A stretch of 64,000 bases of DNA, taken from the NCBI GenBank assembly GCA_021161465.1, contig JAGHAM010000023.1, forward strand, positions 8,895-72,894, written 5' to 3'. The notes under the pieces are model-generated. The model did not search any database. It was given only the letters and a program-made list of their open reading frames with translations, and had not been told where the DNA came from. The position numbers and the translations under genes are program-made. This document shows, in pieces, positions 1-64,000 of this stretch (positions are counted from its first letter, which is position 1; every line of letters begins with the position of its first letter). The stretch comes from Candidatus Iainarchaeum sp. (GTDB lineage: Archaea > B1Sed10-29 > WALL01 > JAGHAM01).

Positions 1-10
1 ATTTTAGAGC

Positions 11-760
11 ATGGAGAACGCAGTTGAATTCAAAATGCTTGAGAAGCCAAACATTAAAGGGTACACGTTAATTGAGGGCTTCCCAGGAATCGGTCTGATA
101 GGAACCATAGCAGTTGGATACCTTGCAGACAAGTTAAATGCCAGATGTATTGGTTACATACTTTCCAAAAGCTTCCCGCCCATGGCTTCAATCCACAAGG
201 GCAAACCAGTTCTGCCAGCCAGGATATATGTTGATGACAAGCACAAGCTGGTCCTGCTGTTCTCCGAGCTGGTTGTTCCATCCAGCGTAGTTTATGATAT
301 ATCAGAGGGTATCCTGAAATGGGCTGAGAAAAACAAGATAAAGAGAATAATATCCCTAGCTGGTATGACAGCAAGGTTAGGCATGGAAAACAAGAAGCCA
401 GAAGTGTATGGCATCGCCTCAAACGACAAAATAGCAAAAGAGCTTGTTGATAAAAATGTAAAACTGATAACTGAGGGTGTCACAACAGGAGTTTCTGGTA
501 TCCTCATGGCTAGGTGCAGGATAGACAGATTCCCTGCTATGAGCCTGCTTATAGAATCAATGAGGGGTTACCCTGACCCTGGAGCTGCCGCTGACCTCCT
601 TGAAAAACTGGAGAACTTCGTTGGGTTTGACATAAAGACAAAAGACCTTGTAGAAGAAGCCAGACAGATAGAGGCAAAGATGAAGAGGCTCCTAAGCAAC
701 GTTGGCACAAGTAAGAAGCAGTACGAGAGAGCGGAAAGACACTCCTTAATGTATGGGTAA
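11..760 (+). CDS. PAC2-family protein (proteasome assembly chaperone-like, DUF75)
   Basis: 249-aa ORF with an N-terminal GFPGIGLIGTIAVGYL motif and an overall fold signature typical of the archaeal PAC2/PbaA family. The starting M is only 10 nt from the window edge. Confidence 0.55.
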   Translation: MENAVEFKMLEKPNIKGYTLIEGFPGIGLIGTIAVGYLADKLNARCIGYILSKSFPPMASIHKGKPVLPARIYVDDKHKLVLLFSELVVPSSVVYDISEGILKWAEKNKIKRIISLAGMTARLGMENKKPEVYGIASNDKIAKELVDKNVKLITEGVTTGVSGILMARCRIDRFPAMSLLIESMRGYPDPGAAADLLEKLENFVGFDIKTKDLVEEARQIEAKMKRLLSNVGTSKKQYERAERHSLMYG

Positions 761-1675
761 ATAGGGTGTTTGTTTCTCCATTGAATCCAAGACTACCAAT
801 GTTTGGGTTCTAACCACATCCCCCTCTTTGTAGATGCCCTTAATGTTCCTGTAACACTCAGAAACATTTTTATTCCTAACTAAAGCTAACAGGTCGTAAT
901 TTGATGCAAGTGAAAACAACTCGTGGACATACCCCATAGATGCTAGATTTCTGGCTATCCTCTTCTGCTTCCCTGGTGCTGTATTTATCAATATGCAACT
1001 GACCAGCCCAAAACCAATGGTGTTGTAAACCTCAGGTTGGACTACAACACTTTTCTTCAGAAGTACGCCTTCCAGCCACATCTTCCTCCACTTTCTTGAA
1101 ACTGTGTTTCTGTGGATGCCAAGCATCTCGGACACCACCTTGAGTGACGCAGCAGGGTTGGATAACTTATAGTTCAGGATGGCAAGAGAGACATCATCCA
1201 AATGCGCTTCTTCCGTTGCTGGACTCGGAACCTGGTGAAGCTTATTAACCTGCACTACAGGTATTACAGAAACCTGTGATATCTCATCTTTAAAGTTGAT
1301 ACCAAACCACTCAATCAAGTTTATAATCTCCTCTGGCTCTGAGTAAAACACCTTAGCGACCATGTCAAACCGACCTGCCAAGTTTAAGACCGAAAAGATG
1401 TGAGGGTTAGACAGAATTTTGTTGGGTATCTCCTCAAAACCGGGGCTTAGCCTTGTCCTTAAGGTGCACCAAGCAGAGTATTTCAACCCAAGCTTGTATG
1501 GGTTCACTCTGTACCTATAACCCATAATGGCACCCTTGTTTTCCAGCTGCTTTATCTCATACGCAACAGTCTGAGGACTAAGCCTCAACTCTTTGCCAAT
1601 ATGAGAGATGGAATGCTGGGCTCCATTAAGCACCAGAAATCTCAACAAGCGAATTTCCCTCTCAGAGAAGTCCAT
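746..1675 (-). CDS. Lrp/AsnC-like transcriptional regulator, apparently with a duplicated HTH+RAM domain arrangement
   Basis: 309-aa ORF. The N-terminus (MDFSEREIRLLRFLVLNGAQHSISHIGKELRLSPQTVAYEIKQLENKGAI) is a typical Lrp winged HTH. A second HTH-like segment (LKVVSEMLGIHRNTVSRKWRKM) follows, with two RAM-like halves. Confidence 0.5.
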   Translation of the reverse strand: MDFSEREIRLLRFLVLNGAQHSISHIGKELRLSPQTVAYEIKQLENKGAIMGYRYRVNPYKLGLKYSAWCTLRTRLSPGFEEIPNKILSNPHIFSVLNLAGRFDMVAKVFYSEPEEIINLIEWFGINFKDEISQVSVIPVVQVNKLHQVPSPATEEAHLDDVSLAILNYKLSNPAASLKVVSEMLGIHRNTVSRKWRKMWLEGVLLKKSVVVQPEVYNTIGFGLVSCILINTAPGKQKRIARNLASMGYVHELFSLASNYDLLALVRNKNVSECYRNIKGIYKEGDVVRTQTLVVLDSMEKQTPYLPIH

Positions 1676-1837
1676 ATTCTCACTAATTTAATTTTATAAC
1701 CAGCATATATAAAAATAGCATATCCTTATCCTATAAATGCACAAAAAAACAAGAATCTCGTGTTCAATTTTATAGTAACCATTAATTAGTTGTTATTACA
1801 ACAAACAAAGTGTGGCGTAAGCCAAGGGGGTGGTGCC

Positions 1838-2068
1838 ATGGAGAAAGCAATCGGGGCTCACCTCACAGGGATAAATGAATTCCCAGATGCTCTCGTGAAA
1901 GCGGGGGAGGAAGCGTTTTTGGACGTGGTTCACGCCTTCCTCACAACAGTGCTGTTGACCTGTACCGGTGTTATATTGTTCAACCCGGTGCTCTTTAGGA
2001 ACACTGCCTTCGTGGCAGTGGTCGCTGGTATTGCCATCATTGACCTGCTCATCTCTCACAGAAAGTAG
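1838..2068 (+). CDS. hypothetical small membrane protein
   Basis: ORF 1790..2068. An internal ATG at 1838 is preceded by GGGGGTGGTG (SD-like). Hydrophobic C-terminal half (LTTVLLTCTGVILFNPVLF..VAVVAGIAIIDLLI). Confidence 0.3.
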   Translation: MEKAIGAHLTGINEFPDALVKAGEEAFLDVVHAFLTTVLLTCTGVILFNPVLFRNTAFVAVVAGIAIIDLLISHRK

Positions 2069-2129
2069 GTGAGCACCGTCTTTTCTTTTTTTGATTAAGC
2101 TTAAAATAAGGTATGGTGTAACGATTATT

Positions 2130-2852
2130 ATGGAAGGCACAAGGAGACTAAAAGACATAAAAAAAGAGCAAGGCAGGGCATTTAGGGAAAGAATCAATAG
2201 GATAGGGAGCCTCACAAGAGAGTCCAAGAAACCATTGGAGCGGTTCGTTGAACATTGGTACGATTCAAGCAGTGCTCCTGATAAATTGATTTGCGCGATA
2301 AACGGACACGCAGATATGCTTGTAGGGAAGAGAATTGTAGAAGAGAAGATAAAACAGGCAAGTGGAACCAAAAAGGAACAGTTGAAGGAAATCAAAAAAA
2401 TGTTTAAAGATGTTATAGAAGACCGAGAATCTTCTGAAAAGTTGTACACCTTATACAACAATATCATAGATAAGGCACCAACCCTACCTAGCCACTACAA
2501 TTCTTTAGTACACTCATCACCAGAGGAAGCCAAGGAATATTTCAAGAAGCATAAAGATAGCATAATAAAAAACCTGGAGAATTTGAAAGAACACCTAAAG
2601 GAAAACAAAGACTGGTATAGTAAAGGCAAACCAGCTGACCCTATGCAGGCAGATGCAAGAATGGTTATCTCAAATTATGGTGGAGTTAATTCTGTCATAA
2701 AAAAGTTAGGTAAGGCAATAGAAAATCTCAGGAAAGAGGATGCCCACGAAAAACTCGAAGAATTTGAAGGGCTCCATGATTTACATGGTCAAATCATCTT
2801 CGCCAGATCGCAGTTGTATCTAAAAAGAACCAAAGATAAGCTGAACATCTAA
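2130..2852 (+). CDS. hypothetical lysine/glutamate-rich soluble protein
   Basis: ORF 2091..2852 begins at a TTG. The first ATG at 2130 is preceded by an A/T-rich box (CTTAAAATAAGG). No recognisable family motifs. Confidence 0.4.
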   Translation: MEGTRRLKDIKKEQGRAFRERINRIGSLTRESKKPLERFVEHWYDSSSAPDKLICAINGHADMLVGKRIVEEKIKQASGTKKEQLKEIKKMFKDVIEDRESSEKLYTLYNNIIDKAPTLPSHYNSLVHSSPEEAKEYFKKHKDSIIKNLENLKEHLKENKDWYSKGKPADPMQADARMVISNYGGVNSVIKKLGKAIENLRKEDAHEKLEEFEGLHDLHGQIIFARSQLYLKRTKDKLNI

Positions 2853-2915
2853 AACAAGAAAAGTTTTTAAACTCCGAAGACCTAACTAAAAGTGCCTGAC
2901 TGGGGGGCTAAAACC

Positions 2916-3452
2916 ATGAAAATAAACGATTTTTTCAAACTTATGTCACCAAAGCTGACCGTGCTAGTTACAACTATCGATGAGAAAGGCAGGCCAGAGG
3001 TATCCACATTCTCCTTTGTATCTCCAGTTTCATTTGAGCCACCACTGCTTATGATATCTGTTGGCCCAAACAAGCATAGTTACTGGAACTTAACCAGAGT
3101 CAAAGAATTTGTCGTTAATATCCCCAGTGAAAAAATGCTCGAGAAGGTATGGGAAGCAGGAGGTAAATATGACCCAGGCGAAAGCAAGATAGAGAAGTTT
3201 GGGTTTAAGACAATACCCAGCGACAAAGTTAGGCCCCCAAGGCTTGCTGATTGCCCTGCCCAGATAGAGTGCTATGAAGAATTCTCAAAGCAGGCTGGAG
3301 ACCATATAATGCTGCTTGGCCGGGTTGTCGCAGTCCATGCCGATGATGAGTTCGTTGACTCCAAAGGGAACCTAAAGGTTGATGTTGTCAGGCCACCACT
3401 ACACGTAAGTGATAACCTGTTTGCATTCCCGTATGTAACCAAGAGTGTTTAG
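2916..3452 (+). CDS. flavin reductase-like (FMN-binding split-barrel) domain protein
   Basis: Sequence pattern KLMSPKLTVLVTTIDEKGRPEVSTFSFVSPVSFEPPLLMISVGP...GDHIMLLGRVVAVHADDEF is typical of the flavin reductase/HpaC-like family. Start chosen at ATG 2916 (MKIND) after GGGGGC. Confidence 0.55.
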   Translation: MKINDFFKLMSPKLTVLVTTIDEKGRPEVSTFSFVSPVSFEPPLLMISVGPNKHSYWNLTRVKEFVVNIPSEKMLEKVWEAGGKYDPGESKIEKFGFKTIPSDKVRPPRLADCPAQIECYEEFSKQAGDHIMLLGRVVAVHADDEFVDSKGNLKVDVVRPPLHVSDNLFAFPYVTKSV

Positions 3453-4405
3453 AGTTTGCTCTTAGTGCGAAGTTTCTCTTCCACAGCTGAAACCAGTAGC
3501 GGTAGCAGTACTGTTGCATCACCCTGGACAGTGACCTGCTTTGCGTTTTCCTTGATTTTCCCCCAGCTGATTCCCTCTCGTACCCGGGCGCCGCTTAGCG
3601 AGCCGTCATACTCAATCGCTGTGGTGATTCCAACTGCATAGTCCAAACCTCCCCTGAACTGATTCCACCAGATAGTATGGTGCTTGGATATGCCTCCACC
3701 AATCATAATCGCACCTGCCTTAGGCGCGTCGAATACTATTTCTGCCAGCTTGTTCTCATCCAGGAACAGGTTAACCACAAAGTCCTTGTGGTCCTGCCAG
3801 AAGAAGAAAAGCTGTGACCCGACTGCACCATCGGTTATGCCAGGGATGAATACAGGGATTTTATTCTTCCAAGCCCAGTAGATTATAGACTCCTTAGCCT
3901 TTTTCTCCTTGGCAATCTCCCTACCAAGAGCCCACACCAACTCATGTGTGGATATCTCTTTTTTCTCCTTGTATATTTTAGCCAGCATTGGCTGAAGCTT
4001 CTTCTCTAGAATTATCCCATAACTCTCCAAAGGAGCGAATATGTTGCCAATCCGATTTATGCCCTTCCTGTGAAGCTCAACATCATTAGCCTGAAAGCTT
4101 CCATGGTAGTAATTCCTCCAGAGCCTGGCAAGGTCATAGTCCAGCATACCACTGGCTGTCATTATTGCCTGGACTCGCTTCTTCCTAACTAGCTCTGTGA
4201 GGATACCACGAGTCCCTGTAGATGCTATGCACGCGGGGAAAGATAGGAAATTAACGCATTCCCCCTTTTCTGCCTCCCTAAACATCCTCTCCACTATCTT
4301 AGCTGCTGTTCCCAGGTGCTTGGCAGTAAAGCCACCAGCCTCGAACATCTCATCGACAAGTTCCCCTGTCGACTTAGTTGCATGGATATCTTTAACTGTT
4401 TTCAT
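3449..4405 (-). CDS. dys: deoxyhypusine synthase
   Basis: 318 aa. Full-length similarity pattern to DHS (N-terminal HxxKSTGELVDEMFEAGGF, NAD-binding GGG-rich core MIGGGISKHH, C-terminal lysine region). Overlaps the upstream flavin reductase-like gene by 4 nt (convergent). Confidence 0.8.
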   Translation of the reverse strand: MKTVKDIHATKSTGELVDEMFEAGGFTAKHLGTAAKIVERMFREAEKGECVNFLSFPACIASTGTRGILTELVRKKRVQAIMTASGMLDYDLARLWRNYYHGSFQANDVELHRKGINRIGNIFAPLESYGIILEKKLQPMLAKIYKEKKEISTHELVWALGREIAKEKKAKESIIYWAWKNKIPVFIPGITDGAVGSQLFFFWQDHKDFVVNLFLDENKLAEIVFDAPKAGAIMIGGGISKHHTIWWNQFRGGLDYAVGITTAIEYDGSLSGARVREGISWGKIKENAKQVTVQGDATVLLPLLVSAVEEKLRTKSKL

Positions 4406-4424
4406 AATTTAACCTCCTGAAAAA

Positions 4425-7400
4425 TCAAGGTGTTTCGCGCTTCTTCTTTTTAGAGTAAACGCGGGCAAGGAATATCCCGCCAACTAGAGCCAGTGCGTAA
4501 ATCACAACTGTCCAGTCTGCCGGCCTTATCGGAACCTTTATTCCACCAGTGCCATTTAGATTCGGGTAGTTCGTTAATCCAGTGTCAACTGCACTTGGCT
4601 GCAACAGTGGCGGCTCTGTCCTTCCAGTGATTGGATTGAAACCAACTTTGCTGAAATCGTTGTTTAGCTGTATTGGTTGGCCATTGACAAAAACGTAATT
4701 ATTTGTATTTGGGTCATACTTGATGGCCCCACCCGTGCCCCTAATCCAGTCAACTATCCTTGGCTCTGTGAGCTGTTTGCCATTCCCGTCATGTATGTGA
4801 ATCTCAGTGGCGCCATTCGGCAAAGTCTTCAAGCATACCTCTCTAAGTAGATTCGCCTGTATGTGTTCCTTGCCCTCCTCATAAATTTTTATGCAGCCAG
4901 TATCCTCATCAATCTCTATCTGGCTTCCGTCGTAGGTCTCTCTCTTGCCATCGTACCATAGGTCCATCTTGGTCCTGTTATCTTTTCCAGTGTAGAACCT
5001 GAATCCTGCCGTTTCATTGGCATCGATTTTGCCGTTCCCATTAAGGTCTTTGGATGCGTCCACCCTGGTTATTATGCCAAGCTTGTCTCCTCCAGGTATC
5101 CTCGTGTTGGAACCATTGATGCCAATCAGTCTACCATACTCATCATTAACCTCCAGTGGCGCGCCCGTGTCAGAAACCAATGGCTGGCCCTTGGTAGCCC
5201 TCAGCCAGTCCATCGCAGTCATTGGCGGCTTGAAGTACTTTGGAACTATGTATATCCTATCTCCCTTCTTGATTATCACGCCACCCTCGAAAACTGCCGA
5301 CTTGAATGCAAAACTCTCGTTGTTGAACTTGACATTACCCATCCCAGTCACGGTGAGTTTCTCTGCGCTGTATTTGAACGAACCATCTACGTAATCCATC
5401 TCCCAGCGGTAATGCCCATTGTAGTCCATATTGGGATATATGGCACCCTTGTCCGTCTCTATGTCCCTCAGTGGGCCCATGCTTCTTGCAAGCTCATCGA
5501 AGTGCTCTCCGGAGAATTTAGCTATCACCATCGGGTTAAAGCTAACTACCTTTCCGCTTGGGTCCGATATGAATATCGGGCAGTCCGTGGTTTCATTCAT
5601 GTTAACAACCACAGCGGTATTTGGTATCACCATTGCAGGTAAGGTTTCATCCATCCACCTGAATGGCACAAGGTCATCGGAAACTATCGTCCTGTTACCA
5701 ACTATTAGATTCCTATTGTTTATTGTAACACATAGCGAATCGTTAACATCATTGCCTTCCATCGGGCAAAGGTGGATTGGCAGGTTGCTCGTGAGCCAGT
5801 CTATCTTGGCATCCTTAAGGTGCACGTAATAAATGCGCTTAAATGCTACCCTGCCAGTAGCATTCTCCATCTCCGAGTGGATATTCATCTGCATCTGCGC
5901 AGGCTTCAACATGCTGTCATTCTTATCTTTGCTGAAGCCTTCGAGGAAGTCGTTAAGTGGCAGATTCTCAAGCCCTGGCAAACCTTTCAACTGCTTGGAC
6001 TGCTCCTCCTCAGCCTTAAGCACTGAAGGGTCTTCATACTGTGAACCACCAACAACCATAAAGGACCTCTCACTGCAGGTAAGCAGGTCCTGCATACACT
6101 CTGAAGTAACTTCCATCTTGCCTTTTATCTTTCCGGGTCCTGCTAGCACTACATAGTCAACAAGACCCAATCCTATGTTAAGAGGAGTTAAAACCATTGA
6201 GTTCTGTGTGATAGATTGGATAATCCCGCTTGTCCCGAGCCAGATACTCATCATACCTATCTTGGCTTCGCAACTGGCTTCCACAGCCTCGCATGGAGGT
6301 CTCTTCACGCAATCAAGACCGCCACCAGTGTAATTGGTCTGCGAATAGCATTTCTCAAGGTCCTTCATAGATGTCAATTTTGTCGTCAAGAATGTCTTGG
6401 TTCCACCAGAAATGGCTTTCCCTGCCAAACCAAGGATTAAAGGTGCAATGGCATACTTGGTAACAGGAATTGCAGGCCACAAATAGACTATAGAAGAAAC
6501 GCCAATTAAGCTGGTTTGTGTACCCCAGTCACGAAGCTTTTCTGACATCGACCAACTGAACGGGAAAACGTTCTTGACCTCACCAGGATTACCAAGGATA
6601 TGTTGATATACATCAATATCTGAGGTCCTCATGCCCAAAGCTGTCGTGGCTTTCCCATTAGCAATATCCATTGATGCTGGGTCCTCAACCATGACCATCA
6701 CCTGGTTCTCCCAGTCGCGCAACCGCATCAAGTAACCGTTGCTAGTTGGTTCTATCTTGGTAATTCCCTTGGGCTTTGCCCTCTGGACTTCTATTATACC
6801 TGGGTAATGCTCATACATTATGCCACCGAACAACAAGTTCTGCCCAAGCTCACTGTATTTTGTTGCAACAACAGAATTCAACCCAGAAGAAACCAAGAAA
6901 TCCCTGAGAGTTTTACCAACTATATATCCACCAAAACCGGAACCATAAAAAGCACTTATGCTCTTAGGCACACCTATTAGGATTATATAAGATTTTGGTG
7001 TCAGCAATGCCCCAGTTTCACTGGGGTCCCAATGAAAACTCAATCCTGGAGCAGTAAGTGTAAGATACCCCTGCTTTTCGAATAGGAGTCCTGTCAGGTG
7101 CAAACCATAAGCTATCAGTGTGATTGGCCTAGCAATGAAATAAAGTCCTTGCACAAAAGCAAACAGGGACTTCTGTGGGAGCCTTAAGGCACGTATCACA
7201 AGAGGATTAGTAACTTTAGTGCTCTCAGTACCAGACGATAATATTCTTCCCTTCCTACCAATCCAACTAGCACCAAAAAATTCTCTTTCTTTAGTGAACC
7301 ATCGGGTATATCTCGGTAAGTTATCAACAGGCTTGGACTGGTAACCTGTTCTTACCATCCTGAAGATTTCATTCGTTGGCTCCTTCTTCATAGTTGATAG

Positions 7401-8981
7401 CTCAGACAAGGCTGTCCTAAAACTAACTGTATCTTCAGCGGACGCCGCTCTATGAGCTGCCTTGAGAAGTTTCTCTTCATCTCTTAAAGCATCATAATAA
7501 CTTGAGATGGCTCTTAAATCTTGGGGATCCATGATTTCTGCCACTTTTCCTTCCTTAATTAGCCCTACCTTTTTGCATTTACCGAAAAGCTCATACGATC
7601 TTGTATGCTTCATTAAGTCATATGTGTTATGTACCTCCAGTTTACTCAACACATCAGTGCCAGTGATTGAAAAACTCCCTGATGGCAGGATTTCATAGGA
7701 CTTTATGACCTTATCCACTGCATCATCTGTGAACCCAAACCCATGTAGCACACTCTTAGCTGACTGCATATCCTTTCCTTCCAGAGCCATGGTCAGCTTA
7801 TTCGTAAACTCAGTTTCTTTAACGAGGTCCCCCTCACCTGTCATATCATTTATGACTTTAGCCAGCTTGTTTGAAAATATATCATCAGCATCATCGGTGT
7901 GCCTGATAAGGTCATCTAATTTATTCAAAACAGATGACCGTTTAAGTTCCTTTGATCTAAGAAGCGCCTTCACCTCATCATCCATATTGTCAAGATGCTT
8001 CTGAAGGGTGATTATATCCGTATCTGAGTCCAAAAATAGCTTCCTAGCATTCTCATTAGCCCTTGCAGTTTGTTTTAGAAACAAAGAGTCTCTTTTGAAT
8101 ATCTTTGAAACTGCAGGTTTTAGAAGGCTCCCGAAGGCATAAGCCATGAACACAAACTGCGTCGCACCATCAAACCAGGCGAGAGACTTCATTCTAGTGG
8201 TGAAATACATATATGTTCTTGGAATCACAAAAACCGAACCACCAGCAGGGAAAACTGCCATAGTTGTGGTCCACTTGCTTGCTTTTAGCCTTGATGGATT
8301 GAGAGAAACATAACCCCATGCACCTGCATCTGAGTGCAAGGATAGACTGTTTATTGCTGTAATCCAATTGCTACCAACGGTTTCAGCAGTTTTGTTAATA
8401 AACCCTGTTGTATACCCACCGGGCTTTATGTTGAAGTCATCTGTCTTCTCACCGTTCCTCTTGGTGCAAATGCCCTCACTGGTTTCATTAATCGGCAACT
8501 CGGGGCATATGGCAAGGTCCTCACCCATCTCACCACCATACTCAACCCGGCCATCAATGCTTGTGCCTATGAGCCATTCATTGTTTGACCTCATTCTATC
8601 ATTCAAAACTGGCGAGTAGTAAACAATGCCATCGGGTCCCATGAAATACAAATTGTATTTTTCCAGACGTTTCTGGGACTCAGTTTTTTGAGTGTTATTT
8701 AAGCCAAATTTCTCAGCAGCTTGCTGCTCGCGGTAGCGCTCTGCGCTGGTTGCAACATCCTGCGTAACTATGCCCTGGATGGCAACGGCCTCATCTCTAT
8801 CAAGGTTTATAACCTCCAACCCTGACAATGCACACATCGTTGTTGTGGCGGGGAGTTCACTATTGCTATCCCCTTCGCCAGCTGTATTGTTCTCCTGTGC
8901 CATGACTGCAATCGGCCAGAAGGAAGAAGCTAACAAGATAAAAACAAAAATTAAGGCACCAGTCCAGCGCGGGGAATTCAT
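4425..8981 (-). CDS. very large secreted surface protein with signal peptide and C-terminal TM anchor plus polybasic tail
   Basis: ORF 4425..9059 begins at TTG. The first ATG (8981) gives MNSPRWTGALIFVFILLASSFWPIAVMAQEN, a signal peptide. An A/T box (TTTTATATATT) sits about 20 nt upstream on the minus strand. The C-terminus (PADWTVVIYALALVGGIFLARVYSKKKKRETP) is a TM helix plus a basic tail. Many N-x-S/T sequons. Confidence 0.7.
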   Translation of the reverse strand: MNSPRWTGALIFVFILLASSFWPIAVMAQENNTAGEGDSNSELPATTTMCALSGLEVINLDRDEAVAIQGIVTQDVATSAERYREQQAAEKFGLNNTQKTESQKRLEKYNLYFMGPDGIVYYSPVLNDRMRSNNEWLIGTSIDGRVEYGGEMGEDLAICPELPINETSEGICTKRNGEKTDDFNIKPGGYTTGFINKTAETVGSNWITAINSLSLHSDAGAWGYVSLNPSRLKASKWTTTMAVFPAGGSVFVIPRTYMYFTTRMKSLAWFDGATQFVFMAYAFGSLLKPAVSKIFKRDSLFLKQTARANENARKLFLDSDTDIITLQKHLDNMDDEVKALLRSKELKRSSVLNKLDDLIRHTDDADDIFSNKLAKVINDMTGEGDLVKETEFTNKLTMALEGKDMQSAKSVLHGFGFTDDAVDKVIKSYEILPSGSFSITGTDVLSKLEVHNTYDLMKHTRSYELFGKCKKVGLIKEGKVAEIMDPQDLRAISSYYDALRDEEKLLKAAHRAASAEDTVSFRTALSELSTMKKEPTNEIFRMVRTGYQSKPVDNLPRYTRWFTKEREFFGASWIGRKGRILSSGTESTKVTNPLVIRALRLPQKSLFAFVQGLYFIARPITLIAYGLHLTGLLFEKQGYLTLTAPGLSFHWDPSETGALLTPKSYIILIGVPKSISAFYGSGFGGYIVGKTLRDFLVSSGLNSVVATKYSELGQNLLFGGIMYEHYPGIIEVQRAKPKGITKIEPTSNGYLMRLRDWENQVMVMVEDPASMDIANGKATTALGMRTSDIDVYQHILGNPGEVKNVFPFSWSMSEKLRDWGTQTSLIGVSSIVYLWPAIPVTKYAIAPLILGLAGKAISGGTKTFLTTKLTSMKDLEKCYSQTNYTGGGLDCVKRPPCEAVEASCEAKIGMMSIWLGTSGIIQSITQNSMVLTPLNIGLGLVDYVVLAGPGKIKGKMEVTSECMQDLLTCSERSFMVVGGSQYEDPSVLKAEEEQSKQLKGLPGLENLPLNDFLEGFSKDKNDSMLKPAQMQMNIHSEMENATGRVAFKRIYYVHLKDAKIDWLTSNLPIHLCPMEGNDVNDSLCVTINNRNLIVGNRTIVSDDLVPFRWMDETLPAMVIPNTAVVVNMNETTDCPIFISDPSGKVVSFNPMVIAKFSGEHFDELARSMGPLRDIETDKGAIYPNMDYNGHYRWEMDYVDGSFKYSAEKLTVTGMGNVKFNNESFAFKSAVFEGGVIIKKGDRIYIVPKYFKPPMTAMDWLRATKGQPLVSDTGAPLEVNDEYGRLIGINGSNTRIPGGDKLGIITRVDASKDLNGNGKIDANETAGFRFYTGKDNRTKMDLWYDGKRETYDGSQIEIDEDTGCIKIYEEGKEHIQANLLREVCLKTLPNGATEIHIHDGNGKQLTEPRIVDWIRGTGGAIKYDPNTNNYVFVNGQPIQLNNDFSKVGFNPITGRTEPPLLQPSAVDTGLTNYPNLNGTGGIKVPIRPADWTVVIYALALVGGIFLARVYSKKKKRETP

Positions 8982-9033
8982 GCTTAGATATACTAACAAA
9001 GAATATATAAAACTAAGCGTATTTGCATGGAAC

Positions 9034-9612
9034 TCATCTTCCCAATAAACCGCGTTCAACTAACTTTTCATGAATAGAGGACACTCCAACATACCAGAAC
9101 CAATAGAAGCCAACCAGCACAACCAGCAGAGTCAGCCTGAAAAACAGCGAGTGCAGGAAAACCATGACTGGAGCTCCAAACCATACGCCAGATGCTAAGG
9201 TCAGGGCAATCCTAATAGGGTTGATTAAAAGCACGAACAAGAAACCAGCAATAGCGCCTACAAACCGGTTTCTCCAGCTCCTGTCCTCGGTTGCCAGTAT
9301 AGCTCCAATCAAAATTGCCAGCTCTAAATCACCAACGCAGAGTGGTAGGATCTCCACAGGTAAAGCGAAAACTCCTGTGAGCGTTGGTGGGTTGGTGCAA
9401 AATGCAGTAGTTGATACACCAAACAAAATCAAAACCCAACTTGTTAAAACAGCAGTAACCCACTCAAATTCGTGCATGAACTGCGAAACTATGAAGTAGC
9501 AAGTCAAACCAAAAACGGATAGAAGAACTAAAAAACGCGCGCCCTTCAGAAGCTCCTGCTTGTTGAAAAGTTTAATGGAAGCTTTCTTAGTACGAGGCGA
9601 ATTCGACACCAT
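9034..9612 (-). CDS. small polytopic membrane protein, candidate exosortase/archaeosortase-like
   Basis: 192 aa, about 6 TM helices. Cys92 lies inside a TM helix (EILPLCVGDLELAIL), followed by conserved-looking Arg residues (R111/R114/R116, R134, R159). The Cys-Arg spacing resembles the exosortase/archaeosortase family. Lies immediately upstream of the large protein with a tripartite C-terminus. Confidence 0.3.
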   Translation of the reverse strand: MVSNSPRTKKASIKLFNKQELLKGARFLVLLSVFGLTCYFIVSQFMHEFEWVTAVLTSWVLILFGVSTTAFCTNPPTLTGVFALPVEILPLCVGDLELAILIGAILATEDRSWRNRFVGAIAGFLFVLLINPIRIALTLASGVWFGAPVMVFLHSLFFRLTLLVVLVGFYWFWYVGVSSIHEKLVERGLLGR

Positions 9613-9644
9613 GTTTTTTATACTAGGTATTATTCTATTTAACT

Positions 9645-11870
9645 ATGCGTGCATGGGTACCTATTGCAATTCTTTTGCTTATCGCTGCAGGTAGCGTTCT
9701 GGTTCTCAACGAAGTTTTTAGTCCAAATCCAACCGGGCTTGCTGGGCTTTACCTTGGAGGCGACACTCACCAAGGGGAAGTAAACATAACCGCCAGAGTG
9801 ATCAAAGATACAAGTGAACCCCTAATCAATGCAAGAGTTGATGGGGATAATATAATAATCACAGTATGTGACCCAGAACTTCCAGATGGTTTTCCAGGTG
9901 TTGGAATTGGACCAAACCCGGATATAACGGTATACATAGATGGCAATAAGATAGAAAACTTAGTGCTTGGTGAAGATGAACAAGAGTACATCATATATGA
10001 TTTTGTTGAATATCTCTCCACTATGAATCAACATAGCTTGATGGTCACGGTTTCAGATTCACTTGGAAATGAAAGAAGCATAACCGGTTCAATAAAAGAA
10101 AAATCGGGATACAGGAAACATACATTTTATGAGAGCTCAGGAAGCATATACGACTCATTAATGACGACGAATGAAGAACTCATTATTAGGACACATAAAA
10201 AACTAAAAGCTGATAAGATTGCGCTTTGTGTTGGTAGATCATATCTCCATATCCCCGTTCTCTCTTGTGATGATAAGAGTTACGTCAGAGCATACGTGGA
10301 TAAAGGTAATAACGAATGGATTAGAGTAGACTCTCCATTCAGTAGATTATGTTGCTGTCCAGATCTCAAGTGCGGATGCGCATTCGACCCTGGGACTTAT
10401 TTTGGATGGGTCTATCCTAAATGCAACACCTTTGATTATGCTGGCAATGTAACAGGATTTAAGGCATCTGTGAAAACTGGAATATTCCAATCAGACCCAG
10501 GTATCTGGTATTTTAAGGCTGTGGTCCTCTCTAAAGGATATGAAATCACAGGATTTGACAAAGATCTTTCAACCTGTGGAGGCCATTTTAAAGGACTTTT
10601 AGAATGCAAAGAAAAAAATGAAGGCGATTCATGCTCTGATGGGAGGGGTATCTGCTGCAATGGAGAATGTATTACTCCAGACTGCTCATCAGACAGTGAC
10701 TGCGGAACCAGTGATGAATGTACAACTTATGAATGTATGAACCCCGGAACGTGTGAAGCAAAATGTGAAAAGATTGTTGAGGATGATTGTGAAAACTGTG
10801 CCAAATCAGGGGAAGACTGTTCTAATGATATGCCATGTTGCATCTCGTCTGGGTTAACCTGTTGTGATAGCGGTCCAAATGCTGGGAAGTGTATGACCGA
10901 TTGTGGTGGAACTACTGGAACCCACACTTGCTGGAAGTGCGATGGAACCACTGCAAAAAGTATCTCTTGCTCAGCTAGTGATTCTTGTGGAACAGGTGAT
11001 TGCAGTGGTTATTCTCTCAGTTCAAGACCTACATGTGGAACTGACGAGCCTACATGTGAAATAGTAACCAGCGGAAATCCAGATGATGATATAGGTCTAT
11101 GGCTTGAAGACTGGCACTTTGCCAAATATTCAGAGGCAACTGCTGATAAGACAAGGGGGGAGTTCCAGGTTGTAGCATCCGCACCTTCTGGTAAAACCTT
11201 AGATAGAATCGCTTGCACAAGGGAGGGTGGGTTAGCAGATTTACTCCCCATAACTAAATCTGTTTCAGGACAGACAGCAACAGCAAATTTCAATGTGTGG
11301 GAAGTTGTTGGGGATGACTTCAGTGGTGAGGATAATATAGTCTGTCAGGTGTATACCTCAGATGATAGTCGGGGTATCTGCACCTCTCCACAAAAGGTGA
11401 AATTCACCCAATTTGACGATTGTAAACTGAATTATGCTATACCTGACCAGAGTTGTGTTGTTGAGATTTCAAAAGATATATCTGATATTGACTCCTCTCT
11501 ATCGGAAATAGAATTGAAGAGGTTCCATGCTCAGATCAAATCCTGCAGTTCTCATGAGGAGTATAACTGCCATGAGAGATTTTATTTAGGGTATTCGGGC
11601 TCTGAAACTAAATATTGCGATGGAGAATACGCAACACACATTAGTATGGGACTTTCGATATGTGATTGGTATCACAAGTACGGGCCAGACCACTACGGTT
11701 TCAAACCTATGCGGGTAGATTCATTTAAATGGTACAATAGTTGCCAGGTGTATACCTATGGACATGATTGGGTTGATCTTTATTTGAACTTAGATGGTTG
11801 CCAAGATTATGACGGATGGTCGGATGAAAGCAAATGTGACTTCTATAAGGCAAACGATTGTGCGACCTAG
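9645..11870 (+). CDS. secreted cysteine-rich protein (hypothetical)
   Basis: 741 aa. Signal-anchor N-terminus (MRAWVPIAILLLIAAGSVLVLNEVF). A central block is extremely Cys-rich (CSDGRGICCNGECITPDCSSDSDCGTSDECTTYECMNPGTCEAKCEKIVEDDCENC...). A TTTTTATAC box sits about 20 nt upstream of the ATG. Confidence 0.6.
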   Translation: MRAWVPIAILLLIAAGSVLVLNEVFSPNPTGLAGLYLGGDTHQGEVNITARVIKDTSEPLINARVDGDNIIITVCDPELPDGFPGVGIGPNPDITVYIDGNKIENLVLGEDEQEYIIYDFVEYLSTMNQHSLMVTVSDSLGNERSITGSIKEKSGYRKHTFYESSGSIYDSLMTTNEELIIRTHKKLKADKIALCVGRSYLHIPVLSCDDKSYVRAYVDKGNNEWIRVDSPFSRLCCCPDLKCGCAFDPGTYFGWVYPKCNTFDYAGNVTGFKASVKTGIFQSDPGIWYFKAVVLSKGYEITGFDKDLSTCGGHFKGLLECKEKNEGDSCSDGRGICCNGECITPDCSSDSDCGTSDECTTYECMNPGTCEAKCEKIVEDDCENCAKSGEDCSNDMPCCISSGLTCCDSGPNAGKCMTDCGGTTGTHTCWKCDGTTAKSISCSASDSCGTGDCSGYSLSSRPTCGTDEPTCEIVTSGNPDDDIGLWLEDWHFAKYSEATADKTRGEFQVVASAPSGKTLDRIACTREGGLADLLPITKSVSGQTATANFNVWEVVGDDFSGEDNIVCQVYTSDDSRGICTSPQKVKFTQFDDCKLNYAIPDQSCVVEISKDISDIDSSLSEIELKRFHAQIKSCSSHEEYNCHERFYLGYSGSETKYCDGEYATHISMGLSICDWYHKYGPDHYGFKPMRVDSFKWYNSCQVYTYGHDWVDLYLNLDGCQDYDGWSDESKCDFYKANDCAT

Positions 11871-11914
11871 CCCTCACCAATATCTATAAATAAAACCCTT
11901 GCTTCTTTCTAATC

Positions 11915-14200
11915 ATGGCTAGTGGTAAGGTTAAAGTTGTAACCAAGGGCGGAAAGCGCTACCTGACTATTGATTGCAGCGGCTCGCCTTACGGGCCAAG
12001 TATTGCTGATTATCCCCAGAGAATGGCCCAGGTCATTGAGGCTCTCACTGTAAACGACGTTGATGGAATCGTCCTAGCTGATGTTTACGAGCGCGTCTAT
12101 GACGAGAGGCAAACGCGCATGTTGAAGGAAATCGCGCGACTGGTTGTGAAGTTCAAGAAAGCTGGTGTCTGGGCACCTTCGATGCTTGGTGGGAATGCCT
12201 GCTCCAGGTTCATATCTAAAAGAAAGGGCCTTATGGTTGATATTGCAAGCAATCTGCTGCGCACTGACCCGATAAGGGCTTACATAAAGTGCCTGCAAGC
12301 CATAGATATGGAAAAAGCAAAACTTGAGATAATCCAGCCACCTTACAAGAAGTGCACCCAGAAGTACATGGAGACTCTTGAATTCGTCAGGGCCAACCTT
12401 GAAGCCACCGAGCTGATACAAAAGCTCAGAAATTATATAAAGAAGCTCAAAAGCATACCGCCAGGAAGAGGGTTTTACAGAAGCATACTCGAAGCACAGC
12501 TGAAGCCATCTTTCATAGGCTCAAGGCTTATATTTGACCTGCCGGAGGAGATAGAGCTCCTGGACCAGTATGCAGTAGGGGACACCAAAGTCAGCATCTA
12601 CAAGCACCCCGAGAGGGTGGAGGCTTTATACATACTGGACCCGCCCGAATACTCACTAACCCCTGAACAATATTTCCTTATGTCCAAAACCAAGGAGATA
12701 GTCAGTGGGTATCACCCAGAAGGCCTGGAATTCACAGACCTTGCAACCAACAAAGGCTACTTCAGAAAGATTTATGAAACAACTATAGCAGACCTAGCAA
12801 ATGAAAACAACATAACTGCAACCCCTGAAGAAATCGCAGAACTGGCAAGAATAGTTGTAAGATACACAATTGGCTTTGGAATGATGGGTGTTTTGCTCTC
12901 AGACGAGAAACTAACTGATGTTTACATGGATGCCCCATTAGGGTACAGACCTGTGTATGTAGTACACTCCGATCACGGGCTGTGTGAAACCAATATAATC
13001 TTCTCAGAAGAGGAAGCAGAAGGTATTATATCCCGCTTCAGGTCGATGAGTGGGAGGCCATTTGACGAAGCACACCCAATCATGGACTTCGACCTGGCTG
13101 AATACCACGCCAGAACTGCAACCATAGGGAGGCCACTTTCACCTGATGGTATTGGGTTCGCCCTGAGGATACACAAGTCTACCCCATGGACGCTCCCACA
13201 GTTCATAGACGTTAAAATGCTTACGCCAGAAGTGGCAGGGCTGCTTTCCTTCCTGATTGACTCACAAGCCTCAACACTTGTGGTCGGTAGCAGGGGCGCT
13301 GGCAAAACTTCAATGCTGATGGCCCTCATGCTGGAAATCCTGCGTTCGCAAAGAATCATAACTATAGAGGATACGTTAGAGCTGCCGGTTGACCACATGA
13401 GAAGTATAGGGTTTAAGGTATGCAGACTTAAAACAAGGTCAGCAATATCTGTTGGCCAGGTCACGGCAGAGGTCAGCCCAGAGGATGCACTCAGAACAGC
13501 ACTCCGTCTTGGTGAGTCAGTGTTGATAGTTGGCGAAGTTAGAAGTAAGGAAGCCTTAGTGCTTTACGAAGCCATGCGCGTTGGCGCGATTGGAAACGTC
13601 GTCATGGGCACCATCCACGGAGAGAACGCTTACTCTGTTTGGGATAGGGTTGTAAATGACCTTGGGGTACCAAACACATCATTCAAGGCAACAGATATGT
13701 GTGTCACATGCGCGCCCATCAGGTTCAAAGGTTCACTAAAACGGGATAGAAGGCTAATTGAGGTCACAGAGATAGGTAAAGATTGGTATGAAGACCCAAA
13801 GAAAGAAGGCGGGCTAATCGACCTGGTAACCTACGATGCTGGCACTGACACGCATAAGATACATAAGGACAACATACTTAATAACTCGCATTTCTTTAAG
13901 CGGACCGTCAAACTAAGAGGCCTTGATATGGAAGAGATATGGAACGACATAGTGTACAGAGGGAAGGTAAAGGCTACATTGGTTGATTTCAAGAACAAGT
14001 ACAACCTCCCCGAGCTGCTTGAGTCTGAAAACACAGTGGAAGCAAATGATATGTATCTGCTTATGCAGGAGAGGAGCAGGCAGGAGGTTGGCGCTGTTGA
14101 ATACGCAAAGGTCTTTGACAAGTGGAAGAAATGGGTTGGGGAAACCATGGTGAAAGGCTTGCTGGCAAGGAGGAAGAGCAGTGAGGAAGCAAAAGGATAA
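11915..14200 (+). CDS. type IV pilus/archaellum-type secretion ATPase (FlaI/TadA/VirB11 superfamily) with a long N-terminal extension
   Basis: Walker A VVGSRGAGKTSMLMAL, Asp box IITIEDTLEL, Walker B/His box GEVRSKEALVLYEAMRVGAIGNVVMGTIHGEN. At 761 aa it is roughly 200 aa longer than typical FlaI. A TATAAATA box sits about 25 nt upstream. Confidence 0.85.
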   Translation: MASGKVKVVTKGGKRYLTIDCSGSPYGPSIADYPQRMAQVIEALTVNDVDGIVLADVYERVYDERQTRMLKEIARLVVKFKKAGVWAPSMLGGNACSRFISKRKGLMVDIASNLLRTDPIRAYIKCLQAIDMEKAKLEIIQPPYKKCTQKYMETLEFVRANLEATELIQKLRNYIKKLKSIPPGRGFYRSILEAQLKPSFIGSRLIFDLPEEIELLDQYAVGDTKVSIYKHPERVEALYILDPPEYSLTPEQYFLMSKTKEIVSGYHPEGLEFTDLATNKGYFRKIYETTIADLANENNITATPEEIAELARIVVRYTIGFGMMGVLLSDEKLTDVYMDAPLGYRPVYVVHSDHGLCETNIIFSEEEAEGIISRFRSMSGRPFDEAHPIMDFDLAEYHARTATIGRPLSPDGIGFALRIHKSTPWTLPQFIDVKMLTPEVAGLLSFLIDSQASTLVVGSRGAGKTSMLMALMLEILRSQRIITIEDTLELPVDHMRSIGFKVCRLKTRSAISVGQVTAEVSPEDALRTALRLGESVLIVGEVRSKEALVLYEAMRVGAIGNVVMGTIHGENAYSVWDRVVNDLGVPNTSFKATDMCVTCAPIRFKGSLKRDRRLIEVTEIGKDWYEDPKKEGGLIDLVTYDAGTDTHKIHKDNILNNSHFFKRTVKLRGLDMEEIWNDIVYRGKVKATLVDFKNKYNLPELLESENTVEANDMYLLMQERSRQEVGAVEYAKVFDKWKKWVGETMVKGLLARRKSSEEAKG

Positions 14201-16271
14201 GTTCCTGGATGCCATGTACAGCGATGGCGAGGAGCTGGCAGCCGAGAAACCAAAGGAACCGCTCTACATTAAGTTCTGCAAGTACTCATACAAATACTTT
14301 GGGAAGAACGCTAAAAAAGAGCTTACAGAAAAATACAAAGTTGCACTTGCATTCCTGGACTGGGACATAGAGCCACAAGAACTTAACTCCGCACCACTAT
14401 TTGCAATGACCATTGGCATCATGCTTTCTTTTTTATGGGCACTGCTAAATTATGTGTTTTACAATTTCTTTAGGCCTATAGAACTTGGCGGGGCAACCCT
14501 GATAGGATACGCGCCTGAACTTGGTTTACCACTAATGATTTACTTGCTCCCATTTGCAGGAGCGCTTGGGCTGGGATACTACATACAGGCTTACCCCTTG
14601 AAAGCTGCTGAGAAGGAAAAGATAAAGTCCCTCAGATACATACCGGAGATAGTGAACTACATTGTGATGTCCATGAAGGTCTCACCGAATCTGGAGAGAG
14701 CTATCCGGTTTGCTGCCGAGCATGGGCATGGCAGGATTGCGAAAGATTTCAGAAAGCTGCACTATGATATACAAATAGGCAAATACAAAACCGTGGAAGA
14801 AGCTTTGGACTACCTGGCGTGGAAGTGGGGAGAGTATTCAGAAGAATTCAAGCATGCTCTAATGCTCATCCGCTCATCTGTGATGGAAATTGATGAGGGC
14901 AAGAGGAATAACTTATTGGATAAGGCTGTTGAGGATACACTAGCTGGAGTCAAAGACAAGATGGATATGTACTCACGAGCTATGCACCAGCCATCGATAT
15001 ACCTCTACTATTTTGGGGTGCTCTTGCCTCTCCTGCTGGTAATAATCATCCCAGTTGGGTCAATGATGGCAGCAGACACTATGGGCTTCCTTGCAACCCC
15101 TGCTGCCATGATTTTGATGTATAACATAGCGATACCCGCAGTGTCCCTACTGCTTGCGAAATCGATACTTGAGAAAAAGCCCCCCACCCGACCAGTGCCG
15201 AAGATTCCTGATAACCTGCCTGGCTTACCAAAAAAGGGCTGGTTTAGTATAGGCAGTTACCAGCTTCCAATAGGTCTTATAAGCCTTGGTATACTGGCTT
15301 CGCTTGTCATAGCTGGCTTCGCGCTTGAGCCAGTCCTAAACCCAAAGCCGCCTGCGTACATGACTGCTGGAAGAGATGTTGAACACCTGCCAATAGTGGA
15401 GTACGCCGGAATTGCACTTGGCTTTGTCTGGGCAGCCTCATTTTACATCTGGGCAAGCAACAAGGATAAGAGGAAAGCCCAGCTGGAGCTGATTAGGATG
15501 GAAGACGAGTTCCAGGACACCCTCTACGTTTTAGCCTCCCGACTTGGTGAGGGAAAACCAATGGAAGAAGCCTTAAAGCACTCGGCTGAGTTCCTGCCAA
15601 ACTCGCCAACAACTAAGAAGATATTCATACCGACACTTCAGAACGTAACTGTGATGGGAATGACCTTAAAGATGGCCCTTTTTGACAAGGCCTATGGCTC
15701 GCTGAAATATATTCCATCGGATTTTATCAGAGGGACCATGAGAATAGTGGTTGAATCGCTGACTCTTGGTGTACAGACAGCAGCGCGTTCACTGGTTTCA
15801 CTTTCGCTCCAGTTGCAGGACTCGCAAAAGGTGGAAAGGTCATTAAGGGCCTTGCTTGAAGATATCACAAGCATGATGAGCATTATGAGCACTTTGATTG
15901 CACCTGTAGTGCTTGGGATTACCATAGCCTTGCAGAAAGTTATTTACAGCGCGCTTGGTAGTGCTGCAGGGAACAGCGCGTTAAAGAATATAAACACGGC
16001 GGGCATACCAGGCGTGGGTATGGTCTCACCAATGTTGAACATGAACATGGGGGCAAAACTCCCAGCCATAGACCAAACAATGCTCCTGGCAATAATAACA
16101 ATATACATGATTGAGATAGTCCTAGTCCTTATCTACTTCGCATCCAGCGTCACTGAGGGTGACAACAAGCTGGCTTTCAAGATAAACGCAAGCATTGCAT
16201 TGCCAATATCACTAACAATATTCTTTGCAATAGCCTTCTTCGCCACCAAACTAATTCCAGCAGGGATCTGA
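14181..16271 (+). CDS. FlaJ/TadC-like polytopic membrane platform protein of the type IV pilus system
   Basis: 696 aa. Alternating cytoplasmic domains and TM blocks. GTG start preceded by AAGGAGGAAG. The start overlaps the end of the ATPase gene by 20 nt (translational coupling). Its position directly after the ATPase is the canonical arrangement. Confidence 0.7.
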   Translation: MRKQKDKFLDAMYSDGEELAAEKPKEPLYIKFCKYSYKYFGKNAKKELTEKYKVALAFLDWDIEPQELNSAPLFAMTIGIMLSFLWALLNYVFYNFFRPIELGGATLIGYAPELGLPLMIYLLPFAGALGLGYYIQAYPLKAAEKEKIKSLRYIPEIVNYIVMSMKVSPNLERAIRFAAEHGHGRIAKDFRKLHYDIQIGKYKTVEEALDYLAWKWGEYSEEFKHALMLIRSSVMEIDEGKRNNLLDKAVEDTLAGVKDKMDMYSRAMHQPSIYLYYFGVLLPLLLVIIIPVGSMMAADTMGFLATPAAMILMYNIAIPAVSLLLAKSILEKKPPTRPVPKIPDNLPGLPKKGWFSIGSYQLPIGLISLGILASLVIAGFALEPVLNPKPPAYMTAGRDVEHLPIVEYAGIALGFVWAASFYIWASNKDKRKAQLELIRMEDEFQDTLYVLASRLGEGKPMEEALKHSAEFLPNSPTTKKIFIPTLQNVTVMGMTLKMALFDKAYGSLKYIPSDFIRGTMRIVVESLTLGVQTAARSLVSLSLQLQDSQKVERSLRALLEDITSMMSIMSTLIAPVVLGITIALQKVIYSALGSAAGNSALKNINTAGIPGVGMVSPMLNMNMGAKLPAIDQTMLLAIITIYMIEIVLVLIYFASSVTEGDNKLAFKINASIALPISLTIFFAIAFFATKLIPAGI

Positions 16272-16757
16272 ATGCAAAAGGGGCAGTACTACGCAGTGAT
16301 GAAACTACTCCAGGCTGCCGTGTTCGCTGCGGTGCTGATGCTAGTTGCTTGGGGCATAATCAGCTATATCGAAAGCTACATGGCAGGCACTGATGTCCGA
16401 AGTGTCTCCGTTGAAGTTCTTAAGAGTGCCTATGTGTCAAGGGATGCAAACCAGTCATTTACTCGAGAGGCCAAGCTTATGGGGCAAGGCTTCAGTAATG
16501 AATCCCTGAGGAATTCAGCAGGCATACCTAAAGGGACCATAATAAGAATTTTCTGTAACGAAAGCTTCTGTGAAAATCCATGCCATTACTATAGCGATAA
16601 GTCCCACTGGAACAACCATTGTGGCGACCAAGTAACACTAAAGAAAGGCGGGAAGATAAAAGTATGTGCCTCATGCAAAACATATGGAACAACAGTTAAA
16701 ACAGTTAAGTGCGGGCTCTTCCTAGATGCAGATACTTGCAACATTTACATGCCCTGA
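16272..16757 (+). CDS. pilin-like protein with class III signal peptide
   Basis: N-terminus MQKGQYYAVMKLLQAAVFAAVLMLVAWGII has a KG|Q prepilin-peptidase-type cleavage context followed by a hydrophobic helix. Cys-rich C-terminal domain. ATG directly abuts the platform gene stop. Confidence 0.55.
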   Translation: MQKGQYYAVMKLLQAAVFAAVLMLVAWGIISYIESYMAGTDVRSVSVEVLKSAYVSRDANQSFTREAKLMGQGFSNESLRNSAGIPKGTIIRIFCNESFCENPCHYYSDKSHWNNHCGDQVTLKKGGKIKVCASCKTYGTTVKTVKCGLFLDADTCNIYMP

Positions 16758-16782
16758 TTGACTCGCGACTAGAACAGTAAAC

Positions 16783-16791
16783 TATTTAAAT
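16783..16791 (+). promoter_or_regulatory. TATA-box-like element (TATTTAAAT) upstream of pilin gene 16823
   Basis: About 31 nt upstream of the ATG. The same box is duplicated at 17498..17506 upstream of the paralogous pilin 17540. Confidence 0.4.
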
Positions 16792-16822
16792 ACCAATAAT
16801 GTAGTTTTGAGTAGGTGATTTC

Positions 16823-17296
16823 ATGCTAAATGAGAGAGGTCAAGCGTTTGATGCGTTTAAGCTGCTGATAGCTGCAGTGGTTGCTGGTGCAATACTTGTT
16901 ATAATATTAGGTATGCTTCAGGGTTTCATAATACCTGTTGGACAGCCTATGAGTGTTATGACTCAGGGCATATCAACTACCTCAAAAGCCGCTGGCTCTG
17001 GAACAGTTTCTCCACAAGCAGTTAAGTTTGTAAAGGGAGATATACTTTCAACTGATGGCGTAGCCGACCAGGCTGGCGTAAACAAAAATAGAGTCTGCTT
17101 TTGCAATAGCACAACAATAGATGGTGCTAAAGCCTGCCCAGCAGGATATGTATTTGATAATGGTACATACTTCACAGTCCTTGGAAAATGTGGAGGTACC
17201 ACTGGTATGAGCATAGAAGCATTAGAGGACATTAATGGAAAGATAAGGGTATACAACAAGGAAGGGACTTTTTACATAGGTTTCAAACCAAGTTAG
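16823..17296 (+). CDS. type IV pilin-like protein (class III signal peptide), paralog A1
   Basis: MLNERGQAFDAFKLLIAAVVAGAILVIILGML has an RG|Q cleavage motif plus a hydrophobic stretch. GGTGA SD-like motif upstream, and an upstream TATTTAAAT box. Confidence 0.7.
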   Translation: MLNERGQAFDAFKLLIAAVVAGAILVIILGMLQGFIIPVGQPMSVMTQGISTTSKAAGSGTVSPQAVKFVKGDILSTDGVADQAGVNKNRVCFCNSTTIDGAKACPAGYVFDNGTYFTVLGKCGGTTGMSIEALEDINGKIRVYNKEGTFYIGFKPS

Positions 17297-17313
17297 GTTT
17301 AGAAGGTAAATAG

Positions 17314-17442
17314 ATGAACACCAAGGGAGATGTGAACTGGACACCAATATACCTGCTGATACTGGCAGCAATAGCCTTAATCCTGATAGTAAGCGTTATA
17401 AAGCCAATGTTCCAAGCGGCTGCTGGAAACATAAGCTTCTAA
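17314..17442 (+). CDS. 42-aa pilin-like mini-ORF (MNTKGDVNWTPIYLLILAAIALILIVSVIKPMFQAAAGNISF)
   Basis: Not in the supplied ORF track (under 60 aa). Has a KG motif followed by a single hydrophobic helix. Sits between two pilin genes. Confidence 0.3.
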   Translation: MNTKGDVNWTPIYLLILAAIALILIVSVIKPMFQAAAGNISF

Positions 17443-17539
17443 GGTACATGGAGCGTTGCAACCTGCGCCCAACTGCAAGTGGTTGGTAAAAGTAAAGTAT
17501 TTAAATGAAAACATTGTTATTTGCTCTAGAGGAGTTAGT

Positions 17540-17998
17540 ATGTTAAACGAGAGAGGTCAGGCGTTTGATGCGTTTAAGCTACTGATAGCTGCAGTGGTTG
17601 CAGCAGCTATACTTGCTGTTATTTATGCTATAATCATCCAAGTCCAGCCACCATTTCAACAAGCCGCACAAACAATAACAAAAGGTATCTCATCTGAGAA
17701 TATTGCTGGTGCTGGCTCATATTATGGAGATGGAAAAGTTAAGTTCAATAAAGGTAGGGTGCTATCTTCAAGTGGTCTCGCTGGAGCAGTCGGTATAAAT
17801 GAGAAGAATGTTTGTTTTTGCACTTCCACCAATCCGCCAGAGTGCCCAAGTGACTCTATATTCACGGAACCTGATTTTACAGTAACAGGAACATGTGGAA
17901 ATGGACAAACACTAAAAGCAAACGAAGAAGTATATGGTAATGTGTGGATATACAGAAACAATGACAACAGGTACATGATTGGTTTCCAGAAAAGTTGA
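17540..17998 (+). CDS. type IV pilin-like protein (class III signal peptide), paralog A2
   Basis: The ATG at 17540 gives MLNERGQAFDAFKLLIAAVVAAAIL..., whose first about 25 residues (and about 90% of their nucleotides) match the 16823 gene. GGAG SD upstream and a TATTTAAAT box about 33 nt upstream. The ORF-track start at 17456 is probably too long. Confidence 0.7.
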   Translation: MLNERGQAFDAFKLLIAAVVAAAILAVIYAIIIQVQPPFQQAAQTITKGISSENIAGAGSYYGDGKVKFNKGRVLSSSGLAGAVGINEKNVCFCTSTNPPECPSDSIFTEPDFTVTGTCGNGQTLKANEEVYGNVWIYRNNDNRYMIGFQKS

Positions 17999-18037
17999 TG
18001 ATAAACATTTATAGCCTAGTTGTTCGTTATTTTGAGT

Positions 18038-18592
18038 ATGGTGAGCTTTAAGTCTGGGCAAAGAGGTCAAGAAAGCGCGCCTTTTAATTTAATCATAGCG
18101 GGAGTTATGATTACTTTCACGATAGTAGTGCTAGGCCACTTATTGGTGAATTCAAATACTACCTTCTGCGTGGAAAAGATGCAAAGCAACGCGCAAAGCT
18201 TGGCTAGGGAGATTGAGAAAACAGCCCAGTACTCAAGGAACAACACAGAGCTCACAGTTAACCTCAATTTCCCATCATGTGGTGACATACAAATAGACAA
18301 CTTCACAATCAAAGACTCTGACCCCATACACTGCGTTAAGTACTGCCATGCCAGTAGCTGCATGCTTATGACCATAAATGGTTACACCGGTGGGAGTGCT
18401 ACCACAGTAACAGAGCCCATTTGTATAAAGGTTCCGACCAACACCACCATAAATACCACAGGATGCCAGTCGTTATTTGGAGCAGGATACAAAGATATAC
18501 CAGATAGAGCATTCAAGCCCAAAGTCTACCAGCTGTCATTGATAAAGACTATAAGCGGTGAAACCACTATACACATCTGTGACGTTGGATAG
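18038..18592 (+). CDS. pilin-like protein (class III signal peptide), paralog B1
   Basis: MVSFKSGQRGQESAPFNLIIAGVMITFTIVVL has an RG|Q motif. The C-terminal domain shares the CVKYCHASSCMLMTINGYTGG...EPICIKVP motif with the 18716 gene. Confidence 0.6.
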   Translation: MVSFKSGQRGQESAPFNLIIAGVMITFTIVVLGHLLVNSNTTFCVEKMQSNAQSLAREIEKTAQYSRNNTELTVNLNFPSCGDIQIDNFTIKDSDPIHCVKYCHASSCMLMTINGYTGGSATTVTEPICIKVPTNTTINTTGCQSLFGAGYKDIPDRAFKPKVYQLSLIKTISGETTIHICDVG

Positions 18593-18715
18593 AGATTTAA
18601 CGACATACTGCTTTCTCACGTGACTAAACTTGGCCTCACCGGGTGACCCGAACAGGTTTGGATATGACTTCAAAATTTCAAAACTTTTATAACCTAGTTC
18701 CCCGTTATTTCTGTG

Positions 18716-19267
18716 ATGAAAGCCAGGGCTGCTGGGACAAAAGGCCAAGAGGAAGCACCGTTTGCACTGTTCCTTGCAGTGGCGATGCTAGCACTGCTGC
18801 TGCCAATAGCCGCTGAGCTTTACAAGAACGCCAGCACTGCCGTCTGTGAAGAGCAGATACAAAGCAGTATGGAAACTCTGGCAAGAGATATTGAGATAGG
18901 AACAGCACTCCCAGGAAACAACACAGTCTTCAATGTTGATTTCGGATTTTTCTCGTGTGGCAACTGGATTATCAGCAACTTCACTCTTAAATCACCAGGC
19001 TCCGAAGAATGTGTCCGCAGCTGTCAAACTGCCAATTGTATGATGGTCAGAGGCAATGGATACGTTGGAGAGGAACCAACTGTGATTGGCGAACCAGTTT
19101 GTGTAAGGCTTCCTTTAGACGTAAATCTTAGAACCAGTGGTTGTACTGGTTTTGGTTACACTGGGCTACCCTCCAATACATTCAACACCACCAAATATAC
19201 GCTGGTCTTGGTGAAAAAAGAACACGGTGGCCTGACTGACTTACATCTCTGCAATTACAATAGCTAG
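18716..19267 (+). CDS. pilin-like protein (class III signal peptide), paralog B2
   Basis: MKARAAGTKGQEEAPFALFLAVAMLALLL has a KG|Q motif. The C-terminus (CVRSCQTANCMMVRGNGYVGE...EPVCVRLP) is paralogous to the 18038 gene. The upstream region (TTTTATAACCTAGTTCCCCGTTATTT) is also duplicated from the 18038 upstream. Confidence 0.6.
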   Translation: MKARAAGTKGQEEAPFALFLAVAMLALLLPIAAELYKNASTAVCEEQIQSSMETLARDIEIGTALPGNNTVFNVDFGFFSCGNWIISNFTLKSPGSEECVRSCQTANCMMVRGNGYVGEEPTVIGEPVCVRLPLDVNLRTSGCTGFGYTGLPSNTFNTTKYTLVLVKKEHGGLTDLHLCNYNS

Positions 19268-19275
19268 GTGGATAT

Positions 19276-19950
19276 ATGCAACTAAAAAAGAAACGCCTTG
19301 GGAATAAAGGCTTGGGTATGTGGGTGATGTCCAAGACAGTACTTTTCATCTTTCTTTTGCTGCTTGTAGCGGTACTAAGTGGCTTCTTAAACATTTACCA
19401 GAAAAAAGTTATTGAAGACAGCGCGCGCAGTGTGATAATGCTCTGGGCTGAGTCCGCCAACTCCGTCGCGCAATTCCCTTCAGGAAGCGCTATCTGGCCA
19501 CTGCAACAACAGGTTATTATAAAGAGCGCCGGAAGAAAAGTCTCGGTAGCCAAGGATTACACAACTGGTATAGTTGCTCTGGATAGCCCAGATGGAAAGC
19601 GATTGGTGTTTATGCTTGCATGGGGGGACCATAATGAAACTAAAATTGAGGATATTCCTGAATACGCGACTGCTGTTTCCACCGGCCTGCCGCTGGACAT
19701 AACTAATGTATATTTCTTCAATGGTTCAACCACCCCTGGAGATCCACCAACATATCTGCAATATGCTGGGAATCCTAAAGAGGAAATTATAGTTAGACCA
19801 TCAATAGGTGGCACAAGGGATGCATATATAGTATTTTATAGGAATCAAACAACATTCTGCATTGGAACCATAAAGCAAACTGAAACTGACTTAAAAACAG
19901 CTGTTGGGAACATAGCAACATGCTGTAATGCTCCATCATCATGTCCATGA
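19276..19950 (+). CDS. pilin-like protein with charged N-region and hydrophobic helix
   Basis: MQLKKKRLGNKGLGMWVMSKTVLFIFLLLLVAVLSGF. AGGTGG SD-like motif upstream. Alternative start at ATG 19318. Confidence 0.5.
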   Translation: MQLKKKRLGNKGLGMWVMSKTVLFIFLLLLVAVLSGFLNIYQKKVIEDSARSVIMLWAESANSVAQFPSGSAIWPLQQQVIIKSAGRKVSVAKDYTTGIVALDSPDGKRLVFMLAWGDHNETKIEDIPEYATAVSTGLPLDITNVYFFNGSTTPGDPPTYLQYAGNPKEEIIVRPSIGGTRDAYIVFYRNQTTFCIGTIKQTETDLKTAVGNIATCCNAPSSCP

Positions 19951-19959
19951 GGTAGAGAT

Positions 19960-20475
19960 ATGAGAAAAGGATATATTGGTCCATTGGGGGATGATTTCCC
20001 TGCACTGCTACCAATAGCACTAGGGCTGCTGATGTTCTTCAGTGCCATATCGCTTGCTTATGCAATCCATGACGCAAAAAGTACAACTGTAAATCTTATG
20101 AGAGCTAATGTAATGATTTCAAGGTCAATCAGAGAAGATGTGCATTTCACAAGAGAATACTGGACTGGTGAAGCCTGCTCAAAAATGAATAATACTGCAG
20201 TGAATTATGGTGTTAAGGTTGCAATGAGGATAGTGATGAGTAATTATACCTATTACAGTACCACAGGTTCCAGTTCAATAGAGATTCCATCAAACAAAAC
20301 CGAAGATTCCGTCATGCTTGTCAACTCGAGCGGAGGAAGTAGGGCTGTCTGCCCGTTAGGTGCCCAGTGGGAGGATTACGTACCAGCAAGTGGCTTAGCT
20401 ATGAGCTACCCTGTAGTTGTTGATTCACAAGGACAGATATTACCAGCAACGTTGGTGGTGGTAACATGGCAGTAA
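19960..20475 (+). CDS. pilin-like protein (class III-like signal)
   Basis: MRKGYIGPLGDDFPALLPIALGLLMFFSAISLAYAI. GAGGT SD upstream. Confidence 0.45.
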   Translation: MRKGYIGPLGDDFPALLPIALGLLMFFSAISLAYAIHDAKSTTVNLMRANVMISRSIREDVHFTREYWTGEACSKMNNTAVNYGVKVAMRIVMSNYTYYSTTGSSSIEIPSNKTEDSVMLVNSSGGSRAVCPLGAQWEDYVPASGLAMSYPVVVDSQGQILPATLVVVTWQ

Positions 20476-21029
20476 AGGCACAGGCCGTAATCATTGATGC
20501 GTTCCTCCTGTTCATACTTTGCTCTTTTGCTGCAACTTTCCTTCTCTGGGCATCAAGTGTCTATGGGAACAAATCGCTAAGGGCCTACACTTACTTATAT
20601 GAGGGAGAATATGAAACAAGCCTGATAAATGTTCTCTCTGAGATGAAATACAACGTTAGCGATGTGCCAAGACATTGGATAGATGAAGTTGGGTATTATA
20701 TGAATGGAGAATTTGATGAAAGCAGCGATAGATACACCAACATGACAAAGTATTGGGATATCATATGCCTTCAGGCCCCTGTCCCATTGCAGCTTGAAGT
20801 CGTTACCAATACCAAAAATCCAAGTCATTCGAAAATGATTTTCAATTGTTCCCTTGACCCAACCAGGCTAGATAGGGAAAGAATAAACGAAAGTGTACAG
20901 GATTACATGACAAGAGATTGCAACCCTCCTGGAATTTGTAGACCTCCGCCGCCTTATTACTCCTCTGGGTCTGAAACTCGGTTATGCGGCGACCTAGTTT
21001 GCAAGATGGAGGCAAAGATTTATTATTAA
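20466..21029 (+). CDS. pilin-like protein (class III-like signal)
   Basis: MAVKAQAVIIDAFLLFILCSFAATFLLWASSVYG. GGTGGTGG SD upstream. Overlaps the previous gene by 10 nt. Confidence 0.45.
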   Translation: MAVKAQAVIIDAFLLFILCSFAATFLLWASSVYGNKSLRAYTYLYEGEYETSLINVLSEMKYNVSDVPRHWIDEVGYYMNGEFDESSDRYTNMTKYWDIICLQAPVPLQLEVVTNTKNPSHSKMIFNCSLDPTRLDRERINESVQDYMTRDCNPPGICRPPPPYYSSGSETRLCGDLVCKMEAKIYY

Positions 21030-21049
21030 GTTAAGTGTGAGAGAATACA

Positions 21050-21490
21050 ATGCTAATAGAGTCCTATTTAACTGCACTGCTCCTTTGTACTTCCTATGGA
21101 AAGCCAGCTTGTATGGGTGTCCTATCATTCATAACCTCCCTAATTGTTTTCGCGTTTGTAGCGCTAACCACACTATTTTTCAGGAGAAAAAACAAAGAAG
21201 CAAACTGGTTTGCTAAACTTATGTTAACGATAGTCTATTTCACTATAGTATGGATAGCCATATGCATATATTATGGAACAAGCCCCATGGAAGGTTTATC
21301 AATACCATTGAAATATGGATTTGGTGTGTTCTTTTTATTCGTCCTGCCGTTCTCATGGGTGTATAAAAAGCTGATGAACAAGTATCCTATGCTCCCATGG
21401 CATTTCGTCCAGTACCTATGTTGCCTGGTTGCCAGCCTAATCTTTTGGGCTGCCGTAATTTTCTACTTTGGTATCTTCTCACTCGTATGA
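21050..21490 (+). CDS. hypothetical 4-TM membrane protein within the pilus cluster
   Basis: 146 aa with four hydrophobic helices. No D..GGD-type prepilin peptidase motif recognised. Confidence 0.4.
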   Translation: MLIESYLTALLLCTSYGKPACMGVLSFITSLIVFAFVALTTLFFRRKNKEANWFAKLMLTIVYFTIVWIAICIYYGTSPMEGLSIPLKYGFGVFFLFVLPFSWVYKKLMNKYPMLPWHFVQYLCCLVASLIFWAAVIFYFGIFSLV

Positions 21491-21523
21491 AAGCTTAAAA
21501 AGGATTAGCGAGTAAGGTGATTT

Positions 21524-23590
21524 ATGCACAGAGGATTCAGTGTTTTCACACCAATGGTTGGAGTTATAGTAATCACTATAACTATCCTTCTGGTCGCTGC
21601 AATTCTTCAAGATGAAAGAGTGGTTACTGCTGGCACTCTGCAAACATATCAGAACATACGAATCGCCAATATAATGAGGGATGTACAGGGTAGAGTGTCG
21701 GAAAGTATAAGGATAAGTATGTTTGAGAATTGGGTTGAACAAACTACAGCCGAGATAAAAACAGACAACTGTTTTAATGACTCCCTGGCAAATAATTATG
21801 ACAGTGGTCTGAAGGAATGCAAAGCTAGTCTACTTAATGAAACTAAGAATGACATCAAAACCATTATGAAGGATGCCCTAAAAGGAAGTGTCATATCAGA
21901 TACTATCGATAGGATGAGCTATGATTATAAGGACGCCAAGATAACAGGCATATCCATCTCAGATATCAACAATGTAGTAGGGGAAACCAAATTCGTAGAT
22001 TGTGAATCCCCTGAGGACTGCAATGATGGTAGAATCAAAGTCACTATAAATTTTTCAAAGTTAGAAGGCAAACCAGTTGCAACCATAGAAACCAACACAA
22101 GCACAATAAATGTCTACATGCCACCAGGGGAGTCAACATTCATAACAGACGATCCAGTAGGCATCTATGCTATAAAAATAGGGGAATTCTTTGGAAATTT
22201 CACGCTAATGGACAAAACATGGCATGGTGCGGGCAACAGCATAACTAGGACCATAGGACCAAGTGATAGATGCGATTATAATGGAGAGGACACACCATAT
22301 GGTGCAATACCTCTAGATAAAAATAATGAGTGTAGAGGTTACGGGAACGGCAGCCAGTGGTACCACTACAAATATGTGTTCCAAAGAAGAGAACCGCAGA
22401 ACTTAACAGAAGATGGGGGTAGTGGTTATGTCACCACTGGATGGAAGAGTGGGTTTAACTTCTCTGATAACGGGAACCGACCAATTAGGTTGAGTGAGAA
22501 AATCTATGAGCTTGTAAAGGGGTGGTTGGACACACATATCACAATTAGTATGAGTGGTTGGGAAAACTGCCTTGACCTGTTCAGCAAAGCACACCTTAGA
22601 GAGGTCAGCTACAATATATGTGGTGATTTTGATTGTCTTGAGAACTATTTCATCTCAGGTTATATAAGAGGGAAGAAGCTTGCCTACAATGAGAGTGGAT
22701 ACGGTTATCCGGGGTACGCAGCAAACCTCAAGCTAAACCAGTTAGTATACAGAAAGGGAGACCCAACTGCCCTTGCTAGTGAACAATATGCGTTGCCTGG
22801 CGGGCATGCTCATAAAGATACACCTAGCGAGTACATCAACATCAGAGGTAAGAAAAACGCCTTAATCGATGACCCTAGTTACCAAAGCATAATCTCGCAA
22901 GAACCTGACAACACAATCTTAGAAAATACCACCAACTATTTTGATGAAAGATTCTTTAAGGATAACTCATATTCTGATGGGCCACTCGAAGACTTGGTTG
23001 GGAAAATAAAAGAATCTTCCAGAGATTATGCTTCCTCTATGGGGTTCTATTCAGAGGAACCAAGATATAATTTAACCGTTGAAAGCTGGCAATATTATGT
23101 CCACAAGGATATCTCTGGTGGTGATAACTGGTATTGCGGTGAGTTTGTAGGATGGTATATACCTAGCTTTGCTGGAGGTTCTTATACTGCGACTGAAGCA
23201 CTTGATAAGTTCGGTGATCACGCAATGTTCTTCTCATTGCCCATGAATTTCACCTGCAATACATACACCTTAGTGGCGGTTAAGGAGGATTATAAGTTAC
23301 TCAGGAACACAGAGGCACATCCAGATGATATAAACAAAACAGTTTTCCATGCAGTCTTAGAACGGGTGAAAACAGATTATTCAGAAGGCACGAGTGAGGT
23401 GGCACTATGGAAAGGTAGTGGTATCACCGAATTCGATAGAAGGTGGCTCAGACCAACAATAAAAGACATCTCAGATATGCAATCAGATATGCCCTCAGAA
23501 AAACTAAGCATAAGGCACTGCATATACTCATATAAGGAAGGGACTGGAGGGAACGAAGAGTGTTACTGGATAGGGCAGAAACCAATATGA
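21524..23590 (+). CDS. large pilin-like/pilus-associated protein (688 aa) with class III-like signal
   Basis: MHRGFSVFTPMVGVIVITITILLVAAIL has an RG|F cleavage context. AGGTGA SD upstream. Large extracellular domain with many N-x-S/T sequons. Candidate tip adhesin or minor pilin. Confidence 0.5.
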   Translation: MHRGFSVFTPMVGVIVITITILLVAAILQDERVVTAGTLQTYQNIRIANIMRDVQGRVSESIRISMFENWVEQTTAEIKTDNCFNDSLANNYDSGLKECKASLLNETKNDIKTIMKDALKGSVISDTIDRMSYDYKDAKITGISISDINNVVGETKFVDCESPEDCNDGRIKVTINFSKLEGKPVATIETNTSTINVYMPPGESTFITDDPVGIYAIKIGEFFGNFTLMDKTWHGAGNSITRTIGPSDRCDYNGEDTPYGAIPLDKNNECRGYGNGSQWYHYKYVFQRREPQNLTEDGGSGYVTTGWKSGFNFSDNGNRPIRLSEKIYELVKGWLDTHITISMSGWENCLDLFSKAHLREVSYNICGDFDCLENYFISGYIRGKKLAYNESGYGYPGYAANLKLNQLVYRKGDPTALASEQYALPGGHAHKDTPSEYINIRGKKNALIDDPSYQSIISQEPDNTILENTTNYFDERFFKDNSYSDGPLEDLVGKIKESSRDYASSMGFYSEEPRYNLTVESWQYYVHKDISGGDNWYCGEFVGWYIPSFAGGSYTATEALDKFGDHAMFFSLPMNFTCNTYTLVAVKEDYKLLRNTEAHPDDINKTVFHAVLERVKTDYSEGTSEVALWKGSGITEFDRRWLRPTIKDISDMQSDMPSEKLSIRHCIYSYKEGTGGNEECYWIGQKPI

Positions 23591-23635
23591 TGCAAAAATA
23601 TATATATTCATACCTTATAACTAACTATAGAGGGG

Positions 23636-26600
23636 TTGCAAATGGGAATTGACGAGATATACGCTAAAATTGAAGATAAATATTACGCTTTTTTGGATTA
23701 CCTACAAAAGAGAGGCATCCCCGTGTATTCAGTCATCGATCCGATAGAGCACGCTGGAATACCCTCTCTGCCGCTTCTGGTTGGCTTGCTCATACTAATC
23801 CTTGGGCTAGCGTATTATACAACGGCGGGCCCAGTGGGTGAGGATGTTACGCTGACTATAACCTCAAATGGTGTTGCTGTCACTGACGCCCAAGTAAAGG
23901 CACTGCTTGATGGAACTACAATCAAATCGGTGGTAAGCAGGAATGGGGAAGCCATCCTAAGTGGATTGCCACCAAACAAAAATATCACTATAACAATTGA
24001 TAAACCTGGTTGCGCGTTGTGGTCCAAGACTATAACACCATCGGAAATTAATGACCTTAACCCCCAGCTGCAGTGTGAAAGTGCCATATACTCCTGCCTG
24101 GACATATCAAGCGACATGGTGACGGCATATGTACAGGATAAAGACAGCATCCCCCCAACTTCATGCGAAGTTAGAGTACACCCACGTAGCAACCCATCCA
24201 CATCTATAGCTGTTGGTTGGAAAGTTGAAAACGGGGTGCTTCACATAGAAGACCCCTCACAAGACAACTGCCCAAGTAAGGATGATTATGTCGCTATACT
24301 GTGTGACAATGGAGATTACAACAATACCATATCTGGACTGCTATCTGACATAAAACTTAAGGGAAGCATAACACTCACAACAACTCAACCACCAGAAAAG
24401 CCAAATGCAACCGAACTTCCCAAGATACATATACATGTACAATCAGACACTGGACACCCTCTTGATGGTATAATAGTAAAAGCTGTCGATGCACAATGCA
24501 ATGACAGAGCATCAGACTTTGCAAACGCCGTGCTCCAGGCAGCCACCGGACCAAATGGTGATGCCACATTGCAGATACCTAATGGGCAAGATTTTTATCT
24601 AGCTGCATCCGACAAGAGTGGAGTTTACAATGAGTATTGCAACTCTGACGATAAGTACACGTCAAGCCTTGATATGGAGGCCAAAAATATTACAATAGTT
24701 ATGAGAGTGGGCTCAGGAACAAAAATAGAAGTTAGAGAATCTGGAACGCAAGAGCCCATCCCGGGCGCGCTCGTCACAGTGAAAGACGAGACCGGCAGAA
24801 GTGTGGGAACACCAATACTTACTGATTCCTCTGGAGAAGCAAACTTTGTCCTCTATACTGGCAAGAGCTACACCGTTGAAGTGAGGCACAGAGCTTATGA
24901 GCTCATAAAAGACACAGTAACTGGGGGAGAAGACGCCTACATATACATGGACCCCGTTGACATAACCCAAACAGGAAATCTTGAATTGACAACGGTAAAG
25001 GCGTACGGCACAAAGGACAGGCTCGGTGGGGTAACAGTCCAGCTGGTGCGGAATGATACAGTTTATGCCGAGATTAAGACAGACCGCTCGGGTTATTACC
25101 TATTAACCAATGTAGTTGCTGGCGACTACCAGACTAAAGTTCTGCCACCGGGGGGAGTCAACTATCAGAGCGGCCCAGACGTGACAATAGCGCCACAAAA
25201 TACCACCAAGACAACCATAGAAGTCAAACCAGAGAAGGTAACCCTAAGTGTCATAACCTATGTTGAAATGGGCGGTAAGAAACTCAGAAAGCAGAACGTA
25301 AAGGTTGAAATGTGGGACGCACGTTACGATGAAAAAATCGAAGAAAAGACATCAGGCATAGAGAGAAAAGTGGATTTCACTGTTGATAAATGCTCTGAGG
25401 TTTACTTCGTGCTTAGCTACGCTGAAAATGAAGGTCCCTATGCTGGCAAAAAGTATGGGCCCCTGACCAGTGACCCTGAAACTTACTGTGGGTCAAGAGA
25501 GATAAAAGATTTAGTGTTGAAAGAAAAGCCAGACCAGACTACAGTTAGTTTAACAGTAACTACACCCCAGGGTGATGAAGTAGACCAGCTGATTCCTGGT
25601 AACCATTACAATGCATTGCTTGAGGTAGCACTCCCAGAATACACAAAGAAGAACACCTACAATCAGGTTGATGTTGAGATGTTCGTTGGTGAGACTGGAA
25701 GCCTGCTCAACACAGAAAGGACTCCTGTGATTATAGGCACCGTCGGCCTGCAGGACCTAGCAACACAGGACCCTTATATATCAGACGTCTTCAAATCTGA
25801 TGACTACAGCTTCGGCCAGCAGCCAAGCAGAGAGGAAACAGGACCTAGCAAGTACATTAAGATAACTATAACCAAATACACTCCGGGTACATATGTAGCC
25901 AGAATCCCCTTGTATGTAAGGAAGTTAGCTGATTACGAAACCACTAAGATAAGTTACAAGGCAACGTGGGTCCCCCCAAAAGGGAACAGTATATGCTCTG
26001 AGGAAGGATGCCTCTGGACACGCAATAGTTACCAGATAGTTCCAGAAGGCACACCACAGCTTTACGGCCTTGACTCCGGAGCGTTTTACGCTTACAAAGC
26101 ATGGCTCACTGCAAGCAAAAATGGCTCACCAATAACAATAGACACACCTATAACACAAGACGCTTACTTCTACCTGCACATCAATGCAACTGCAAGAAGC
26201 GACATAACAAGTTGGGGAGTTAAATTTGAAACCATACCAGAGATAGCAGAGCCCATTGCCTATGAAGGAACGATATACAGGGCTAGTGGAGCAACAACAG
26301 AGATAACATCAACAGGATTAACTGGTTATACGATAACAAATGACAAGGATATCTATGCACTACACAGCGATGACCAGCTTTTGTTGACTGTCACTATGAA
26401 AGCAGTTTCGCCTGGCAGATGCTCTCTGGTACCATTCAATGACCTTGCACACTCGCTAAGCTTTAAGGTATCAGAGGTTCCACTACTCAAAAAAGAAACC
26501 CTAATTGCTGGTGTAACCGCAACCCTACAGGCCAAAAGCTTGTTTGAGAAAGGGCAGGATTACGCTAAGGACCTCTGGGCTAGTTATGACGTAGAGAATG

Positions 26601-29600
26601 AAACCCTGCCAACCAACTACAAGAAATTCAAGCTGATATTCCAATTCGGCAACACAGCGGGAGAGACTATAAATGCAAAACTTGTCCTGGATGCAAAGGA
26701 CAAGAGCCTATCATTTACCAATGTAACAGTAGATGGTGAATCCAACCCGGGAACAGGCACATACATACAAACTACTGAATTCGAAGTGCCATCAAGTGGT
26801 GCTGAAGTTGTGATAGAAGGAGAGGGAACAACCCAATCAACAAGCAACATGGACATATACTTCTGGGAACAAGACACACCAAGGCCAGACACACCATGGG
26901 CAACCATAAGCTATGGTAAAATTGATTACTCTGCTAGCATTAAAGCGTACGAGAAAGGAGCTGTATTAAAAGGCGTCTCCGAGAATGCAGACGAGGTCAG
27001 AGTCTGGGTTTACAAGAGCGTTGATGATTCTGTATCCAGTATCGGAGGAGGTATTATCGAAGGGGACCATGTCAAGATAGCTTACGACAACAACTCAGTG
27101 ATTGAATGGGCGTCTTTAGAGCCATCTGGACCCTACTTTAAGTACGTAGTCCCTGAAGATAAACCAATCAGGGGAAAACTAACAGCAATCATCACGAGCT
27201 CGAAATTTGGCGAGATTGATGAAACACTAAGCTCGTCTTACGTCAGCTTTACACCGAAAAGCACAAACATAAAAGATTTCCTGAACATGAACTTGGTCTC
27301 TAACGAGGAGAAGACAAAAGATATAATAGTAGCCAGCCACTACAACGAGCCTCTTGATATGACCATAGGAAACATCCAAAAAGACGGATGGAAATTCTCA
27401 CTCGAAACAACTATATACTCACTAAAGCCGGGAACAGCAACAGTGTTCATGAAGAGAGAAACCCAGAAAGGGAGTGGCAAGGTAACCATACCTGCCAAAG
27501 GGAAGGCAGTAATTAAAGTTACCGCAAGCCCTGTTGACGTGAAGTGCAGGTACAACGAAACGGCCTTGCTCCAACTTGATGTGGAGAACGTCAGGAAGCC
27601 TTATGTGTATTCCTTTGCCTTAAACTGTACCAATGGCACTTCCGGCGTAAGTTATACTACTGCAGTACCGACAGACCATATAGTCAGGCTAGACATAGAC
27701 CCATCAACTGTCACGCGCTTTGATTGCTTTAACAATAGTGCTGAGAGTGGATTGGACACAGCGTACCTTTGCGACGCTGAGCAGTTTGGGGTGTCTCTGC
27801 TTGATGCAGCCTGGGCACTTTACACAGACGATTACTCTGTTGAACACTCTTATTTCTATTCACTTGGAAAAGATGAGTTAGGTCAGGAGGGGCTATCACA
27901 AATTCTCAGTAGGTATGGGGACAAATTTGAGATAAGCCATGTATACAACAGTGAGGACTCTGCCAAAGCTACAAAAACTACAGACATAGTCCTAGATGGA
28001 AAAGCTGGTTGTGGCATCAATAAGGTAGTCCTAACTAAGATAAACCATGATGAAGACATCAGGATAACTATAACAACTAACAGCAGTGTTCCATGGTGTG
28101 GTAGAGCAGCCCACGCCTATTTGATAGGCCTGCTAAACTACGACCAGAACTTAAGGCCTACCCTCGGAAAATACTACTCGTTCGATACAAGCATGGAGGG
28201 TGAAAATGTAATAGATGCAATACAGTACGCTAAGAAACAGGGCAACTCCATATCGAACACAATGTTATTCAGCTATGGTTCTGCCGGTGAAAGTTATTCT
28301 GCCCAAACCATAGTCAATGCAAGAGCTGGTGGGAGACCGCAGAGTTACATAAAATACAAAGACTGCGAAATCATGTCCGGCACTGATTGCCCAATATTTG
28401 CGATTAACTTCTTTACAACCCTGAAAGAACCAATAATAGGTTACTTTGATATAGACAACAAGGACGACATACATGTTGGTTTGGTATACGACAGGAGCGA
28501 GATTACCACTGAAGGTGCGGGGAACCAGCTGGACACCTACCGGGCATTATTCATAACCCGGCTCTTGGATTATGCTGTTTCTGGGAATATGGGCCAGGGC
28601 ATATGGATTGGCTCCAACAACAGCCAGATGATTTACATCCCAACGAAAGACACAAGCCAAAATATTGTTGACTTAAGCCCTGTTACGCAAAGAGTTTTGG
28701 TTTATGGTAAGAATTACTATGATGTGGAAAATGAGGAAATTACAGGTAACAGGAGCGTCCACGTGCACATAGACATAGATGACGAACCGCGCTATTGTGT
28801 CGTTGGCAACCTCAAACCAGATGGAACTATAACTGATTCGCAGGAAGAAACACCCGTATTCCAACCAAACAGCAAAGACTGGCCATATGGTATTGATGTA
28901 TTTGACTGGACATTACTACCTGGCAATGGAAGAAAACGGGTTGTAGCTTACTGTATGGATAAGAATGGTGTCACTTCCAGGATAAGTGTGGGTGAGATTC
29001 TACTTGACACTACAGGTATGCTAGTGTTCAGGGGCGAGCAATATCCAAATACACTCAGCATGTACAAACCAATGATAACTAAAGACCTGTTTTATCACTT
29101 TATCGTGATGAATAAATATGGAGAAACTACCAAATGCTGGATGGAATACAAGGATAAAGAGTATATGACAGAAGGGGAGATTAGCTTAGGTACTGCACCG
29201 GAGGATAAAAACATATGCAACAACGGTCAGAACGACAACAGTCCAATTCCTGGAGTCTCAGATAACTGGCAGATAGATGATGGCTGCTGCTATCCTGTAG
29301 GTGGAAATTCAGGAAATGTTGAGGGCAGCGGAACAGAAAAAACATACTTCTTCAATATGCAGGAATTCACCTGCAACAGCCCGATAGTTGAAACGGAAAA
29401 CGAGGAGATTCCTGTAGAGATATGGTGCATGAACAGCTTAGGGCAAAAGAAAAAATTAATTGATGTTAACTTATACAGGCAAAGCACCGACGCACCAATG
29501 TTTGTTCTACCGGGGGACTTTACATTCTCTGTAAATGGAACCTACGAAAACGGTGTTATGACCAGCAACTATGGAGGTCAAGGGTTATACTTTGACAGGA

Positions 29601-31669
29601 ACATTGTATGGAACTCAACCGAAAATGGACTTGAAGACACCTGGCACCCCCTACAACTTAACAAAGAAATAGAAACGGGAATAGGCCTAAAAATCACTAA
29701 AAGCGTTGGCAAGAATGATGTCATGATACATGATAAACCAGACCTTGAAGGAGATTGGGAAGATGAACTCACAAAGGAGAGCGATAAGGTATATACACTC
29801 AAATTCATAGCTAGTGATAATGATGGTGTTGGCTCATGTATAGCAAGAATCCAACACAAAACAGATGGGAGTTATTACCTAAAATCATGCAAAGTAGTAG
29901 AGAAACTTGGGACAACTACCCCAAAGAAGGTTATATACTCTTGCCCGATGGAGCTACTGGAAGGTCCAAATGACATTACAATCAACTGCACAGACTTAAC
30001 TGGAAAAACCAATACAGGTAGATTCACGGTCACTCTAGACGAACAAGGCCCAGAGATAGTGAAAGATAGCATAAAAGTGGGTAAGTATGGGAACATAGAC
30101 GAACAAGGTACAAGAGTAAGAGCCCCAGACATAAACTTCACAGTCAAGGATGACTACTCTAAACCAGTTGAATGTAATTTGACCATCCCGCCTGCAGAGA
30201 TTTACAAGAACAATGGCTATAACTTTTTAACAACAACATATGAGTGTGAGCTAACACCAACTGGCGACCACACTGTGCTCGCCGAGTGCACAAGCCCAGA
30301 CTTCTCTGTGCTGTTCGTTAATCTTGACCCAAGCACGTGGGGGTTCTCATGCAATGATTCTCTCGGAAACGTGAGAAAGCAAGATGTGTATATGCCAAAA
30401 GGGTTGGGTGAGGAGGCTCCATCCATACTACAACTGAAGGATGACATAATGGAAGCCTGCAAGATAATAAGATACAAAAGAAGTCAACAGTACATAGAGG
30501 ACAAAGGTTTCATAGACCTAGGAGAAAATGGTTCAGTTGAGGTCCGTGATGGCGGCCAGATAGACAGGGATGGTATCCTTATGGAGATATACTACAAGAA
30601 CGACGGGAAGAGTGTAACTAGGAAAGACTTAGCTAGCCATATGAAATCACTTAATATTGATGCAGGTGTGCCAAGAGCCGCTTCCTGCTCAAAGCAAGCT
30701 GTTTGTGGAACCTCAATTGACTTAGTGCTAAAATATGCCACTGCAAACGTTGGTTCGACGATAGTGAATAAAGAAGTGGCAGAACAAGCTGAGAAGCAAC
30801 AGAAGGGATTGATTAGGAGAATATTCTCTGAATTGTATCAAAAAATAACAAAGAAAACAACTGAAGAAGTTAGTAGTGAAGTAACAGAAAAAGCAATTAA
30901 AGGTATGAAGATGCGGGCAGGGAAGGTACTCAAAGGAAGTATGAGTGCAGAGAAATTTGCGAAAAAATTCAATAAAGAATCTGTTGATGAAATTGTAAAT
31001 TTCTTTAAGAAGAATCCAGAGAAATATAAAGATTTGATAATTTCTAGTAAAAAAGATGTGAATGGGCTACCAAAACTGCTGGCCAAAGGAGAGTATAAGA
31101 CAGCAGGAATTACATTGGCAGGCATTGCAAAGAATGTCCCTGAAGCATCACCTATACTGGTAAAAGGCTTTGGAACAACATCACCTGAGGTAGCTACGAA
31201 GGCCATAGAAAGAATGTCAATGGCCATAACTAAGGAGGGTGTAGGCAAATGGTTCGTGAAGATGCTTATCATAGATGACATAAGTCGTATGCTACCTAGG
31301 GCGATTGCCGGAGATTATGCAAAGTATCTCACAGGTATAGAAGAAACACTTGATTCAAGGTTCCCAGGAGACCTGACAGATGGTGACTGTGACACTTCTT
31401 ATGACTTCTGGTCAAAAGTTGGTGCTAACATTGATGTCTTCCCACTCATTGGAGATTATGTAAAGGCGTTCACTCCAGACCCGTTCCAAACAGTGGTGTG
31501 CAGTCCAAAGAAACTGGAAGGGGGAAGATTGTATATAATTAGTGTGAAAGGGGCACAGGTCAACTTGGATTCCAAAGAGATGCCAACATGGGCACAGGTC
31601 ATGGGCAAGTGCTTTGACTCATGTGCAGACTACCAGTGCTCGGTAACAATCGTCGAGGAGAAGAAGTGA
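23636..31669 (+). CDS. giant (2677 aa) N-terminally membrane-anchored surface protein, paralog 1
   Basis: A single uninterrupted ORF. The N-terminus has a roughly 45-aa cytosolic segment (EIYAKIEDKYYAFLDYLQKRGIPVYSVIDPIE) followed by a TM helix (LPLLVGLLILILGLAYY). The large ectodomain is rich in T/N and N-glycosylation sequons. A/T box (AAAATATATATATTCAT) upstream. Confidence 0.75.
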   Translation: MQMGIDEIYAKIEDKYYAFLDYLQKRGIPVYSVIDPIEHAGIPSLPLLVGLLILILGLAYYTTAGPVGEDVTLTITSNGVAVTDAQVKALLDGTTIKSVVSRNGEAILSGLPPNKNITITIDKPGCALWSKTITPSEINDLNPQLQCESAIYSCLDISSDMVTAYVQDKDSIPPTSCEVRVHPRSNPSTSIAVGWKVENGVLHIEDPSQDNCPSKDDYVAILCDNGDYNNTISGLLSDIKLKGSITLTTTQPPEKPNATELPKIHIHVQSDTGHPLDGIIVKAVDAQCNDRASDFANAVLQAATGPNGDATLQIPNGQDFYLAASDKSGVYNEYCNSDDKYTSSLDMEAKNITIVMRVGSGTKIEVRESGTQEPIPGALVTVKDETGRSVGTPILTDSSGEANFVLYTGKSYTVEVRHRAYELIKDTVTGGEDAYIYMDPVDITQTGNLELTTVKAYGTKDRLGGVTVQLVRNDTVYAEIKTDRSGYYLLTNVVAGDYQTKVLPPGGVNYQSGPDVTIAPQNTTKTTIEVKPEKVTLSVITYVEMGGKKLRKQNVKVEMWDARYDEKIEEKTSGIERKVDFTVDKCSEVYFVLSYAENEGPYAGKKYGPLTSDPETYCGSREIKDLVLKEKPDQTTVSLTVTTPQGDEVDQLIPGNHYNALLEVALPEYTKKNTYNQVDVEMFVGETGSLLNTERTPVIIGTVGLQDLATQDPYISDVFKSDDYSFGQQPSREETGPSKYIKITITKYTPGTYVARIPLYVRKLADYETTKISYKATWVPPKGNSICSEEGCLWTRNSYQIVPEGTPQLYGLDSGAFYAYKAWLTASKNGSPITIDTPITQDAYFYLHINATARSDITSWGVKFETIPEIAEPIAYEGTIYRASGATTEITSTGLTGYTITNDKDIYALHSDDQLLLTVTMKAVSPGRCSLVPFNDLAHSLSFKVSEVPLLKKETLIAGVTATLQAKSLFEKGQDYAKDLWASYDVENETLPTNYKKFKLIFQFGNTAGETINAKLVLDAKDKSLSFTNVTVDGESNPGTGTYIQTTEFEVPSSGAEVVIEGEGTTQSTSNMDIYFWEQDTPRPDTPWATISYGKIDYSASIKAYEKGAVLKGVSENADEVRVWVYKSVDDSVSSIGGGIIEGDHVKIAYDNNSVIEWASLEPSGPYFKYVVPEDKPIRGKLTAIITSSKFGEIDETLSSSYVSFTPKSTNIKDFLNMNLVSNEEKTKDIIVASHYNEPLDMTIGNIQKDGWKFSLETTIYSLKPGTATVFMKRETQKGSGKVTIPAKGKAVIKVTASPVDVKCRYNETALLQLDVENVRKPYVYSFALNCTNGTSGVSYTTAVPTDHIVRLDIDPSTVTRFDCFNNSAESGLDTAYLCDAEQFGVSLLDAAWALYTDDYSVEHSYFYSLGKDELGQEGLSQILSRYGDKFEISHVYNSEDSAKATKTTDIVLDGKAGCGINKVVLTKINHDEDIRITITTNSSVPWCGRAAHAYLIGLLNYDQNLRPTLGKYYSFDTSMEGENVIDAIQYAKKQGNSISNTMLFSYGSAGESYSAQTIVNARAGGRPQSYIKYKDCEIMSGTDCPIFAINFFTTLKEPIIGYFDIDNKDDIHVGLVYDRSEITTEGAGNQLDTYRALFITRLLDYAVSGNMGQGIWIGSNNSQMIYIPTKDTSQNIVDLSPVTQRVLVYGKNYYDVENEEITGNRSVHVHIDIDDEPRYCVVGNLKPDGTITDSQEETPVFQPNSKDWPYGIDVFDWTLLPGNGRKRVVAYCMDKNGVTSRISVGEILLDTTGMLVFRGEQYPNTLSMYKPMITKDLFYHFIVMNKYGETTKCWMEYKDKEYMTEGEISLGTAPEDKNICNNGQNDNSPIPGVSDNWQIDDGCCYPVGGNSGNVEGSGTEKTYFFNMQEFTCNSPIVETENEEIPVEIWCMNSLGQKKKLIDVNLYRQSTDAPMFVLPGDFTFSVNGTYENGVMTSNYGGQGLYFDRNIVWNSTENGLEDTWHPLQLNKEIETGIGLKITKSVGKNDVMIHDKPDLEGDWEDELTKESDKVYTLKFIASDNDGVGSCIARIQHKTDGSYYLKSCKVVEKLGTTTPKKVIYSCPMELLEGPNDITINCTDLTGKTNTGRFTVTLDEQGPEIVKDSIKVGKYGNIDEQGTRVRAPDINFTVKDDYSKPVECNLTIPPAEIYKNNGYNFLTTTYECELTPTGDHTVLAECTSPDFSVLFVNLDPSTWGFSCNDSLGNVRKQDVYMPKGLGEEAPSILQLKDDIMEACKIIRYKRSQQYIEDKGFIDLGENGSVEVRDGGQIDRDGILMEIYYKNDGKSVTRKDLASHMKSLNIDAGVPRAASCSKQAVCGTSIDLVLKYATANVGSTIVNKEVAEQAEKQQKGLIRRIFSELYQKITKKTTEEVSSEVTEKAIKGMKMRAGKVLKGSMSAEKFAKKFNKESVDEIVNFFKKNPEKYKDLIISSKKDVNGLPKLLAKGEYKTAGITLAGIAKNVPEASPILVKGFGTTSPEVATKAIERMSMAITKEGVGKWFVKMLIIDDISRMLPRAIAGDYAKYLTGIEETLDSRFPGDLTDGDCDTSYDFWSKVGANIDVFPLIGDYVKAFTPDPFQTVVCSPKKLEGGRLYIISVKGAQVNLDSKEMPTWAQVMGKCFDSCADYQCSVTIVEEKK

Positions 31670-31713
31670 AGGTCGCTACGAAAAAGGGTCTCTTGCATCT
31701 TTGCCAAGCAAAA

Positions 31714-31724
31714 CTTTAAATAAT
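31714..31724 (+). promoter_or_regulatory. TATA-box-like element (CTTTAAATAAT) about 21 nt upstream of the start of giant protein 2
   Basis: A/T box at the spacing expected for a leaderless archaeal transcript. Analogous boxes lie upstream of 9645, 11915, 18038, 18716, 23636 and 38849. Confidence 0.35.
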
Positions 31725-31744
31725 CCTATTTGGTATTCTAAATC

Positions 31745-34700
31745 ATGGCACTTGTAGATATTTACCATCAAATAGAGGACAACTACTATTTCTTCCTTGA
31801 CTGGCTAGATGAAAAAGGAATTCCGATATACAACGTAGTTGACCCAATAGAAGCAAAAGGCATCCCAACGTTCCCACTTGCTGTTGGGATGGTGCTTCTA
31901 ATCCTCTTGCTATTGCTATCCTTAATAATAGGTATGGGCACTCAAGCAAACATGAACGTGAATGTAACCGTTACCACCAATGGCAATGCGCTGGCAGATG
32001 CCTCTGTTGTAGCCATCCAGGATGGGGAAGAAGTGAGTATAAAAACTACAGGTGATGACGGAAAAGTTTCACTCACAATTCCAAAAGCAGAAACGAGAAT
32101 AAACGTAACCGCAGAAGGGTGCCAATCTCAGGAGAAGGAGATAAATGAATCCGGGAACCTGAGCTTTGAACTAACATGTGGGGGAAAACCTGCTGGTTGC
32201 ATACCTATTTCAGCAACCATAAGCATGGTCAGGCTGACTGGTGATGACAACAAAGCACCGAAGAACTGCCACGTAACTATCTTAGATGATAAGGGAGACC
32301 CAACAGGTATAGAATGGCGCGTTGATGGCTCAAAGTTGTATCTTCCTGACCCTGATAAATATTGTATTAAGGAGAATTACACTGTCCAGATTTCATGTAC
32401 TGGGTACAAGCTGGTTGACACAGGAAAAAACATTATGAGTGAAATAAATGGGATGGGTGAGCTTGAGTTGCCATCAACAACTACACCTCCTGAGGACAAG
32501 TGTGCTCTTGGAGAAGAATGGAATGAAACTCTTGGGAAATGTGTAGAGAAACCAGTTACATGTCCAACTGGTGAGAAATGGGACAGCACATTAGAGATGT
32601 GTATTCCAGAACAAGTTGATGACGAGTATTCAATATATGTCATTGTAAAGAACAACAACACAGCCTTGTCTGGGATTCTTGTGACTGCCATAAGCTCATC
32701 TGGAAGTCAGTTAACAGAAGGCACCACCCAGGATTATACAGATAATGCTGGCAAGGCAGAGCTGTCCCTGAAAAAAGGCCAGAAGTTTAAGATAAAAGCA
32801 GAAGATGAAGCAGGAAAGTATTCTATGGTCATAACCAAAGAGTATACCGCTGACGCCACAAAAACCATCAACATCAGCATGCCAAAGGGAAGCCAGACTA
32901 CAATAAGGGTTATTGACAAGGAGACAAAGGAAAGCATTCCTTCTGCAACTGTCCTGCTCTACAAGGGGACTGAGGCATACGCAGCATTTACTACTGATAA
33001 AAATGGAAAAGTTGGTCTGACACTGCCTCCAGGAGTAACATATACCGCTTATGCATATGCCAATGGCTACAAGACCGATAAAGGCACAATCGCCGCTGGA
33101 AGCGCCATTACAATAAGCCTCCAGAAGGTATATGCACTTGAAGCAGGTAACCTAACGCTAAAAGCAGAAAATGCTTTGGACGGAAGCTCTATGGAAGGTG
33201 TTACATTCAGAATTTTCTCAAAGATTGGTAACGTGCCTTATGGTGGGTGCATCACAGGCTCAGATGGCAAATGTGCCATTTACTCCCTGCCAGAGGGCAG
33301 TTATTCTGTATACGCAACACCAAAGGGCAGTTACGATGAAGAGGACGTAGGTTCAGTTGATGTAAAGCATGGGGAAACAGTAGAAGAAACAATTAAGATT
33401 TACCCCTCCACGTTCAAATTAACGGTTTACACATGGCTGAACGGTGGCACCCCTAAGAGATGCGCGTCTGGGGCACATGTCACAATTGGGACTACAAATG
33501 ACATAGGTGTAAGCACCGAGCTAAACGACAGCTACACTGACAACAATGACTGCAAAGCAGAGTTCCATGTTTATAAGGGTCAGGATATCTGGATAAAGGC
33601 AACCTACACAGACGGTGGAAACATTCTCAGGGCAAGTGCCACATACACAGTAACTGGAGAAAAAGAAATAAACCTGATACTAACGCAACCAACAGCTAAT
33701 GTCTCGTTCAGCATGGGCGCGCTGGATATGGCTCCTGGTGATGTAAAGACCGGGACGCTATCCTTTGGTCTCCCATATTATGACAGCGACGGAACCAGGT
33801 ATAAAAACATTGAAATTAAGCTATGGGTTGGTGAAGAGGGGGATACTACAGACGCAGTAAAAACACCAGTCATGATAAACGGTTTTGAAGACTCTAACAT
33901 GCAAGGTGCTGCTGTATACGGGTACAAGAACTACCCGGGGACCACCATAGTTAGCGATACAAGCGGCGAGTACCTGAAATACCTTAAATTTGTAATCAGC
34001 AACAGCTCCGCTTACTACTCCAACAACATCAATACTTCTGTTAACGTGCCGATAAAGTTGAAAGCAAAAAATGCTTTTGAAGCCGACCAAACAATAGTCC
34101 ATGTGAGGGGTAAGTGGACCCCACCAAAAGGAAATCCAATAACTGCCGACTTTGATTTCAGGATAAATCTAACAGCGGGTACAAGCTGGTGCATGCTCCC
34201 TGGCGGAAGTGATTTCAGTGCATTTAAGGCCGGCTTCACGATAACCCCTGATGACAACGAGAGCCACTGGGAAGAGCATATGAGCACCACGAATGGCTCG
34301 GAATTCTACCTTAACATAAGAGCGATAGCCGCCAAGCAGCTTGACAGTTATAAGATAAACATGAAAACCCAGCCATCATATGGGTATTCTGTACTGAAGC
34401 TACTTCAATACTTCATTGGAAAGAATAGCCCACCAACAAATTACAAAGATGTAAACGAAGATGTATCTAGTAGTGGTATGGACCTAGAACCTGCTGACGC
34501 CTCAAAGGGTCTAGGTGACTTATATCAGTTAAACCAGGATGATGAAATCTCTTTGAGAATCAAGCTGAAGGCAATTCACAACGCAACTGGTACCAACTGG
34601 ATAAAACTATTCGATGATGAATCATGCAAGAAATCTTTTGAAATACGGGATGTGACCAACAAACCTACACCACTGCCAAACGTCACGGTTGAGGAGCACT

Positions 34701-37700
34701 ATTTCGTACAAGTTTGTCCACCAGAAGGTTACACAGGAACTATATGTAGATGGGGAGAAAGTGATGCCGATAAAATTGATAACCAGGAACTGGAACTCCC
34801 AACCTACTCGGCAGTATATGGCGAGGGCAGGAACTTTAGCATAAATCTTACCTTCAACAATATCGGTAGCACACCTGCAAACGTCCACATTGAAGCTGTA
34901 GATTCTGTGGGGGGCATAAGCTCATTGCATACGCCAGCAGATTTCACCATCCAGCCAAATAACCAGACAGAAGTTAACATAACTGGAAAGGGCGCTTCTG
35001 CCCAAGCAGGCACGATTAAATTGTACTTGTCCACATCGGCTAATGGCGCTAAAACACTATGGAGAACTATAAAGTATGGACCAGTTGACTATAACATAAC
35101 CTTGTGGGCAAATGCCTCTATCAGCGCTGGCGGAAACGAGCTGAAGGAAGAGTTAGTCAAACAAATAGACAGCGTAAAAGTGGTAGTATTCAGAAACAAC
35201 AATCCCACAACAGGCATAACAAACAATGGAAAAGTAGAATTCAATTACATCGACCCTGTGAATGGGCAGACCACTAAGGAGCTAAGAGGGGTGGATAATT
35301 ATTACATCTTTAACCATGACGCTATGAGTATCACAGCAGGGGATAGGAGTGCTGAAGTACATGTGGAGTATGGTGAGTTCGGAGGCCTAACAAAAGGTTA
35401 CCCCGTGCAGGGGATGGAGGTAACACCAGACGGAACGAGGTTCCCAGCTGATGGAGATTACACGCTGAGTGTGACCAATCTTAGAGAATCCAAGGTTGTG
35501 GGTGTGAACTCATCATGGCTCAGGTCTGCTAACTTTACACTGGATATCACCGGGTTTGATGTAGACAATGCTAAAAACAGAGGGTATGACACAATGATAC
35601 AAGTTTTCATCTACAACAGCACCAATGACCTTGTGAATACAATAACTCCAGATGGTGTCGTGAACATAACCCTGCCTGCCAAGGGAAGAGCGGACATAAA
35701 TGTCACCGTGGGGCTTTTGGAGAACAAGATATCAGCCTGCATCCAGGAACCATTCGTTGGAGAGATAAAGGTAACCCCCTGTTACCAGGACACAAAAACA
35801 TATGAATTCCATTATAGTTGTGCTGAGCTTGTTAGATACCAGCCAGCTAACAGGAAAGTTGAGTACATATTCACAAAAGACAACACAAGCTATACCGAGA
35901 GCCCTGCAATAACAGTGACCTCACTAGCTAACAAAAACCTGAATGTATTATTTGGATTCGAAAAGTATAACTCATGGTTAGACACATCATTCGAAAACTT
36001 TGAAATTAATATAACTACATTCTATCAGAATGGTGCAAAAAAGCAGACGTGCTCCCTAAATACCGAACATGATGGAACTATCAAGTGCGAGTTACCTCCA
36101 AACGGTACAGCGCAGGTGTCCATAAAGGCGAGTATAGATCCTGATAATCCGCCTGAAAAAGGAGACCTTTACATATCTTATCTACATATAACCCCAGATA
36201 GATGGCTTGAAGAGAACTTCACTTTGACGTTTAGTTATAGCGAAACTGGGGAGTACATATCCAAGTACACTGTGCATAGGGACACACATGAACCATTAGA
36301 CATAACCAAAGAAGAGGTAATAGATAATGATAATGTCTGCTGGTTTGGTGCTGGCCATTACACTTTATGCGATAGCACACAACTCTCGAAAGTTATCGAC
36401 GTTATTGGTAAACACATAAATGCGAACGGAGGGCTATTAAGGAAAGAATTTGCATTCGGGAATGATATCGCCACCATTAGCACAATCCAAACAATTGCTG
36501 GAAGCCAGGTGAAGGAAACTGAAGACGGCGCATCATATGGCGATATCGTGGTCAACATATTGACACGAGATAAGAAGATAACCTGTGGTGTGGTAACCAT
36601 AACCGCACAACAGGTAGGGGGGTTAACGCGTGTCAATATAACTGTGGATAAAAACCAACCATGGTGCGATAATGGGGAGGAACCCTTCCTATTCACTGGA
36701 TTAGCTAATTACGACGAGGATTTAGCTGAGAGCACAGGCGCGCCAGTGAAATTTATGAGGTTTGATGGAGACGCTACCGAGTTAAGCAAATTCAGGGATG
36801 CATTTGAGTACATAGACCCAGATTACATCCCAGTAGTCTTTGGATATGCTTATGCTAATGGGGAGGTATTTGATACTGGCAGTGAGAACCCGCCAATAGT
36901 GGTCCACTACAAAGAGTATAATTGCTCAGGGACGCCACCCGAAGGAACCAACGACTGCATAGACCTACCATCGTACTTACAATTCATCTATCGGGATTTC
37001 TACAACAATCCCGACTCACCAGATGGTGTAGGGTACTTTAGTTATCAGTATATAAGTACAACAGAGACAAATAATTTCTTCGTAGGTATAGCATACAAGA
37101 AGGCAATGGACGAAAGCGAACTAGACGAGCTGAGGAGGATACTGGCAAGCAACTTGATAAGCTACTGGACTATGGGAAACACATCTTGTATACAAGATAA
37201 CACAGGTGAGTTAATAGGAGAAAATTTAAATGGCAAAGTTTGCTCGATGATTGGCAAATTACCAAGAGGTGAGGGTGCCATAGACCTTAAAACCTTTGAC
37301 CCTACCAATAGAGGGTTTAAAGACTCAACTGGGAGCGATGGCAAGATTGGGCTGAACCTTACATTCGGTTCAGGTACAGTGTCATGTAGGATATGGAACA
37401 ACTGTGGTTCAAATACCTGTAAAAACGAAACCCTGATAAAAGGAGTAAATTGGGATAAGGATAACACCTATGTAGAAGTGCCTGACTGGACTGTCCCAAC
37501 AGATACTGGAGGAGGGAAACAGATTAAAGCAGAGTGCTATTCTGGTGGATACAAGGGTACTGGTGACCCTGTTTCTGCCGTCGTAGTTGTCGACAAAACA
37601 GCACCTACAGTCAGTGAAGATGAAAACTGTGACAGCGAGCCATGCTTTGAGGAAGGAGATGACCATGACCTGACATTCACAGCCACTGATAAGTATGGTA

Positions 37701-38404
37701 TAGCTTCATGCGAAGCATTTAGGGTCTATAGCGACGGTTCAGTTACACCATTAAGCTGTGGGCGTATAGGTGATTCAGATAGATTCAGGTGCTCTGGTAT
37801 AGAAAAGCCGCCAGAAGGCCAGTACCACCAGTATCCATCAGAGTACTCAGGTGACTGCGGTTCGTACCACCTATCAAGTGATGGGAGGGCGTGTCTTGAC
37901 ATAATAAACTACACCTGCACAGACAAGAATGGGAATACCGCGGAGGATAGGCAGATAAAAATCTTCTGGGGAGAGAGTAGTATTGAGGTACATGTAAAAG
38001 AGATTTACTCCCAGCTTATCAACTTAGCTAATAATGGTGTGGTAGAATACGGAAAGGTGGAACCAATTGAGTCTGGTAAAGCTGTTGTATACAACACAAT
38101 AACCAAAAATGGAGATACTCAATCTGTACCTGTGTACTACACAAGTTCAACTGAAAACGTGATAAAGTTCAACATCACTGGGAAATTTGGCATTAGCGAC
38201 CTTAGTTGCGATGACGCACATATCATAGGGCCTAATAGCGATGAGCTCACTCCCTCACAAGACCACGACTCAGCACCAGGATGGAAAGACTATACACTAG
38301 ATTTCAACCTGGAAAGCGAAGGTGAGTATGTTGTGAATATAACTTGCATAGGAAATGGGAATTACGAGGATACGCCCTCTATGAAAGTGCCCGTAAAAGA
38401 ATAG
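31745..38404 (+). CDS. giant (2219 aa) N-terminally membrane-anchored surface protein, paralog 2
   Basis: N-terminus MALVDIYHQIEDNYYFFLDWLDEKGIPIYNVVDPIEAKGIPTFPLAVGMVLLILLLLLSL is clearly homologous to the N-terminus of the 23636 gene. It shares further internal motifs with it (W.PPKGN; ...PWC...L.NYD.(N/D)L). ACTTTAAATAAT box about 22 nt upstream. Confidence 0.75.
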   Translation: MALVDIYHQIEDNYYFFLDWLDEKGIPIYNVVDPIEAKGIPTFPLAVGMVLLILLLLLSLIIGMGTQANMNVNVTVTTNGNALADASVVAIQDGEEVSIKTTGDDGKVSLTIPKAETRINVTAEGCQSQEKEINESGNLSFELTCGGKPAGCIPISATISMVRLTGDDNKAPKNCHVTILDDKGDPTGIEWRVDGSKLYLPDPDKYCIKENYTVQISCTGYKLVDTGKNIMSEINGMGELELPSTTTPPEDKCALGEEWNETLGKCVEKPVTCPTGEKWDSTLEMCIPEQVDDEYSIYVIVKNNNTALSGILVTAISSSGSQLTEGTTQDYTDNAGKAELSLKKGQKFKIKAEDEAGKYSMVITKEYTADATKTINISMPKGSQTTIRVIDKETKESIPSATVLLYKGTEAYAAFTTDKNGKVGLTLPPGVTYTAYAYANGYKTDKGTIAAGSAITISLQKVYALEAGNLTLKAENALDGSSMEGVTFRIFSKIGNVPYGGCITGSDGKCAIYSLPEGSYSVYATPKGSYDEEDVGSVDVKHGETVEETIKIYPSTFKLTVYTWLNGGTPKRCASGAHVTIGTTNDIGVSTELNDSYTDNNDCKAEFHVYKGQDIWIKATYTDGGNILRASATYTVTGEKEINLILTQPTANVSFSMGALDMAPGDVKTGTLSFGLPYYDSDGTRYKNIEIKLWVGEEGDTTDAVKTPVMINGFEDSNMQGAAVYGYKNYPGTTIVSDTSGEYLKYLKFVISNSSAYYSNNINTSVNVPIKLKAKNAFEADQTIVHVRGKWTPPKGNPITADFDFRINLTAGTSWCMLPGGSDFSAFKAGFTITPDDNESHWEEHMSTTNGSEFYLNIRAIAAKQLDSYKINMKTQPSYGYSVLKLLQYFIGKNSPPTNYKDVNEDVSSSGMDLEPADASKGLGDLYQLNQDDEISLRIKLKAIHNATGTNWIKLFDDESCKKSFEIRDVTNKPTPLPNVTVEEHYFVQVCPPEGYTGTICRWGESDADKIDNQELELPTYSAVYGEGRNFSINLTFNNIGSTPANVHIEAVDSVGGISSLHTPADFTIQPNNQTEVNITGKGASAQAGTIKLYLSTSANGAKTLWRTIKYGPVDYNITLWANASISAGGNELKEELVKQIDSVKVVVFRNNNPTTGITNNGKVEFNYIDPVNGQTTKELRGVDNYYIFNHDAMSITAGDRSAEVHVEYGEFGGLTKGYPVQGMEVTPDGTRFPADGDYTLSVTNLRESKVVGVNSSWLRSANFTLDITGFDVDNAKNRGYDTMIQVFIYNSTNDLVNTITPDGVVNITLPAKGRADINVTVGLLENKISACIQEPFVGEIKVTPCYQDTKTYEFHYSCAELVRYQPANRKVEYIFTKDNTSYTESPAITVTSLANKNLNVLFGFEKYNSWLDTSFENFEINITTFYQNGAKKQTCSLNTEHDGTIKCELPPNGTAQVSIKASIDPDNPPEKGDLYISYLHITPDRWLEENFTLTFSYSETGEYISKYTVHRDTHEPLDITKEEVIDNDNVCWFGAGHYTLCDSTQLSKVIDVIGKHINANGGLLRKEFAFGNDIATISTIQTIAGSQVKETEDGASYGDIVVNILTRDKKITCGVVTITAQQVGGLTRVNITVDKNQPWCDNGEEPFLFTGLANYDEDLAESTGAPVKFMRFDGDATELSKFRDAFEYIDPDYIPVVFGYAYANGEVFDTGSENPPIVVHYKEYNCSGTPPEGTNDCIDLPSYLQFIYRDFYNNPDSPDGVGYFSYQYISTTETNNFFVGIAYKKAMDESELDELRRILASNLISYWTMGNTSCIQDNTGELIGENLNGKVCSMIGKLPRGEGAIDLKTFDPTNRGFKDSTGSDGKIGLNLTFGSGTVSCRIWNNCGSNTCKNETLIKGVNWDKDNTYVEVPDWTVPTDTGGGKQIKAECYSGGYKGTGDPVSAVVVVDKTAPTVSEDENCDSEPCFEEGDDHDLTFTATDKYGIASCEAFRVYSDGSVTPLSCGRIGDSDRFRCSGIEKPPEGQYHQYPSEYSGDCGSYHLSSDGRACLDIINYTCTDKNGNTAEDRQIKIFWGESSIEVHVKEIYSQLINLANNGVVEYGKVEPIESGKAVVYNTITKNGDTQSVPVYYTSSTENVIKFNITGKFGISDLSCDDAHIIGPNSDELTPSQDHDSAPGWKDYTLDFNLESEGEYVVNITCIGNGNYEDTPSMKVPVKE

Positions 38405-38848
38405 TGACTGCATTACTGGAGAGGATAGTCATAAACTTGTTTGGGAGTCTGGATGAATTCTTAGGAGTGCCTCCAGAGCTAACCCTGCTTTTCCTCCTAG
38501 CAAAGCTAGCCATCATAGGCGCGCTTCTGTTTGCGGTTTACAGGTATTTCACGAAGAACAAGCTCGTGCTGGCCCTGGCTGCAGCAGTCATGGCATACAT
38601 CCTGTTTTTGTAAGCAACACTCTCGCTGCTGCGTTCCTCGCTCTCTCACAGAAAAAATGTACATTCTGCTTTTGTAGATGCAACACTGGCAAGTCAATGG
38701 TCCAAACATCAGGCAATCACAGGTTAAGCCGTTCCAGCCAGTATGGGCGCGGACTCCACTATTGCCCTCTTTTCTATGTTTTTGGGTATTGCGCTGTTGT
38801 CTGCGCTTCGAGCATAGTTTTTTATATTTTTGGCTCTTTGATTAGCTT

Positions 38849-39175
38849 ATGAACCTTGGATTCCTTGGTGACATAAAAAACACCATAGACCTGTTATTCC
38901 TTGGATTTAAGGTCGTAGTTCTTGTATTCCTTGTAGGATGGGTTAGGGGCCACCTGGGCGGAGGGATAATCGCAACAGTTGCCATACTCATCATTGGATG
39001 GCTTGTGCTCTTCAAATACTTCTATTTATTTGGGCCAATGGCAGTAATTTACCTGATATTGATAGTTGGAGGTAGTGGTGTTATAATGGATATAGCCTTT
39101 GGTAGGTCCATGTACCTCGAGGAACCATACATAGGAAAGGATTTGATGGATGGAAGGAGGCCCCCACCAATATGA
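38849..39175 (+). CDS. small membrane protein (3 TM), array member 1
   Basis: 108 aa, very hydrophobic. A TTTTTTATATTTTT box sits about 25 nt upstream of the ATG. Confidence 0.45.
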   Translation: MNLGFLGDIKNTIDLLFLGFKVVVLVFLVGWVRGHLGGGIIATVAILIIGWLVLFKYFYLFGPMAVIYLILIVGGSGVIMDIAFGRSMYLEEPYIGKDLMDGRRPPPI

Positions 39176-39548
39176 AGGTGAAAACTTGAGAACAAGTGAG
39201 ATAAAACTAAACAAGAAAGGTTTTCTCCCGCTTATAGCTGGGATTCCAACAGCCTTGATAGTTTTGATAGTGGTAATACTCCTACTGGTGCTAAGCCCTG
39301 CTATCCTTATGCAAATTCGTGAAATAAAGCTGCTTTTCCAGATATTCGCTGCGATAATCATTCTCTCATGGGTCAGAAACACCGTTGGCCCTGGGATGGT
39401 ATCAATCCTGATAAGCTTAATCCTGATATATATCTTCGTCCTTATGGTCCCCGAACTTCTCGGCGCGATATGGGCAATGTACATCCTGTTGACATTCGGC
39501 TTGTGGTCAATGATATTCTGGGGTCTGCCTTTGATTTTCAGGAAGTGA
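39150..39548 (+). CDS. small membrane protein (about 4 TM), array member 2
   Basis: 132 aa. Overlaps the previous gene by 26 nt. The alternative internal start is uncertain. Confidence 0.4.
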   Translation: MEGGPHQYEGENLRTSEIKLNKKGFLPLIAGIPTALIVLIVVILLLVLSPAILMQIREIKLLFQIFAAIIILSWVRNTVGPGMVSILISLILIYIFVLMVPELLGAIWAMYILLTFGLWSMIFWGLPLIFRK

Positions 39549-39635
39549 TTAAAAATGAAGAGTATAATGTTGAGTGCCTGTCAGAAGAGCATAAAGTTAA
39601 ATAGCGGTATTGCAAAAAAATAACTTGGTGGATAG

Positions 39636-39878
39636 ATGGGAGACATAGTCAATGATTTGAGAGTGGCTCTGACACTAGTCGTACTTGTCTACCTTGCCCA
39701 GTGGGCCATCGCTGGCACGGGCTCCAGGAAAGTAGGGATAATAGTTGCACTGGTAATAGTGTACCTAACAGTCTGGCAACACCTCATGGTTCTTATCATC
39801 GTGATAGCATTCTTCTTCGGATACGCTTTCTTTGAAGCCTTTGAGAGCACGTTTATACCACTGGATCAGGGAGGTTGA
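39636..39878 (+). CDS. small membrane protein (2-3 TM), array member 3
   Basis: 80 aa: MGDIVNDLRVALTLVVLVYLAQWAIAG... Confidence 0.4.
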   Translation: MGDIVNDLRVALTLVVLVYLAQWAIAGTGSRKVGIIVALVIVYLTVWQHLMVLIIVIAFFFGYAFFEAFESTFIPLDQGG

Positions 39879-39879
39879 A

Positions 39880-40176
39880 ATGGACACTTTTACTCTCGTA
39901 GTATTCCTGATTCTGATAATAATAGCCATACAGGCTAAAGTCTATGCAATAGCGCTGCTCCTAATGGCATTCCTCTTGTTCACCCTTAAGTCAAGAACTA
40001 TGATATTGATTGCAATAGTGGCTGGAGTTATAGGGTTCTTCTTAAACTATTCGTTCAATGTGGAGTTGCAGGTAATAATGATATTGATTGTGGTCCTGCT
40101 CCTTGCTGGTGCCATGCTCACTTCAAGGAGTGAGGGACCTGGCTCATATACGCCAAGTGCCTTTGGGGTGTTTTGA
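39880..40176 (+). CDS. small hairpin membrane protein, MDT/SAFG family member 1
   Basis: ATG 39880 is preceded by GGAGGT. N-terminal MDTFTLVVFLILIII, two TM helices, C-terminal ...GPGSYTPSAFGVF. The ORF-track start at 39832 is probably too long. Confidence 0.5.
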   Translation: MDTFTLVVFLILIIIAIQAKVYAIALLLMAFLLFTLKSRTMILIAIVAGVIGFFLNYSFNVELQVIMILIVVLLLAGAMLTSRSEGPGSYTPSAFGVF

Positions 40177-40517
40177 TGGATACTCTGACCCTTTTGCTGC
40201 TGTCACTGATAGTTATCGTTGGATTCTACACTGAATGGTGGGTTGCACTGATTGGGGTAGTCCTTCTGGTCGCGTATATTTATGGTGCAAGAGAGGGGAC
40301 ACACGCGCCAGCACCTGCTGGTGGGGTCAAGGTGCGACCAATAATCGTACAAAGGCGTTACGTTGGTCCTGAATCAATATACCCAAGAGTGATGAAGATG
40401 AGAATCAGGCCTGACTGGGATACCAGACCGTGGTTTGAACAGGCATCCGGGGCATTTGGGCGCTTAATGGGATGGGCAACCAACGCTGGCAAACCAAGCA
40501 GCAAGAGTGAAGACTGA
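40176..40517 (+). CDS. small hairpin membrane protein, MDT/SAFG family member 2
   Basis: MDTLTLLLLSLIVIV, two TM helices, PAPAGGVKVRPIIVQ, C-terminal ...ASGAFGRLMGW. The ATG overlaps the previous stop (TGATG). Confidence 0.5.
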   Translation: MDTLTLLLLSLIVIVGFYTEWWVALIGVVLLVAYIYGAREGTHAPAPAGGVKVRPIIVQRRYVGPESIYPRVMKMRIRPDWDTRPWFEQASGAFGRLMGWATNAGKPSSKSED

Positions 40518-40573
40518 CAAACCATCAACATTTTTGCAGAAGATTTAAATAATTGAACTCCGATATTTTAATG

Positions 40574-40948
40574 ATGGACAGGCCAATAGGGTTAATGGTA
40601 ATAGTTATAATACTATCAGTTGTGACTAAAGTTTACTGGCTGGCCATACTAGTTGGTATAGCAGCATTACTGGTGGCTATAGCCAGCATTGAGATAAAAC
40701 GACCAAGTCCAGTCCCATCTGGCGGCAAAGAAGAAGAGATATTAACACCTGTGATAGTTCAGGATGTTGGGGAACCGCCGTACCTTTACCCGCCAAACTT
40801 TGACTTGAAGTTAAAACCCAATGAATCGCTCATGCCATTGTATGATATAGCTGCTGGTTCATTTGGCAAGCTGTTCAGAGCAATTTATCGAACCGCCCGC
40901 GGGGACAGCCTCAGGAACTTGTCCCCAAAGAAGGTGAAGTGGAGGTAA
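40574..40948 (+). CDS. small hairpin membrane protein, MDT/SAFG family member 3
   Basis: MDRPIGLMVIVIIL, two TM helices, PSGGKEEEILTPVIVQ, ...AAGSFGKLFRAI. Confidence 0.45.
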   Translation: MDRPIGLMVIVIILSVVTKVYWLAILVGIAALLVAIASIEIKRPSPVPSGGKEEEILTPVIVQDVGEPPYLYPPNFDLKLKPNESLMPLYDIAAGSFGKLFRAIYRTARGDSLRNLSPKKVKWR

Positions 40949-40952
40949 TGAC

Positions 40953-41318
40953 GTGGATACTGACCAGCTGCTGCTGTTGCTTGTAGTTTGCGCAGGGGCT
41001 TACCTCGCTGGATACCGCGGCCTTGCAATTGGCCTTGCCATAATCACAGGGCTAGTAGCTCTGGCTGGTGGCACAAAAAAGAGCAGAAAGTATCAAACGG
41101 TCGCTATTGGCGGCGTAAATGTGCGTGGTGCGGAAATGCTTGAGCCCATAATCATTGAAAGCACTAGGGGTGCCCCATTTAGGATACCCTCAGACATGGA
41201 CATGAGGATAAATCCCAAGTGGAGTGCGACTAACCTTATAGAAAAGGCAACACAGAAGGGGCTTGCTCCGTTCGCCAGGCTTATACACAGGATGTTTTAC
41301 AGGGGGAAGTCACAATGA
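40953..41318 (+). CDS. small hairpin membrane protein, MDT/SAFG family member 4
   Basis: GTG start preceded by GGAGGT. MDTDQLLLLLVVCAG, two TM helices, GGVNVRGAEMLEPIIIE, ...GLAPFARLIHRMF. Confidence 0.45.
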   Translation: MDTDQLLLLLVVCAGAYLAGYRGLAIGLAIITGLVALAGGTKKSRKYQTVAIGGVNVRGAEMLEPIIIESTRGAPFRIPSDMDMRINPKWSATNLIEKATQKGLAPFARLIHRMFYRGKSQ

Positions 41319-41749
41319 ACGCACTGATATTTGTAATAGCGCTGCTGGTAATAGGCGCGGTCTTTGGGTCTCCCTGGCTTGCTTTGATTAGCATTGGCGC
41401 AGTTTTCCTGACAGCAATAGCATTAGTAATCGAGAGAGCTGAACAACAGGCAGCCCCAGCAGGTGGGACTGGTAGAAAGCACAAGATAATACAAGCGTCC
41501 ATGGATGACTGGGACAACGATGACACCATGACATATATGATGGCCATGTCAGGCTCAAAGCCGATATCCTTAAAATCCCCTGAGGACCCAATGAAAGCCG
41601 TAACTAGTGCTTTTGGTGCAAAAGGAAAGATACCAGCCAGTGTCGTCAGAAATGTCCTGCCTTTCAGCAACTATGGCAGGGATTCTACGTTTGAGCACGT
41701 ATTCATTGGCCTTCCAGTCAGTATTGGCAAGTTGATATCAAAAAAATAG
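41315..41749 (+). CDS. small hairpin membrane protein, MDT/SAFG family member 5
   Basis: MNALIFVIALLVIG, two TM helices, AAPAGGTGRKHKIIQ, ...VTSAFGAKGKIP. Overlaps the previous gene by 4 nt. Confidence 0.45.
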   Translation: MNALIFVIALLVIGAVFGSPWLALISIGAVFLTAIALVIERAEQQAAPAGGTGRKHKIIQASMDDWDNDDTMTYMMAMSGSKPISLKSPEDPMKAVTSAFGAKGKIPASVVRNVLPFSNYGRDSTFEHVFIGLPVSIGKLISKK

Positions 41750-41757
41750 GTGAGAAA

Positions 41758-42411
41758 ATGAAAATTAGCAATTTTATCGTTGTTTGCGCACTCCTGACAA
41801 TGATGCCACTGGCCTCTACACAGGTCATAACGCCAGAAGATATACAAAAAGAAACTGGCTGTCAGGTCTATGACACTTACTGGCTATGCCCACAGACCAT
41901 CGTCCTGGAAAATATTCCATTAAAGTATACAACTAACTTAGTTTGCTATGAACTAGACAATGAAAGTTATGGTTGCTATGGCAATGCAATCTTGTTATCA
42001 GACGCGCACTACCAAGAGTGCCAGATTTATATCCCACTACTTGCAGGGAACGAGGTCGACTACACTAAGATGCAATATAACTACAACTGCCATGATAGGA
42101 AATGGAAGAGTGGTTCAACTGTCGAGCTACTCACATACCCTGACTTGTTAAATGGAATAGATTGCCATACCACTGAAAGCAATGACTCGTACTCTGAGAA
42201 AGCATGTAAAGCTAAAGGCCAAGCCATAGTGGCAAACGCTACAATTGACGAGGAAAACGGAACAAAATACCTAATCGTTATGAGCTCAAAGCCACAGACT
42301 GGTATTATTCCAAATCTACAGAATGGTATCGTTCTGGAGACATGGCAGTGGGTTGCCATTGCATTGTTTGTACTGGTTTTGGTGTGGATGTACCTAAAAA
42401 GGAGAAAATAG
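41758..42411 (+). CDS. secreted cysteine-rich protein with C-terminal TM anchor and basic tail
   Basis: Signal peptide MKISNFIVVCALLTMMPLASTQ, 10 Cys, C-terminal ETWQWVAIALFVLVLVWMYLKRRK. Confidence 0.55.
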   Translation: MKISNFIVVCALLTMMPLASTQVITPEDIQKETGCQVYDTYWLCPQTIVLENIPLKYTTNLVCYELDNESYGCYGNAILLSDAHYQECQIYIPLLAGNEVDYTKMQYNYNCHDRKWKSGSTVELLTYPDLLNGIDCHTTESNDSYSEKACKAKGQAIVANATIDEENGTKYLIVMSSKPQTGIIPNLQNGIVLETWQWVAIALFVLVLVWMYLKRRK

Positions 42412-42873
42412 CTACTTGGTATCGAGCCGTGTGAGCATTTTCTTGTTGATTTTGATTAAATCCTCGTTAAGCCTTTTTATTGAGGCGACCAGCGGTTTAA
42501 TCTCATCAACCTCTCTCTTTAAATCAGCCAATTCTTCCCTGATAGCCTTGGTATCCTCTCCAGTAGTTACGTTTTTCTCATGTATCTCGTTTAGATGGGC
42601 GTGTATCCTCTCAAAGTGCTCCCCATGTTCACCAAGCTTCTCCATGGCAGGCTTTAGGTGCTCACCGCTCTCAAGGAGCTTCACCGCCTGGTCTGCCTTC
42701 TCACTAACATCTGCTACAGTGGTCTCGGGATTCGCCGCTGCAATTATGTCTTCTATATCCTCATCGTTCAATCCCATCTGCTTCAGGTTTGAAACTATTT
42801 CTGTTTTGGTAACGCCTTGGGCATTCATCTCTTTTACTATCCCTACTATACGATTGAAGACAGATTTTTCCAT
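42412..42873 (-). CDS. hypothetical coiled-coil protein
   Basis: 153 aa, charged and helical, no identifiable motif. Confidence 0.4.
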   Translation of the reverse strand: MEKSVFNRIVGIVKEMNAQGVTKTEIVSNLKQMGLNDEDIEDIIAAANPETTVADVSEKADQAVKLLESGEHLKPAMEKLGEHGEHFERIHAHLNEIHEKNVTTGEDTKAIREELADLKREVDEIKPLVASIKRLNEDLIKINKKMLTRLDTK

Positions 42874-42988
42874 ATCTAAACCTCAAAGTATTTAAAGCAC
42901 GATGTAATAAAAGACAGATAACAGCTATATAAAGGATTAGGGTGGTCCAACGAAAACTCTTGAACTTCCTCATGGCCCTTGGAGAGAA

Positions 42989-44401
42989 GTGCTATCTGGA
43001 ATCTGGGATGAGAAGGAAGTCGCTTATTATGAGAATCCGGAGAAACGCATACTCATAGTTATATATGACAAGAAAGGGGATGAAATTGCCGGTGTTGTAA
43101 CACTGATGGCAAAGTTTTTCCTAGTTGAAGGAAATGCGACAGAACTTGCTTACTCTCTGGACAACACAATCCTCATCCAAAAAAGGACACCTTTATTTAA
43201 GGGTTCATTCATTGGGGTAGTCACGGACCCTACATACATAGAATATACACCAAGGAACTTGATTAATGAAACCGCTGAACTGTATAACAAACTTGACGAG
43301 AGAAACGCGGAAATCATGAGGAAAACTGGTGACTATAACATCAGCCTGATTTCGCTTGAATTTGCAGGTGACAAAACTAAGGAGCTATTCGGCGAGCCGC
43401 TTGCACTTCCAGCCATGGTTGTCAGGAAACCTGGTCCCAAGACTGTGATGGAAACGCCCGTGGGCAATGTAGTGCTTGGTATAGACTTAAAAGGCGAAAC
43501 AGTAAAGGAAGACATGAAGTCGTTTGCAGTTACAATCATAAGCGGCGACAAAACAAGGCTTATAACACATCTGATAGTCGAGGGTTTCATATTGAACGGC
43601 ACACCAAGCTTGATTTTTGATGGAAAGAACGAATTCACGCATCTCGATGAGCCAAACAGGCAGGCAACCGACCTGCAGAGCTATGACCCTGAGCTGGAGC
43701 CATTAAGCCTCCCTTTGAGAAGGTTTGTGCCTGGAAGTGATGTGTTTGTAAACTTAGATTCACTTAATGAAAAATTATTCGCAAACATAGCAGGGATAAA
43801 ACAAGGGAAAGAAACCGAGTTAGTGAGTGAAGTGCTCTCAAAAAAAGACATCAAGTCGCTTGGTGAACTGGCTACAAAACTAGAGGAGTTTACAAGCGAA
43901 GATGATAAATACTATGCAGCCAGAGCGATAAGAATATGCAAACTTCTTGATGAAACCTATCCAGGAGTATTCAACGGTGCGGTTGAGCCCAACGAGCTAC
44001 TCGCCCCATGGATGAAAAGGATTGGGAGAGTCGCCCTCATAGACCTCAGTGGTATCGACAAGAGGATTGCTAAGGGTATAATTTATTCTGTGCTGACTAT
44101 CTTATACAAAAAGTTAAAGGAGGAATCATCCGGTGATGAAACGCGGATAGTGGTCGCTCTTGAGGACCGTGGTGGAGATGGAGAATACATTGATAAAGAG
44201 ACAAATGCCCTGATAAAGCTTTGCTCCTCCTATGGGATGGGGATATGCCTCAGAACGCCATCAGAAAGTAATGTTGACACGGACCTGTTCACGAATGCAA
44301 CTGCTAGAGTAAAATGCATAAATGAAAAAGAAGTGTCAGTGCACCTCCAAACAAAAAACCCGTATAGGGTGAAGCTTAGGCCTCCATTAAGTGCAGAATA
44401 A
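42989..44401 (+). CDS. hypothetical protein, possibly a degenerate P-loop/HerA-like fold
   Basis: 470 aa. Contains segments resembling ATPase cores (IISGDKTRLITHLIVEGF; GRVALIDLSGIDKRIAKG; RIVVALEDRGGDGE) but no intact GxxxxGK[ST]. Confidence 0.35.
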   Translation: MLSGIWDEKEVAYYENPEKRILIVIYDKKGDEIAGVVTLMAKFFLVEGNATELAYSLDNTILIQKRTPLFKGSFIGVVTDPTYIEYTPRNLINETAELYNKLDERNAEIMRKTGDYNISLISLEFAGDKTKELFGEPLALPAMVVRKPGPKTVMETPVGNVVLGIDLKGETVKEDMKSFAVTIISGDKTRLITHLIVEGFILNGTPSLIFDGKNEFTHLDEPNRQATDLQSYDPELEPLSLPLRRFVPGSDVFVNLDSLNEKLFANIAGIKQGKETELVSEVLSKKDIKSLGELATKLEEFTSEDDKYYAARAIRICKLLDETYPGVFNGAVEPNELLAPWMKRIGRVALIDLSGIDKRIAKGIIYSVLTILYKKLKEESSGDETRIVVALEDRGGDGEYIDKETNALIKLCSSYGMGICLRTPSESNVDTDLFTNATARVKCINEKEVSVHLQTKNPYRVKLRPPLSAE

Positions 44402-44403
44402 GT

Positions 44404-44892
44404 TTATAGTCTCGGCTTTTTTCCAGAGAGGACATTATTTACCTTCTTGTCTATGACCTCATTAAGCTCATCTATCGTGACGTATTCCAGTGGGTTAATG
44501 CTATCCAAAGTATATTTCAGCTCATCCACCTGTTGTTTCAGGTTAACCATAGTCTTCTTTAAGTCAGAGATCTCGCCGGTTAGCTGTGTTACAACTTCTG
44601 GAGCCGCCTGCACGACCTTTTGGTTTTCCGGCTTCTGCTTGCTTAGCTCGGCAATTATCTCCGCCTTAAGCTCTTCTTTCATGGTGCTGGATGCAGCAGG
44701 ACCTTTCATCTCTATCTCCTTCAACTTCTTGTTGTGGGACACGAGCGTCCTGCCTATGACCTGCTCATTCATCTCTATAATTTTAAGCCTCTGTGCCAGG
44801 AGCTTCATTTTTGCGTCTAAGGTGCTTATTGCACTCTCGATATCGCGCAACCCTATCGTTGCTTTCTCCCGTGTAATTCTCCTAGAAGGCAA
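44404..44892 (-). CDS. hypothetical coiled-coil protein
   Basis: 162 aa with heptad-like K/E/L periodicity. Confidence 0.4.
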   Translation of the reverse strand: MPSRRITREKATIGLRDIESAISTLDAKMKLLAQRLKIIEMNEQVIGRTLVSHNKKLKEIEMKGPAASSTMKEELKAEIIAELSKQKPENQKVVQAAPEVVTQLTGEISDLKKTMVNLKQQVDELKYTLDSINPLEYVTIDELNEVIDKKVNNVLSGKKPRL

Positions 44893-44958
44893 TCAACCAC
44901 CATTAAATAAGACTTTAACTCAATTAAGTATGTTTCAATATAAAAGCCTTGTGATACC

Positions 44959-47250
44959 ATGAAAGGCGTCTTAATTGATGTGGAGAGCGATAACCACATT
45001 ATAAAACTCTTCATAAAGGATACCGAAACAGGGAAAGTTGAAGAGGTAGTGGATAGCTCGTTCTACCCTTATTTCTACCTGCTTGGAGTGGATGAGGAAG
45101 ATGCAAAAAGCCTTGGGGAAGGGCTGAGAGGAATTGAGAGGAGCAAGGGCGCCCTGAAGATAATCGCTGAAAAGCCATCTGATGTTCCATACCTGAGGGA
45201 AAAAGCAAAAGAGATTGGTGAGATACGGGAATATGACATACCATATACTCAGAGGTATCTCATAGACAAAGGTCTGAAGCCCATGAAGCGCTACGAATGG
45301 GTTCTTGATGGGAACAAGCTCATCTCCTTTAAAGAGGATGTAGGTAAGTGGTCTGTAAGCAGGAAAGCTTTTGACATAGAAACCTATAACCCCCAAGGCA
45401 TGCCAAGGCCGTCACAAGACCCTGTTATAATGGCTTCCTTCTGGAATGAGGAACTGGGGAAGGTCATCACATGGAAGCCAGCAAAGGCTAGCTTCGTTGA
45501 GATGGTTGAAGACGAGAAGCGGCTTATAGCCAGGATAACTGAAGAGATAAACTCGGCAGATGTAATTTATACTTATAATGGAGACAACTTTGACCTGCCC
45601 TACATAAAGAAACGCGCTGACAACTATAAGATACCAACAGCCATAGACTTAAGGCGCGGGGGGCAAGGCACAAAAGCCAAGATAAGAGGAAAAATCCACT
45701 TAGATGCCTATCTTGGCGTTAATTTCCTAACAACTATAGGCTGGCTAAAGCTGCCGAGGTACAGACTGGAAGATGTATACAAGGAGTTCACTGGAAAAGA
45801 AAAGCTAGATATGGAGGTAACGGACCTTTGGAAGGACTGGGAGAACGGCACTATAGACAAGGTGACTGACTACTCGCTCCAGGATGCCGAGGCCGCATAT
45901 GTCATAGGCGAGAGACTGCTTCCCCTGTATGTGGAGTTCTGCAAACTCGTTGGGCAAACCATGTTTGATGTTTCAAGAATGAGCGCCTCCCAGATTGTTG
46001 AGCTGTTGCTACTGAAGAAAGCATTCCACAAGAAACAGATAGCCCCAAACAAGCCGACAGAACACGAGTTCGTATCGAGGATAAGAAAGCCAATAAAAGG
46101 GGCGTTCGTGAAGCAGCCCGAACCCGGGCTTCACGAGAACTTAGCCATCCTTGACTTCAGGTCTCTGTATCCCTCCATTATAATAAGCCATAATGTAAGC
46201 CCTGAAACCCTCAACTGCGAGTGCTGCAAAGATGATGGATATGTATCGCCAAACGGTTACCGTTTCTGCAAGAAAAAACGTGGCATAATTCCTGAGATGC
46301 TTGAGGAACTGTTAAGCAAGAGAGTTGAAGTGAAAAAACTGCTTAAGTCAACCAAGGACCCCGAAGAGAGGAAAAGGCTGGACGCAAAACAACAGGCTTT
46401 GAAGATAACAGCAAACGCCACTTATGGATACACACTGTTTGCAAGAGCGCGCTGGTATTGCAGAGAATGTGGTGAGGCCATAACAGCATGGGGAAGGCAC
46501 TACGTCCAGAACCTAATATCCCAGGCCGAAGAAACTGGGTTTAAAGTGCTTTACGCCGACACGGATTCCTGCTTCCTTGAGCTAAGGGATAAGACCAAAG
46601 AAGATGTGATTAAATTCCTCAAGGACTACAACAGCAAGCTACCGGAGGCCATGGAACTCGAGCTTGAAGGCTTTTACCCCAGAGGGATTTTTGTAACTAA
46701 GCGCGAGGGAGGGGCAGCCAAGAAGAGATACGCCCTTATACGCGAAGACGGGCAGGTAGAGATAACCGGGCTTGAGTTTGTTAGGAGGGATTGGAGTGGG
46801 CTTGCCAAAAAAACCCAGGAGAAAGTCATAAGGGCCATACTCGAGAACAAGATTGGAAAGGCCAAAGAGGTAGTTATGGACACGATAGATGCAATCAGGG
46901 AAGGAAAAGTGCCACTGGATGACCTAGTGATATACACGCAAATTAAGCGGAAGATAAGCAAATATGACGCTATTGGCCCCCATGTCAAAGCAGCAAAACG
47001 GCTTGAGGAAAGCGGAGTTAAAGTAGAGCCTGGTATGACGATAGGATATGTAGTGACGCAGGGAGCAGGCAATATAGGTGACAGGAGTTATCCTCCTCAG
47101 TTGATTGGAAACAGGAAACCAGATGTAGACTACTACATAAACAACCAGGTGCTACCCGCAGTTATGAAGATACTGTCAGAAGTAGGGATAAAAGAAGATG
47201 ATTTAAAGATAGGTGGGAAGCAAAGCGACCTTGGCCAATGGGTTGGCTAA
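44959..47250 (+). CDS. polB: family B DNA polymerase
   Basis: Exo I FDIETYN, Exo II YNGDNFDLPY, Exo III YSLQDAEAAY. Pol motif A DFRSLYPSIIISHN, motif B KITANATYGY, motif C YADTDS. 763 aa with no intein-sized insertions. Confidence 0.95.
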   Translation: MKGVLIDVESDNHIIKLFIKDTETGKVEEVVDSSFYPYFYLLGVDEEDAKSLGEGLRGIERSKGALKIIAEKPSDVPYLREKAKEIGEIREYDIPYTQRYLIDKGLKPMKRYEWVLDGNKLISFKEDVGKWSVSRKAFDIETYNPQGMPRPSQDPVIMASFWNEELGKVITWKPAKASFVEMVEDEKRLIARITEEINSADVIYTYNGDNFDLPYIKKRADNYKIPTAIDLRRGGQGTKAKIRGKIHLDAYLGVNFLTTIGWLKLPRYRLEDVYKEFTGKEKLDMEVTDLWKDWENGTIDKVTDYSLQDAEAAYVIGERLLPLYVEFCKLVGQTMFDVSRMSASQIVELLLLKKAFHKKQIAPNKPTEHEFVSRIRKPIKGAFVKQPEPGLHENLAILDFRSLYPSIIISHNVSPETLNCECCKDDGYVSPNGYRFCKKKRGIIPEMLEELLSKRVEVKKLLKSTKDPEERKRLDAKQQALKITANATYGYTLFARARWYCRECGEAITAWGRHYVQNLISQAEETGFKVLYADTDSCFLELRDKTKEDVIKFLKDYNSKLPEAMELELEGFYPRGIFVTKREGGAAKKRYALIREDGQVEITGLEFVRRDWSGLAKKTQEKVIRAILENKIGKAKEVVMDTIDAIREGKVPLDDLVIYTQIKRKISKYDAIGPHVKAAKRLEESGVKVEPGMTIGYVVTQGAGNIGDRSYPPQLIGNRKPDVDYYINNQVLPAVMKILSEVGIKEDDLKIGGKQSDLGQWVG

Positions 47251-47290
47251 AGCCACACATTCAATATGGAGAACGTGCTGATTTTTGAAC

Positions 47291-47842
47291 CTAGTTAAGA
47301 TTTACTCCATTAATAGCATCCTCAACAGCTGCTGCCAGCAAAGCCTTTGGGTGTAACTTGCCCTTGTGGTGGTCTACACGGTCTAATAGTTTCTTAATCA
47401 GATAATCGGTAGATTCTTCGCTAAGCCTCTTATCCCTCACTTCCTTGATAAGCGACTCATCATCCCCTCTTTTCAAGTGCTGCCTCAGATCATTTAACGC
47501 TTCCGCACGCACCTTCATGATTTCATTTCTCATGATTCTCCCATGTTTCTCTCTACCAGCACTAGCTTCTTTCTCAACTTCCTCGAGGGATGCACGAACC
47601 TCTTCCAGACTCCTTATGGCAGGCTCTGGTAGATGACTATGGCTGAGGATAAACTTCCTCTTCAGCCGTATCTCTTCACGGATTCGCTCTTCTGCAGACC
47701 CGCCTATGGGCATAAAATCACCTCTGGATGGGTTTTGTATTGAATTCATCGACCGCCTGCGCGCATAGCTGGTTCCATATAAACGGCCTTTGTTCCTTAA
47801 GTTCCTTCTCACTGTTGTAGCCTTTGTCCCTAGCAAGCTCAT
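47291..47842 (-). CDS. hypothetical charged protein (start uncertain)
   Basis: 183-aa ORF rich in R/K/E. Likely starts at the internal MNSIQNPS or MPIGG. Overlaps the 72-aa ORF 47718..47936 in another frame. Confidence 0.3.
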   Translation of the reverse strand: MSLLGTKATTVRRNLRNKGRLYGTSYARRRSMNSIQNPSRGDFMPIGGSAEERIREEIRLKRKFILSHSHLPEPAIRSLEEVRASLEEVEKEASAGREKHGRIMRNEIMKVRAEALNDLRQHLKRGDDESLIKEVRDKRLSEESTDYLIKKLLDRVDHHKGKLHPKALLAAAVEDAINGVNLN

Positions 47843-47936
47843 TGATTTTTTGAATTACGCGATACTTGTCGATTGCATTCATATTTTCAAACTTCTCTAG
47901 TGCAAGCTTCTCTTGCAAATGGATGGGGCCAGTCAT
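47718..47936 (-). CDS. hypothetical 72-aa protein
   Basis: ORF MTGPIHLQEKLALEKFENMNAIDKYRVIQKINELARDKGYNSEKELKEQRPFIWNQLCAQAVDEFNTKPIQR. Overlaps the downstream ORF by about 125 nt, so a frameshifted single gene is possible. Confidence 0.25.
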   Translation of the reverse strand: MTGPIHLQEKLALEKFENMNAIDKYRVIQKINELARDKGYNSEKELKEQRPFIWNQLCAQAVDEFNTKPIQR

Positions 47937-47953
47937 AAAATCACCTTAGTTAC

Positions 47954-48907
47954 ATGACTAACAAAGTAAGCAATATATTTAAATATTGTCCTACAAAAGA
48001 TAGGGTCATGGTTGACAAGGAGAAGAACAAAACTGACGAGGAACTTTATTTTGAGGCGGGGAGAATCTCGTTTAAAGCCCTTCAGGAAGGGGCAAAGAAA
48101 ATCAAAAAGGGCGTTAAGCTGGTTGATGTTGCAGAGTATGCTGAAAAGCTGATAAAGGATGAAGGTGCTGATTGGGCATTCCCGGCCAACATATCACAGA
48201 ACGAGCGCGCAGCACACTACACTCCATCTTTTGATGATGAGTCTGTCTTCGGGGATGACATCGTGAAGCTGGATGTCGGCGCGCATATAGATGGTTTCGT
48301 TGGCGACAACGCGCTAACCGTCGACCTAACCGGAAAATACAAAAACTTGGTTAAGGCAACAGAAGATGCCCTAAAAAACGCGATAAAGACTGTCGCCCCT
48401 GGTGTAAAGAGCACAGAGGTTGGAGCTGTAATACAGGAAACTATCGAGAAAGCAGGATTCAAGCCTGTAGAGAACCTAAGTGGCCATGTACTCAGGAAGA
48501 ACTTACTTCACTCTGGACTGTCCATGCCAAATGTGTCATGGGGAAATGAATTTGTGATAGAAGAAGGGATGGCAATAGCAATAGAACCTTTCGCATCCAC
48601 CGGAAGAGGCAGAGTAACCGACGAGAGGCTTGTTGAGATATTCTCGCTTAGGAAGCCAGTGCCCCTAAGGAACACTGAGGCTAGAAAAATTTTAAACTAT
48701 GTGCAAGAGAATTATCCTTATTTTCCATTTGCAGAAAGATGGCTGAATAGTGTCTCAAGTGGGTTCAAATTCAAGGCCGCACTTAAGGAACTAATCCAAA
48801 AGGGTGTGTTCGAAACACATCCAGTCCTAAGAGATGAAGGTCTAGTCGCCCAGACAGAGAGGACAGTTTTAGTTACCAAAGACGGGTGTGAGGTAACAAC
48901 AAAATAA
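47954..48907 (+). CDS. map: methionine aminopeptidase, type 2 (archaeal)
   Basis: Pita-bread fold signature: VKLDVGAHIDGFVGDNALTVDL, GHVLRK..LHSGLSMPN, EEGMAIAIEPF. Length and insertion are typical of MetAP2. Confidence 0.85.
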   Translation: MTNKVSNIFKYCPTKDRVMVDKEKNKTDEELYFEAGRISFKALQEGAKKIKKGVKLVDVAEYAEKLIKDEGADWAFPANISQNERAAHYTPSFDDESVFGDDIVKLDVGAHIDGFVGDNALTVDLTGKYKNLVKATEDALKNAIKTVAPGVKSTEVGAVIQETIEKAGFKPVENLSGHVLRKNLLHSGLSMPNVSWGNEFVIEEGMAIAIEPFASTGRGRVTDERLVEIFSLRKPVPLRNTEARKILNYVQENYPYFPFAERWLNSVSSGFKFKAALKELIQKGVFETHPVLRDEGLVAQTERTVLVTKDGCEVTTK

Positions 48908-48914
48908 AAGAAAG

Positions 48915-49239
48915 CGGACCCGGAGGGAATTCCACTCGCAAAGGAGAAGGGCTTATAAGGAACACATAACGCCCTTACTGCTTTCCATCCCATTAAGGGA
49001 AGGGGCTGATAAGGGGGAACCGTAGGTGCCCCTTATTTTGAACCCCCGATCTTCTGGTTTCTCCCCCTCTCATTAAGAGAGGTACTAGAACCATAAGTTC
49101 TGATACCATCACCCAAAGGACGCGCTAAGGGAGGACTGGAACACAAATTCCAATCCTACCTTAAATCCAAGGGATGTATCGGAACCGTAGGTTCTGATGT
49201 CCGAAGCCAGATGCCTTATCCTAGCTAGGCTACGGGCCC
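48915..49239 (-). tRNA. tRNA-Arg (anticodon TCG) with long anticodon-loop intron and T-loop intron (about 325 nt)
   Basis: Minus strand: GGGCCCG-TA-GCCT-AGCTAGGATA-AGGC-A-TCTGG-CTTCGG(A)-[about 140-nt intron]-CCAGA-AGATC-GGGGG-TTCAAAA-[about 110-nt intron]-CCCTC-CGGGTCC-G. All stems are complementary, with GU pairs. Confidence 0.45.
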
Positions 49240-49314
49240 GTGAATAAGATTATAGACAAAGCTATTTAAGAAAGTTAGCAGGGAAAAATGAAAAAGGTGG
49301 CAGAGTTGTGGTTC

Positions 49315-49893
49315 TCACAGCTCTGGGTAAACTTCGCCAATTGCAGTGAAAAATGCAACCATGGCTGGGAACGCTAGCAACCCCAAAGTGAAAAATCCAA
49401 TTGCCCAAGATATTATCAGCATCACTATCCAGGTTACTATGTATTTCACTGTAAAGGCTTTCTTGAATATTCCTCCACAGCCAAATGCTGCTCCAAAATT
49501 CCCTTCGATTGCATATTTCGTCAGGGCCAATGGCAGCAAGAAAAATGCAAGAAGTGCTAAGAGTAGTCCAAGCAATGTTCCTAAGCCAACTAGGAGTGCC
49601 CCTGTGCTGCCACGTATCAGCAACGCTAATATTGGAGCCCCAACAAATACGATTACTGCAGGGATAAGGTATATAACTCCAATTATCGCAGCAATCAAAC
49701 CCTTAACGAAAAGCCCGCCATAATCACTAAACTCAAAAGTGCTAAAGTCATTTCTAGATGCTGTTGCCGCCGACTTCAAAGCATACCCTAAAGGTATAAA
49801 GTTTGCAATAGGTATAACGTACAAAACTATCCCAATTATCAAAGTCGTTATATCAGAGAATGGCCTTTTGATAGCACGCATATAATCAACCAT
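49315..49893 (-). CDS. hypothetical polytopic membrane protein
   Basis: 192 aa with 5-6 hydrophobic helices (LIIGIVLYVIPIANFIPLGYALK...). Confidence 0.45.
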   Translation of the reverse strand: MVDYMRAIKRPFSDITTLIIGIVLYVIPIANFIPLGYALKSAATASRNDFSTFEFSDYGGLFVKGLIAAIIGVIYLIPAVIVFVGAPILALLIRGSTGALLVGLGTLLGLLLALLAFFLLPLALTKYAIEGNFGAAFGCGGIFKKAFTVKYIVTWIVMLIISWAIGFFTLGLLAFPAMVAFFTAIGEVYPEL

Positions 49894-49948
49894 GTTTTAT
49901 CACCTCATAATTGAATAGGGGTTGTTGTATATAATTCTATCTTAAGTC

Positions 49949-50395
49949 TCATGCCTTCAATAGAGATTCTCCCTCAAACTCCTTGTTGCAGTATGCACAT
50001 ATGAGCCTAAGAGGATTTTGCTTTACTATGAACTTCGTAACTGCTGGCTCTCTCGGTTTATTAGTAATACATTTGGGATTCAAGCATTTTAAGACCCCAG
50101 AAACTTCCTTAGGAAGTTTAACCTGTCTTTTTTCAGCGACTTTCCCGTTCTTTATCACGTCCACTGTGGCATTTGGTGCTATAAGCGATATCAAGTCAAG
50201 TTTTTTCTTGTCTATGTAAACATCTTCCATCTTAAGTATATCCTTCCTTCCATGCTTGGTGCTGAGGACATTGATTGCTATGACTGTGATGCTGCTATTT
50301 GGGCCGCCAATTATTTTCAGAACCTCCAAGGCTTTTCCAGCGTTTATATGGTCTATAACTGTACCGTTTTCTATGTGCTTTACCATCATCATCAA
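49949..50395 (-). CDS. pyrI: aspartate carbamoyltransferase regulatory subunit
   Basis: About 148 aa. N-terminal VKHIENGTVIDHI and a C-terminal zinc-binding CLNPKC...CAYC motif. Overlaps pyrB by 4 nt. Confidence 0.85.
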   Translation of the reverse strand: MMMMVKHIENGTVIDHINAGKALEVLKIIGGPNSSITVIAINVLSTKHGRKDILKMEDVYIDKKKLDLISLIAPNATVDVIKNGKVAEKRQVKLPKEVSGVLKCLNPKCITNKPREPAVTKFIVKQNPLRLICAYCNKEFEGESLLKA

Positions 50396-51288
50396 TTACC
50401 ACCTCCAGCAACCATCTTTATTATAGCCATTCTGGTTGGCACGCCATAAAACGCCTGTTTGAAATAAACAGCCCTTGGGTCAGAATCGCAATGCCAGTCT
50501 ATCTCGCCAACCCTAGGAAGGGGATGCATAATAATTGCGTCCTTCTTCATGGTTTTCATAGTTTCAGGTGTTATGCGGTAGATGTTCTTAAGCTTCTCGT
50601 ATTCTGTTTGGTCAGGGAACCTCTCCTTTTGTATCCTTGTCATATAAACAACATCAGCGTCCTCCAGTTCAAGCTTGTTGGTCTCTCTGTATTCGCCTAT
50701 TTTGTACTCGTTTGGAATTGCTAATTCCTTGGGTGAGATAAACGTGAACCTTATTTTCTTGTAGTTTTGAAAAGCCTTGCACAGTGAGTGAACTGTTCTA
50801 CCATATTTCAGGTCGCCAACCAGCGCTATATGCAGGTCATCCAATCTACCCTTCTCTTTCTTTATTGTGAACATATCAAGCATAGTCTGCGTTGGATGCT
50901 CCCTGCTACCATCGCCACCGTTTATTATTGGAACTCGTGAAACCTCGCTTGCAAGCTTCGCTGCCCCAGGGAAAGGGCTCCTCATGGCAATGACATCACA
51001 GTATTGTGAGATGGTTTTAACAGTATCTGCTATGGTCTCCGACTTTGCAAGTGATGTAGACGCAGGCTCAGCAAAGCCGATGACACTCCCGCTAAGCCTA
51101 TGCATCGCAGATTCAAAACTTAAGCGCGTCCTGGTGCTTGCCTCAAAGAAAAGCGCGCCCATTATTTTGCCTTTCATAATATCAAGTTGCTTACCTTTCT
51201 TAACAAAGGAAAGCATTTTGTCTGCTTCAGCTAGTAGCGAATCCAGGTCTTTCCTAGAAAAATCTTCTATAGATATAACGTGTTTCAT
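50392..51288 (-). CDS. pyrB: aspartate carbamoyltransferase catalytic subunit
   Basis: STRTRLSFE carbamoyl-phosphate binding motif, HPLP motif, 298 aa. Confidence 0.9.
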   Translation of the reverse strand: MKHVISIEDFSRKDLDSLLAEADKMLSFVKKGKQLDIMKGKIMGALFFEASTRTRLSFESAMHRLSGSVIGFAEPASTSLAKSETIADTVKTISQYCDVIAMRSPFPGAAKLASEVSRVPIINGGDGSREHPTQTMLDMFTIKKEKGRLDDLHIALVGDLKYGRTVHSLCKAFQNYKKIRFTFISPKELAIPNEYKIGEYRETNKLELEDADVVYMTRIQKERFPDQTEYEKLKNIYRITPETMKTMKKDAIIMHPLPRVGEIDWHCDSDPRAVYFKQAFYGVPTRMAIIKMVAGGGN

Positions 51289-51403
51289 CTCAACCCCCCA
51301 GAACTAGAAATAAGGTTAGTTGTTACTAGTATAAATAACTACAAGGTTGACCTTAGAAAAAGCCATTAAACTTTGTGTTTAAGTTGATAATATTGTTTTT
51401 GGT

Positions 51404-52753
51404 TTACTCTGGTTGATATTGATAAATCACCATGACTTCATCAAAGTCTTTCAAGCGTGTAAAATGCTGATCTGAATTGAGAAATTTTTCATTTGGATGC
51501 CTATTAACACTCTTGTACAAAACAAACCAACCTGGAAAGGGCATATTCTTCGGGAAGTTTTCATAAAATCTTTCATCGTAGGGAAGAATTGCAAAAGTTT
51601 TTCTCTGACTATAGTAGGCTAACACAGGATATTCAAAGTTAGAATAAATTACATATCCAGATGGCATATCCTTGCTGATGTAACCAGCAACTCCCTTTGT
51701 AAGGGTTGGACCCCAGAACTCATGAACCCAAGAGGGCGTTATTAATAGGGGGCAAAAAACACACAACAGCAACATTATAGTAATGATAGCACCACGCCAG
51801 TTTTTGTGTAAAAAACTCGAAAATCCCTTAGAAGCTATCAAAATCATTGGTGTTACTGCTGGGATTACATATCTGACTTCCTTGTGAGGTATAATAGTCA
51901 TAATCGCAAGAAAAAGAGCTGCCCACAATAATAAGATGGCATCACTACCTTCAAAATGTTTATTTACTAGATAAAGAAGCAACCCAACTATCACTACAAC
52001 ACCGGAAACCTCAAAGAGTGCACGGAGATAAAAGGTTGGATCTAAAACAGGTTCTGTGACCACCGCAGTAGTAGCCACTATAAATGGTTCCCCAAAGAAC
52101 CCAAGAGTCGATTGAGCCCAAATTAGATATGGGATGATTACAATTAAAGATCCTATCACTGAGTTAACAAGTGTCTTAAAGTCTATCTTTTGAAAAAAGA
52201 AAAATAAGAAGAAGACTGGGTAGATAATGATTGAATTGAACCTCATGAGAACTGCAAGACCACCAATGATTCCAGCAAATACAGCTGTCTTTTCATGGCC
52301 TTTGACTAAAAGGTAAAGTGAAAAAACCACAAGTGAAACTGCAGGAAGACCTGTCAGGATTAAATGAGATAAGTTAATCTGGTAGGAAGAAAACGCTACT
52401 ATGGAACCTGCAATCAAACCAGTCTTCCAATCATAAAGCTCTCTGCCAAGCAGAAAGGTAGAAACTACAAGAAGTGAGGATAGGGTAGCTACAATCGCCA
52501 AGGCAATGGTGGGGTTATCCCAAAAAGGTGATATTAGAATAGAAATCAAGGGTGGACGATAATTCAACTCCTGATATGGGGCACTTCCGGTCCATATCAC
52601 TTCTGCGTTAAGTAAATACACGCATTCATCCCAAAAATGGTTTTCGTTAACAGGAATAAACCTGAGGTAAAAACCTACCGTTAACACAACTAGCAATATT
52701 ACAATTATCAAATGCTCTCTTTTGAGTTTTCTCATAAATCTATGAGATTCCAC
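51404..52753 (-). CDS. GT-C family glycosyltransferase (ArnT/PMT-like, dolichyl-phosphate-sugar dependent)
   Basis: 449 aa. About 11 N-terminal TM helices plus a C-terminal soluble domain. Paralogous to the 54986 gene (aligned N-termini RFIPVNENHFWDECVYLLNAEVI versus ISLDLIPWWDSLEYASNARFF). Confidence 0.6.
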   Translation of the reverse strand: MESHRFMRKLKREHLIIVILLVVLTVGFYLRFIPVNENHFWDECVYLLNAEVIWTGSAPYQELNYRPPLISILISPFWDNPTIALAIVATLSSLLVVSTFLLGRELYDWKTGLIAGSIVAFSSYQINLSHLILTGLPAVSLVVFSLYLLVKGHEKTAVFAGIIGGLAVLMRFNSIIIYPVFFLFFFFQKIDFKTLVNSVIGSLIVIIPYLIWAQSTLGFFGEPFIVATTAVVTEPVLDPTFYLRALFEVSGVVVIVGLLLYLVNKHFEGSDAILLLWAALFLAIMTIIPHKEVRYVIPAVTPMILIASKGFSSFLHKNWRGAIITIMLLLCVFCPLLITPSWVHEFWGPTLTKGVAGYISKDMPSGYVIYSNFEYPVLAYYSQRKTFAILPYDERFYENFPKNMPFPGWFVLYKSVNRHPNEKFLNSDQHFTRLKDFDEVMVIYQYQPE

Positions 52754-52757
52754 TTAC

Positions 52758-53450
52758 TCACCTAAATCCAAGTAACAGTTGAATCAGATTAACCCACATA
52801 CTCCAGCTTGTTTTCACAATATTGACATTGCTTTCTTTTTTTCTATCGATATAACTAATTGGATACTCAACCACTCTAAATCCAGCACGCTTTGCTCTTG
52901 CTATGAAAGCTGAGTCCCACTCGAATCCATCGCCGGGTATGCCACCAATCTTATCCAGCACCTGCTTCCTGAACACCTTCAAACCTGATTGGGGGTCATA
53001 GACTCCAAAAAACGTATGAAACAAAAATGAGTAAATCTTTCCTGTTATCCGCCTAGCGAAAGGCACCTCCTTCAGTTTCCCTCCTGGGCAATATCGTGAC
53101 CCTATCACCACATCAGCCTTTTTAAGCAGGTTTATCATCTTGGGAATTTCCTCTGCCGGATATGAACCATCGGCATCGGTCATGACTAGAATGCTGTTTT
53201 TCTCTGCGCGCCTAAACCCCTCTTTCAGGGCTGCCCCCTTACCTGGCTTCCCAAACCTAACAAGTTTCACATTTCCATACTTTTTACTTAATTCTTCAAC
53301 TAGCTTTGGTGTTGAATCCTCACTTCTATCAACTACGACTATGCTAGACAATGGAACTGCCTCCTCTAAAGCTTCTAAACACTCCCGGATGTTTTTCTCC
53401 TCATTCCTAGACGGAACCACTATCGATAGTATAGCATTGCTCCTTACCAT
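52758..53450 (-). CDS. GT2 glycosyltransferase, dolichyl-phosphate mannose/glucose synthase-like
   Basis: LSIVVPSRNEEKNI...VVVDRSEDSTPK...TDADGSYP, about 230 aa, soluble GT-A fold. Confidence 0.75.
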   Translation of the reverse strand: MVRSNAILSIVVPSRNEEKNIRECLEALEEAVPLSSIVVVDRSEDSTPKLVEELSKKYGNVKLVRFGKPGKGAALKEGFRRAEKNSILVMTDADGSYPAEEIPKMINLLKKADVVIGSRYCPGGKLKEVPFARRITGKIYSFLFHTFFGVYDPQSGLKVFRKQVLDKIGGIPGDGFEWDSAFIARAKRAGFRVVEYPISYIDRKKESNVNIVKTSWSMWVNLIQLLLGFR

Positions 53451-54370
53451 TTTAACAGCCTCTTCAAACCAAGCATGTCAATAGATATGTTCATAGCCCT
53501 GTCGAGTAGTAGGAATGCAAGCACAGTCTCAGCAGCCTTCCCTGCAGTGGCAACACCCATATTTGTTATGACTGTAATCCCAGCAAACTCAACCACACCT
53601 AGGCCAGCTATGCTTACCGGTATGAAAGCAAATATTGTGATGAGGGGATGTAGCAGAACCGCTTGGACCACACTGATACGCAAGCCAACTGCCTGGGCAA
53701 CGAAGAACCATTCCAGTCCACGAATGAACCAGCCAAGCAATGTTATTCCCAGTGCCGTCACAAACACTTTCTTGGTCGCCTTTGTGTGCTCTTGGAAACT
53801 TATGAAAGAAGGCATCAACCTTTTACTCCACTTGAAGAGTAGGTTAGAATGCCTTGAGAAGCTCACAAGCAGGATGAAAATTATCGCTATGACAATCAAC
53901 CCAAATGCAAGGAAGAAGTATGAGGGTAGCTCTGTCCCAGACAAAAAGCTCATCAGCAGGAGGAAGGCCACCAAAGCCCCTACAACCTTTACTACCAGCT
54001 CAGTTAGCTGGAAGATTGTAAGCGCTGCCGCGCCATGCACTTTTTTAAGCTTTTCTCGTAGGAGGGCTATTGCATAGAAGTAACCCACACGGCCGGGAGT
54101 AACATCACTAGCCAGCATACCAGCTAGATTTATGAAAAACAATTCTCTGAACCCAAACAGCTTCTTCCCGGGGCGTATAAGCAAACCTAACTTGAATGCA
54201 TTAAGCGCGTTTAACAACAAATATGCAACTATTCCAAAAGCCAAGAGAGGGATGTTTGCCTTGAAGAGTATTCCGGAAAGCTTCTCCAGGTTCAGACTAT
54301 GCAAGATAAAAAGCAGTAGGATAACCCCAACTATTAACTGAAGAACCAGAGACACCTGTTTCCTATCCAT
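53444..54370 (-). CDS. UPF0104/lysylphosphatidylglycerol-synthase-TM-like (flippase-like) membrane protein
   Basis: 308 aa, about 8 TM. Sequence LNALNAFKLGLLIRPGKKLFGFRELFFINLAGMLASDVTPGRVGYF is typical of this family, which is often paired with GT2 genes. Confidence 0.55.
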   Translation of the reverse strand: MDRKQVSLVLQLIVGVILLLFILHSLNLEKLSGILFKANIPLLAFGIVAYLLLNALNAFKLGLLIRPGKKLFGFRELFFINLAGMLASDVTPGRVGYFYAIALLREKLKKVHGAAALTIFQLTELVVKVVGALVAFLLLMSFLSGTELPSYFFLAFGLIVIAIIFILLVSFSRHSNLLFKWSKRLMPSFISFQEHTKATKKVFVTALGITLLGWFIRGLEWFFVAQAVGLRISVVQAVLLHPLITIFAFIPVSIAGLGVVEFAGITVITNMGVATAGKAAETVLAFLLLDRAMNISIDMLGLKRLLKW

Positions 54371-54423
54371 GGCTTATTATTTGAAAGAAAGAATATAAAT
54401 AACAAACCAGAAAATAATCCCAT

Positions 54424-54690
54424 AGCCCCGTAGTGTAGTGGACAATCATATCGGACTCTGGACATCAGAACCTACGGTTCCGATACCTCCCTTAAGGTTT
54501 TAAGGTAGGGTTGGTTCCGATACCTCCCTTGACGGTAGATAAAGTATATCTCCTGTGATGGGGGTGTAGAAGCAGTTGTTCTGGAGTAACTCTGGAACTC
54601 TTGATGCCTCTCTCAATTGATGAGAGAAATCCGATGACAGCGGTTCGAAAGAAGGGTTTTACCCCATCAACGAAATTCCGCTCGGGGCTA
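54424..54690 (+). tRNA. tRNA-Gln (anticodon CTG) with roughly 167-nt anticodon-loop intron and roughly 26-nt T-loop intron
   Basis: AGCCCCG-TA-GTGT-...-TCGGA-CTCTGG(A)-[intron 54463..54629]-TCCGA-TGAC-AGCGG-TTCGAAA-[intron]-CCGCT-CGGGGCT-A. The acceptor, anticodon and T stems are all complementary. Confidence 0.5.
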
Positions 54691-54695
54691 TTAGT

Positions 54696-54877
54696 GGACC
54701 CGTGGTCTAGTCTGGTTTAGGACATCAGCTTCACAGATTCCGTCGGCGCGCAGGGCAAAGCACGAGAACGATGGAATTGAGAGCGCTGGGGATCCCCGGT
54801 TCAAAAAAAGGAAGGGAGACACATTCCCCCTCCCCTTATAAGCCCTCCTCCTTTGGAGGTGAACATCCGGGCGGGTC
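54696..54877 (+). tRNA. tRNA-Val (anticodon CAC) with anticodon-loop intron (about 48 nt) and T-loop intron (about 60 nt)
   Basis: GGACCCG-TG-GTCT-AGTCTGGTTTA-GGAC-A-TCAGC-TTCACA(G)-[ATTCC...GGAATTGAGAGC]-GCTGG-GGATC-CCCGG-TTCAAAA-[intron carrying the GGGAGACACATTCCCCCTCCCC hairpin]-CCGGG-CGGGTCC-A. It starts only 5 nt after tRNA-Gln. Confidence 0.5.
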
Positions 54878-54985
54878 CACTATAGGAGTTACAACTCTGC
54901 TACCATTACATGGGGGGATAATTGACATATACTATATCAGGGGTAACAGGAAATCTTAAATTCACTGCAAAAGATAAAAACTTCA

Positions 54986-56419
54986 ATGTCAGTGACGAGG
55001 AAGAAAACCATCATAATACTAGCATTATTGCTGATAGTAGCGTTTCTAGTGAGAGTGACATTCATCTCACTTGATCTAATCCCTTGGTGGGACAGCCTAG
55101 AGTATGCCTCAAATGCGCGGTTCTTTGCTGGAACTCACATTTATTTCTCGAGCTTGAGGCCTCCTCTCCTATCATTCCTCATGATTCCATTCCATACCTC
55201 CCTTAAGCTCATGGAGGTGTCAAATGCTTTTCTTGCGGTATGTTCACTCTTAATGGCATTCATTTTCTTCAAAGAAGTCTCTGATAGGAGAACATCCTTA
55301 TTAGTAACTGCAATCCTGGCAACCAACTTTTTATTTGCCCTTCGGTCATACCAAATTTCAACAGAGAGTGGGGTAATCCTATTCACGCTTTTAGTACTTT
55401 ATTCATTCGTCAAAGCAGCAAAAGACAAGAAATGGTTTTATCTATCAGGAGTATCCACCGGTCTAGCCTCCCTATTTAGGTACCCTTTATTCCTTGTTGG
55501 GATTGCAGGATTAGCATGGTATCTATATTGGGCACCAGAACGCAAAAACACACGGAGGATGCTCGCTATCTGGGTATCCACTGTATTTTTAGTGACCCTA
55601 CCGTGGCTTGTCTGCAACCAAATCATGTTTGGGTTCCCGATATATAGCATGCTTGAAGGAATATGGGTGTTCTCTCAGACCTACCCAATGTTTCAATCCT
55701 GGAACTACTATCTAACCCATATATTTGAGTTAGCCAATCCCCTCATACTTGTTTTTTCCATTGTTGGATTATTCAGCCATGAAACACTTAGCAAAAAAAA
55801 GAGCCTGCTTTTAGTATGGATGCTAATCAGCATAAGTTTCTTTCACCTCCAGGGAGTTAAGGAAATTCGTTACCTCCTGCCAGTGCTTCCTATGGTTGCT
55901 TTCTTCTCCATTGAGGGCATGAAAAAAGTTTTCTCATTATCAAAAAGATTGAGAGGGAAAGAAGGCTACCTGGTGTTAGCTATTATCCTAGCTAATTTAG
56001 TGTACACTGGAATGTATATGGAGGGAGCTTACAAGGACCGGGTGATGCGTGTGGATGGTGTTGCTATTGCCTCAAAAGTACTCAAGAGCATTACCCAAAA
56101 AGATGCAATAATATATACTAATTTCTGGCCTGAAGTAGCATTCTACTCCGAACGCCATGTGAAGGGGATATTTACCATCACAACCAAGGAAGAATTCATG
56201 GAGAACTTAGGGAAGGCAGACTACGTATTGATAGGAAAACCAAGATTTGAGAATCCTGACATAAACAAAGAGTTCCTCGATTCTGTTGAGCAACTTGAGT
56301 ATGTAGGAGAGTATGGTGGGCCAACAGACTATGATAAAGTGTTTGTGTATAGGGTAAAAGATAGATTCCGGGAGAAAAATCCAGTATTTAAAAACCCATT
56401 ATGGGATGGTAAGTTCTAG
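54986..56419 (+). CDS. GT-C family glycosyltransferase (ArnT/PMT-like), paralog of the 51404 gene
   Basis: 477 aa. N-terminal TM helices plus a C-terminal soluble domain. Architecture is conserved with the 51404..52753 gene. Confidence 0.6.
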   Translation: MSVTRKKTIIILALLLIVAFLVRVTFISLDLIPWWDSLEYASNARFFAGTHIYFSSLRPPLLSFLMIPFHTSLKLMEVSNAFLAVCSLLMAFIFFKEVSDRRTSLLVTAILATNFLFALRSYQISTESGVILFTLLVLYSFVKAAKDKKWFYLSGVSTGLASLFRYPLFLVGIAGLAWYLYWAPERKNTRRMLAIWVSTVFLVTLPWLVCNQIMFGFPIYSMLEGIWVFSQTYPMFQSWNYYLTHIFELANPLILVFSIVGLFSHETLSKKKSLLLVWMLISISFFHLQGVKEIRYLLPVLPMVAFFSIEGMKKVFSLSKRLRGKEGYLVLAIILANLVYTGMYMEGAYKDRVMRVDGVAIASKVLKSITQKDAIIYTNFWPEVAFYSERHVKGIFTITTKEEFMENLGKADYVLIGKPRFENPDINKEFLDSVEQLEYVGEYGGPTDYDKVFVYRVKDRFREKNPVFKNPLWDGKF

Positions 56420-56427
56420 GTGACCGA

Positions 56428-56985
56428 ATGCCATTGCAAAGAGATTTTTATGCACGGAACACGTTGGTAGTAGCGAAACAACTGCTTGGTAAAGTGCTAG
56501 TCAGGAAATCTAAAGTAGGCATTATGAAAGGCATCATCATTGAGGTAGAGGCTTACAAGGAAAATGACCCTGCTAGCCACTCCTATCGAGGGCCAACCAA
56601 AAGAAATGCTGTTATGTATGGTCCACCAGGGCATGCTTATGTTTACTTCTGCTATGGCAATCACTGGTTGCTGAACTTCGTGACAGAAAAAGAGGGAACA
56701 GCAGGGGCTGTGCTGATTCGCGCGATTAAGCCAACAAAGGGTATTGACTTGATGAAGAAAAACCGAGGGAAAGAAGACTTAAAGAACCTAACCAATGGCC
56801 CAGGTAAACTCACAAAAGCTCTAGCTATAGATGGAAAAGACAATGGCATCGACATAACTCATGGCAACCTCTACGTCGAGGAAGGCATTAAGCCAAAGGA
56901 AATCCACAAAAGCACACGCATTGGTATCAAGGCTGGAACTGATAGGAAGTGGCGGTTCTTTGTAAAGGAAAACGAACTGCAGTGA
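56428..56985 (+). CDS. DNA-3-methyladenine glycosylase (AAG/MPG family)
   Basis: FYARNTLVVAKQLLGK...IIEVEAYKENDPASHSYRGPTKRNAVMYGPPGHAYVYFCYGNHWLLN... is the hallmark of the MPG family. Confidence 0.8.
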   Translation: MPLQRDFYARNTLVVAKQLLGKVLVRKSKVGIMKGIIIEVEAYKENDPASHSYRGPTKRNAVMYGPPGHAYVYFCYGNHWLLNFVTEKEGTAGAVLIRAIKPTKGIDLMKKNRGKEDLKNLTNGPGKLTKALAIDGKDNGIDITHGNLYVEEGIKPKEIHKSTRIGIKAGTDRKWRFFVKENELQ

Positions 56986-56986
56986 G

Positions 56987-58174
56987 CTAGTGCCCTCTAA
57001 ACACGTCAATTATAAAACCAAACACGGCAAATAGCCCAACCAAACCCATAAAAACCCATGCATAAAGTGGGAAGCAGATGAAGGCAATAAGCTCGCCAAA
57101 ACCAAACTCCTTATTCTCCCTCACCTGAGACGCAAGCACCGTTAACGAAGAAAACACACCGATGAGGATTCCCGTTGTCCCTTCAATTGGAAATCCCCAG
57201 GATGGAAGATTAAAGAGGTTTACCCACGGCCCGATAAAAGTTACCCAGTTCACAGTGTAAGGCACAAAGAATGACGGAACCCACTGCCACCATTTAAGGA
57301 ATTCCGGGACATTAAGTGCAAGCGTGACAAAAGTTCCAATTGGCCATAGGATAAACAGGGCAAGCATATATGTAAGTGAGCCCCCCCTAAAGAAGGAACG
57401 CCAGTGCTTGAAGAATAACTGTATTCCCCCTTTCATCCACCTTAGCCTTTGTAAGAATAGTTCTCTAAACCCTGCTGCTGGCTCTGTCAGGACTACTGCC
57501 TCTGAACCAACTATTTTGTAACCTGCCTCCAGCAGTGAAACATATGTATCACTGTCTTCTATTAAGGTTCCACACTGAAAACCCCCTATGTCTTCCAATG
57601 CTTTTTTCTGTATTGCAGTAAAAGCCCCATAAACAAAAGGCAGGGATATGCCAAAAGAAGAATGTGCATGAAGGAGTGCTGAGGTCATGGCATACTCAAC
57701 ACGCTGGAACCAGCTAAGAATGCCTCTCCTGAATACATTCACTTTGCCAGAAACAAGTCCTACTTTCTTACCTGAAAGGGGAGCAACTACCTTTTCTATC
57801 GCGCCAGGTGGGACTACTATATCAGCATCTGCCACCAGCAGGACATCATACTTAGCCTTCCTCAACCCAGTATTCAAAGCATGGCATTTCCCTCTGTGCT
57901 TGGTCTTTATGATTATTGCAGATGCCTTAAGACCATCTGTGCTGCCATCTGTGCTGCCGTCATCAACGATGATTATCTCCATATTCCCAGGATAACCTGC
58001 TTTTTCCAAGGACTCCAAAAACCGGGGAAGAGTCTCCTTCTCGTTGTAAACTGCTGCTATAATCGATACATCTGGATGAAAACTCTTTCTTGGTATCTTC
58101 CTCTGGAATACAAGTAAGAATAACCAGAAAAGGAAGAGGGAGATCAATGCCAGATTTATCAAAATTAGTATCAT
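56987..58174 (-). CDS. membrane-bound processive-type GT2 glycosyltransferase
   Basis: N-terminal TM, GT-A core (SIIAAVYNEKE...IIVDDGSTDGS), a Q..RW-like motif (LQRLRWMKG), and C-terminal TM helices. Confidence 0.7.
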   Translation of the reverse strand: MILILINLALISLFLFWLFLLVFQRKIPRKSFHPDVSIIAAVYNEKETLPRFLESLEKAGYPGNMEIIIVDDGSTDGSTDGLKASAIIIKTKHRGKCHALNTGLRKAKYDVLLVADADIVVPPGAIEKVVAPLSGKKVGLVSGKVNVFRRGILSWFQRVEYAMTSALLHAHSSFGISLPFVYGAFTAIQKKALEDIGGFQCGTLIEDSDTYVSLLEAGYKIVGSEAVVLTEPAAGFRELFLQRLRWMKGGIQLFFKHWRSFFRGGSLTYMLALFILWPIGTFVTLALNVPEFLKWWQWVPSFFVPYTVNWVTFIGPWVNLFNLPSWGFPIEGTTGILIGVFSSLTVLASQVRENKEFGFGELIAFICFPLYAWVFMGLVGLFAVFGFIIDVFRGH

Positions 58175-59388
58175 CAGAAACCCTTATGTTTTGTGGTCAC
58201 GTGCCAGTGCATATCCTTCTTAAGAAGAATTTTAGATATGGCCAAGGTATTTGCAAATGCCACTAAGATTCCAACCAGGAAGGTCGCAACAATCGATTTG
58301 ACTATGAGTTTATTATGTCCCTCACCAGACATGGTGTAGACAACTGCCACTAGATACCCTCCGGTTATTATCGGTATTAGTATGGACAATTGACCCAATG
58401 GGGATATATTAAAAAACCCAAGCACAGTTCCAGCAGTAAGCTGGAGGAGTATCAATGGGTTTATGAATAACATGAATGCTATAAACAATAGGAAAGTTTT
58501 TTGGAATGGTGACAGAGCAGGTGTCTTCAATATGTCCTTAAATCTCATTGAAAAGGCCTCTAAAGTCCCATAAGTCCAGCGCATCTGCTGTTTTACTAAA
58601 GTCATTGCACTAAAGGGAACCTGGCAGGTAGCAAACAAATCTGGGTCAAAGATTATACGGTATCCTGTGCATAAAATCCTCAACCCTAATTCTGTATCTT
58701 CCGATTTTATATTTGGGGTCCAGCCACCAGCATCTTCCATGGCTTTTCGCCTTATAGCCACAGCAGAACCAGAAAGCAATGGAACCCCTACCCAGTTCTT
58801 TATTGGGTATATCAAGCGCTGATAGACAAGAAGGCTTAAGCTTGCAAACACTGAGATGAAATTTTCGTCAATATTAAGGAATTTCCATCTTCCCTGAACA
58901 ACCCCTACCTCTGGGTCCTCGAAGTGAGATACTACCCGTCTTAAAAAGTCCCTGGGAGGCACAAAATCAGAATCAAACAATAGCAGTATATCTCCATCGC
59001 TCCCGTTCATAGCGTTGTTAAGGGCCCCTGCCTTAAAGCCCTCCCTGTGGTTTCTCCTTATTACCTTCACCCTACCATATCTCTCAGCATAGTTATCCAC
59101 TATCTTGCTCACTTCGGGGTCGGTGCTGTCATCAGCAACCATAATTTCAAACCGGTCCTTGGGATAATCCATGTTGAGGCATGCCTTGATACAATCCCCA
59201 ACAACAGGGTCGTTAAACACAGGTATCTGAACAGTAACAAATGGGCATTCCCCACGTTTCAGCTTTGGTGCGGGTTTTGGCTTTTTTGTTGCCATAAAGA
59301 CCACACCAAAGTAGAAAAACAGTGACAGAGTTAGTACTGGGATTGAGAATAACAGATATGCATCTGTCACTAGGCTTAGGAAATCCAT
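58174..59388 (-). CDS. membrane-bound processive-type GT2 glycosyltransferase (cellulose-synthase-like fold)
   Basis: VTVQIPVFNDP...EIMVADDSTDP, Q..RW motif (KQQMRWTYG), flanking TM helices. Confidence 0.7.
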   Translation of the reverse strand: MDFLSLVTDAYLLFSIPVLTLSLFFYFGVVFMATKKPKPAPKLKRGECPFVTVQIPVFNDPVVGDCIKACLNMDYPKDRFEIMVADDSTDPEVSKIVDNYAERYGRVKVIRRNHREGFKAGALNNAMNGSDGDILLLFDSDFVPPRDFLRRVVSHFEDPEVGVVQGRWKFLNIDENFISVFASLSLLVYQRLIYPIKNWVGVPLLSGSAVAIRRKAMEDAGGWTPNIKSEDTELGLRILCTGYRIIFDPDLFATCQVPFSAMTLVKQQMRWTYGTLEAFSMRFKDILKTPALSPFQKTFLLFIAFMLFINPLILLQLTAGTVLGFFNISPLGQLSILIPIITGGYLVAVVYTMSGEGHNKLIVKSIVATFLVGILVAFANTLAISKILLKKDMHWHVTTKHKGF

Positions 59389-59421
59389 AAGTTTATTTAA
59401 AGTAAAACTCTTTTTATATCT

Positions 59422-60033
59422 ATGCGTTCACGATTGATTCCTGCAGTCTTACTCTCCGCATTGGTTATATATCTCATAGGAATCTATACTGGCTGGTACA
59501 TCACTAACAACCAAATGCGAGGAGCTGATGCTAAGATTCAAGAAATAGAAGGTAAGCTTAATGACATAAGAGAATGGACAACAGCAAGCGATCAGAGAAC
59601 GTGCCCAATACTTGAAAGTCAGTTTCAAAACCAAGTTAAGGAACTCTCATTATTCTGGAGCGCCCTACCACCAAAGATAGAAACATCAGACGTTTCTGAT
59701 GAAACGCTCAGGTCCTATGTAGAGCTAGAAGTAGAAGCTTACTTCGTTGGTGAATCTTTAGAACAGCAATGTGGGAGGAAGCTTAATTTGGTTCTGTATT
59801 TCCCAAAGAGAGGCGATGCAAACTCAGTAGAAGCAGGAAGACTCATTGACAAAAGTGGCAAAGGAGCGATGATTTTAACCATGCCTGTCGATGTAAACTC
59901 AACTGTGGTTAGTGCACTAGCCAAGAGCTTTAATATCACTAACTTCCCTGCAGTAAGAACCTGCACCAAGACACTTACATGGCCATTCACAGAAGATGAA
60001 CTATCCATAGCTATCTCGGAGTGCAACTCATGA
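59422..60033 (+). CDS. hypothetical N-terminally anchored protein
   Basis: 203 aa, signal-anchor MRSRLIPAVLLSALVIYLIGIYTGWY. Confidence 0.4.
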   Translation: MRSRLIPAVLLSALVIYLIGIYTGWYITNNQMRGADAKIQEIEGKLNDIREWTTASDQRTCPILESQFQNQVKELSLFWSALPPKIETSDVSDETLRSYVELEVEAYFVGESLEQQCGRKLNLVLYFPKRGDANSVEAGRLIDKSGKGAMILTMPVDVNSTVVSALAKSFNITNFPAVRTCTKTLTWPFTEDELSIAISECNS

Positions 60034-60626
60034 AACACGATAAATATTTGGTCATACCTGTATTCCATATTTCAACAATACTCTTTGTTTTTCTGATTGG
60101 TATGTATACCGCCCAAATAATAATGCCACTTGAGCCTGACCTAGTTAAAAGTCCTGTTTTTTCATCTGTAATATCACAAACTAAAGGTAATTACACAACA
60201 GAAGAGGCAATCATTGGTTTTTTTATTTTTGTGTTCTTTCTCCCCCTCAATCTATCGATAGTGTACCATATCTCTACAGAGATGGCCTCCAAGGGTGATA
60301 TTTACAACTCCATTGAGAAAGGTTTTATGGATTATCCTATGTTTTTCATGGGTTTCTCGAGCGTATTCTTTTTTTCCTTGGTTTTCCCCGCTATCGTCCC
60401 CCTGATAATTTACGCCGCATTTAGAAGACTTGAACCGAAAGTCCCATGGAAATACCACGTGCTATCAACAATTTTGTTCATCTCATGGCTTATTCCAATA
60501 GCACTAACCAACAGAATAGAAAGTATCCTGTGGAGGAGGTCTATATCCTTCATTTTCCTCATGGCTTTATTCATTCCATTCATTGGACACGCCACTATGA
60601 TAGACCATGTATTAAAGAAAAAGTAG
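60021..60626 (+). CDS. hypothetical polytopic membrane protein
   Basis: 201 aa, 5-6 TM. Overlaps the upstream gene by 13 nt. Confidence 0.4.
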   Translation: MQLMKHDKYLVIPVFHISTILFVFLIGMYTAQIIMPLEPDLVKSPVFSSVISQTKGNYTTEEAIIGFFIFVFFLPLNLSIVYHISTEMASKGDIYNSIEKGFMDYPMFFMGFSSVFFFSLVFPAIVPLIIYAAFRRLEPKVPWKYHVLSTILFISWLIPIALTNRIESILWRRSISFIFLMALFIPFIGHATMIDHVLKKK

Positions 60627-60665
60627 TGAAACTTTTTAAACAAGAATAGCAAAAATCTTAAACAC

Positions 60666-60956
60666 GCTCCCGTAGTCTAGTCCGGTTAACCACGAACCGC
60701 AAAATCCGTTCATGCTTTGTGTGATTGCTACGCAATCACACTGTTGGCAGGACGTAGCTGCTCTCTGGGAACAATCCCTTGCAGTAGCAATTTGTGGTAC
60801 GGAAAAGGATAAGGGCCTCTCGAGGCTTTCCTTGATATCTAAGGAAAGCCAAGGAAAGCCCTAGACCCGGGTTCAAAATAAGGGAGGGGGACACATTCCC
60901 CCTCCCCTTATAAGCCCTTCCCCTTTGGAAGAGCATGAACAGTCCCGGCGGGAGCA
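60666..60956 (+). tRNA. tRNA-Glu (anticodon CTC) with three introns (D-loop, anticodon loop, T-loop; about 291 nt)
   Basis: GCTCCCG-TA-GTCT-AGTCCGGTT-[about 140-nt insertion]-GGAT-A-AGGGC-CTCTCG-[intron GGCTTTCCTTGATATCTAAGGAAAGCC...]-(A)GCCCT-AGAC-CCGGG-TTCAAAA-[intron with the GGGAGGGGGACACATTCCCCCTCCCC hairpin]-CCCGG-CGGGAGC-A. The D-region parse is the least certain. Confidence 0.4.
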
Positions 60957-61063
60957 CTAGGGGGGTTTCACCCCCTCTACCCCCTTATAGGGATAGAATA
61001 TCACCTGTATCCTGATTGCTAGAAAGAGTGTAGCTGGTTCTCTTCGTAACGCTGAAAGCAGCC

Positions 61064-62182
61064 TCAAATCATCTTCTTTAAGAGTCCAGTCAAAGTTTCT
61101 TCTGTCAGCTCGCGCGGGTTGTTTTTAAGCGAGCTACTGTATGAGCTCTCTCCGATTAGCAAGGGGATATCCTTCTCAGCAACACCAACCTCACTGAAGC
61201 AAGTCTTCAATCCCAACACCTCAGCCAGCTTCTTCAAGTTCCTTATACCACCTTCTATCGAGGACGCACCACTCGCCCTGGCTATGGCCAGGACTTTCTC
61301 AGGGGCTGCCTCTTTGTTGTAATCCATTAATGCGGGCAGGGGTATCAAACAGCCATTCCCATGTGTTATTCCAAAGTGCGCGGTGACGGCGTGTGAAATG
61401 GGATGTGCTGCTGTAACACCCGCAAGATTTATAGCAATCCCAGCAAGCATACTGGCGAAGCTCATATTGGTTCTTGCCTCTAGGTCATTGGGGTTCCTAT
61501 AAGCTTTTTCAAGATTCTGAAATACCAGCTCTATTGCCCTAAGCGAAAACATCTCGCTCATTGGACTGCTCTTCTTGGACCAGTAGGATTCTATTGCATG
61601 TGCCAGCGCATCGACACCTGAGTTAGCCGTGACCTTTGGTGGCATTGTAAGCGTCAGCTTTGGGTCAATAATTGAGACATCTGGATAAATCGACTCATGA
61701 TGAAATCCCCTCTTCCAGTGCCTTTCGTTGTCAGAGATGACAGCAAAACGGTTAGCTTCGCTCCCAGTGCCAGAGGTAGTAGGTATGGCTATCAGCGGGA
61801 GGGATGGCTTACTTGGCTCTTTCCCGTCAAAAACATAATCATAACAACTGCCACCGTTAGCTGCAACTAAAGCAATCATCTTGGCAGTATCCATCGCACT
61901 TCCCCCACCAAGACCAATCACGAGCTCACAGCGGTTCTCATCTAGGAGCTCCACCCCCTTATCAACCGTCTGGTACGATGGGTTCTCTTCAGCTCTGTCA
62001 AACACAACAACATTGGCATCCAGCATATCAACAATCCTGTCAATTACTCCAGCCTTTTTCATCGCGTGCCTACCAGTCACCAGAAGGATTTTCCCATCCC
62101 CAACATATTTTGAAAGCTCATCAAGAGCATCCACGCCGAAGACAAGTTTAGCTGGCATATAATACGACCACATATACCCCAC
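61064..62182 (-). CDS. iron-containing (class III) alcohol dehydrogenase family oxidoreductase
   Basis: GGGSAMDTAK NAD-binding motif, and metal-binding DALAHAIESY and HPISHAVTAHFGITHG motifs. 372 aa. Confidence 0.75.
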   Translation of the reverse strand: MGYMWSYYMPAKLVFGVDALDELSKYVGDGKILLVTGRHAMKKAGVIDRIVDMLDANVVVFDRAEENPSYQTVDKGVELLDENRCELVIGLGGGSAMDTAKMIALVAANGGSCYDYVFDGKEPSKPSLPLIAIPTTSGTGSEANRFAVISDNERHWKRGFHHESIYPDVSIIDPKLTLTMPPKVTANSGVDALAHAIESYWSKKSSPMSEMFSLRAIELVFQNLEKAYRNPNDLEARTNMSFASMLAGIAINLAGVTAAHPISHAVTAHFGITHGNGCLIPLPALMDYNKEAAPEKVLAIARASGASSIEGGIRNLKKLAEVLGLKTCFSEVGVAEKDIPLLIGESSYSSSLKNNPRELTEETLTGLLKKMI

Positions 62183-62214
62183 CGAATTAATTATAAAACC
62201 ACAGATATTAAAGT

Positions 62215-63054
62215 ATGGTGATGGATATCCTGAAAAAATATCACGTGCTGGTGGAACTGATGAGGCCAGTGAACGGCCTCATGGCTGGCATAGCTGCCTT
62301 AATTGGTTATTTGATAGCTGAGGGTAATCTTGCCATGGCTCCAGAATTGTTCATGGCAATATCGGTCCCATTCCTAATTTCATGTGGCGGTATGCTCATC
62401 AACGACTATTTTGACAGGGACATAGACAAGCACCGCCCAATACAAAGAGGCGAGATAAAGCCAAACAATGTAGCATTAATTGGTGTTTTATTTTATATAT
62501 CTGGAATAACCCTAGCGTTTGCATTCAACATTGAAGCTGGGTATATTGCACTGATAGCAGCTGCCATGCTAACAATGTATGATGCCTCCCTGGCCAAGAC
62601 GCCTCTTGTTGGCAACATAATAATCGCGCTGAATACTGCACTTACATTCCCCTTCGGTGCCGCATTCACTGGAAATGCCTTCCCCCCTGCTATAAGCACT
62701 CTCTTCATAATGGCCTTGTTCTCCACTCTTGCAAGGGAAACTTACAAAGGAATCCAGGACATGGAGAAAGACAGGAAGACAAGAAAAACCCTGGCCATAA
62801 TCCTTGGCGCGAAGAAATCATGCGCTCTAGCTGCACTGTTTAACCTTGCAGCAATCTCGATAAGCCCTGTGCCTGCTCTGCTAAACATCTTTGGACTGCC
62901 ATACCTTGCCCTGGTTGCACTGGCAGACCTTGGCTTTGTGTATACTTCTGTAACTGCTTTCAACTCAAAAGACTTTTATATCCAGTCGAGAAACATGAAA
63001 ATACTTCAAGCTTTGGGTTTGCTTGCATTTCTTGCAGGCGCGTTAAACTTTTAA
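62215..63054 (+). CDS. UbiA-family prenyltransferase (possibly DGGGP synthase-like)
   Basis: NDYFDRDIDKHRPIQRG Asp-rich motif, about 8 TM, 279 aa. Confidence 0.75.
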   Translation: MVMDILKKYHVLVELMRPVNGLMAGIAALIGYLIAEGNLAMAPELFMAISVPFLISCGGMLINDYFDRDIDKHRPIQRGEIKPNNVALIGVLFYISGITLAFAFNIEAGYIALIAAAMLTMYDASLAKTPLVGNIIIALNTALTFPFGAAFTGNAFPPAISTLFIMALFSTLARETYKGIQDMEKDRKTRKTLAIILGAKKSCALAALFNLAAISISPVPALLNIFGLPYLALVALADLGFVYTSVTAFNSKDFYIQSRNMKILQALGLLAFLAGALNF

Positions 63055-63085
63055 AAAACCTTGGAGAAAACAAAGTGGTGTTCCT

Positions 63086-63535
63086 ATGACAGACCAGATA
63101 GAATTCTTCGCGCAGTATGGCAAATGGGTTGCAGTGAAAAAGCTGAAAATTGAAAACCAATCAAAGGCAGAAGTAGCGCGCTTCCTAGCAAGCGTGCACG
63201 AGAGCATAGATAGGAAAATGTGGGAGTTCCTTGATGAGGATATCCCATTAGGGGCTTTGGACGAGATAGCTGTTGAGATAACCGGGGCAACTAGAAAAGG
63301 CAAGAAATGGGTAACGCCGCGATTGAATGAGGAAAGGACTATCGAAATCATGGCAAGGCTAAGGAGCACGGGAACCACGAGAAAAATAAAACAACACGTT
63401 AAAAGCAAAGAACTGGTTGAGCTCGCGAAAATTTACCTAACCAGGCGCGCGCTTGAGATGATTGGGGTCAACCTGGAGCCAGACCCAAAGGTTATTGAGA
63501 AGTATACAACCAAAAAAGAACTTGGTGAAGTTTAG
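63086..63535 (+). CDS. hypothetical protein
   Basis: 149 aa, soluble, no recognisable motif. Confidence 0.4.
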   Translation: MTDQIEFFAQYGKWVAVKKLKIENQSKAEVARFLASVHESIDRKMWEFLDEDIPLGALDEIAVEITGATRKGKKWVTPRLNEERTIEIMARLRSTGTTRKIKQHVKSKELVELAKIYLTRRALEMIGVNLEPDPKVIEKYTTKKELGEV

Positions 63536-63675
63536 CCCCCTAACTCTGACAACCACAACTCCCTAAGTTCCTTCGTTTGCACAAAACCGTCTAGGACCTT
63601 ACCAACTATTGCTCGAGTGGCATTTATAAATCTTAGAAAGCAATTTAAAAGTTAAATGTAAAAGTATAGACGCAC

Positions 63676-63801
63676 GGGGTCGTAGGGTAGCCTGGACCAT
63701 CCTACGGGCTTTGGGAGTCTTTTCTGGACGCGCGGGTCAAGCCTGAGCAATGGAAAAGGCAAAAACAGCCTGTGACCGGAGTTCAAATCTCCGCGACCCC
63801 A
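63676..63801 (+). tRNA. tRNA-Gln (anticodon TTG) with about 53-nt canonical anticodon-loop intron
   Basis: GGGGTCG-TA-GGGT-AGCCTGGACC-ATCC-T-ACGGG-CTTTGG-[intron 63715..63767]-(G)CCTGT-GAC-CGGAG-TTCAAAT-CTCCG-CGACCCC-A. The cloverleaf is fully complementary. Confidence 0.75.
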
Positions 63802-63804
63802 CCT

Positions 63805-63956
63805 AAACTTCTTTGGGAAAGAAGTTTAATCAAGAAAAAGAAGGAAACTTCTTTGGGAAAGAAGTTTAATCAAGAAAAAGAAGGAAACTTCTTAGGAAGA
63901 AGTTTAATCCAGAAGGAAGGAAACTTCTGGAAAGGAAGTTTAATCAAGGAATCCAA
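63805..63956. repeat. four tandem copies of a roughly 40-nt unit containing the palindrome AAACTTCTTTGGGAAAGAAGTTT
   Basis: Units start at 63805, 63845, 63885 and 63921 (the last two are degenerate). There are no unique spacers between them. Confidence 0.8.
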
Positions 63957-63960
63957 ATCC

Positions 63961-64000
63961 GCAGGGGTTCCGGAGCGGTCAAACGGGCAGGACTTAAGTA
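63961..64000 (+). tRNA. tRNA-Leu (anticodon TAA), 5' part only (truncated by the window end)
   Basis: GCAGGGG-TT-CCG-GAGCGGTCAAA-CGG-G-CAGGA-CTTAAGT... matches the archaeal tRNA-Leu D-arm and anticodon loop. Confidence 0.5.

Follow-up and report, generated by a model that had tools for sequence, protein, structure and literature searches.

Organization of the tRNA-Gln and tRNA-Val genes

Two tRNA genes, each interrupted by two introns, lie back to back on the plus strand of the window, which is the whole 64-kb stretch of DNA analyzed here. They are tRNA-Gln(CTG) (54424-54690) and tRNA-Val(CAC) (54696-54879), separated in the sequence by the 5-nt spacer TTAGT (54691-54695). The source lineage belongs to the DPANN archaea and carries the NCBI name Candidatus Diapherotrites; by PolB, its closest named relatives are Diapherotrites and Micrarchaeota.

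The tRNA-Gln gene is composed of exon 1 (54424-54461; tRNA positions 1-37), placed by ARAGORN, the BHB motif and orthologue alignment; exon 2 (54629-54649; positions 38-59), placed by splicing in silico and by the orthologues; and exon 3 (54677-54690; positions 60-73, CCA not encoded), placed by ARAGORN on the spliced product. Intron 1 (54462-54628; 167 nt, position 37/38) is a member of the intron family called A below, and the 18-mer GGTTCCGATACCTCCCTT occurs twice within it (54476-54493 and 54513-54530). Intron 2 (54650-54676; 27 nt) lies in the T-loop, at position 59/60, and holds a weak GGG...CCC hairpin.

In tRNA-Val, exon 1 (54696-54735) was placed by ARAGORN, the BHB motif and orthologue alignment; exon 2 (54784-54805) by the last two of these; and exon 3 (54866-54879), which ends in the discriminator A without an encoded CCA, by ARAGORN on the spliced product. 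Intron 1 (54736-54783; 48 nt, position 37/38) has a closing helix of 9 bp, ATTCCGTCG:CGATGGAAT, and intron 2 (54806-54865; 60 nt, T-loop, position 59/60) belongs to family B.

Much of this organization had already been read by the first-pass annotation, whose anticodons, intron positions, intron lengths and 5-nt spacing are all correct. The features that it listed are present as well: an anticodon-loop intron of about 167 nt with an internal duplication and a T-loop intron with a hairpin in tRNA-Gln, and in tRNA-Val a 48-nt anticodon intron with a closing helix and a T-loop intron with a GC-rich hairpin. Its span of 54424-54877 starts at the right nucleotide and ends 2 nt too early, the discriminator base being at 54879. 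It also rightly called the T-loop introns non-canonical; a precedent for position 59/60 is given for ARMAN-2 in PMC3239211.

Predicted splice junctions and spliced products

At position 37/38 of tRNA-Gln, the central helix H is complete (CTCT:AGAG, 4/4), with bulges GG|A and AA|A, a helix h of 7 bp and an inner helix h' of 6 bp (CATCAG:TTGATG). The corresponding junction of tRNA-Val has H TTCA:TGAG (4/4), bulges CA|G and AG|C, h of 5 bp and h' of 9 bp, and both junctions have the strict hBHBh' form. At position 59/60 the T-stem is the outer helix in both genes; H is TTCG:CGAA (4/4) with bulge AT|T in tRNA-Gln, where the T-stem has 5 bp, and TTCA:TGAA (4/4) with bulge CA|T in tRNA-Val. An adjacent inner helix h' was searched for at these two 59/60 junctions and none was found, which leaves them in the relaxed hBH form and therefore calls for an enzyme that tolerates relaxed motifs.

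Cleavage by the splicing endonuclease EndA would take place within the 3-nt bulges that flank the 4-bp helix. At position 59/60, T-loop nucleotides 54-57 would base-pair with the 3'-terminal intron nucleotides, outside which the T-stem would act as outer helix, and the 5' cut would fall in a loop; a broad-specificity EndA, of the (alpha-beta)2 or epsilon2 type or of an alpha4 type with the L3 loop, would be needed for such relaxed junctions. Exon joining would be the work of an RtcB-type ligase. Pfam scans of 20 ORFs of the window recovered no EndA or RtcB gene, nor any other tRNA-processing gene.

Removal of the introns yields canonical tRNAs. The products spliced in silico, Gln(CTG) and Val(CAC), were both called by ARAGORN, and splicing at position 59/60 gives tRNA-Gln the T-loop TTCGAAT, the same as in its orthologues. 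When each product is aligned to five orthologues, pairing extends to 96.8% of the cloverleaf cells for Gln and to 97.6% for Val, with compensatory changes at 7 pairs in each tRNA, and the pairing drops to 52% or less in a control in which the 3' partners were slid. These observations confirm the structure of the locus as two doubly interrupted tRNA genes. The exons of the interrupted genes are colinear and on one strand, within 184-325 nt, which is not the arrangement of split or permuted tRNA genes.

The duplication within the large tRNA-Gln intron invites another parse, which the first-pass annotation had itself named in its 16-nt version: the intron would be short (16 or 53 nt), ending at a proximal TTCCGA, and the distal exons would lie outside the tRNA. 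The anticodon-stem 3' strand, TCCGA, does occur three times, at gene positions 56, 93 and 207, and the first two copies sit within the duplicated 18-mer. The proximal junctions, however, have only 1/4 and 2/4 pairs in the central helix and no inner helix, as against 4/4, h of 7 bp and h' of 6 bp at the distal one. Moreover, no T-arm or acceptor 3' strand follows the proximal copies, the sole CGGGGCT being at the distal end, and the distal product agrees with all five orthologues. The short intron is thus refuted at the sequence level, and we give it practically no chance against the 167-nt intron. The 167-nt intron was also checked for nested BHB motifs; the loose scan used for them gave about 10 matches in 480 nt, only two of which were the true junctions, and the nested motifs were taken as chance.

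As the source is a metagenome-assembled genome, the insertions might be suspected to come from faulty assembly or from chimeric contigs. This is next to impossible, since the same 615-nt intergenic sequence recurs, with 100% identity, in four contigs of three assemblies (two from ENA and one JGI metagenome), and homologous introns are found at the same positions in related genomes.

Presumed promoter and probable transcription unit

A TATA-like box, TATAAATA (54394-54401, plus strand), about 26 nt 5' of tRNA-Gln, is the presumed promoter of the Gln-Val pair. At about -34 to -23, an all-A/T 8-mer precedes the genes for tRNA-Gln (-32 to -23), tRNA-Glu and tRNA-Pro alike, and no TATA-like box was found upstream of tRNA-Val. 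The spacing between the two genes is kept in L139 (5 nt) and L141 (6 nt); in two other relatives it is 69 nt (L136) and 89 nt (L137). Because tRNA-Val has no such box of its own, because tRNA-Gln, tRNA-Glu and tRNA-Pro do have an all-A/T 8-mer upstream, and because the spacing of 5-6 nt is kept in two relatives, tRNA-Gln and tRNA-Val are probably carried on one precursor, transcribed from a TATA-type promoter upstream of tRNA-Gln. The two tRNAs would then be released from each other by RNase P together with 3' processing, followed by CCA addition. No terminator was identified downstream of tRNA-Val. The Gln-Val locus of near relatives was sampled through the neighboring LPG-synthase gene in place of the flanking GT39 gene, for which no close homologues were found apart from the source organism.

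Other tRNA genes in the window

Introns occur in each of the five complete tRNA genes of the window, ten altogether, and amount to 819 nt compared with 374 nt of mature tRNA; T-loop introns are present in four of the five. The gene for tRNA-Arg(TCG) (48915-49239, minus strand), parsed by splicing and by its BHB motifs, has an intron 1 of 142 nt at position 37/38 (49200-49059, minus strand; family A) and an intron 2 of 108 nt at position 59/60 (49036-48929, minus strand; family B). The gene for tRNA-Glu(CTC) (60666-60956, plus strand) has three introns, namely a 117-nt intron in the D-loop with an inner helix of 8 bp (60688-60804), a 34-nt intron at position 37/38 (60823-60856) and a 65-nt intron 3 at position 59/60 (60878-60942; family B), all on the plus strand. 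The gene for tRNA-Pro(TGG) (63676-63801, plus strand) has a single 51-nt intron at position 37/38 (63716-63766). Multiple introns are thus found in tRNA-Gln, tRNA-Val and tRNA-Arg, at 37/38 and 59/60, and in tRNA-Glu, at the D-loop, 37/38 and 59/60.

The parse of tRNA-Glu is confirmed by L127, in which the exons are 100% identical to those of the window and the introns measure about 15, 20 and 135 nt. A parse with four introns was rejected, as the supposed second intron had no BHB motif (H 0-1/4), and was replaced by the single D-loop intron; L127 confirms that the 3' strand of the tRNA-Glu D-stem is GGAT. Four introns in one tRNA-Glu would have topped the published maximum of three.

ARAGORN and Rfam detected neither the unspliced tRNA-Gln and tRNA-Val genes nor any other multi-intron gene of the window. 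Such genes could also be pseudogenes, put out of action by insertions that stay in the transcript, with functional copies elsewhere in the genome. Unspliced genes are indeed invisible to standard detectors; the insertions are unusually long, with 167 nt compared with the published 11-129 nt (PMC4090602); and intron-less second copies could lie outside the 64 kb examined. Nevertheless, the exon pieces are intact and colinear, the reassembled cloverleaves covary with those of orthologues, and every insertion has a BHB or hBH motif with exact 3-nt bulges. In addition, the interruption affects five of five tRNA genes, which are syntenic with single-copy genes of relatives, and the identity of the tRNA-Glu exons with those of L127 is complete despite an identity of 65-74% in the flanking DNA. 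We therefore regard pseudogenes as very improbable and keep to the reading of functional genes with spliced introns.

Intron families and intron gain

The shared introns form two families, each confined to one position within the 64 kb: family A, at position 37/38, in tRNA-Gln and tRNA-Arg, and family B, at position 59/60, in tRNA-Val, tRNA-Glu and tRNA-Arg. In family A, the first 53 nt of tRNA-Gln intron 1 have 91% identity with tRNA-Arg intron 1 (z = 31), and the internal duplication of the tRNA-Gln intron is part of this shared family. In family B, 92% identity over 50 nt links tRNA-Val intron 2 to tRNA-Glu intron 3 (z = 32), and tRNA-Arg intron 2 shares a core of 22 nt at 95%. The score of each pair was above the maximum of 200 shuffles. 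The occurrence of near-identical introns in tRNAs for different amino acids, all inside one 64-kb window, places both sets among the transposed intron families.

Homologous introns are found in the relatives too. The tRNA-Arg genes of L005 and L134 carry a family-A intron of 46-50 nt, and tRNA-Gln intron 1 matches that of L134 at 30 of 32 positions. tRNA-Val intron 1 has its homologue in the 44-nt intron of the L005 tRNA-Val; three of the nine h' pairs have changed between the two, and all nine are still paired. Many orthologous tRNAs of relatives, on the other hand, lack the introns of the window. tRNA-Gln is intronless in L005, L136, L137, L139 and L141, tRNA-Glu is intronless in L005, L136 and L139, and the T-loop intron of tRNA-Val is missing from four of five relatives (L005, L136, L137 and L141). 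Since the syntenic tRNA genes of the relatives have no or one intron, most introns of the window are recent gains.

Taking the explanation as a whole, we consider it very probable that tRNA-Gln and tRNA-Val are functional DPANN genes, each with two protein-spliced BHB introns, probably in one transcript and with introns from copied families, and that the pair reflects a burst of intron gain and enlargement specific to the lineage of this archaeon. Intron sequences would have been copied across tRNA genes at the same position, those of family B among tRNA-Val, tRNA-Glu and tRNA-Arg. For family A, we infer a copying from tRNA-Arg to tRNA-Gln, on the basis of presence and absence in a few relatives and without a resolved species tree. 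Internal duplication would then have enlarged the introns. A segmental copy of the 3' gene part and trailer between tRNA-Val and tRNA-Glu was rejected, as the similarity of the trailers is not significant.

Comparison with known systems

Multiple non-canonical BHB introns, together with an EndA of the epsilon2 type, have been described in ARMAN-2 (Candidatus Micrarchaeum acidiphilum; PMC3239211 and PMC3488258). ARMAN-2 is also a DPANN archaeon, and PMC3239211 reports 59/60 hBH introns with a broad-specificity EndA; a pre-tRNA-Cys whose 59/60 intron has a relaxed hBH motif, as the T-loop introns of the window do; and tRNAs with two introns, such as pre-tRNA-Pro (53/54 and 59/60). A splicing endonuclease of broad specificity is needed there, and for the organism of the window the relaxed junctions point to the same need. 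Disrupted tRNA genes in DPANN are associated with EndA variants (PMC5829648). The window differs in its lineage, which is placed by NCBI in the Diapherotrites and has a PolB only 45-50% identical to that of Micrarchaeota. Its introns, of up to 167 nt, are also much longer, four of five genes have a T-loop intron, and intron families are common to several tRNAs, which the consulted passages of PMC3239211 do not mention.

The intron families and large-scale transposition of Thermoproteales (Sugahara 2008 and Fujishima 2010, as relayed in PMC4033280, PMC4090602 and PMC8450103) offer the other close parallel. Both systems have up to three introns per tRNA, a high intron density and near-identical introns across tRNA identities, and both imply rapid lineage-specific gain. 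Thermoproteales belong to the superphylum TACK, whereas the window is from DPANN, and the gains in the window are polarised by intronless syntenic orthologues. The window has 2.0 introns per gene (10/5), in a sample of five genes, which exceeds the record genome average of 1.5 for P. calidifontis.

Conserved cores and the possibility of mobile elements

The window and L127 agree at 50/52 positions of the family-B core, against only 65-74% identity in the DNA on either side. A scan of a metagenome collection that leaves out the JGI sample of the window itself (not returned by the scan) gave 49 matches to this core, of which one was a real copy (that of L127) and the rest chance 18-21-mers. No exact match to the core of either family was found in a viral contig collection, and a viral origin of the introns was set aside on this ground. 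The 30-nt core of family A, ATCAGAACCTACGGTTCCGATACCTCCCTT, is present in L137 with 30/30 identity and in opposite orientation, despite a PolB only 55% identical; the copies there lie directly next to tRNA-Val, at its 5' end, and next to a protein gene, at its start codon.

Such conservation might reflect a function of the long or conserved introns themselves, as stable circular RNAs, guide RNAs or protein-binding elements. In keeping with this, tRNA-Gln intron 1 is strongly structured (fold z-score of -4.2), the hairpins of both families stay paired through compensatory changes, and the C/D-box RNA in a tRNA-Trp intron is a precedent (PMC4090602).

Yet the tRNA-Trp box C/D intron of Euryarchaeota is similar to the tRNA-Gln intron only as an unusually long and structured 37/38 intron: the long introns of tRNA-Gln, tRNA-Arg and tRNA-Glu have no C box or D box, and neither RTGATGA nor CTGA was found in Gln intron 1, Arg introns 1 and 2, Glu introns 1 and 3 or Val intron 2. 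Rfam gave no match even at E <= 10, its permissive thresholds returning a single spurious lncRNA match only. Intron lengths vary freely among relatives, and the recent copying of a selfish element predicts a high identity of copies equally well. An independent function of the introns is accordingly quite unlikely.

The introns could be copies of small, non-autonomous mobile hairpin elements, still active in this DPANN clade and making new BHB introns, a proposal that we put forward tentatively and hold as rather doubtful. For family A, it draws on the verbatim copies of the core in L137. More speculatively still, the family-A core is similar at 19/24 positions to the SSU rRNA 3' end (helix 45 3' strand and anti-Shine-Dalgarno), a resemblance noticed a posteriori, with a nominal p of about 0.001, and the excised intron RNAs might for this reason be functional. 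In a check of whether the family-A module is a degenerate tRNA 3' half, strict local alignment gave nothing at p <= 0.02. Semi-global alignment with tRNA-Arg gave nominal p values of 0.001-0.012, for the copies of the window only and uncorrected over 40 tests, and there was no signal when the semi-global test against the tRNA 3' half was applied to the shorter introns of L005 and L134.

In L137 and L136, a direct repeat of 17-20 nt of the tRNA's own 3' end lies 104 or 201 nt downstream. These att-like repeats start at T-loop position ~59, the site of the T-loop introns of the window, and that of L137 already fits the hBH geometry. Judging from these repeats, the 59/60 introns could be derived from att-like duplications of tRNA 3' ends. 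Randau and Soll reportedly put forward the hypothesis that tRNA introns are gained via mobile elements that integrate at tRNA attachment sites. For Caldiarchaeum subterraneum, intron gain has been modelled in this manner (PMC3293823). The starting point of the repeats in L137 and L136 suggests a link of the T-loop introns to the attachment-site model; the present case differs from it in that these tRNAs have no visible integrase or larger mobile element beside them, and in that the T-loop introns of the window show no remnant recognisable as a tRNA 3' end.

Significance for DPANN tRNA genes

ARMAN-2 and Thermoproteales already provide examples of multi-intron tRNAs, 59/60 introns and shared intron families; here the lineage is new and the form extreme, and what is notable is the length and the density of the introns. 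The upper length of BHB tRNA introns is raised, on the basis of predicted splicing, from 129 nt, a figure of 2014 (PMC4090602), to 167 nt, and shared intron families, or intron transposition, are extended beyond Thermoproteales. Since standard annotation misses multi-intron genes, genomes of this clade would seem short of essential tRNAs; an annotation gap for DPANN tRNAs was foreseen in PMC5829648.

The locus and its relatives also provide a well-polarised natural experiment, in which the same syntenic tRNA genes have 0, 1, 2 or 3 introns and intron lengths shift several-fold with the exons unchanged. Both the conserved hairpin element and the att-like duplications of tRNA 3' ends are candidate precursors of introns. 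To our knowledge, the mechanism of tRNA intron transposition has never been established. If the introns are copies of mobile hairpin elements, this clade would show the birth of archaeal tRNA introns under way, and the mechanism of their transposition would become testable.

Structure of the tRNA-Gln and tRNA-Val genes

Direct reading of positions 54200-55100 revealed two colinear tRNA genes on the + strand. The first, tRNA-Gln(CTG) (54424-54690), has exons at 54424-54461, 54629-54649 and 54677-54690, placed by sequence reading and exon location, and is interrupted by a 167-nt intron at position 37/38 (54462-54628) and a 27-nt intron at position 59/60 (54650-54676). It is followed, after the 5-nt spacer TTAGT (54691-54695, + strand), by tRNA-Val(CAC) (54696-54879), with exons at 54696-54735, 54784-54805 and 54866-54879 and introns of 48 nt at 37/38 (54736-54783) and 60 nt at 59/60 (54806-54865). 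CCA is encoded in neither gene. The first-pass annotation had described this closely spaced pair with double introns, and its observation and interpretation were confirmed. ARAGORN called the in-silico spliced products as tRNA-Gln(ctg) and tRNA-Val(cac). The end coordinate given in that annotation, 54877, is corrected here, as the discriminator base lies 2 nt further. The internal duplication that the annotation reported in the Gln intron is also present, as the 18-mer GGTTCCGATACCTCCCTT at 54476-54493 and 54513-54530. Unspliced, both genes went undetected by ARAGORN and by Rfam, at gathering thresholds and even at E <= 10. An assembly artefact is ruled out, because four contigs, drawn from three assemblies, agree at every position of the 615-nt intergenic region.

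The junctions were scored for the bulge-helix-bulge (BHB) splice motif, in which a central helix of 4 bp (H) separates two 3-nt bulges, each cut after its second nucleotide, and is flanked by an outer helix (h) and an inner one (h'). H is fully paired (4/4) at all four junctions. Both 37/38 junctions present the strict hBHBh' form: in Gln, H is CTCT:AGAG, the bulges are GG/A and AA/A (slash, cut), h has 7 bp and h' 6 bp; in Val, H is TTCA:TGAG, the bulges are CA/G and AG/C, h has 5 bp and h' 9 bp. The T-loop junctions of both genes present the relaxed hBH form, in which the 5-bp T-stem serves as h and there is no adjacent h' (Gln, H TTCG:CGAA and 3' bulge AT/T; Val, H TTCA:TGAA and 3' bulge CA/T). 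A shorter Gln intron spliced through proximal copies of TCCGA, the alternative named in the first-pass annotation, was rejected by the same scoring, because at most two of the four H pairs form (1/4 or 2/4) and the sequence downstream supplies neither a T-arm nor an acceptor strand.

Other tRNA genes of the window

A search of the 64 kb anchored on the acceptor stem and T-arm found introns in all five complete tRNA genes, and ARAGORN calls the spliced product of each. Besides Gln and Val, these are tRNA-Arg(TCG) (49239-48915, - strand), with introns of 142 nt at 37/38 and 108 nt at 59/60; tRNA-Glu(CTC) (60666-60956, + strand), with introns of 117 nt in the D-loop, 34 nt at 37/38 and 65 nt at 59/60; and tRNA-Pro(TGG) (63676-63801, + strand), with one 51-nt intron at 37/38. 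The mature tRNAs add up to 374 nt and the 10 introns to 819 nt. A further gene, tRNA-Leu(TAA), starts at 63961 and is cut off at the window end; the gap between tRNA-Pro and this start is filled by a tandem array (63805-63948) in which a 40-nt unit able to form a hairpin, AAACTTCTTGGGAAAGAAGTTTAATCAAGAAAAAGAAGG, is repeated 3.7 times. The 'tmRNA' called by ARAGORN at 63464-63803 (tag peptide ARGRRVAWTILRALGVFSGRAGQA) overlaps tRNA-Pro(TGG) in an archaeon and is almost certainly a false positive.

The three introns of tRNA-Glu equal the published maximum per gene (PMC4033280, PMC8450103). A four-intron parse, which would exceed it, was rejected: the supposed second intron has no BHB, and the sequence is accounted for by one D-loop intron of 117 nt whose inner helix has 8 bp. 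In the tRNA-Glu gene of the related locus L127 (832-1077) the exons are 100% identical to those of the window and the introns measure ~15 (D-loop), ~20 and 135 nt. The short D-loop intron between identical exons identifies GGAT as the 3' strand of the D-stem, and the differing lengths show that intron size changes very quickly. Arg intron 1 contains a 15-nt stretch, TTTGGGTGATGGTAT, whose homologue forms the 3' end of the short tRNA-Arg intron in the related locus L005, so that a former 3' splice junction of tRNA-Arg may now sit within the intron.

Comparisons with related genomes

PolB places the organism in DPANN, as do the names that NCBI gives to the window's proteins ("Candidatus Diapherotrites archaeon"); among named organisms, its PolB is closest to those of Diapherotrites and Micrarchaeota (45-50%). 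Syntenic loci in related genomes were reached through flanking proteins, with identities to the window of 68% for PolB and 76% for PyrB (L005/L138), 62% for PolB (L134/L139/L140, 1.17-Mb contig), 65% for LPG synthase (L141), and 56% and 55% for PolB (L136 and L137). The window PolB (44959-47250, 763 aa) lacks an intein, and several close relatives (compared: P0002, P0003, P0039) have a PolB of ~1190 aa with a LAGLIDADG intein. Two very large neighbouring ORFs (2677 and 2219 aa) at 23636-38404, whose syntenic, likewise giant counterparts in relatives gave only faint Pfam matches to CarboxypepD_reg or PKD-like domains, may encode DPANN surface proteins.

In the alignment of the spliced tRNAs with their orthologues, standard pairs occupy 96.8% (Gln) and 97.6% (Val) of cloverleaf cells, with compensatory double changes at 7 pairs in each tRNA. 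The covariation score was reached by no shuffle, and sliding the 3' partners out of register lowered pairing to <=52%. In L005, tRNA-Val carries a 44-nt homologue of the window's Val 37/38 intron, and the 9-bp inner helix remains fully paired despite three pairs changed between the two.

The Gln-Val spacer measures 5-6 nt in the window, L139 and L141, 69 nt in L136 and 89 nt in L137. In the closest sequenced relative, L005 (4308-6947), the tandem is broken by rearrangement, and tRNA-Gln lies ~2.4 kb from tRNA-Val in opposite orientation. On the simplest reading, the Gln-then-Val order is ancestral.

Intron families and polarity of gain

All-against-all comparison of the introns defined two families. 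In family A (37/38), the first introns of Gln and Arg show 91% identity across their first 53 nt and have a GTGATGG motif and a 3' hairpin in common. Matches to the core module extend to the tRNA-Arg introns (46-50 nt) of L005 (88% over 26 nt) and L134 (30/32), and Arg intron 1 contains an internal repeat of it similar to that of Gln intron 1. The duplication inside the Gln intron is thus a repeat of the family-A module. In family B (59/60), Val intron 2 and Glu intron 3 are 92% identical over 50 nt; the core occurs twice in Arg intron 2 and two to three times in the 135-nt T-loop intron of L127 tRNA-Glu. In addition, Gln intron 2 shares the hairpin GGGTTTYACCCC with the T-loop intron of L139 tRNA-Val (p = 0.002).

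tRNA-Gln is intron-less in all five relatives. Among the five, only L139 has a T-loop intron in tRNA-Val (45 nt), and its gene lacks an intron at 37/38. tRNA-Glu is intron-less in L005, L136 and L139, and tRNA-Pro in L005. For tRNA-Arg, the family-A intron is present in short form in L005 and L134; L137 has an intron of 16 nt and L136 has none. The simplest reading is that family A originally belonged to tRNA-Arg(TCG) and, in the window lineage, was copied into tRNA-Gln(CTG) and enlarged by internal duplication, and that the family-B introns spread within the lineage of the window and L127.

Candidate precursors of the introns

The family-B core is identical between the window and L127 at 50 of 52 positions, against 65-74% in the flanks; the surrounding DNA thus appears much less conserved than the intron cores, which we regard as a lead. 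The 30-nt family-A module also occurs outside introns, in two opposite-strand sequences of the distant relative L137 (2421-2450 and 19190-19218). One copy (30/30 nt identical) abuts the ATG of an ORF and the other the 5' end of tRNA-Val. Its reverse complement there reads AAGGGAGGT-(A/C)TCGGAACC-GTA-GGTTCTGA(T/G); in this orientation it comprises AAGGGAGGT and a 9-bp hairpin, and thus a Shine-Dalgarno-like GGAGGT. One compensatory change occurs at the hairpin base. As a further lead, these copies point to a conserved hairpin element not confined to introns. A similarity between the module and the 3' end of archaeal SSU rRNA (19/24 identity; nominal p ~0.001) was noticed a posteriori, and the window's family-A modules may bear a weak likeness to the 3' half of tRNA-Arg.

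A tRNA whose 3' end is directly repeated downstream, from T-loop position ~59 onward, was found in L137 (17 nt; 19277-19293 and 19381-19397) and L136 (20 nt; ~14637-14618 and 14436-14417, - strand). The distance from the first copy to the second is 104 nt in L137 and 201 nt in L136, with hairpin-rich sequence between, and the L137 arrangement already has hBH geometry. These repeats resemble the att-site duplications produced by integrating elements (PMC3293823), which suggests att-like 3'-end duplication as a possible origin of 59/60 introns.

Proposed processing and significance

To the observed gene structure, BHB motifs, intron families and phylogenetic distribution, a processing route can be added from established archaeal tRNA biology. 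A TATA-like box (54394-54401), the presumed transcription start signal, lies ~26 nt upstream of Gln; such boxes also precede Glu and Pro, and none precedes Val. Transcription from the Gln box would yield a dicistronic Gln-Val precursor, which the splicing endonuclease EndA would cleave at the four BHB/hBH motifs; RtcB would ligate the exons and probably also close the introns into circles. RNase P and 3' processing would resolve the 5-nt spacer, with CCA added afterwards. Splicing probably precedes end maturation, because the T-loop intron disrupts the T-arm recognised by end-processing enzymes.

Multi-intron tRNAs are known in Crenarchaeota, Korarchaeum, Nanoarchaeum, M. kandleri and ARMAN-1/2 (PMC4033280). 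In ARMAN-2, an epsilon2 EndA cuts an hBH intron at 59/60 of tRNA-Cys and a pair of introns at 53/54 and 59/60 of tRNA-Pro (PMC3239211). Shared families ("intron transposition") are known from Thermoproteales (PMC4033280, PMC4090602). In DPANN, disrupted tRNA genes have been linked to EndA variants that carry an additional loop, and it was predicted that disrupted tRNAs of this group have escaped detection (PMC5829648). The phenomenon is therefore known in kind, and its novelty is moderate. Compared with published intron lengths of 11-129 nt (PMC4090602), the 167 and 142 nt of the window and 135 nt of L127 are at or beyond the known extremes; the local density of 2.0 introns per gene, from only five genes, lies beyond the record of 71 introns in 46 genes (PMC8450103). 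Notable here are the new lineage, the extreme intron load and length, and the clean comparative evidence of recent gain. The candidate precursor elements could open the mechanism of archaeal tRNA intron gain to testing.

Follow-up and report, generated by a model that had tools for sequence, protein, structure and literature searches.

A tRNA-Glu(CUC) gene with three probable archaeal-type introns, and a family of similar tRNA T-loop introns, in a Diapherotrites genome segment

tRNA genes with multiple introns have been described in the Thermoproteales (Sugahara et al. 2007, 2008, as reviewed in PMC4033280 and PMC4090602), and as these genes are presented in the reviews they resemble the tRNA-Glu gene reported here in carrying up to three BHB-type introns, both at position 37/38 and at non-canonical sites, in having relaxed HBh' and hBH motifs, and in escaping detection by ordinary tRNA finders. 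Intron positions listed for archaea include the D loop (20/21 class) and 59/60 (PMC4090602), and both three-intron tRNAs and similar introns in different tRNAs have been described (PMC4090602, PMC4033280). The present host differs from the Thermoproteales in belonging to the DPANN (Diapherotrites) and in having ~44% G+C, and its introns reach 117-167 nt and contain tandem modules. Transposition of tRNA introns was reported in Thermoproteales by Fujishima et al. (2010, Mol Biol Evol 27:2233), and in the accounts of that work given by the two reviews (PMC4033280, PMC4090602) the families are like those described below in that similar introns reside in less similar tRNAs, are patchy between genomes and keep their splice motif; unlike the families in those accounts, the one described here has a related element outside introns, in a tRNA 3' trailer. 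The Methanopyrus kandleri pre-tRNA-Glu(UUC) has a canonical intron together with a relaxed HBh' D-loop intron, removal of which needs a broad-specificity endonuclease (Kaneta et al. 2018, PMC5829648). That gene resembles ours in combining an HBh'-type intron in the D loop with one at 37/38, but it has two introns rather than three, with no T-loop intron and no intron family reported. Within the same superphylum as the present host, ARMAN-2 has an epsilon2 EndA, DPANN have an alpha4 EndA with an L3 loop, and disrupted tRNA genes are known (Fujishima et al. 2011, PMC3239211; PMC5829648); increased tRNA gene disruption has been noted in DPANN and further unidentified disrupted tRNA genes are suspected there, although the survey that reports this included no Diapherotrites genome (PMC5829648). 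Our literature search found no account of tRNA introns in Diapherotrites.

The genes described here lie in a 64-kb stretch of DNA, which we refer to as the window. Positions 60666-60956 of its forward strand constitute a tRNA-Glu(CTC) gene with inserts of 117 nt in the D loop, 34 nt at 37/38, and 65 nt in the T loop at 59/60 (Table 1), and the four exons, when joined, form a 75-nt cloverleaf that ARAGORN calls as tRNA-Glu(ctc). For the 291-nt precursor the folding energy is -132 kcal/mol (z = -8.45, with equally good folds in 0 of 200 shuffles), and the minimum-energy fold recovers the acceptor, D, anticodon and T stems. The initial annotation had proposed a tRNA-Glu(CTC) with three introns, and this is supported by the ARAGORN call on the joined exons, by the precursor fold and by the orthologs; the stems that it quoted (acceptor GCTCCCG/CGGGAGC, T stem CCGGG/CCCGG and anticodon stem AGGGC/GCCCT) are all found. 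It had put the D-loop insertion at about 140 nt, which proves too long, and had left the 3' strand of the D stem as either GGAC or GGAT. The orthologs at L009 and L017 show that GGAT is right and that GGAC (~60751) is within intron 1. From these sequence comparisons we conclude, with a probability of about 85%, that 60666-60956 is a functional tRNA-Glu(CUC) gene with three archaeal-type introns spliced by protein enzymes, and that the T-loop intron belongs to a spreading family specific to this lineage. The Fe-ADH gene nearby (61064-62182) is 100% identical to MCD6414660.1, from a Candidatus Diapherotrites MAG. A Thermoproteales origin, suggested by the intron pattern and G+C, was rejected on the strength of this match and of DPANN best hits.

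All five tRNA genes in the window are interrupted, with three introns in Glu, two each in Arg, Gln and Val, and one in Pro, and the spliced exons of the other four likewise give canonical tRNAs; this architecture is thus the norm in this genome. None of the five is recognised in the raw 64-kb window by ARAGORN, or by Rfam at gathering thresholds and at E<=10, and the sole matches are a false tmRNA (ARAGORN, with tRNA-Pro miscalled as part of it) and a chance snoRNA.

Table 1. Coordinates of the tRNA-Glu gene and its parts, and of the other tRNA genes in the window.
Feature	Coordinates	Strand	Remarks
TATA-like box TTTTTAAA	60633..60640	+	26-33 nt 5' of the first tRNA base; putative archaeal promoter
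Exon 1: acceptor 5' strand, D stem 5' strand, D loop to U20a	60666..60687	+	L009 identical; L017 collinear, intronless here
Intron 1, D loop, 117 nt	60688..60804	+	Relaxed BHB, HBh' type
Exon 2: D-loop end, 3' D stem GGAU, A26, anticodon stem 5' strand, loop to G37, anticodon CUC	60805..60822	+	L009 identical
Intron 2, canonical 37/38 position, 34 nt	60823..60856	+	Relaxed BHB
Exon 3: A38, anticodon stem 3' strand, variable loop AGAC, T stem 5' strand, T loop U54-A59	60857..60877	+	
Intron 3, T loop 59/60, 65 nt, family A	60878..60942	+	
Exon 4: U60, T stem 3' strand, acceptor 3' strand, discriminator A	60943..60956	+	CCA not encoded
3' trailer element of tRNA-Glu	60957..61012	+	GC hairpin GGGGGGUUUCACCCCC, then CCCCUUAUAGGG, then second hairpin; related to T-loop introns
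tRNA-Arg(UCG)	48915..49239	-	Anticodon intron 49200-49059, 142 nt; T-loop intron 49036-48929, 108 nt, two tandem family A modules
tRNA-Gln(CUG)	54424..54690	+	Anticodon intron 54462-54628, 167 nt, perfect hBHBh'; T-loop intron 54650-54676, 27 nt, family B-like
tRNA-Val(CAC)	54696..54879	+	Anticodon intron 54736-54783, clean BHB; T-loop intron 54806-54865, family A paralog of Glu intron 3
tRNA-Pro(UGG)	63676..63801	+	Single 51-nt intron at 37/38, 63716-63766; ortholog in L010

Related loci from other genomes help to define the exons. The syntenic metagenomic ortholog at L009 has exons identical to those of the window at 75 of 75 positions, as against 65-74% identity in the coding DNA on either side, and this, together with the z-score of the precursor fold and the shuffles, excludes chance as an origin of the tRNA-Glu structure. 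The L009 gene has introns at the same three sites, of 16, 20 and 135 nt as against 117, 34 and 65 nt in the window, and its third intron matches 64 of the 65 bases and has an additional 70-nt module insertion; an AT-rich box (GATTTAAATAA) is situated at a comparable distance from its tRNA start. The more distant ortholog at L017 has no intron in either the D loop or the anticodon loop, and its sequence (GUCU-AGUCAGGUUAA-GGAU-A-AAAGC-CUCUCGA-GCUUU) runs collinear to the joined exons, its anticodon stem AAAGC/GCUUU differing from AGGGC/GCCCU in the window by two compensatory pairs. Syntenic orthologs of the Arg, Gln, Val and Glu genes (L009, L011, L012, L014, L016 and L017) vary in the introns they carry: the Arg genes of the window, L011 and L016 have a T-loop intron but those of L012 and L014 do not, the Val genes of the window and L014 have one but that of L012 does not, and the Gln genes in L012 and L014 are intronless. 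Such patchiness of the T-loop introns would be expected from recurrent gain or transfer.

The substrate of the archaeal splicing endonuclease is the bulge-helix-bulge (BHB), in which a 4-bp central helix separates 3-nt bulges carrying the cut sites, and relaxed versions of this motif are cut by alpha2beta2 or epsilon2 enzymes, or by alpha4 EndA with an L3 loop. A relaxed BHB fits every junction of the tRNA-Glu gene, with central helices paired at 3/4, 3/4 and 4/4 positions in introns 1, 2 and 3 respectively, and with an intron helix next to the 5' bulge every time. Intron 1 has the central helix CCGG/ACGG, with one G.A mismatch, and bulges UU|A and AA|A, and although its outer helix is weak, a 5-bp intron helix (ACCAC/GUGGU) immediately adjoins the bulges; the boundaries of this intron are ambiguous by 1-2 nt as a result of A runs, and when folded alone it gives -48.4 kcal/mol (z = -5.4). 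A shifted register, UCCG/CGGA, which appears in the minimum-energy fold and leaves a 9-10-nt D loop, was rejected because the orthologs give an 11-nt D loop, AGUCNGGUUAA, both in L017, which is intronless here, and in L009, which has a clean motif (CGGU/GCCG). No second copy of intron 1 was found in the window or the related loci; three of its six frames are stop-free. In intron 2 the central helix is CUCU/AAGG and the bulges are CG|A and AA|A, both of which adjoin an intron helix of 10 bp (GGCUUUCCUU/AAGGAAAGCC).

Intron 3 consists, in order, of a GC hairpin (60878-60912), the conserved sequence CCUUAUAAGCCC, a second hairpin (60914-60934), UGAA (60936-60939) and CAG. The UGAA pairs with U54-A57 to complete the central helix UUCA/UGAA, the 5' bulge is AA|A, and the GC hairpin, which begins at intron base 2, provides the h' helix of the splice motif on the intron side. 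There are 4 nt in the 3' bulge (UGAA-CAG|U), as there are in L009, where the extra G is conserved, and measuring the intron strictly from the central helix would yield an 8-nt T loop. Of the two cut alternatives, CAG|U gives the T loop UUCAAAU and CA|GU gives UUCAAAGU.

We propose that a precursor of ~291 nt is transcribed from the putative TATA-like promoter, and that the exon-intron junctions at each intron fold into a relaxed BHB in which EndA would cut both bulges and an RtcB-type ligase would seal the exons, by analogy with established archaeal biology. A Pfam scan finds no gene for EndA or an RtcB-type ligase among ~39 of the 51 window ORFs, which is unsurprising for 64 kb. The T-loop intron would bring its own docking sequence, with its terminal UGAA and U54-A57 forming the 4-bp central helix, the T stem providing the outer helix and the GC hairpin the intron-side helix; since almost every tRNA offers this docking target, such an intron should be removable from any T loop.

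The T-loop introns of different tRNAs are more similar than their hosts. A 36-nt element of Glu intron 3 is found exactly at 60882-60917 and with two mismatches at 54810-54845 in tRNA-Val (0 expected in shuffles), and the near-identity of the Glu and Val T-loop introns seen in the initial annotation spans the whole intron (92% over 60 nt); the two are 83% identical globally and 91-92% locally (60-64 nt), against 71% for the mature tRNAs. The annotation also described a reverse-oriented copy at about 48930-48960. A copy is indeed there (a 22-nt match of 95%, at 48939-48960), but it is within the T-loop intron of the minus-strand tRNA-Arg(TCG) (49239-48915) and so has the same orientation and position relative to its host. 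The Arg and Gln anticodon introns form another family, with 91% identity over 55 nt where the mature tRNAs share 67%. Introns of the T-loop family are always at 59/60, both in the window (Glu, Val, Arg and a shorter Gln relative) and elsewhere (L009 Glu, L014 Val, and L011 and L016 Arg), and in all eight of these introns, from five genomes, the 3' end pairs with positions 54-57. Position 57 covaries with its intron partner, being A57-U in four and G57-C in four, and in the Arg/Gln family there is covariation between the central helix and the anticodon loop of the host; this covariation with host sequence argues for selection for splicing. The hairpin itself is not under strong maintenance, since that in tRNA-Val has two uncompensated mismatches.

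A related element follows the tRNA-Glu gene in its 3' trailer, in one copy in the window and two tandem copies in L009, and is ~83% conserved; it matches the L014 tRNA-Val T-loop intron at 27 of 31 positions. The family A core has no archaeal match in 185,579 species genomes, with eight bacterial matches that are chance-like, and the intron sequence families are accordingly new and lineage-specific; viral contigs scanned with both intron cores gave no matches. Introns of family A comprise one to three tandem modules of ~45-55 nt each; the family would have spread among Glu, Val and Arg, with a shorter relative in Gln, and be gained or lost fast between related genomes, and the second family would have spread likewise in the anticodon loops of Arg and Gln. 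Possible routes of spread are recombination or gene conversion among the tRNA genes, and reverse splicing with subsequent reverse transcription.

Several other explanations of the tRNA-Glu locus have to be weighed against a functional, spliced gene. We regard it as very improbable that the locus is a decaying tRNA pseudogene with accumulated insertions, a working tRNA-Glu(CUC) being encoded elsewhere. Its failure to be recognised by ARAGORN and Rfam, the irregular 4-nt 3' bulge of intron 3 and the imperfect central helix of intron 1 would fit such decay, and the evidence is confined to a 64-kb window of the genome; but the exons are fully conserved in L009 beside flanks of 65-74% identity and introns of very different length, the anticodon stem of L017 has compensatory changes, every insert is at a splice-competent site with adjoining helices, the promoter-like box is kept, and the architecture is shared by all five tRNA genes within 64 kb. 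Known classes of intron content fare poorly too. Self-splicing group I or II introns were rejected given the sizes of 34-117 nt and no Rfam match even at E<=10, and a homing-endonuclease ORF because the introns are too small and no start codon opens an ORF in intron 1. Introns of the tRNA-Trp type contain a C/D box sRNA with a C box RUGAUGA and a D box CUGA; a C/D-box guide RNA was likewise discarded, there being no C box in any intron, no C/D pair and no Rfam match. The T-loop intron and the trailer element might instead be the source of a small or circular RNA that has a function of its own once excised, and be conserved for that function and not for splicing alone, and this would account for the 64/65 identity of intron 3 in L009 while the flanks are at 65-74% and introns 1 and 2 have diverged, for the 28-nt core ACACAUUCCCCCUCCCCUUAUAAGCCCU that the Glu introns of the window and L009 share unchanged with the window Val intron even though the opposite hairpin arm is mutated in Val, and for the ~83% conservation of the trailer element. 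We nevertheless think this unlikely, as there are no C/D boxes, Rfam match or coding capacity, family B introns of the relatives differ in sequence, module number varies freely, and recent homogenisation explains the conservation equally well.

How the introns came to resemble one another is a separate question, and the initial annotation had viewed the 36-nt hairpin element as a mobile, MITE-like insertion targeting tRNA T loops. A family occupying several T loops with a patchy distribution is confirmed, but the MITE label is unsupported, and we consider it improbable that the element is a DNA transposon entering T-loop DNA with its removal by splicing being incidental. Like MITEs, it is short, hairpin-forming, multi-copy and patchy between relatives, with near-identical copies in different tRNA genes, a module copy number ranging from 1 to 3, and a relative outside introns in the tRNA-Glu trailer. 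Unlike MITEs, it has neither a target-site duplication nor bounding terminal inverted repeats: the palindrome is internal (60878-60912), its hairpin being part of the splice motif and not a transposon end, and the intron, which reads AUAAGG...GAACAG, is flanked by UUCAAA and U with no duplicated flank. Moreover, in motif and BLAST scans of the window and seven related loci (~136 kb) every copy lies in a tRNA intron or the tRNA-Glu trailer, and there was no candidate transposase. The viral contigs gave no matches and the 185,579 species genomes no archaeal ones, and the homology extends beyond the hairpin over the entire intron, its splice-docking 3' UGAA included, with a central helix that covaries with the host. 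A reading we take more seriously, while still leaning against it, is that the shared introns are old, their likeness kept by gene conversion or concerted evolution, and that the patchiness reflects repeated precise loss rather than gain or transposition. All six Arg orthologs carry an anticodon intron of the Arg family, which is therefore ancestral there, loss is evidently easy given the intron-free versions in L017 and in L012 and L014, the middle module of the L009 Glu intron is identical to the window Val variant at 24 of 24 positions (a mosaic such as conversion yields), and the conserved T-arm flanks (GGUUCAAA...U) give short homology. These homologous flanks are just ~8-10 nt, however, and the Gln anticodon intron is found in two of four genomes and matches the Arg intron, for which gain from Arg is simpler; gain and loss are not separable with so few genomes. 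Gain by a still-active element is a further and speculative reading: the module of GC hairpin plus CCUUAUAAGCCC (~45-55 nt) may be an independently mobile RNA-level element that carries its own splice guide (the 3' UGAA docking on the universal T loop), inserts at T-loop position 59/60, stacks in tandem within existing introns, and lands at tRNA 3' ends. Continuing activity is suggested by the 64/65 intron identity between species whose flanks are at 65-74%, by the mosaic Glu and Val modules, and by the copy number of 1-3. If this were true, the clade would be a tractable natural system for studying how archaeal tRNA genes acquire introns.

Other archaea already show this pattern, and it is not a new kind of system; what the preferred reading, a functional three-intron tRNA-Glu gene, adds is an extension of multi-intron tRNAs and look-alike intron families from the Thermoproteales to a Diapherotrites lineage. 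Because tRNA genes such as these are missed by ARAGORN and Rfam, automated annotation of such DPANN genomes can be expected to under-count tRNAs, and this affects both claims of reduced translation capacity and estimates of genome completeness. The orthologs, varying as they do in intron presence, length and module number, offer close snapshots of the gain and loss of archaeal tRNA introns.

Neither ARAGORN nor Rfam, even at E<=10, reports any tRNA in the 64-kb window, and yet the stems quoted for tRNA-Glu(CTC) in the initial annotation are all found at 60666-60956. When the four exon pieces are joined they give a 75-nt RNA with a normal cloverleaf that ARAGORN identifies as tRNA-Glu(ctc), and the three-intron assignment is borne out both by this joined form and by a related genome with introns at the same three sites (see below). 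The unspliced 291-nt RNA has a folding energy of -132 kcal/mol (z = -8.45; 0/200 shuffles fold as well), and all four cloverleaf stems (acceptor, D, anticodon and T) are already formed in its minimum-energy structure, from which the three inserts project as side domains. Exon joining and this precursor fold set the D-loop insert at 117 nt rather than the roughly 140 nt proposed initially.

Intron-bearing tRNA genes in the window and intein-bearing family B DNA polymerase (PolB) genes in three related loci (L014-L016). Arrows mark exon-intron joints.
Feature	Coordinates	Strand	Description
tRNA-Glu intron 1 (D loop)	60688-60804	plus	117 nt; central helix CCGG/ACGG, 3/4 pairs; bulges UU↓A, AA↓A
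tRNA-Glu intron 2 (37/38)	60823-60856	plus	34 nt; central helix CUCU/AAGG, 3/4 pairs; bulges CG↓A, AA↓A
tRNA-Glu intron 3 (59/60)	60878-60942	plus	65 nt; central helix U54-A57 (UUCA)/UGAA, 4/4 pairs; 5' bulge AA↓A
tRNA-Arg(UCG)	49239-48915	minus	142-nt anticodon intron (49200-49059), 108-nt T-loop intron
tRNA-Gln(CUG)	54424-54690	plus	167-nt anticodon intron (54462-54628), 27-nt T-loop intron
tRNA-Val(CAC)	54696-54879	plus	48-nt anticodon intron, 60-nt T-loop intron
tRNA-Pro(UGG)	63676-63801	plus	51-nt anticodon intron (63716-63766)
L014 PolB	6142-9729		intein-bearing
L015 PolB	2023-5610		intein-bearing
L016 PolB	5790-9389		intein-bearing

Splice motifs were laid out by the standard geometry, with exon positions n-5..n-2 paired with intron positions -6..-3, leaving the bulges n-1,n↓i1 and i-2,i-1↓n+1. 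Intron 1 has a 5-bp intron helix (ACCAC/GUGGU) directly adjacent and a poor outer helix, and is of the relaxed HBh' type; the minimum-energy fold favours a register one base off, and because of A runs the joint is fixed no better than 1-2 nt. The 10-bp intron helix of intron 2 adjoins both bulges. In intron 3 the outer helix is the T stem and the GC hairpin begins at the second intron base, a position that makes this shared hairpin the intron-side helix of the predicted splice motif. The 3' bulge of intron 3 is irregular in having four bases (CAG↓U), the additional G also being kept in L009.

L009, the sole contig matched when metagenomes were scanned for the intron core, is syntenic with the tRNA-Glu locus, with the same ORF upstream and the same alcohol dehydrogenase gene downstream. 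Its exons are identical at 75/75 bases, against only 65-74% identity in the flanking coding DNA, and its three introns are 16, 20 and 135 nt long. A more distant orthologue in L017, reached via the upstream ORF (62% amino-acid identity), lacks the D-loop and anticodon introns and reads GUCU-AGUCAGGUUAA-GGAU-A-AAAGC-CUCUCGA-GCUUU, collinear with the joined window exons and with two compensatory changes in the anticodon stem. Together the two orthologues settle the choice between GGAC and GGAT as the 3' D stem in favour of GGAU, with GGAC intronic, and as sequence comparisons they argue strongly against reading the locus as a pseudogene. The L017 gene (1739-1820) also lacks the 59/60 intron; an insertion, GTTTCCCACGCGGAAACG..., begins within its 3' T stem after C62 at the contig end, and may represent a different non-canonical intron site.

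Four further intron-bearing tRNA genes were located by a simple acceptor/T-arm scan followed by sequence reading, and the predicted spliced forms of all four pass ARAGORN. The tmRNA with a tag peptide called by ARAGORN at 63464-63803 is false and covers the intron-bearing tRNA-Pro. Directly 3' of tRNA-Pro is a tandem array (63805-63958 and on to the window end) of two exact 40-nt units and degenerate 36-40-nt units, each with the hairpin AAACTTCTTT-GGG-AAAGAAGTTT; a distant relative (L010) has this hairpin as a single copy after tRNA-Pro (about 3515-3545, minus strand), and the array is a conserved trailer hairpin amplified in the window. The tRNA-Gln and tRNA-Val genes are 5 nt apart (54690-54696) with no promoter-like box in between, and are probably a single transcript with four introns.

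The introns fall into families that cross tRNA identities. The near-identity noted earlier between the Glu and Val T-loop introns holds, at 92% in a 60-nt local alignment and 83% in the global one, with the mature tRNAs at 71%. The Arg T-loop intron contains two tandem modules and has both ends in common with these, and that of L009 Glu has three, the middle one matching the Val variant at 24/24 positions. A shorter T-loop type, family B (GAAAGGGGUUUCACCCC...), is present in window Gln, L014 Val and L011 and L016 Arg. In 8/8 T-loop introns from five genomes the intron 3' end pairs with positions 54-57, with covariation between A57/U and G57/C. A second family comprises the Arg and Gln anticodon introns (91% over 55 nt); in it the central helix and the anticodon loop of the host tRNA covary. 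Both introns are strongly structured (z = -5.6 for Arg) and contain internal repeats of GAACC-UAC-GGUUC-CGAUACNUCCCUU (in Gln, for example, 54476-54493 = 54513-54530); introns of this type in relatives have one repeat unit and are 43-52 nt long, and the long forms appear to have grown through internal duplication.

Product identity places the host among DPANN archaea: the Fe-alcohol dehydrogenase adjoining tRNA-Glu (61064-62182, minus) is 100% identical to MCD6414660.1, labelled 'MAG: Candidatus Diapherotrites archaeon' by NCBI, and other window proteins have best matches in Diapherotrites, Micrarchaeota and other DPANN MAGs, ruling out a Thermoproteales host. Archaeal markers encoded in the window include deoxyhypusine synthase and PAC2, and the G+C content is about 44%. 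The window also contains runs of small ORFs (114-224 aa; 16272-21490 and 39026-44962), which have no Pfam match, and a pair of giant ORFs (2677 and 2219 aa; 23636-38404), and the small-ORF block is syntenic in L012, L014 and L016. The PolB inteins (proteins of about 1195 aa) have a LAGLIDADG domain, and are absent from L012 PolB (758 aa) and apparently from the syntenic 763-aa window ORF (44959-47250), a putative PolB.

Archaeal introns at non-canonical positions, 20/21 and 59/60 among them, have already been described, as have tRNAs with three introns and look-alike introns in different tRNAs (PMC4090602, PMC4033280). These papers report similar introns in unrelated Thermoproteales tRNAs as 'intron transposition' of unknown mechanism. 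The Methanopyrus-type arrangement of a D-loop HBh' intron with a canonical 37/38 intron in M. kandleri tRNA-Glu (PMC5829648) is shared by the gene here. Increased tRNA disruption has been linked to L3-loop DPANN endonucleases, and further disrupted tRNA genes are suspected in DPANN (PMC5829648); the literature searched yielded no description of tRNA introns in Diapherotrites.

The initial annotation regarded the T-loop intron as a mobile, MITE-like hairpin. The T-loop insert has no target-site duplication or bounding terminal repeats, no transposase is seen, the homology takes in the predicted splice-docking UGAA, and two mismatches in the Val hairpin go uncompensated; since the copies in the roughly 136 kb compared also keep to tRNA introns and the tRNA-Glu trailer, we reject this label. 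The copy reported in reverse orientation exists (48939-48960), but lies within the T-loop intron of tRNA-Arg, a minus-strand gene, so that, read along its host tRNA, it sits in the same orientation and at the same position. The core of the Glu and Val T-loop intron type (family A) has no archaeal match in 185,579 species genomes (8 bacterial matches look like chance) and none in viral contigs. In about 136 kb, made up of the window and seven related loci, the modules are confined to tRNA introns, with the single exception of the tRNA-Glu 3' trailer (60957-61012), which is 27/31 identical to the L014 Val T-loop intron and is present once in the window and twice in tandem in L009 (1078-1190). 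The trailer, ordered as GC hairpin, CCCCTTATAGGG and second hairpin, is related to T-loop introns and may act as a processing signal or terminator, or be the remnant of an element.

Unlike introns 1 and 2, which have diverged, intron 3 is 64/65 identical between the window and L009 (929-1063), module insertion aside. The pattern points either to constraint on the sequence itself, for instance through a role of the RNA once excised, or to a recent event of homogenisation or transfer; neither C/D boxes nor an Rfam family was found to account for it. Among syntenic loci retrieved through MetAP homologues (67-74% amino-acid identity), every genome compared has the Arg anticodon intron; the window, L011 and L016 also have a T-loop intron in Arg, which L012 and L014 lack. 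Gln lacks introns in L012 and L014 and has only an Arg-type anticodon intron in L016. For Val, L012 has just the anticodon intron and L014 just a T-loop intron. This patchy pattern would be produced by introns gained repeatedly or passed between tRNA genes, as well as by repeated precise loss, and the genomes compared fit either alike. In place of the MITE label we retain the weaker statement that the T-loop intron belongs to a spreading, tRNA-associated family.
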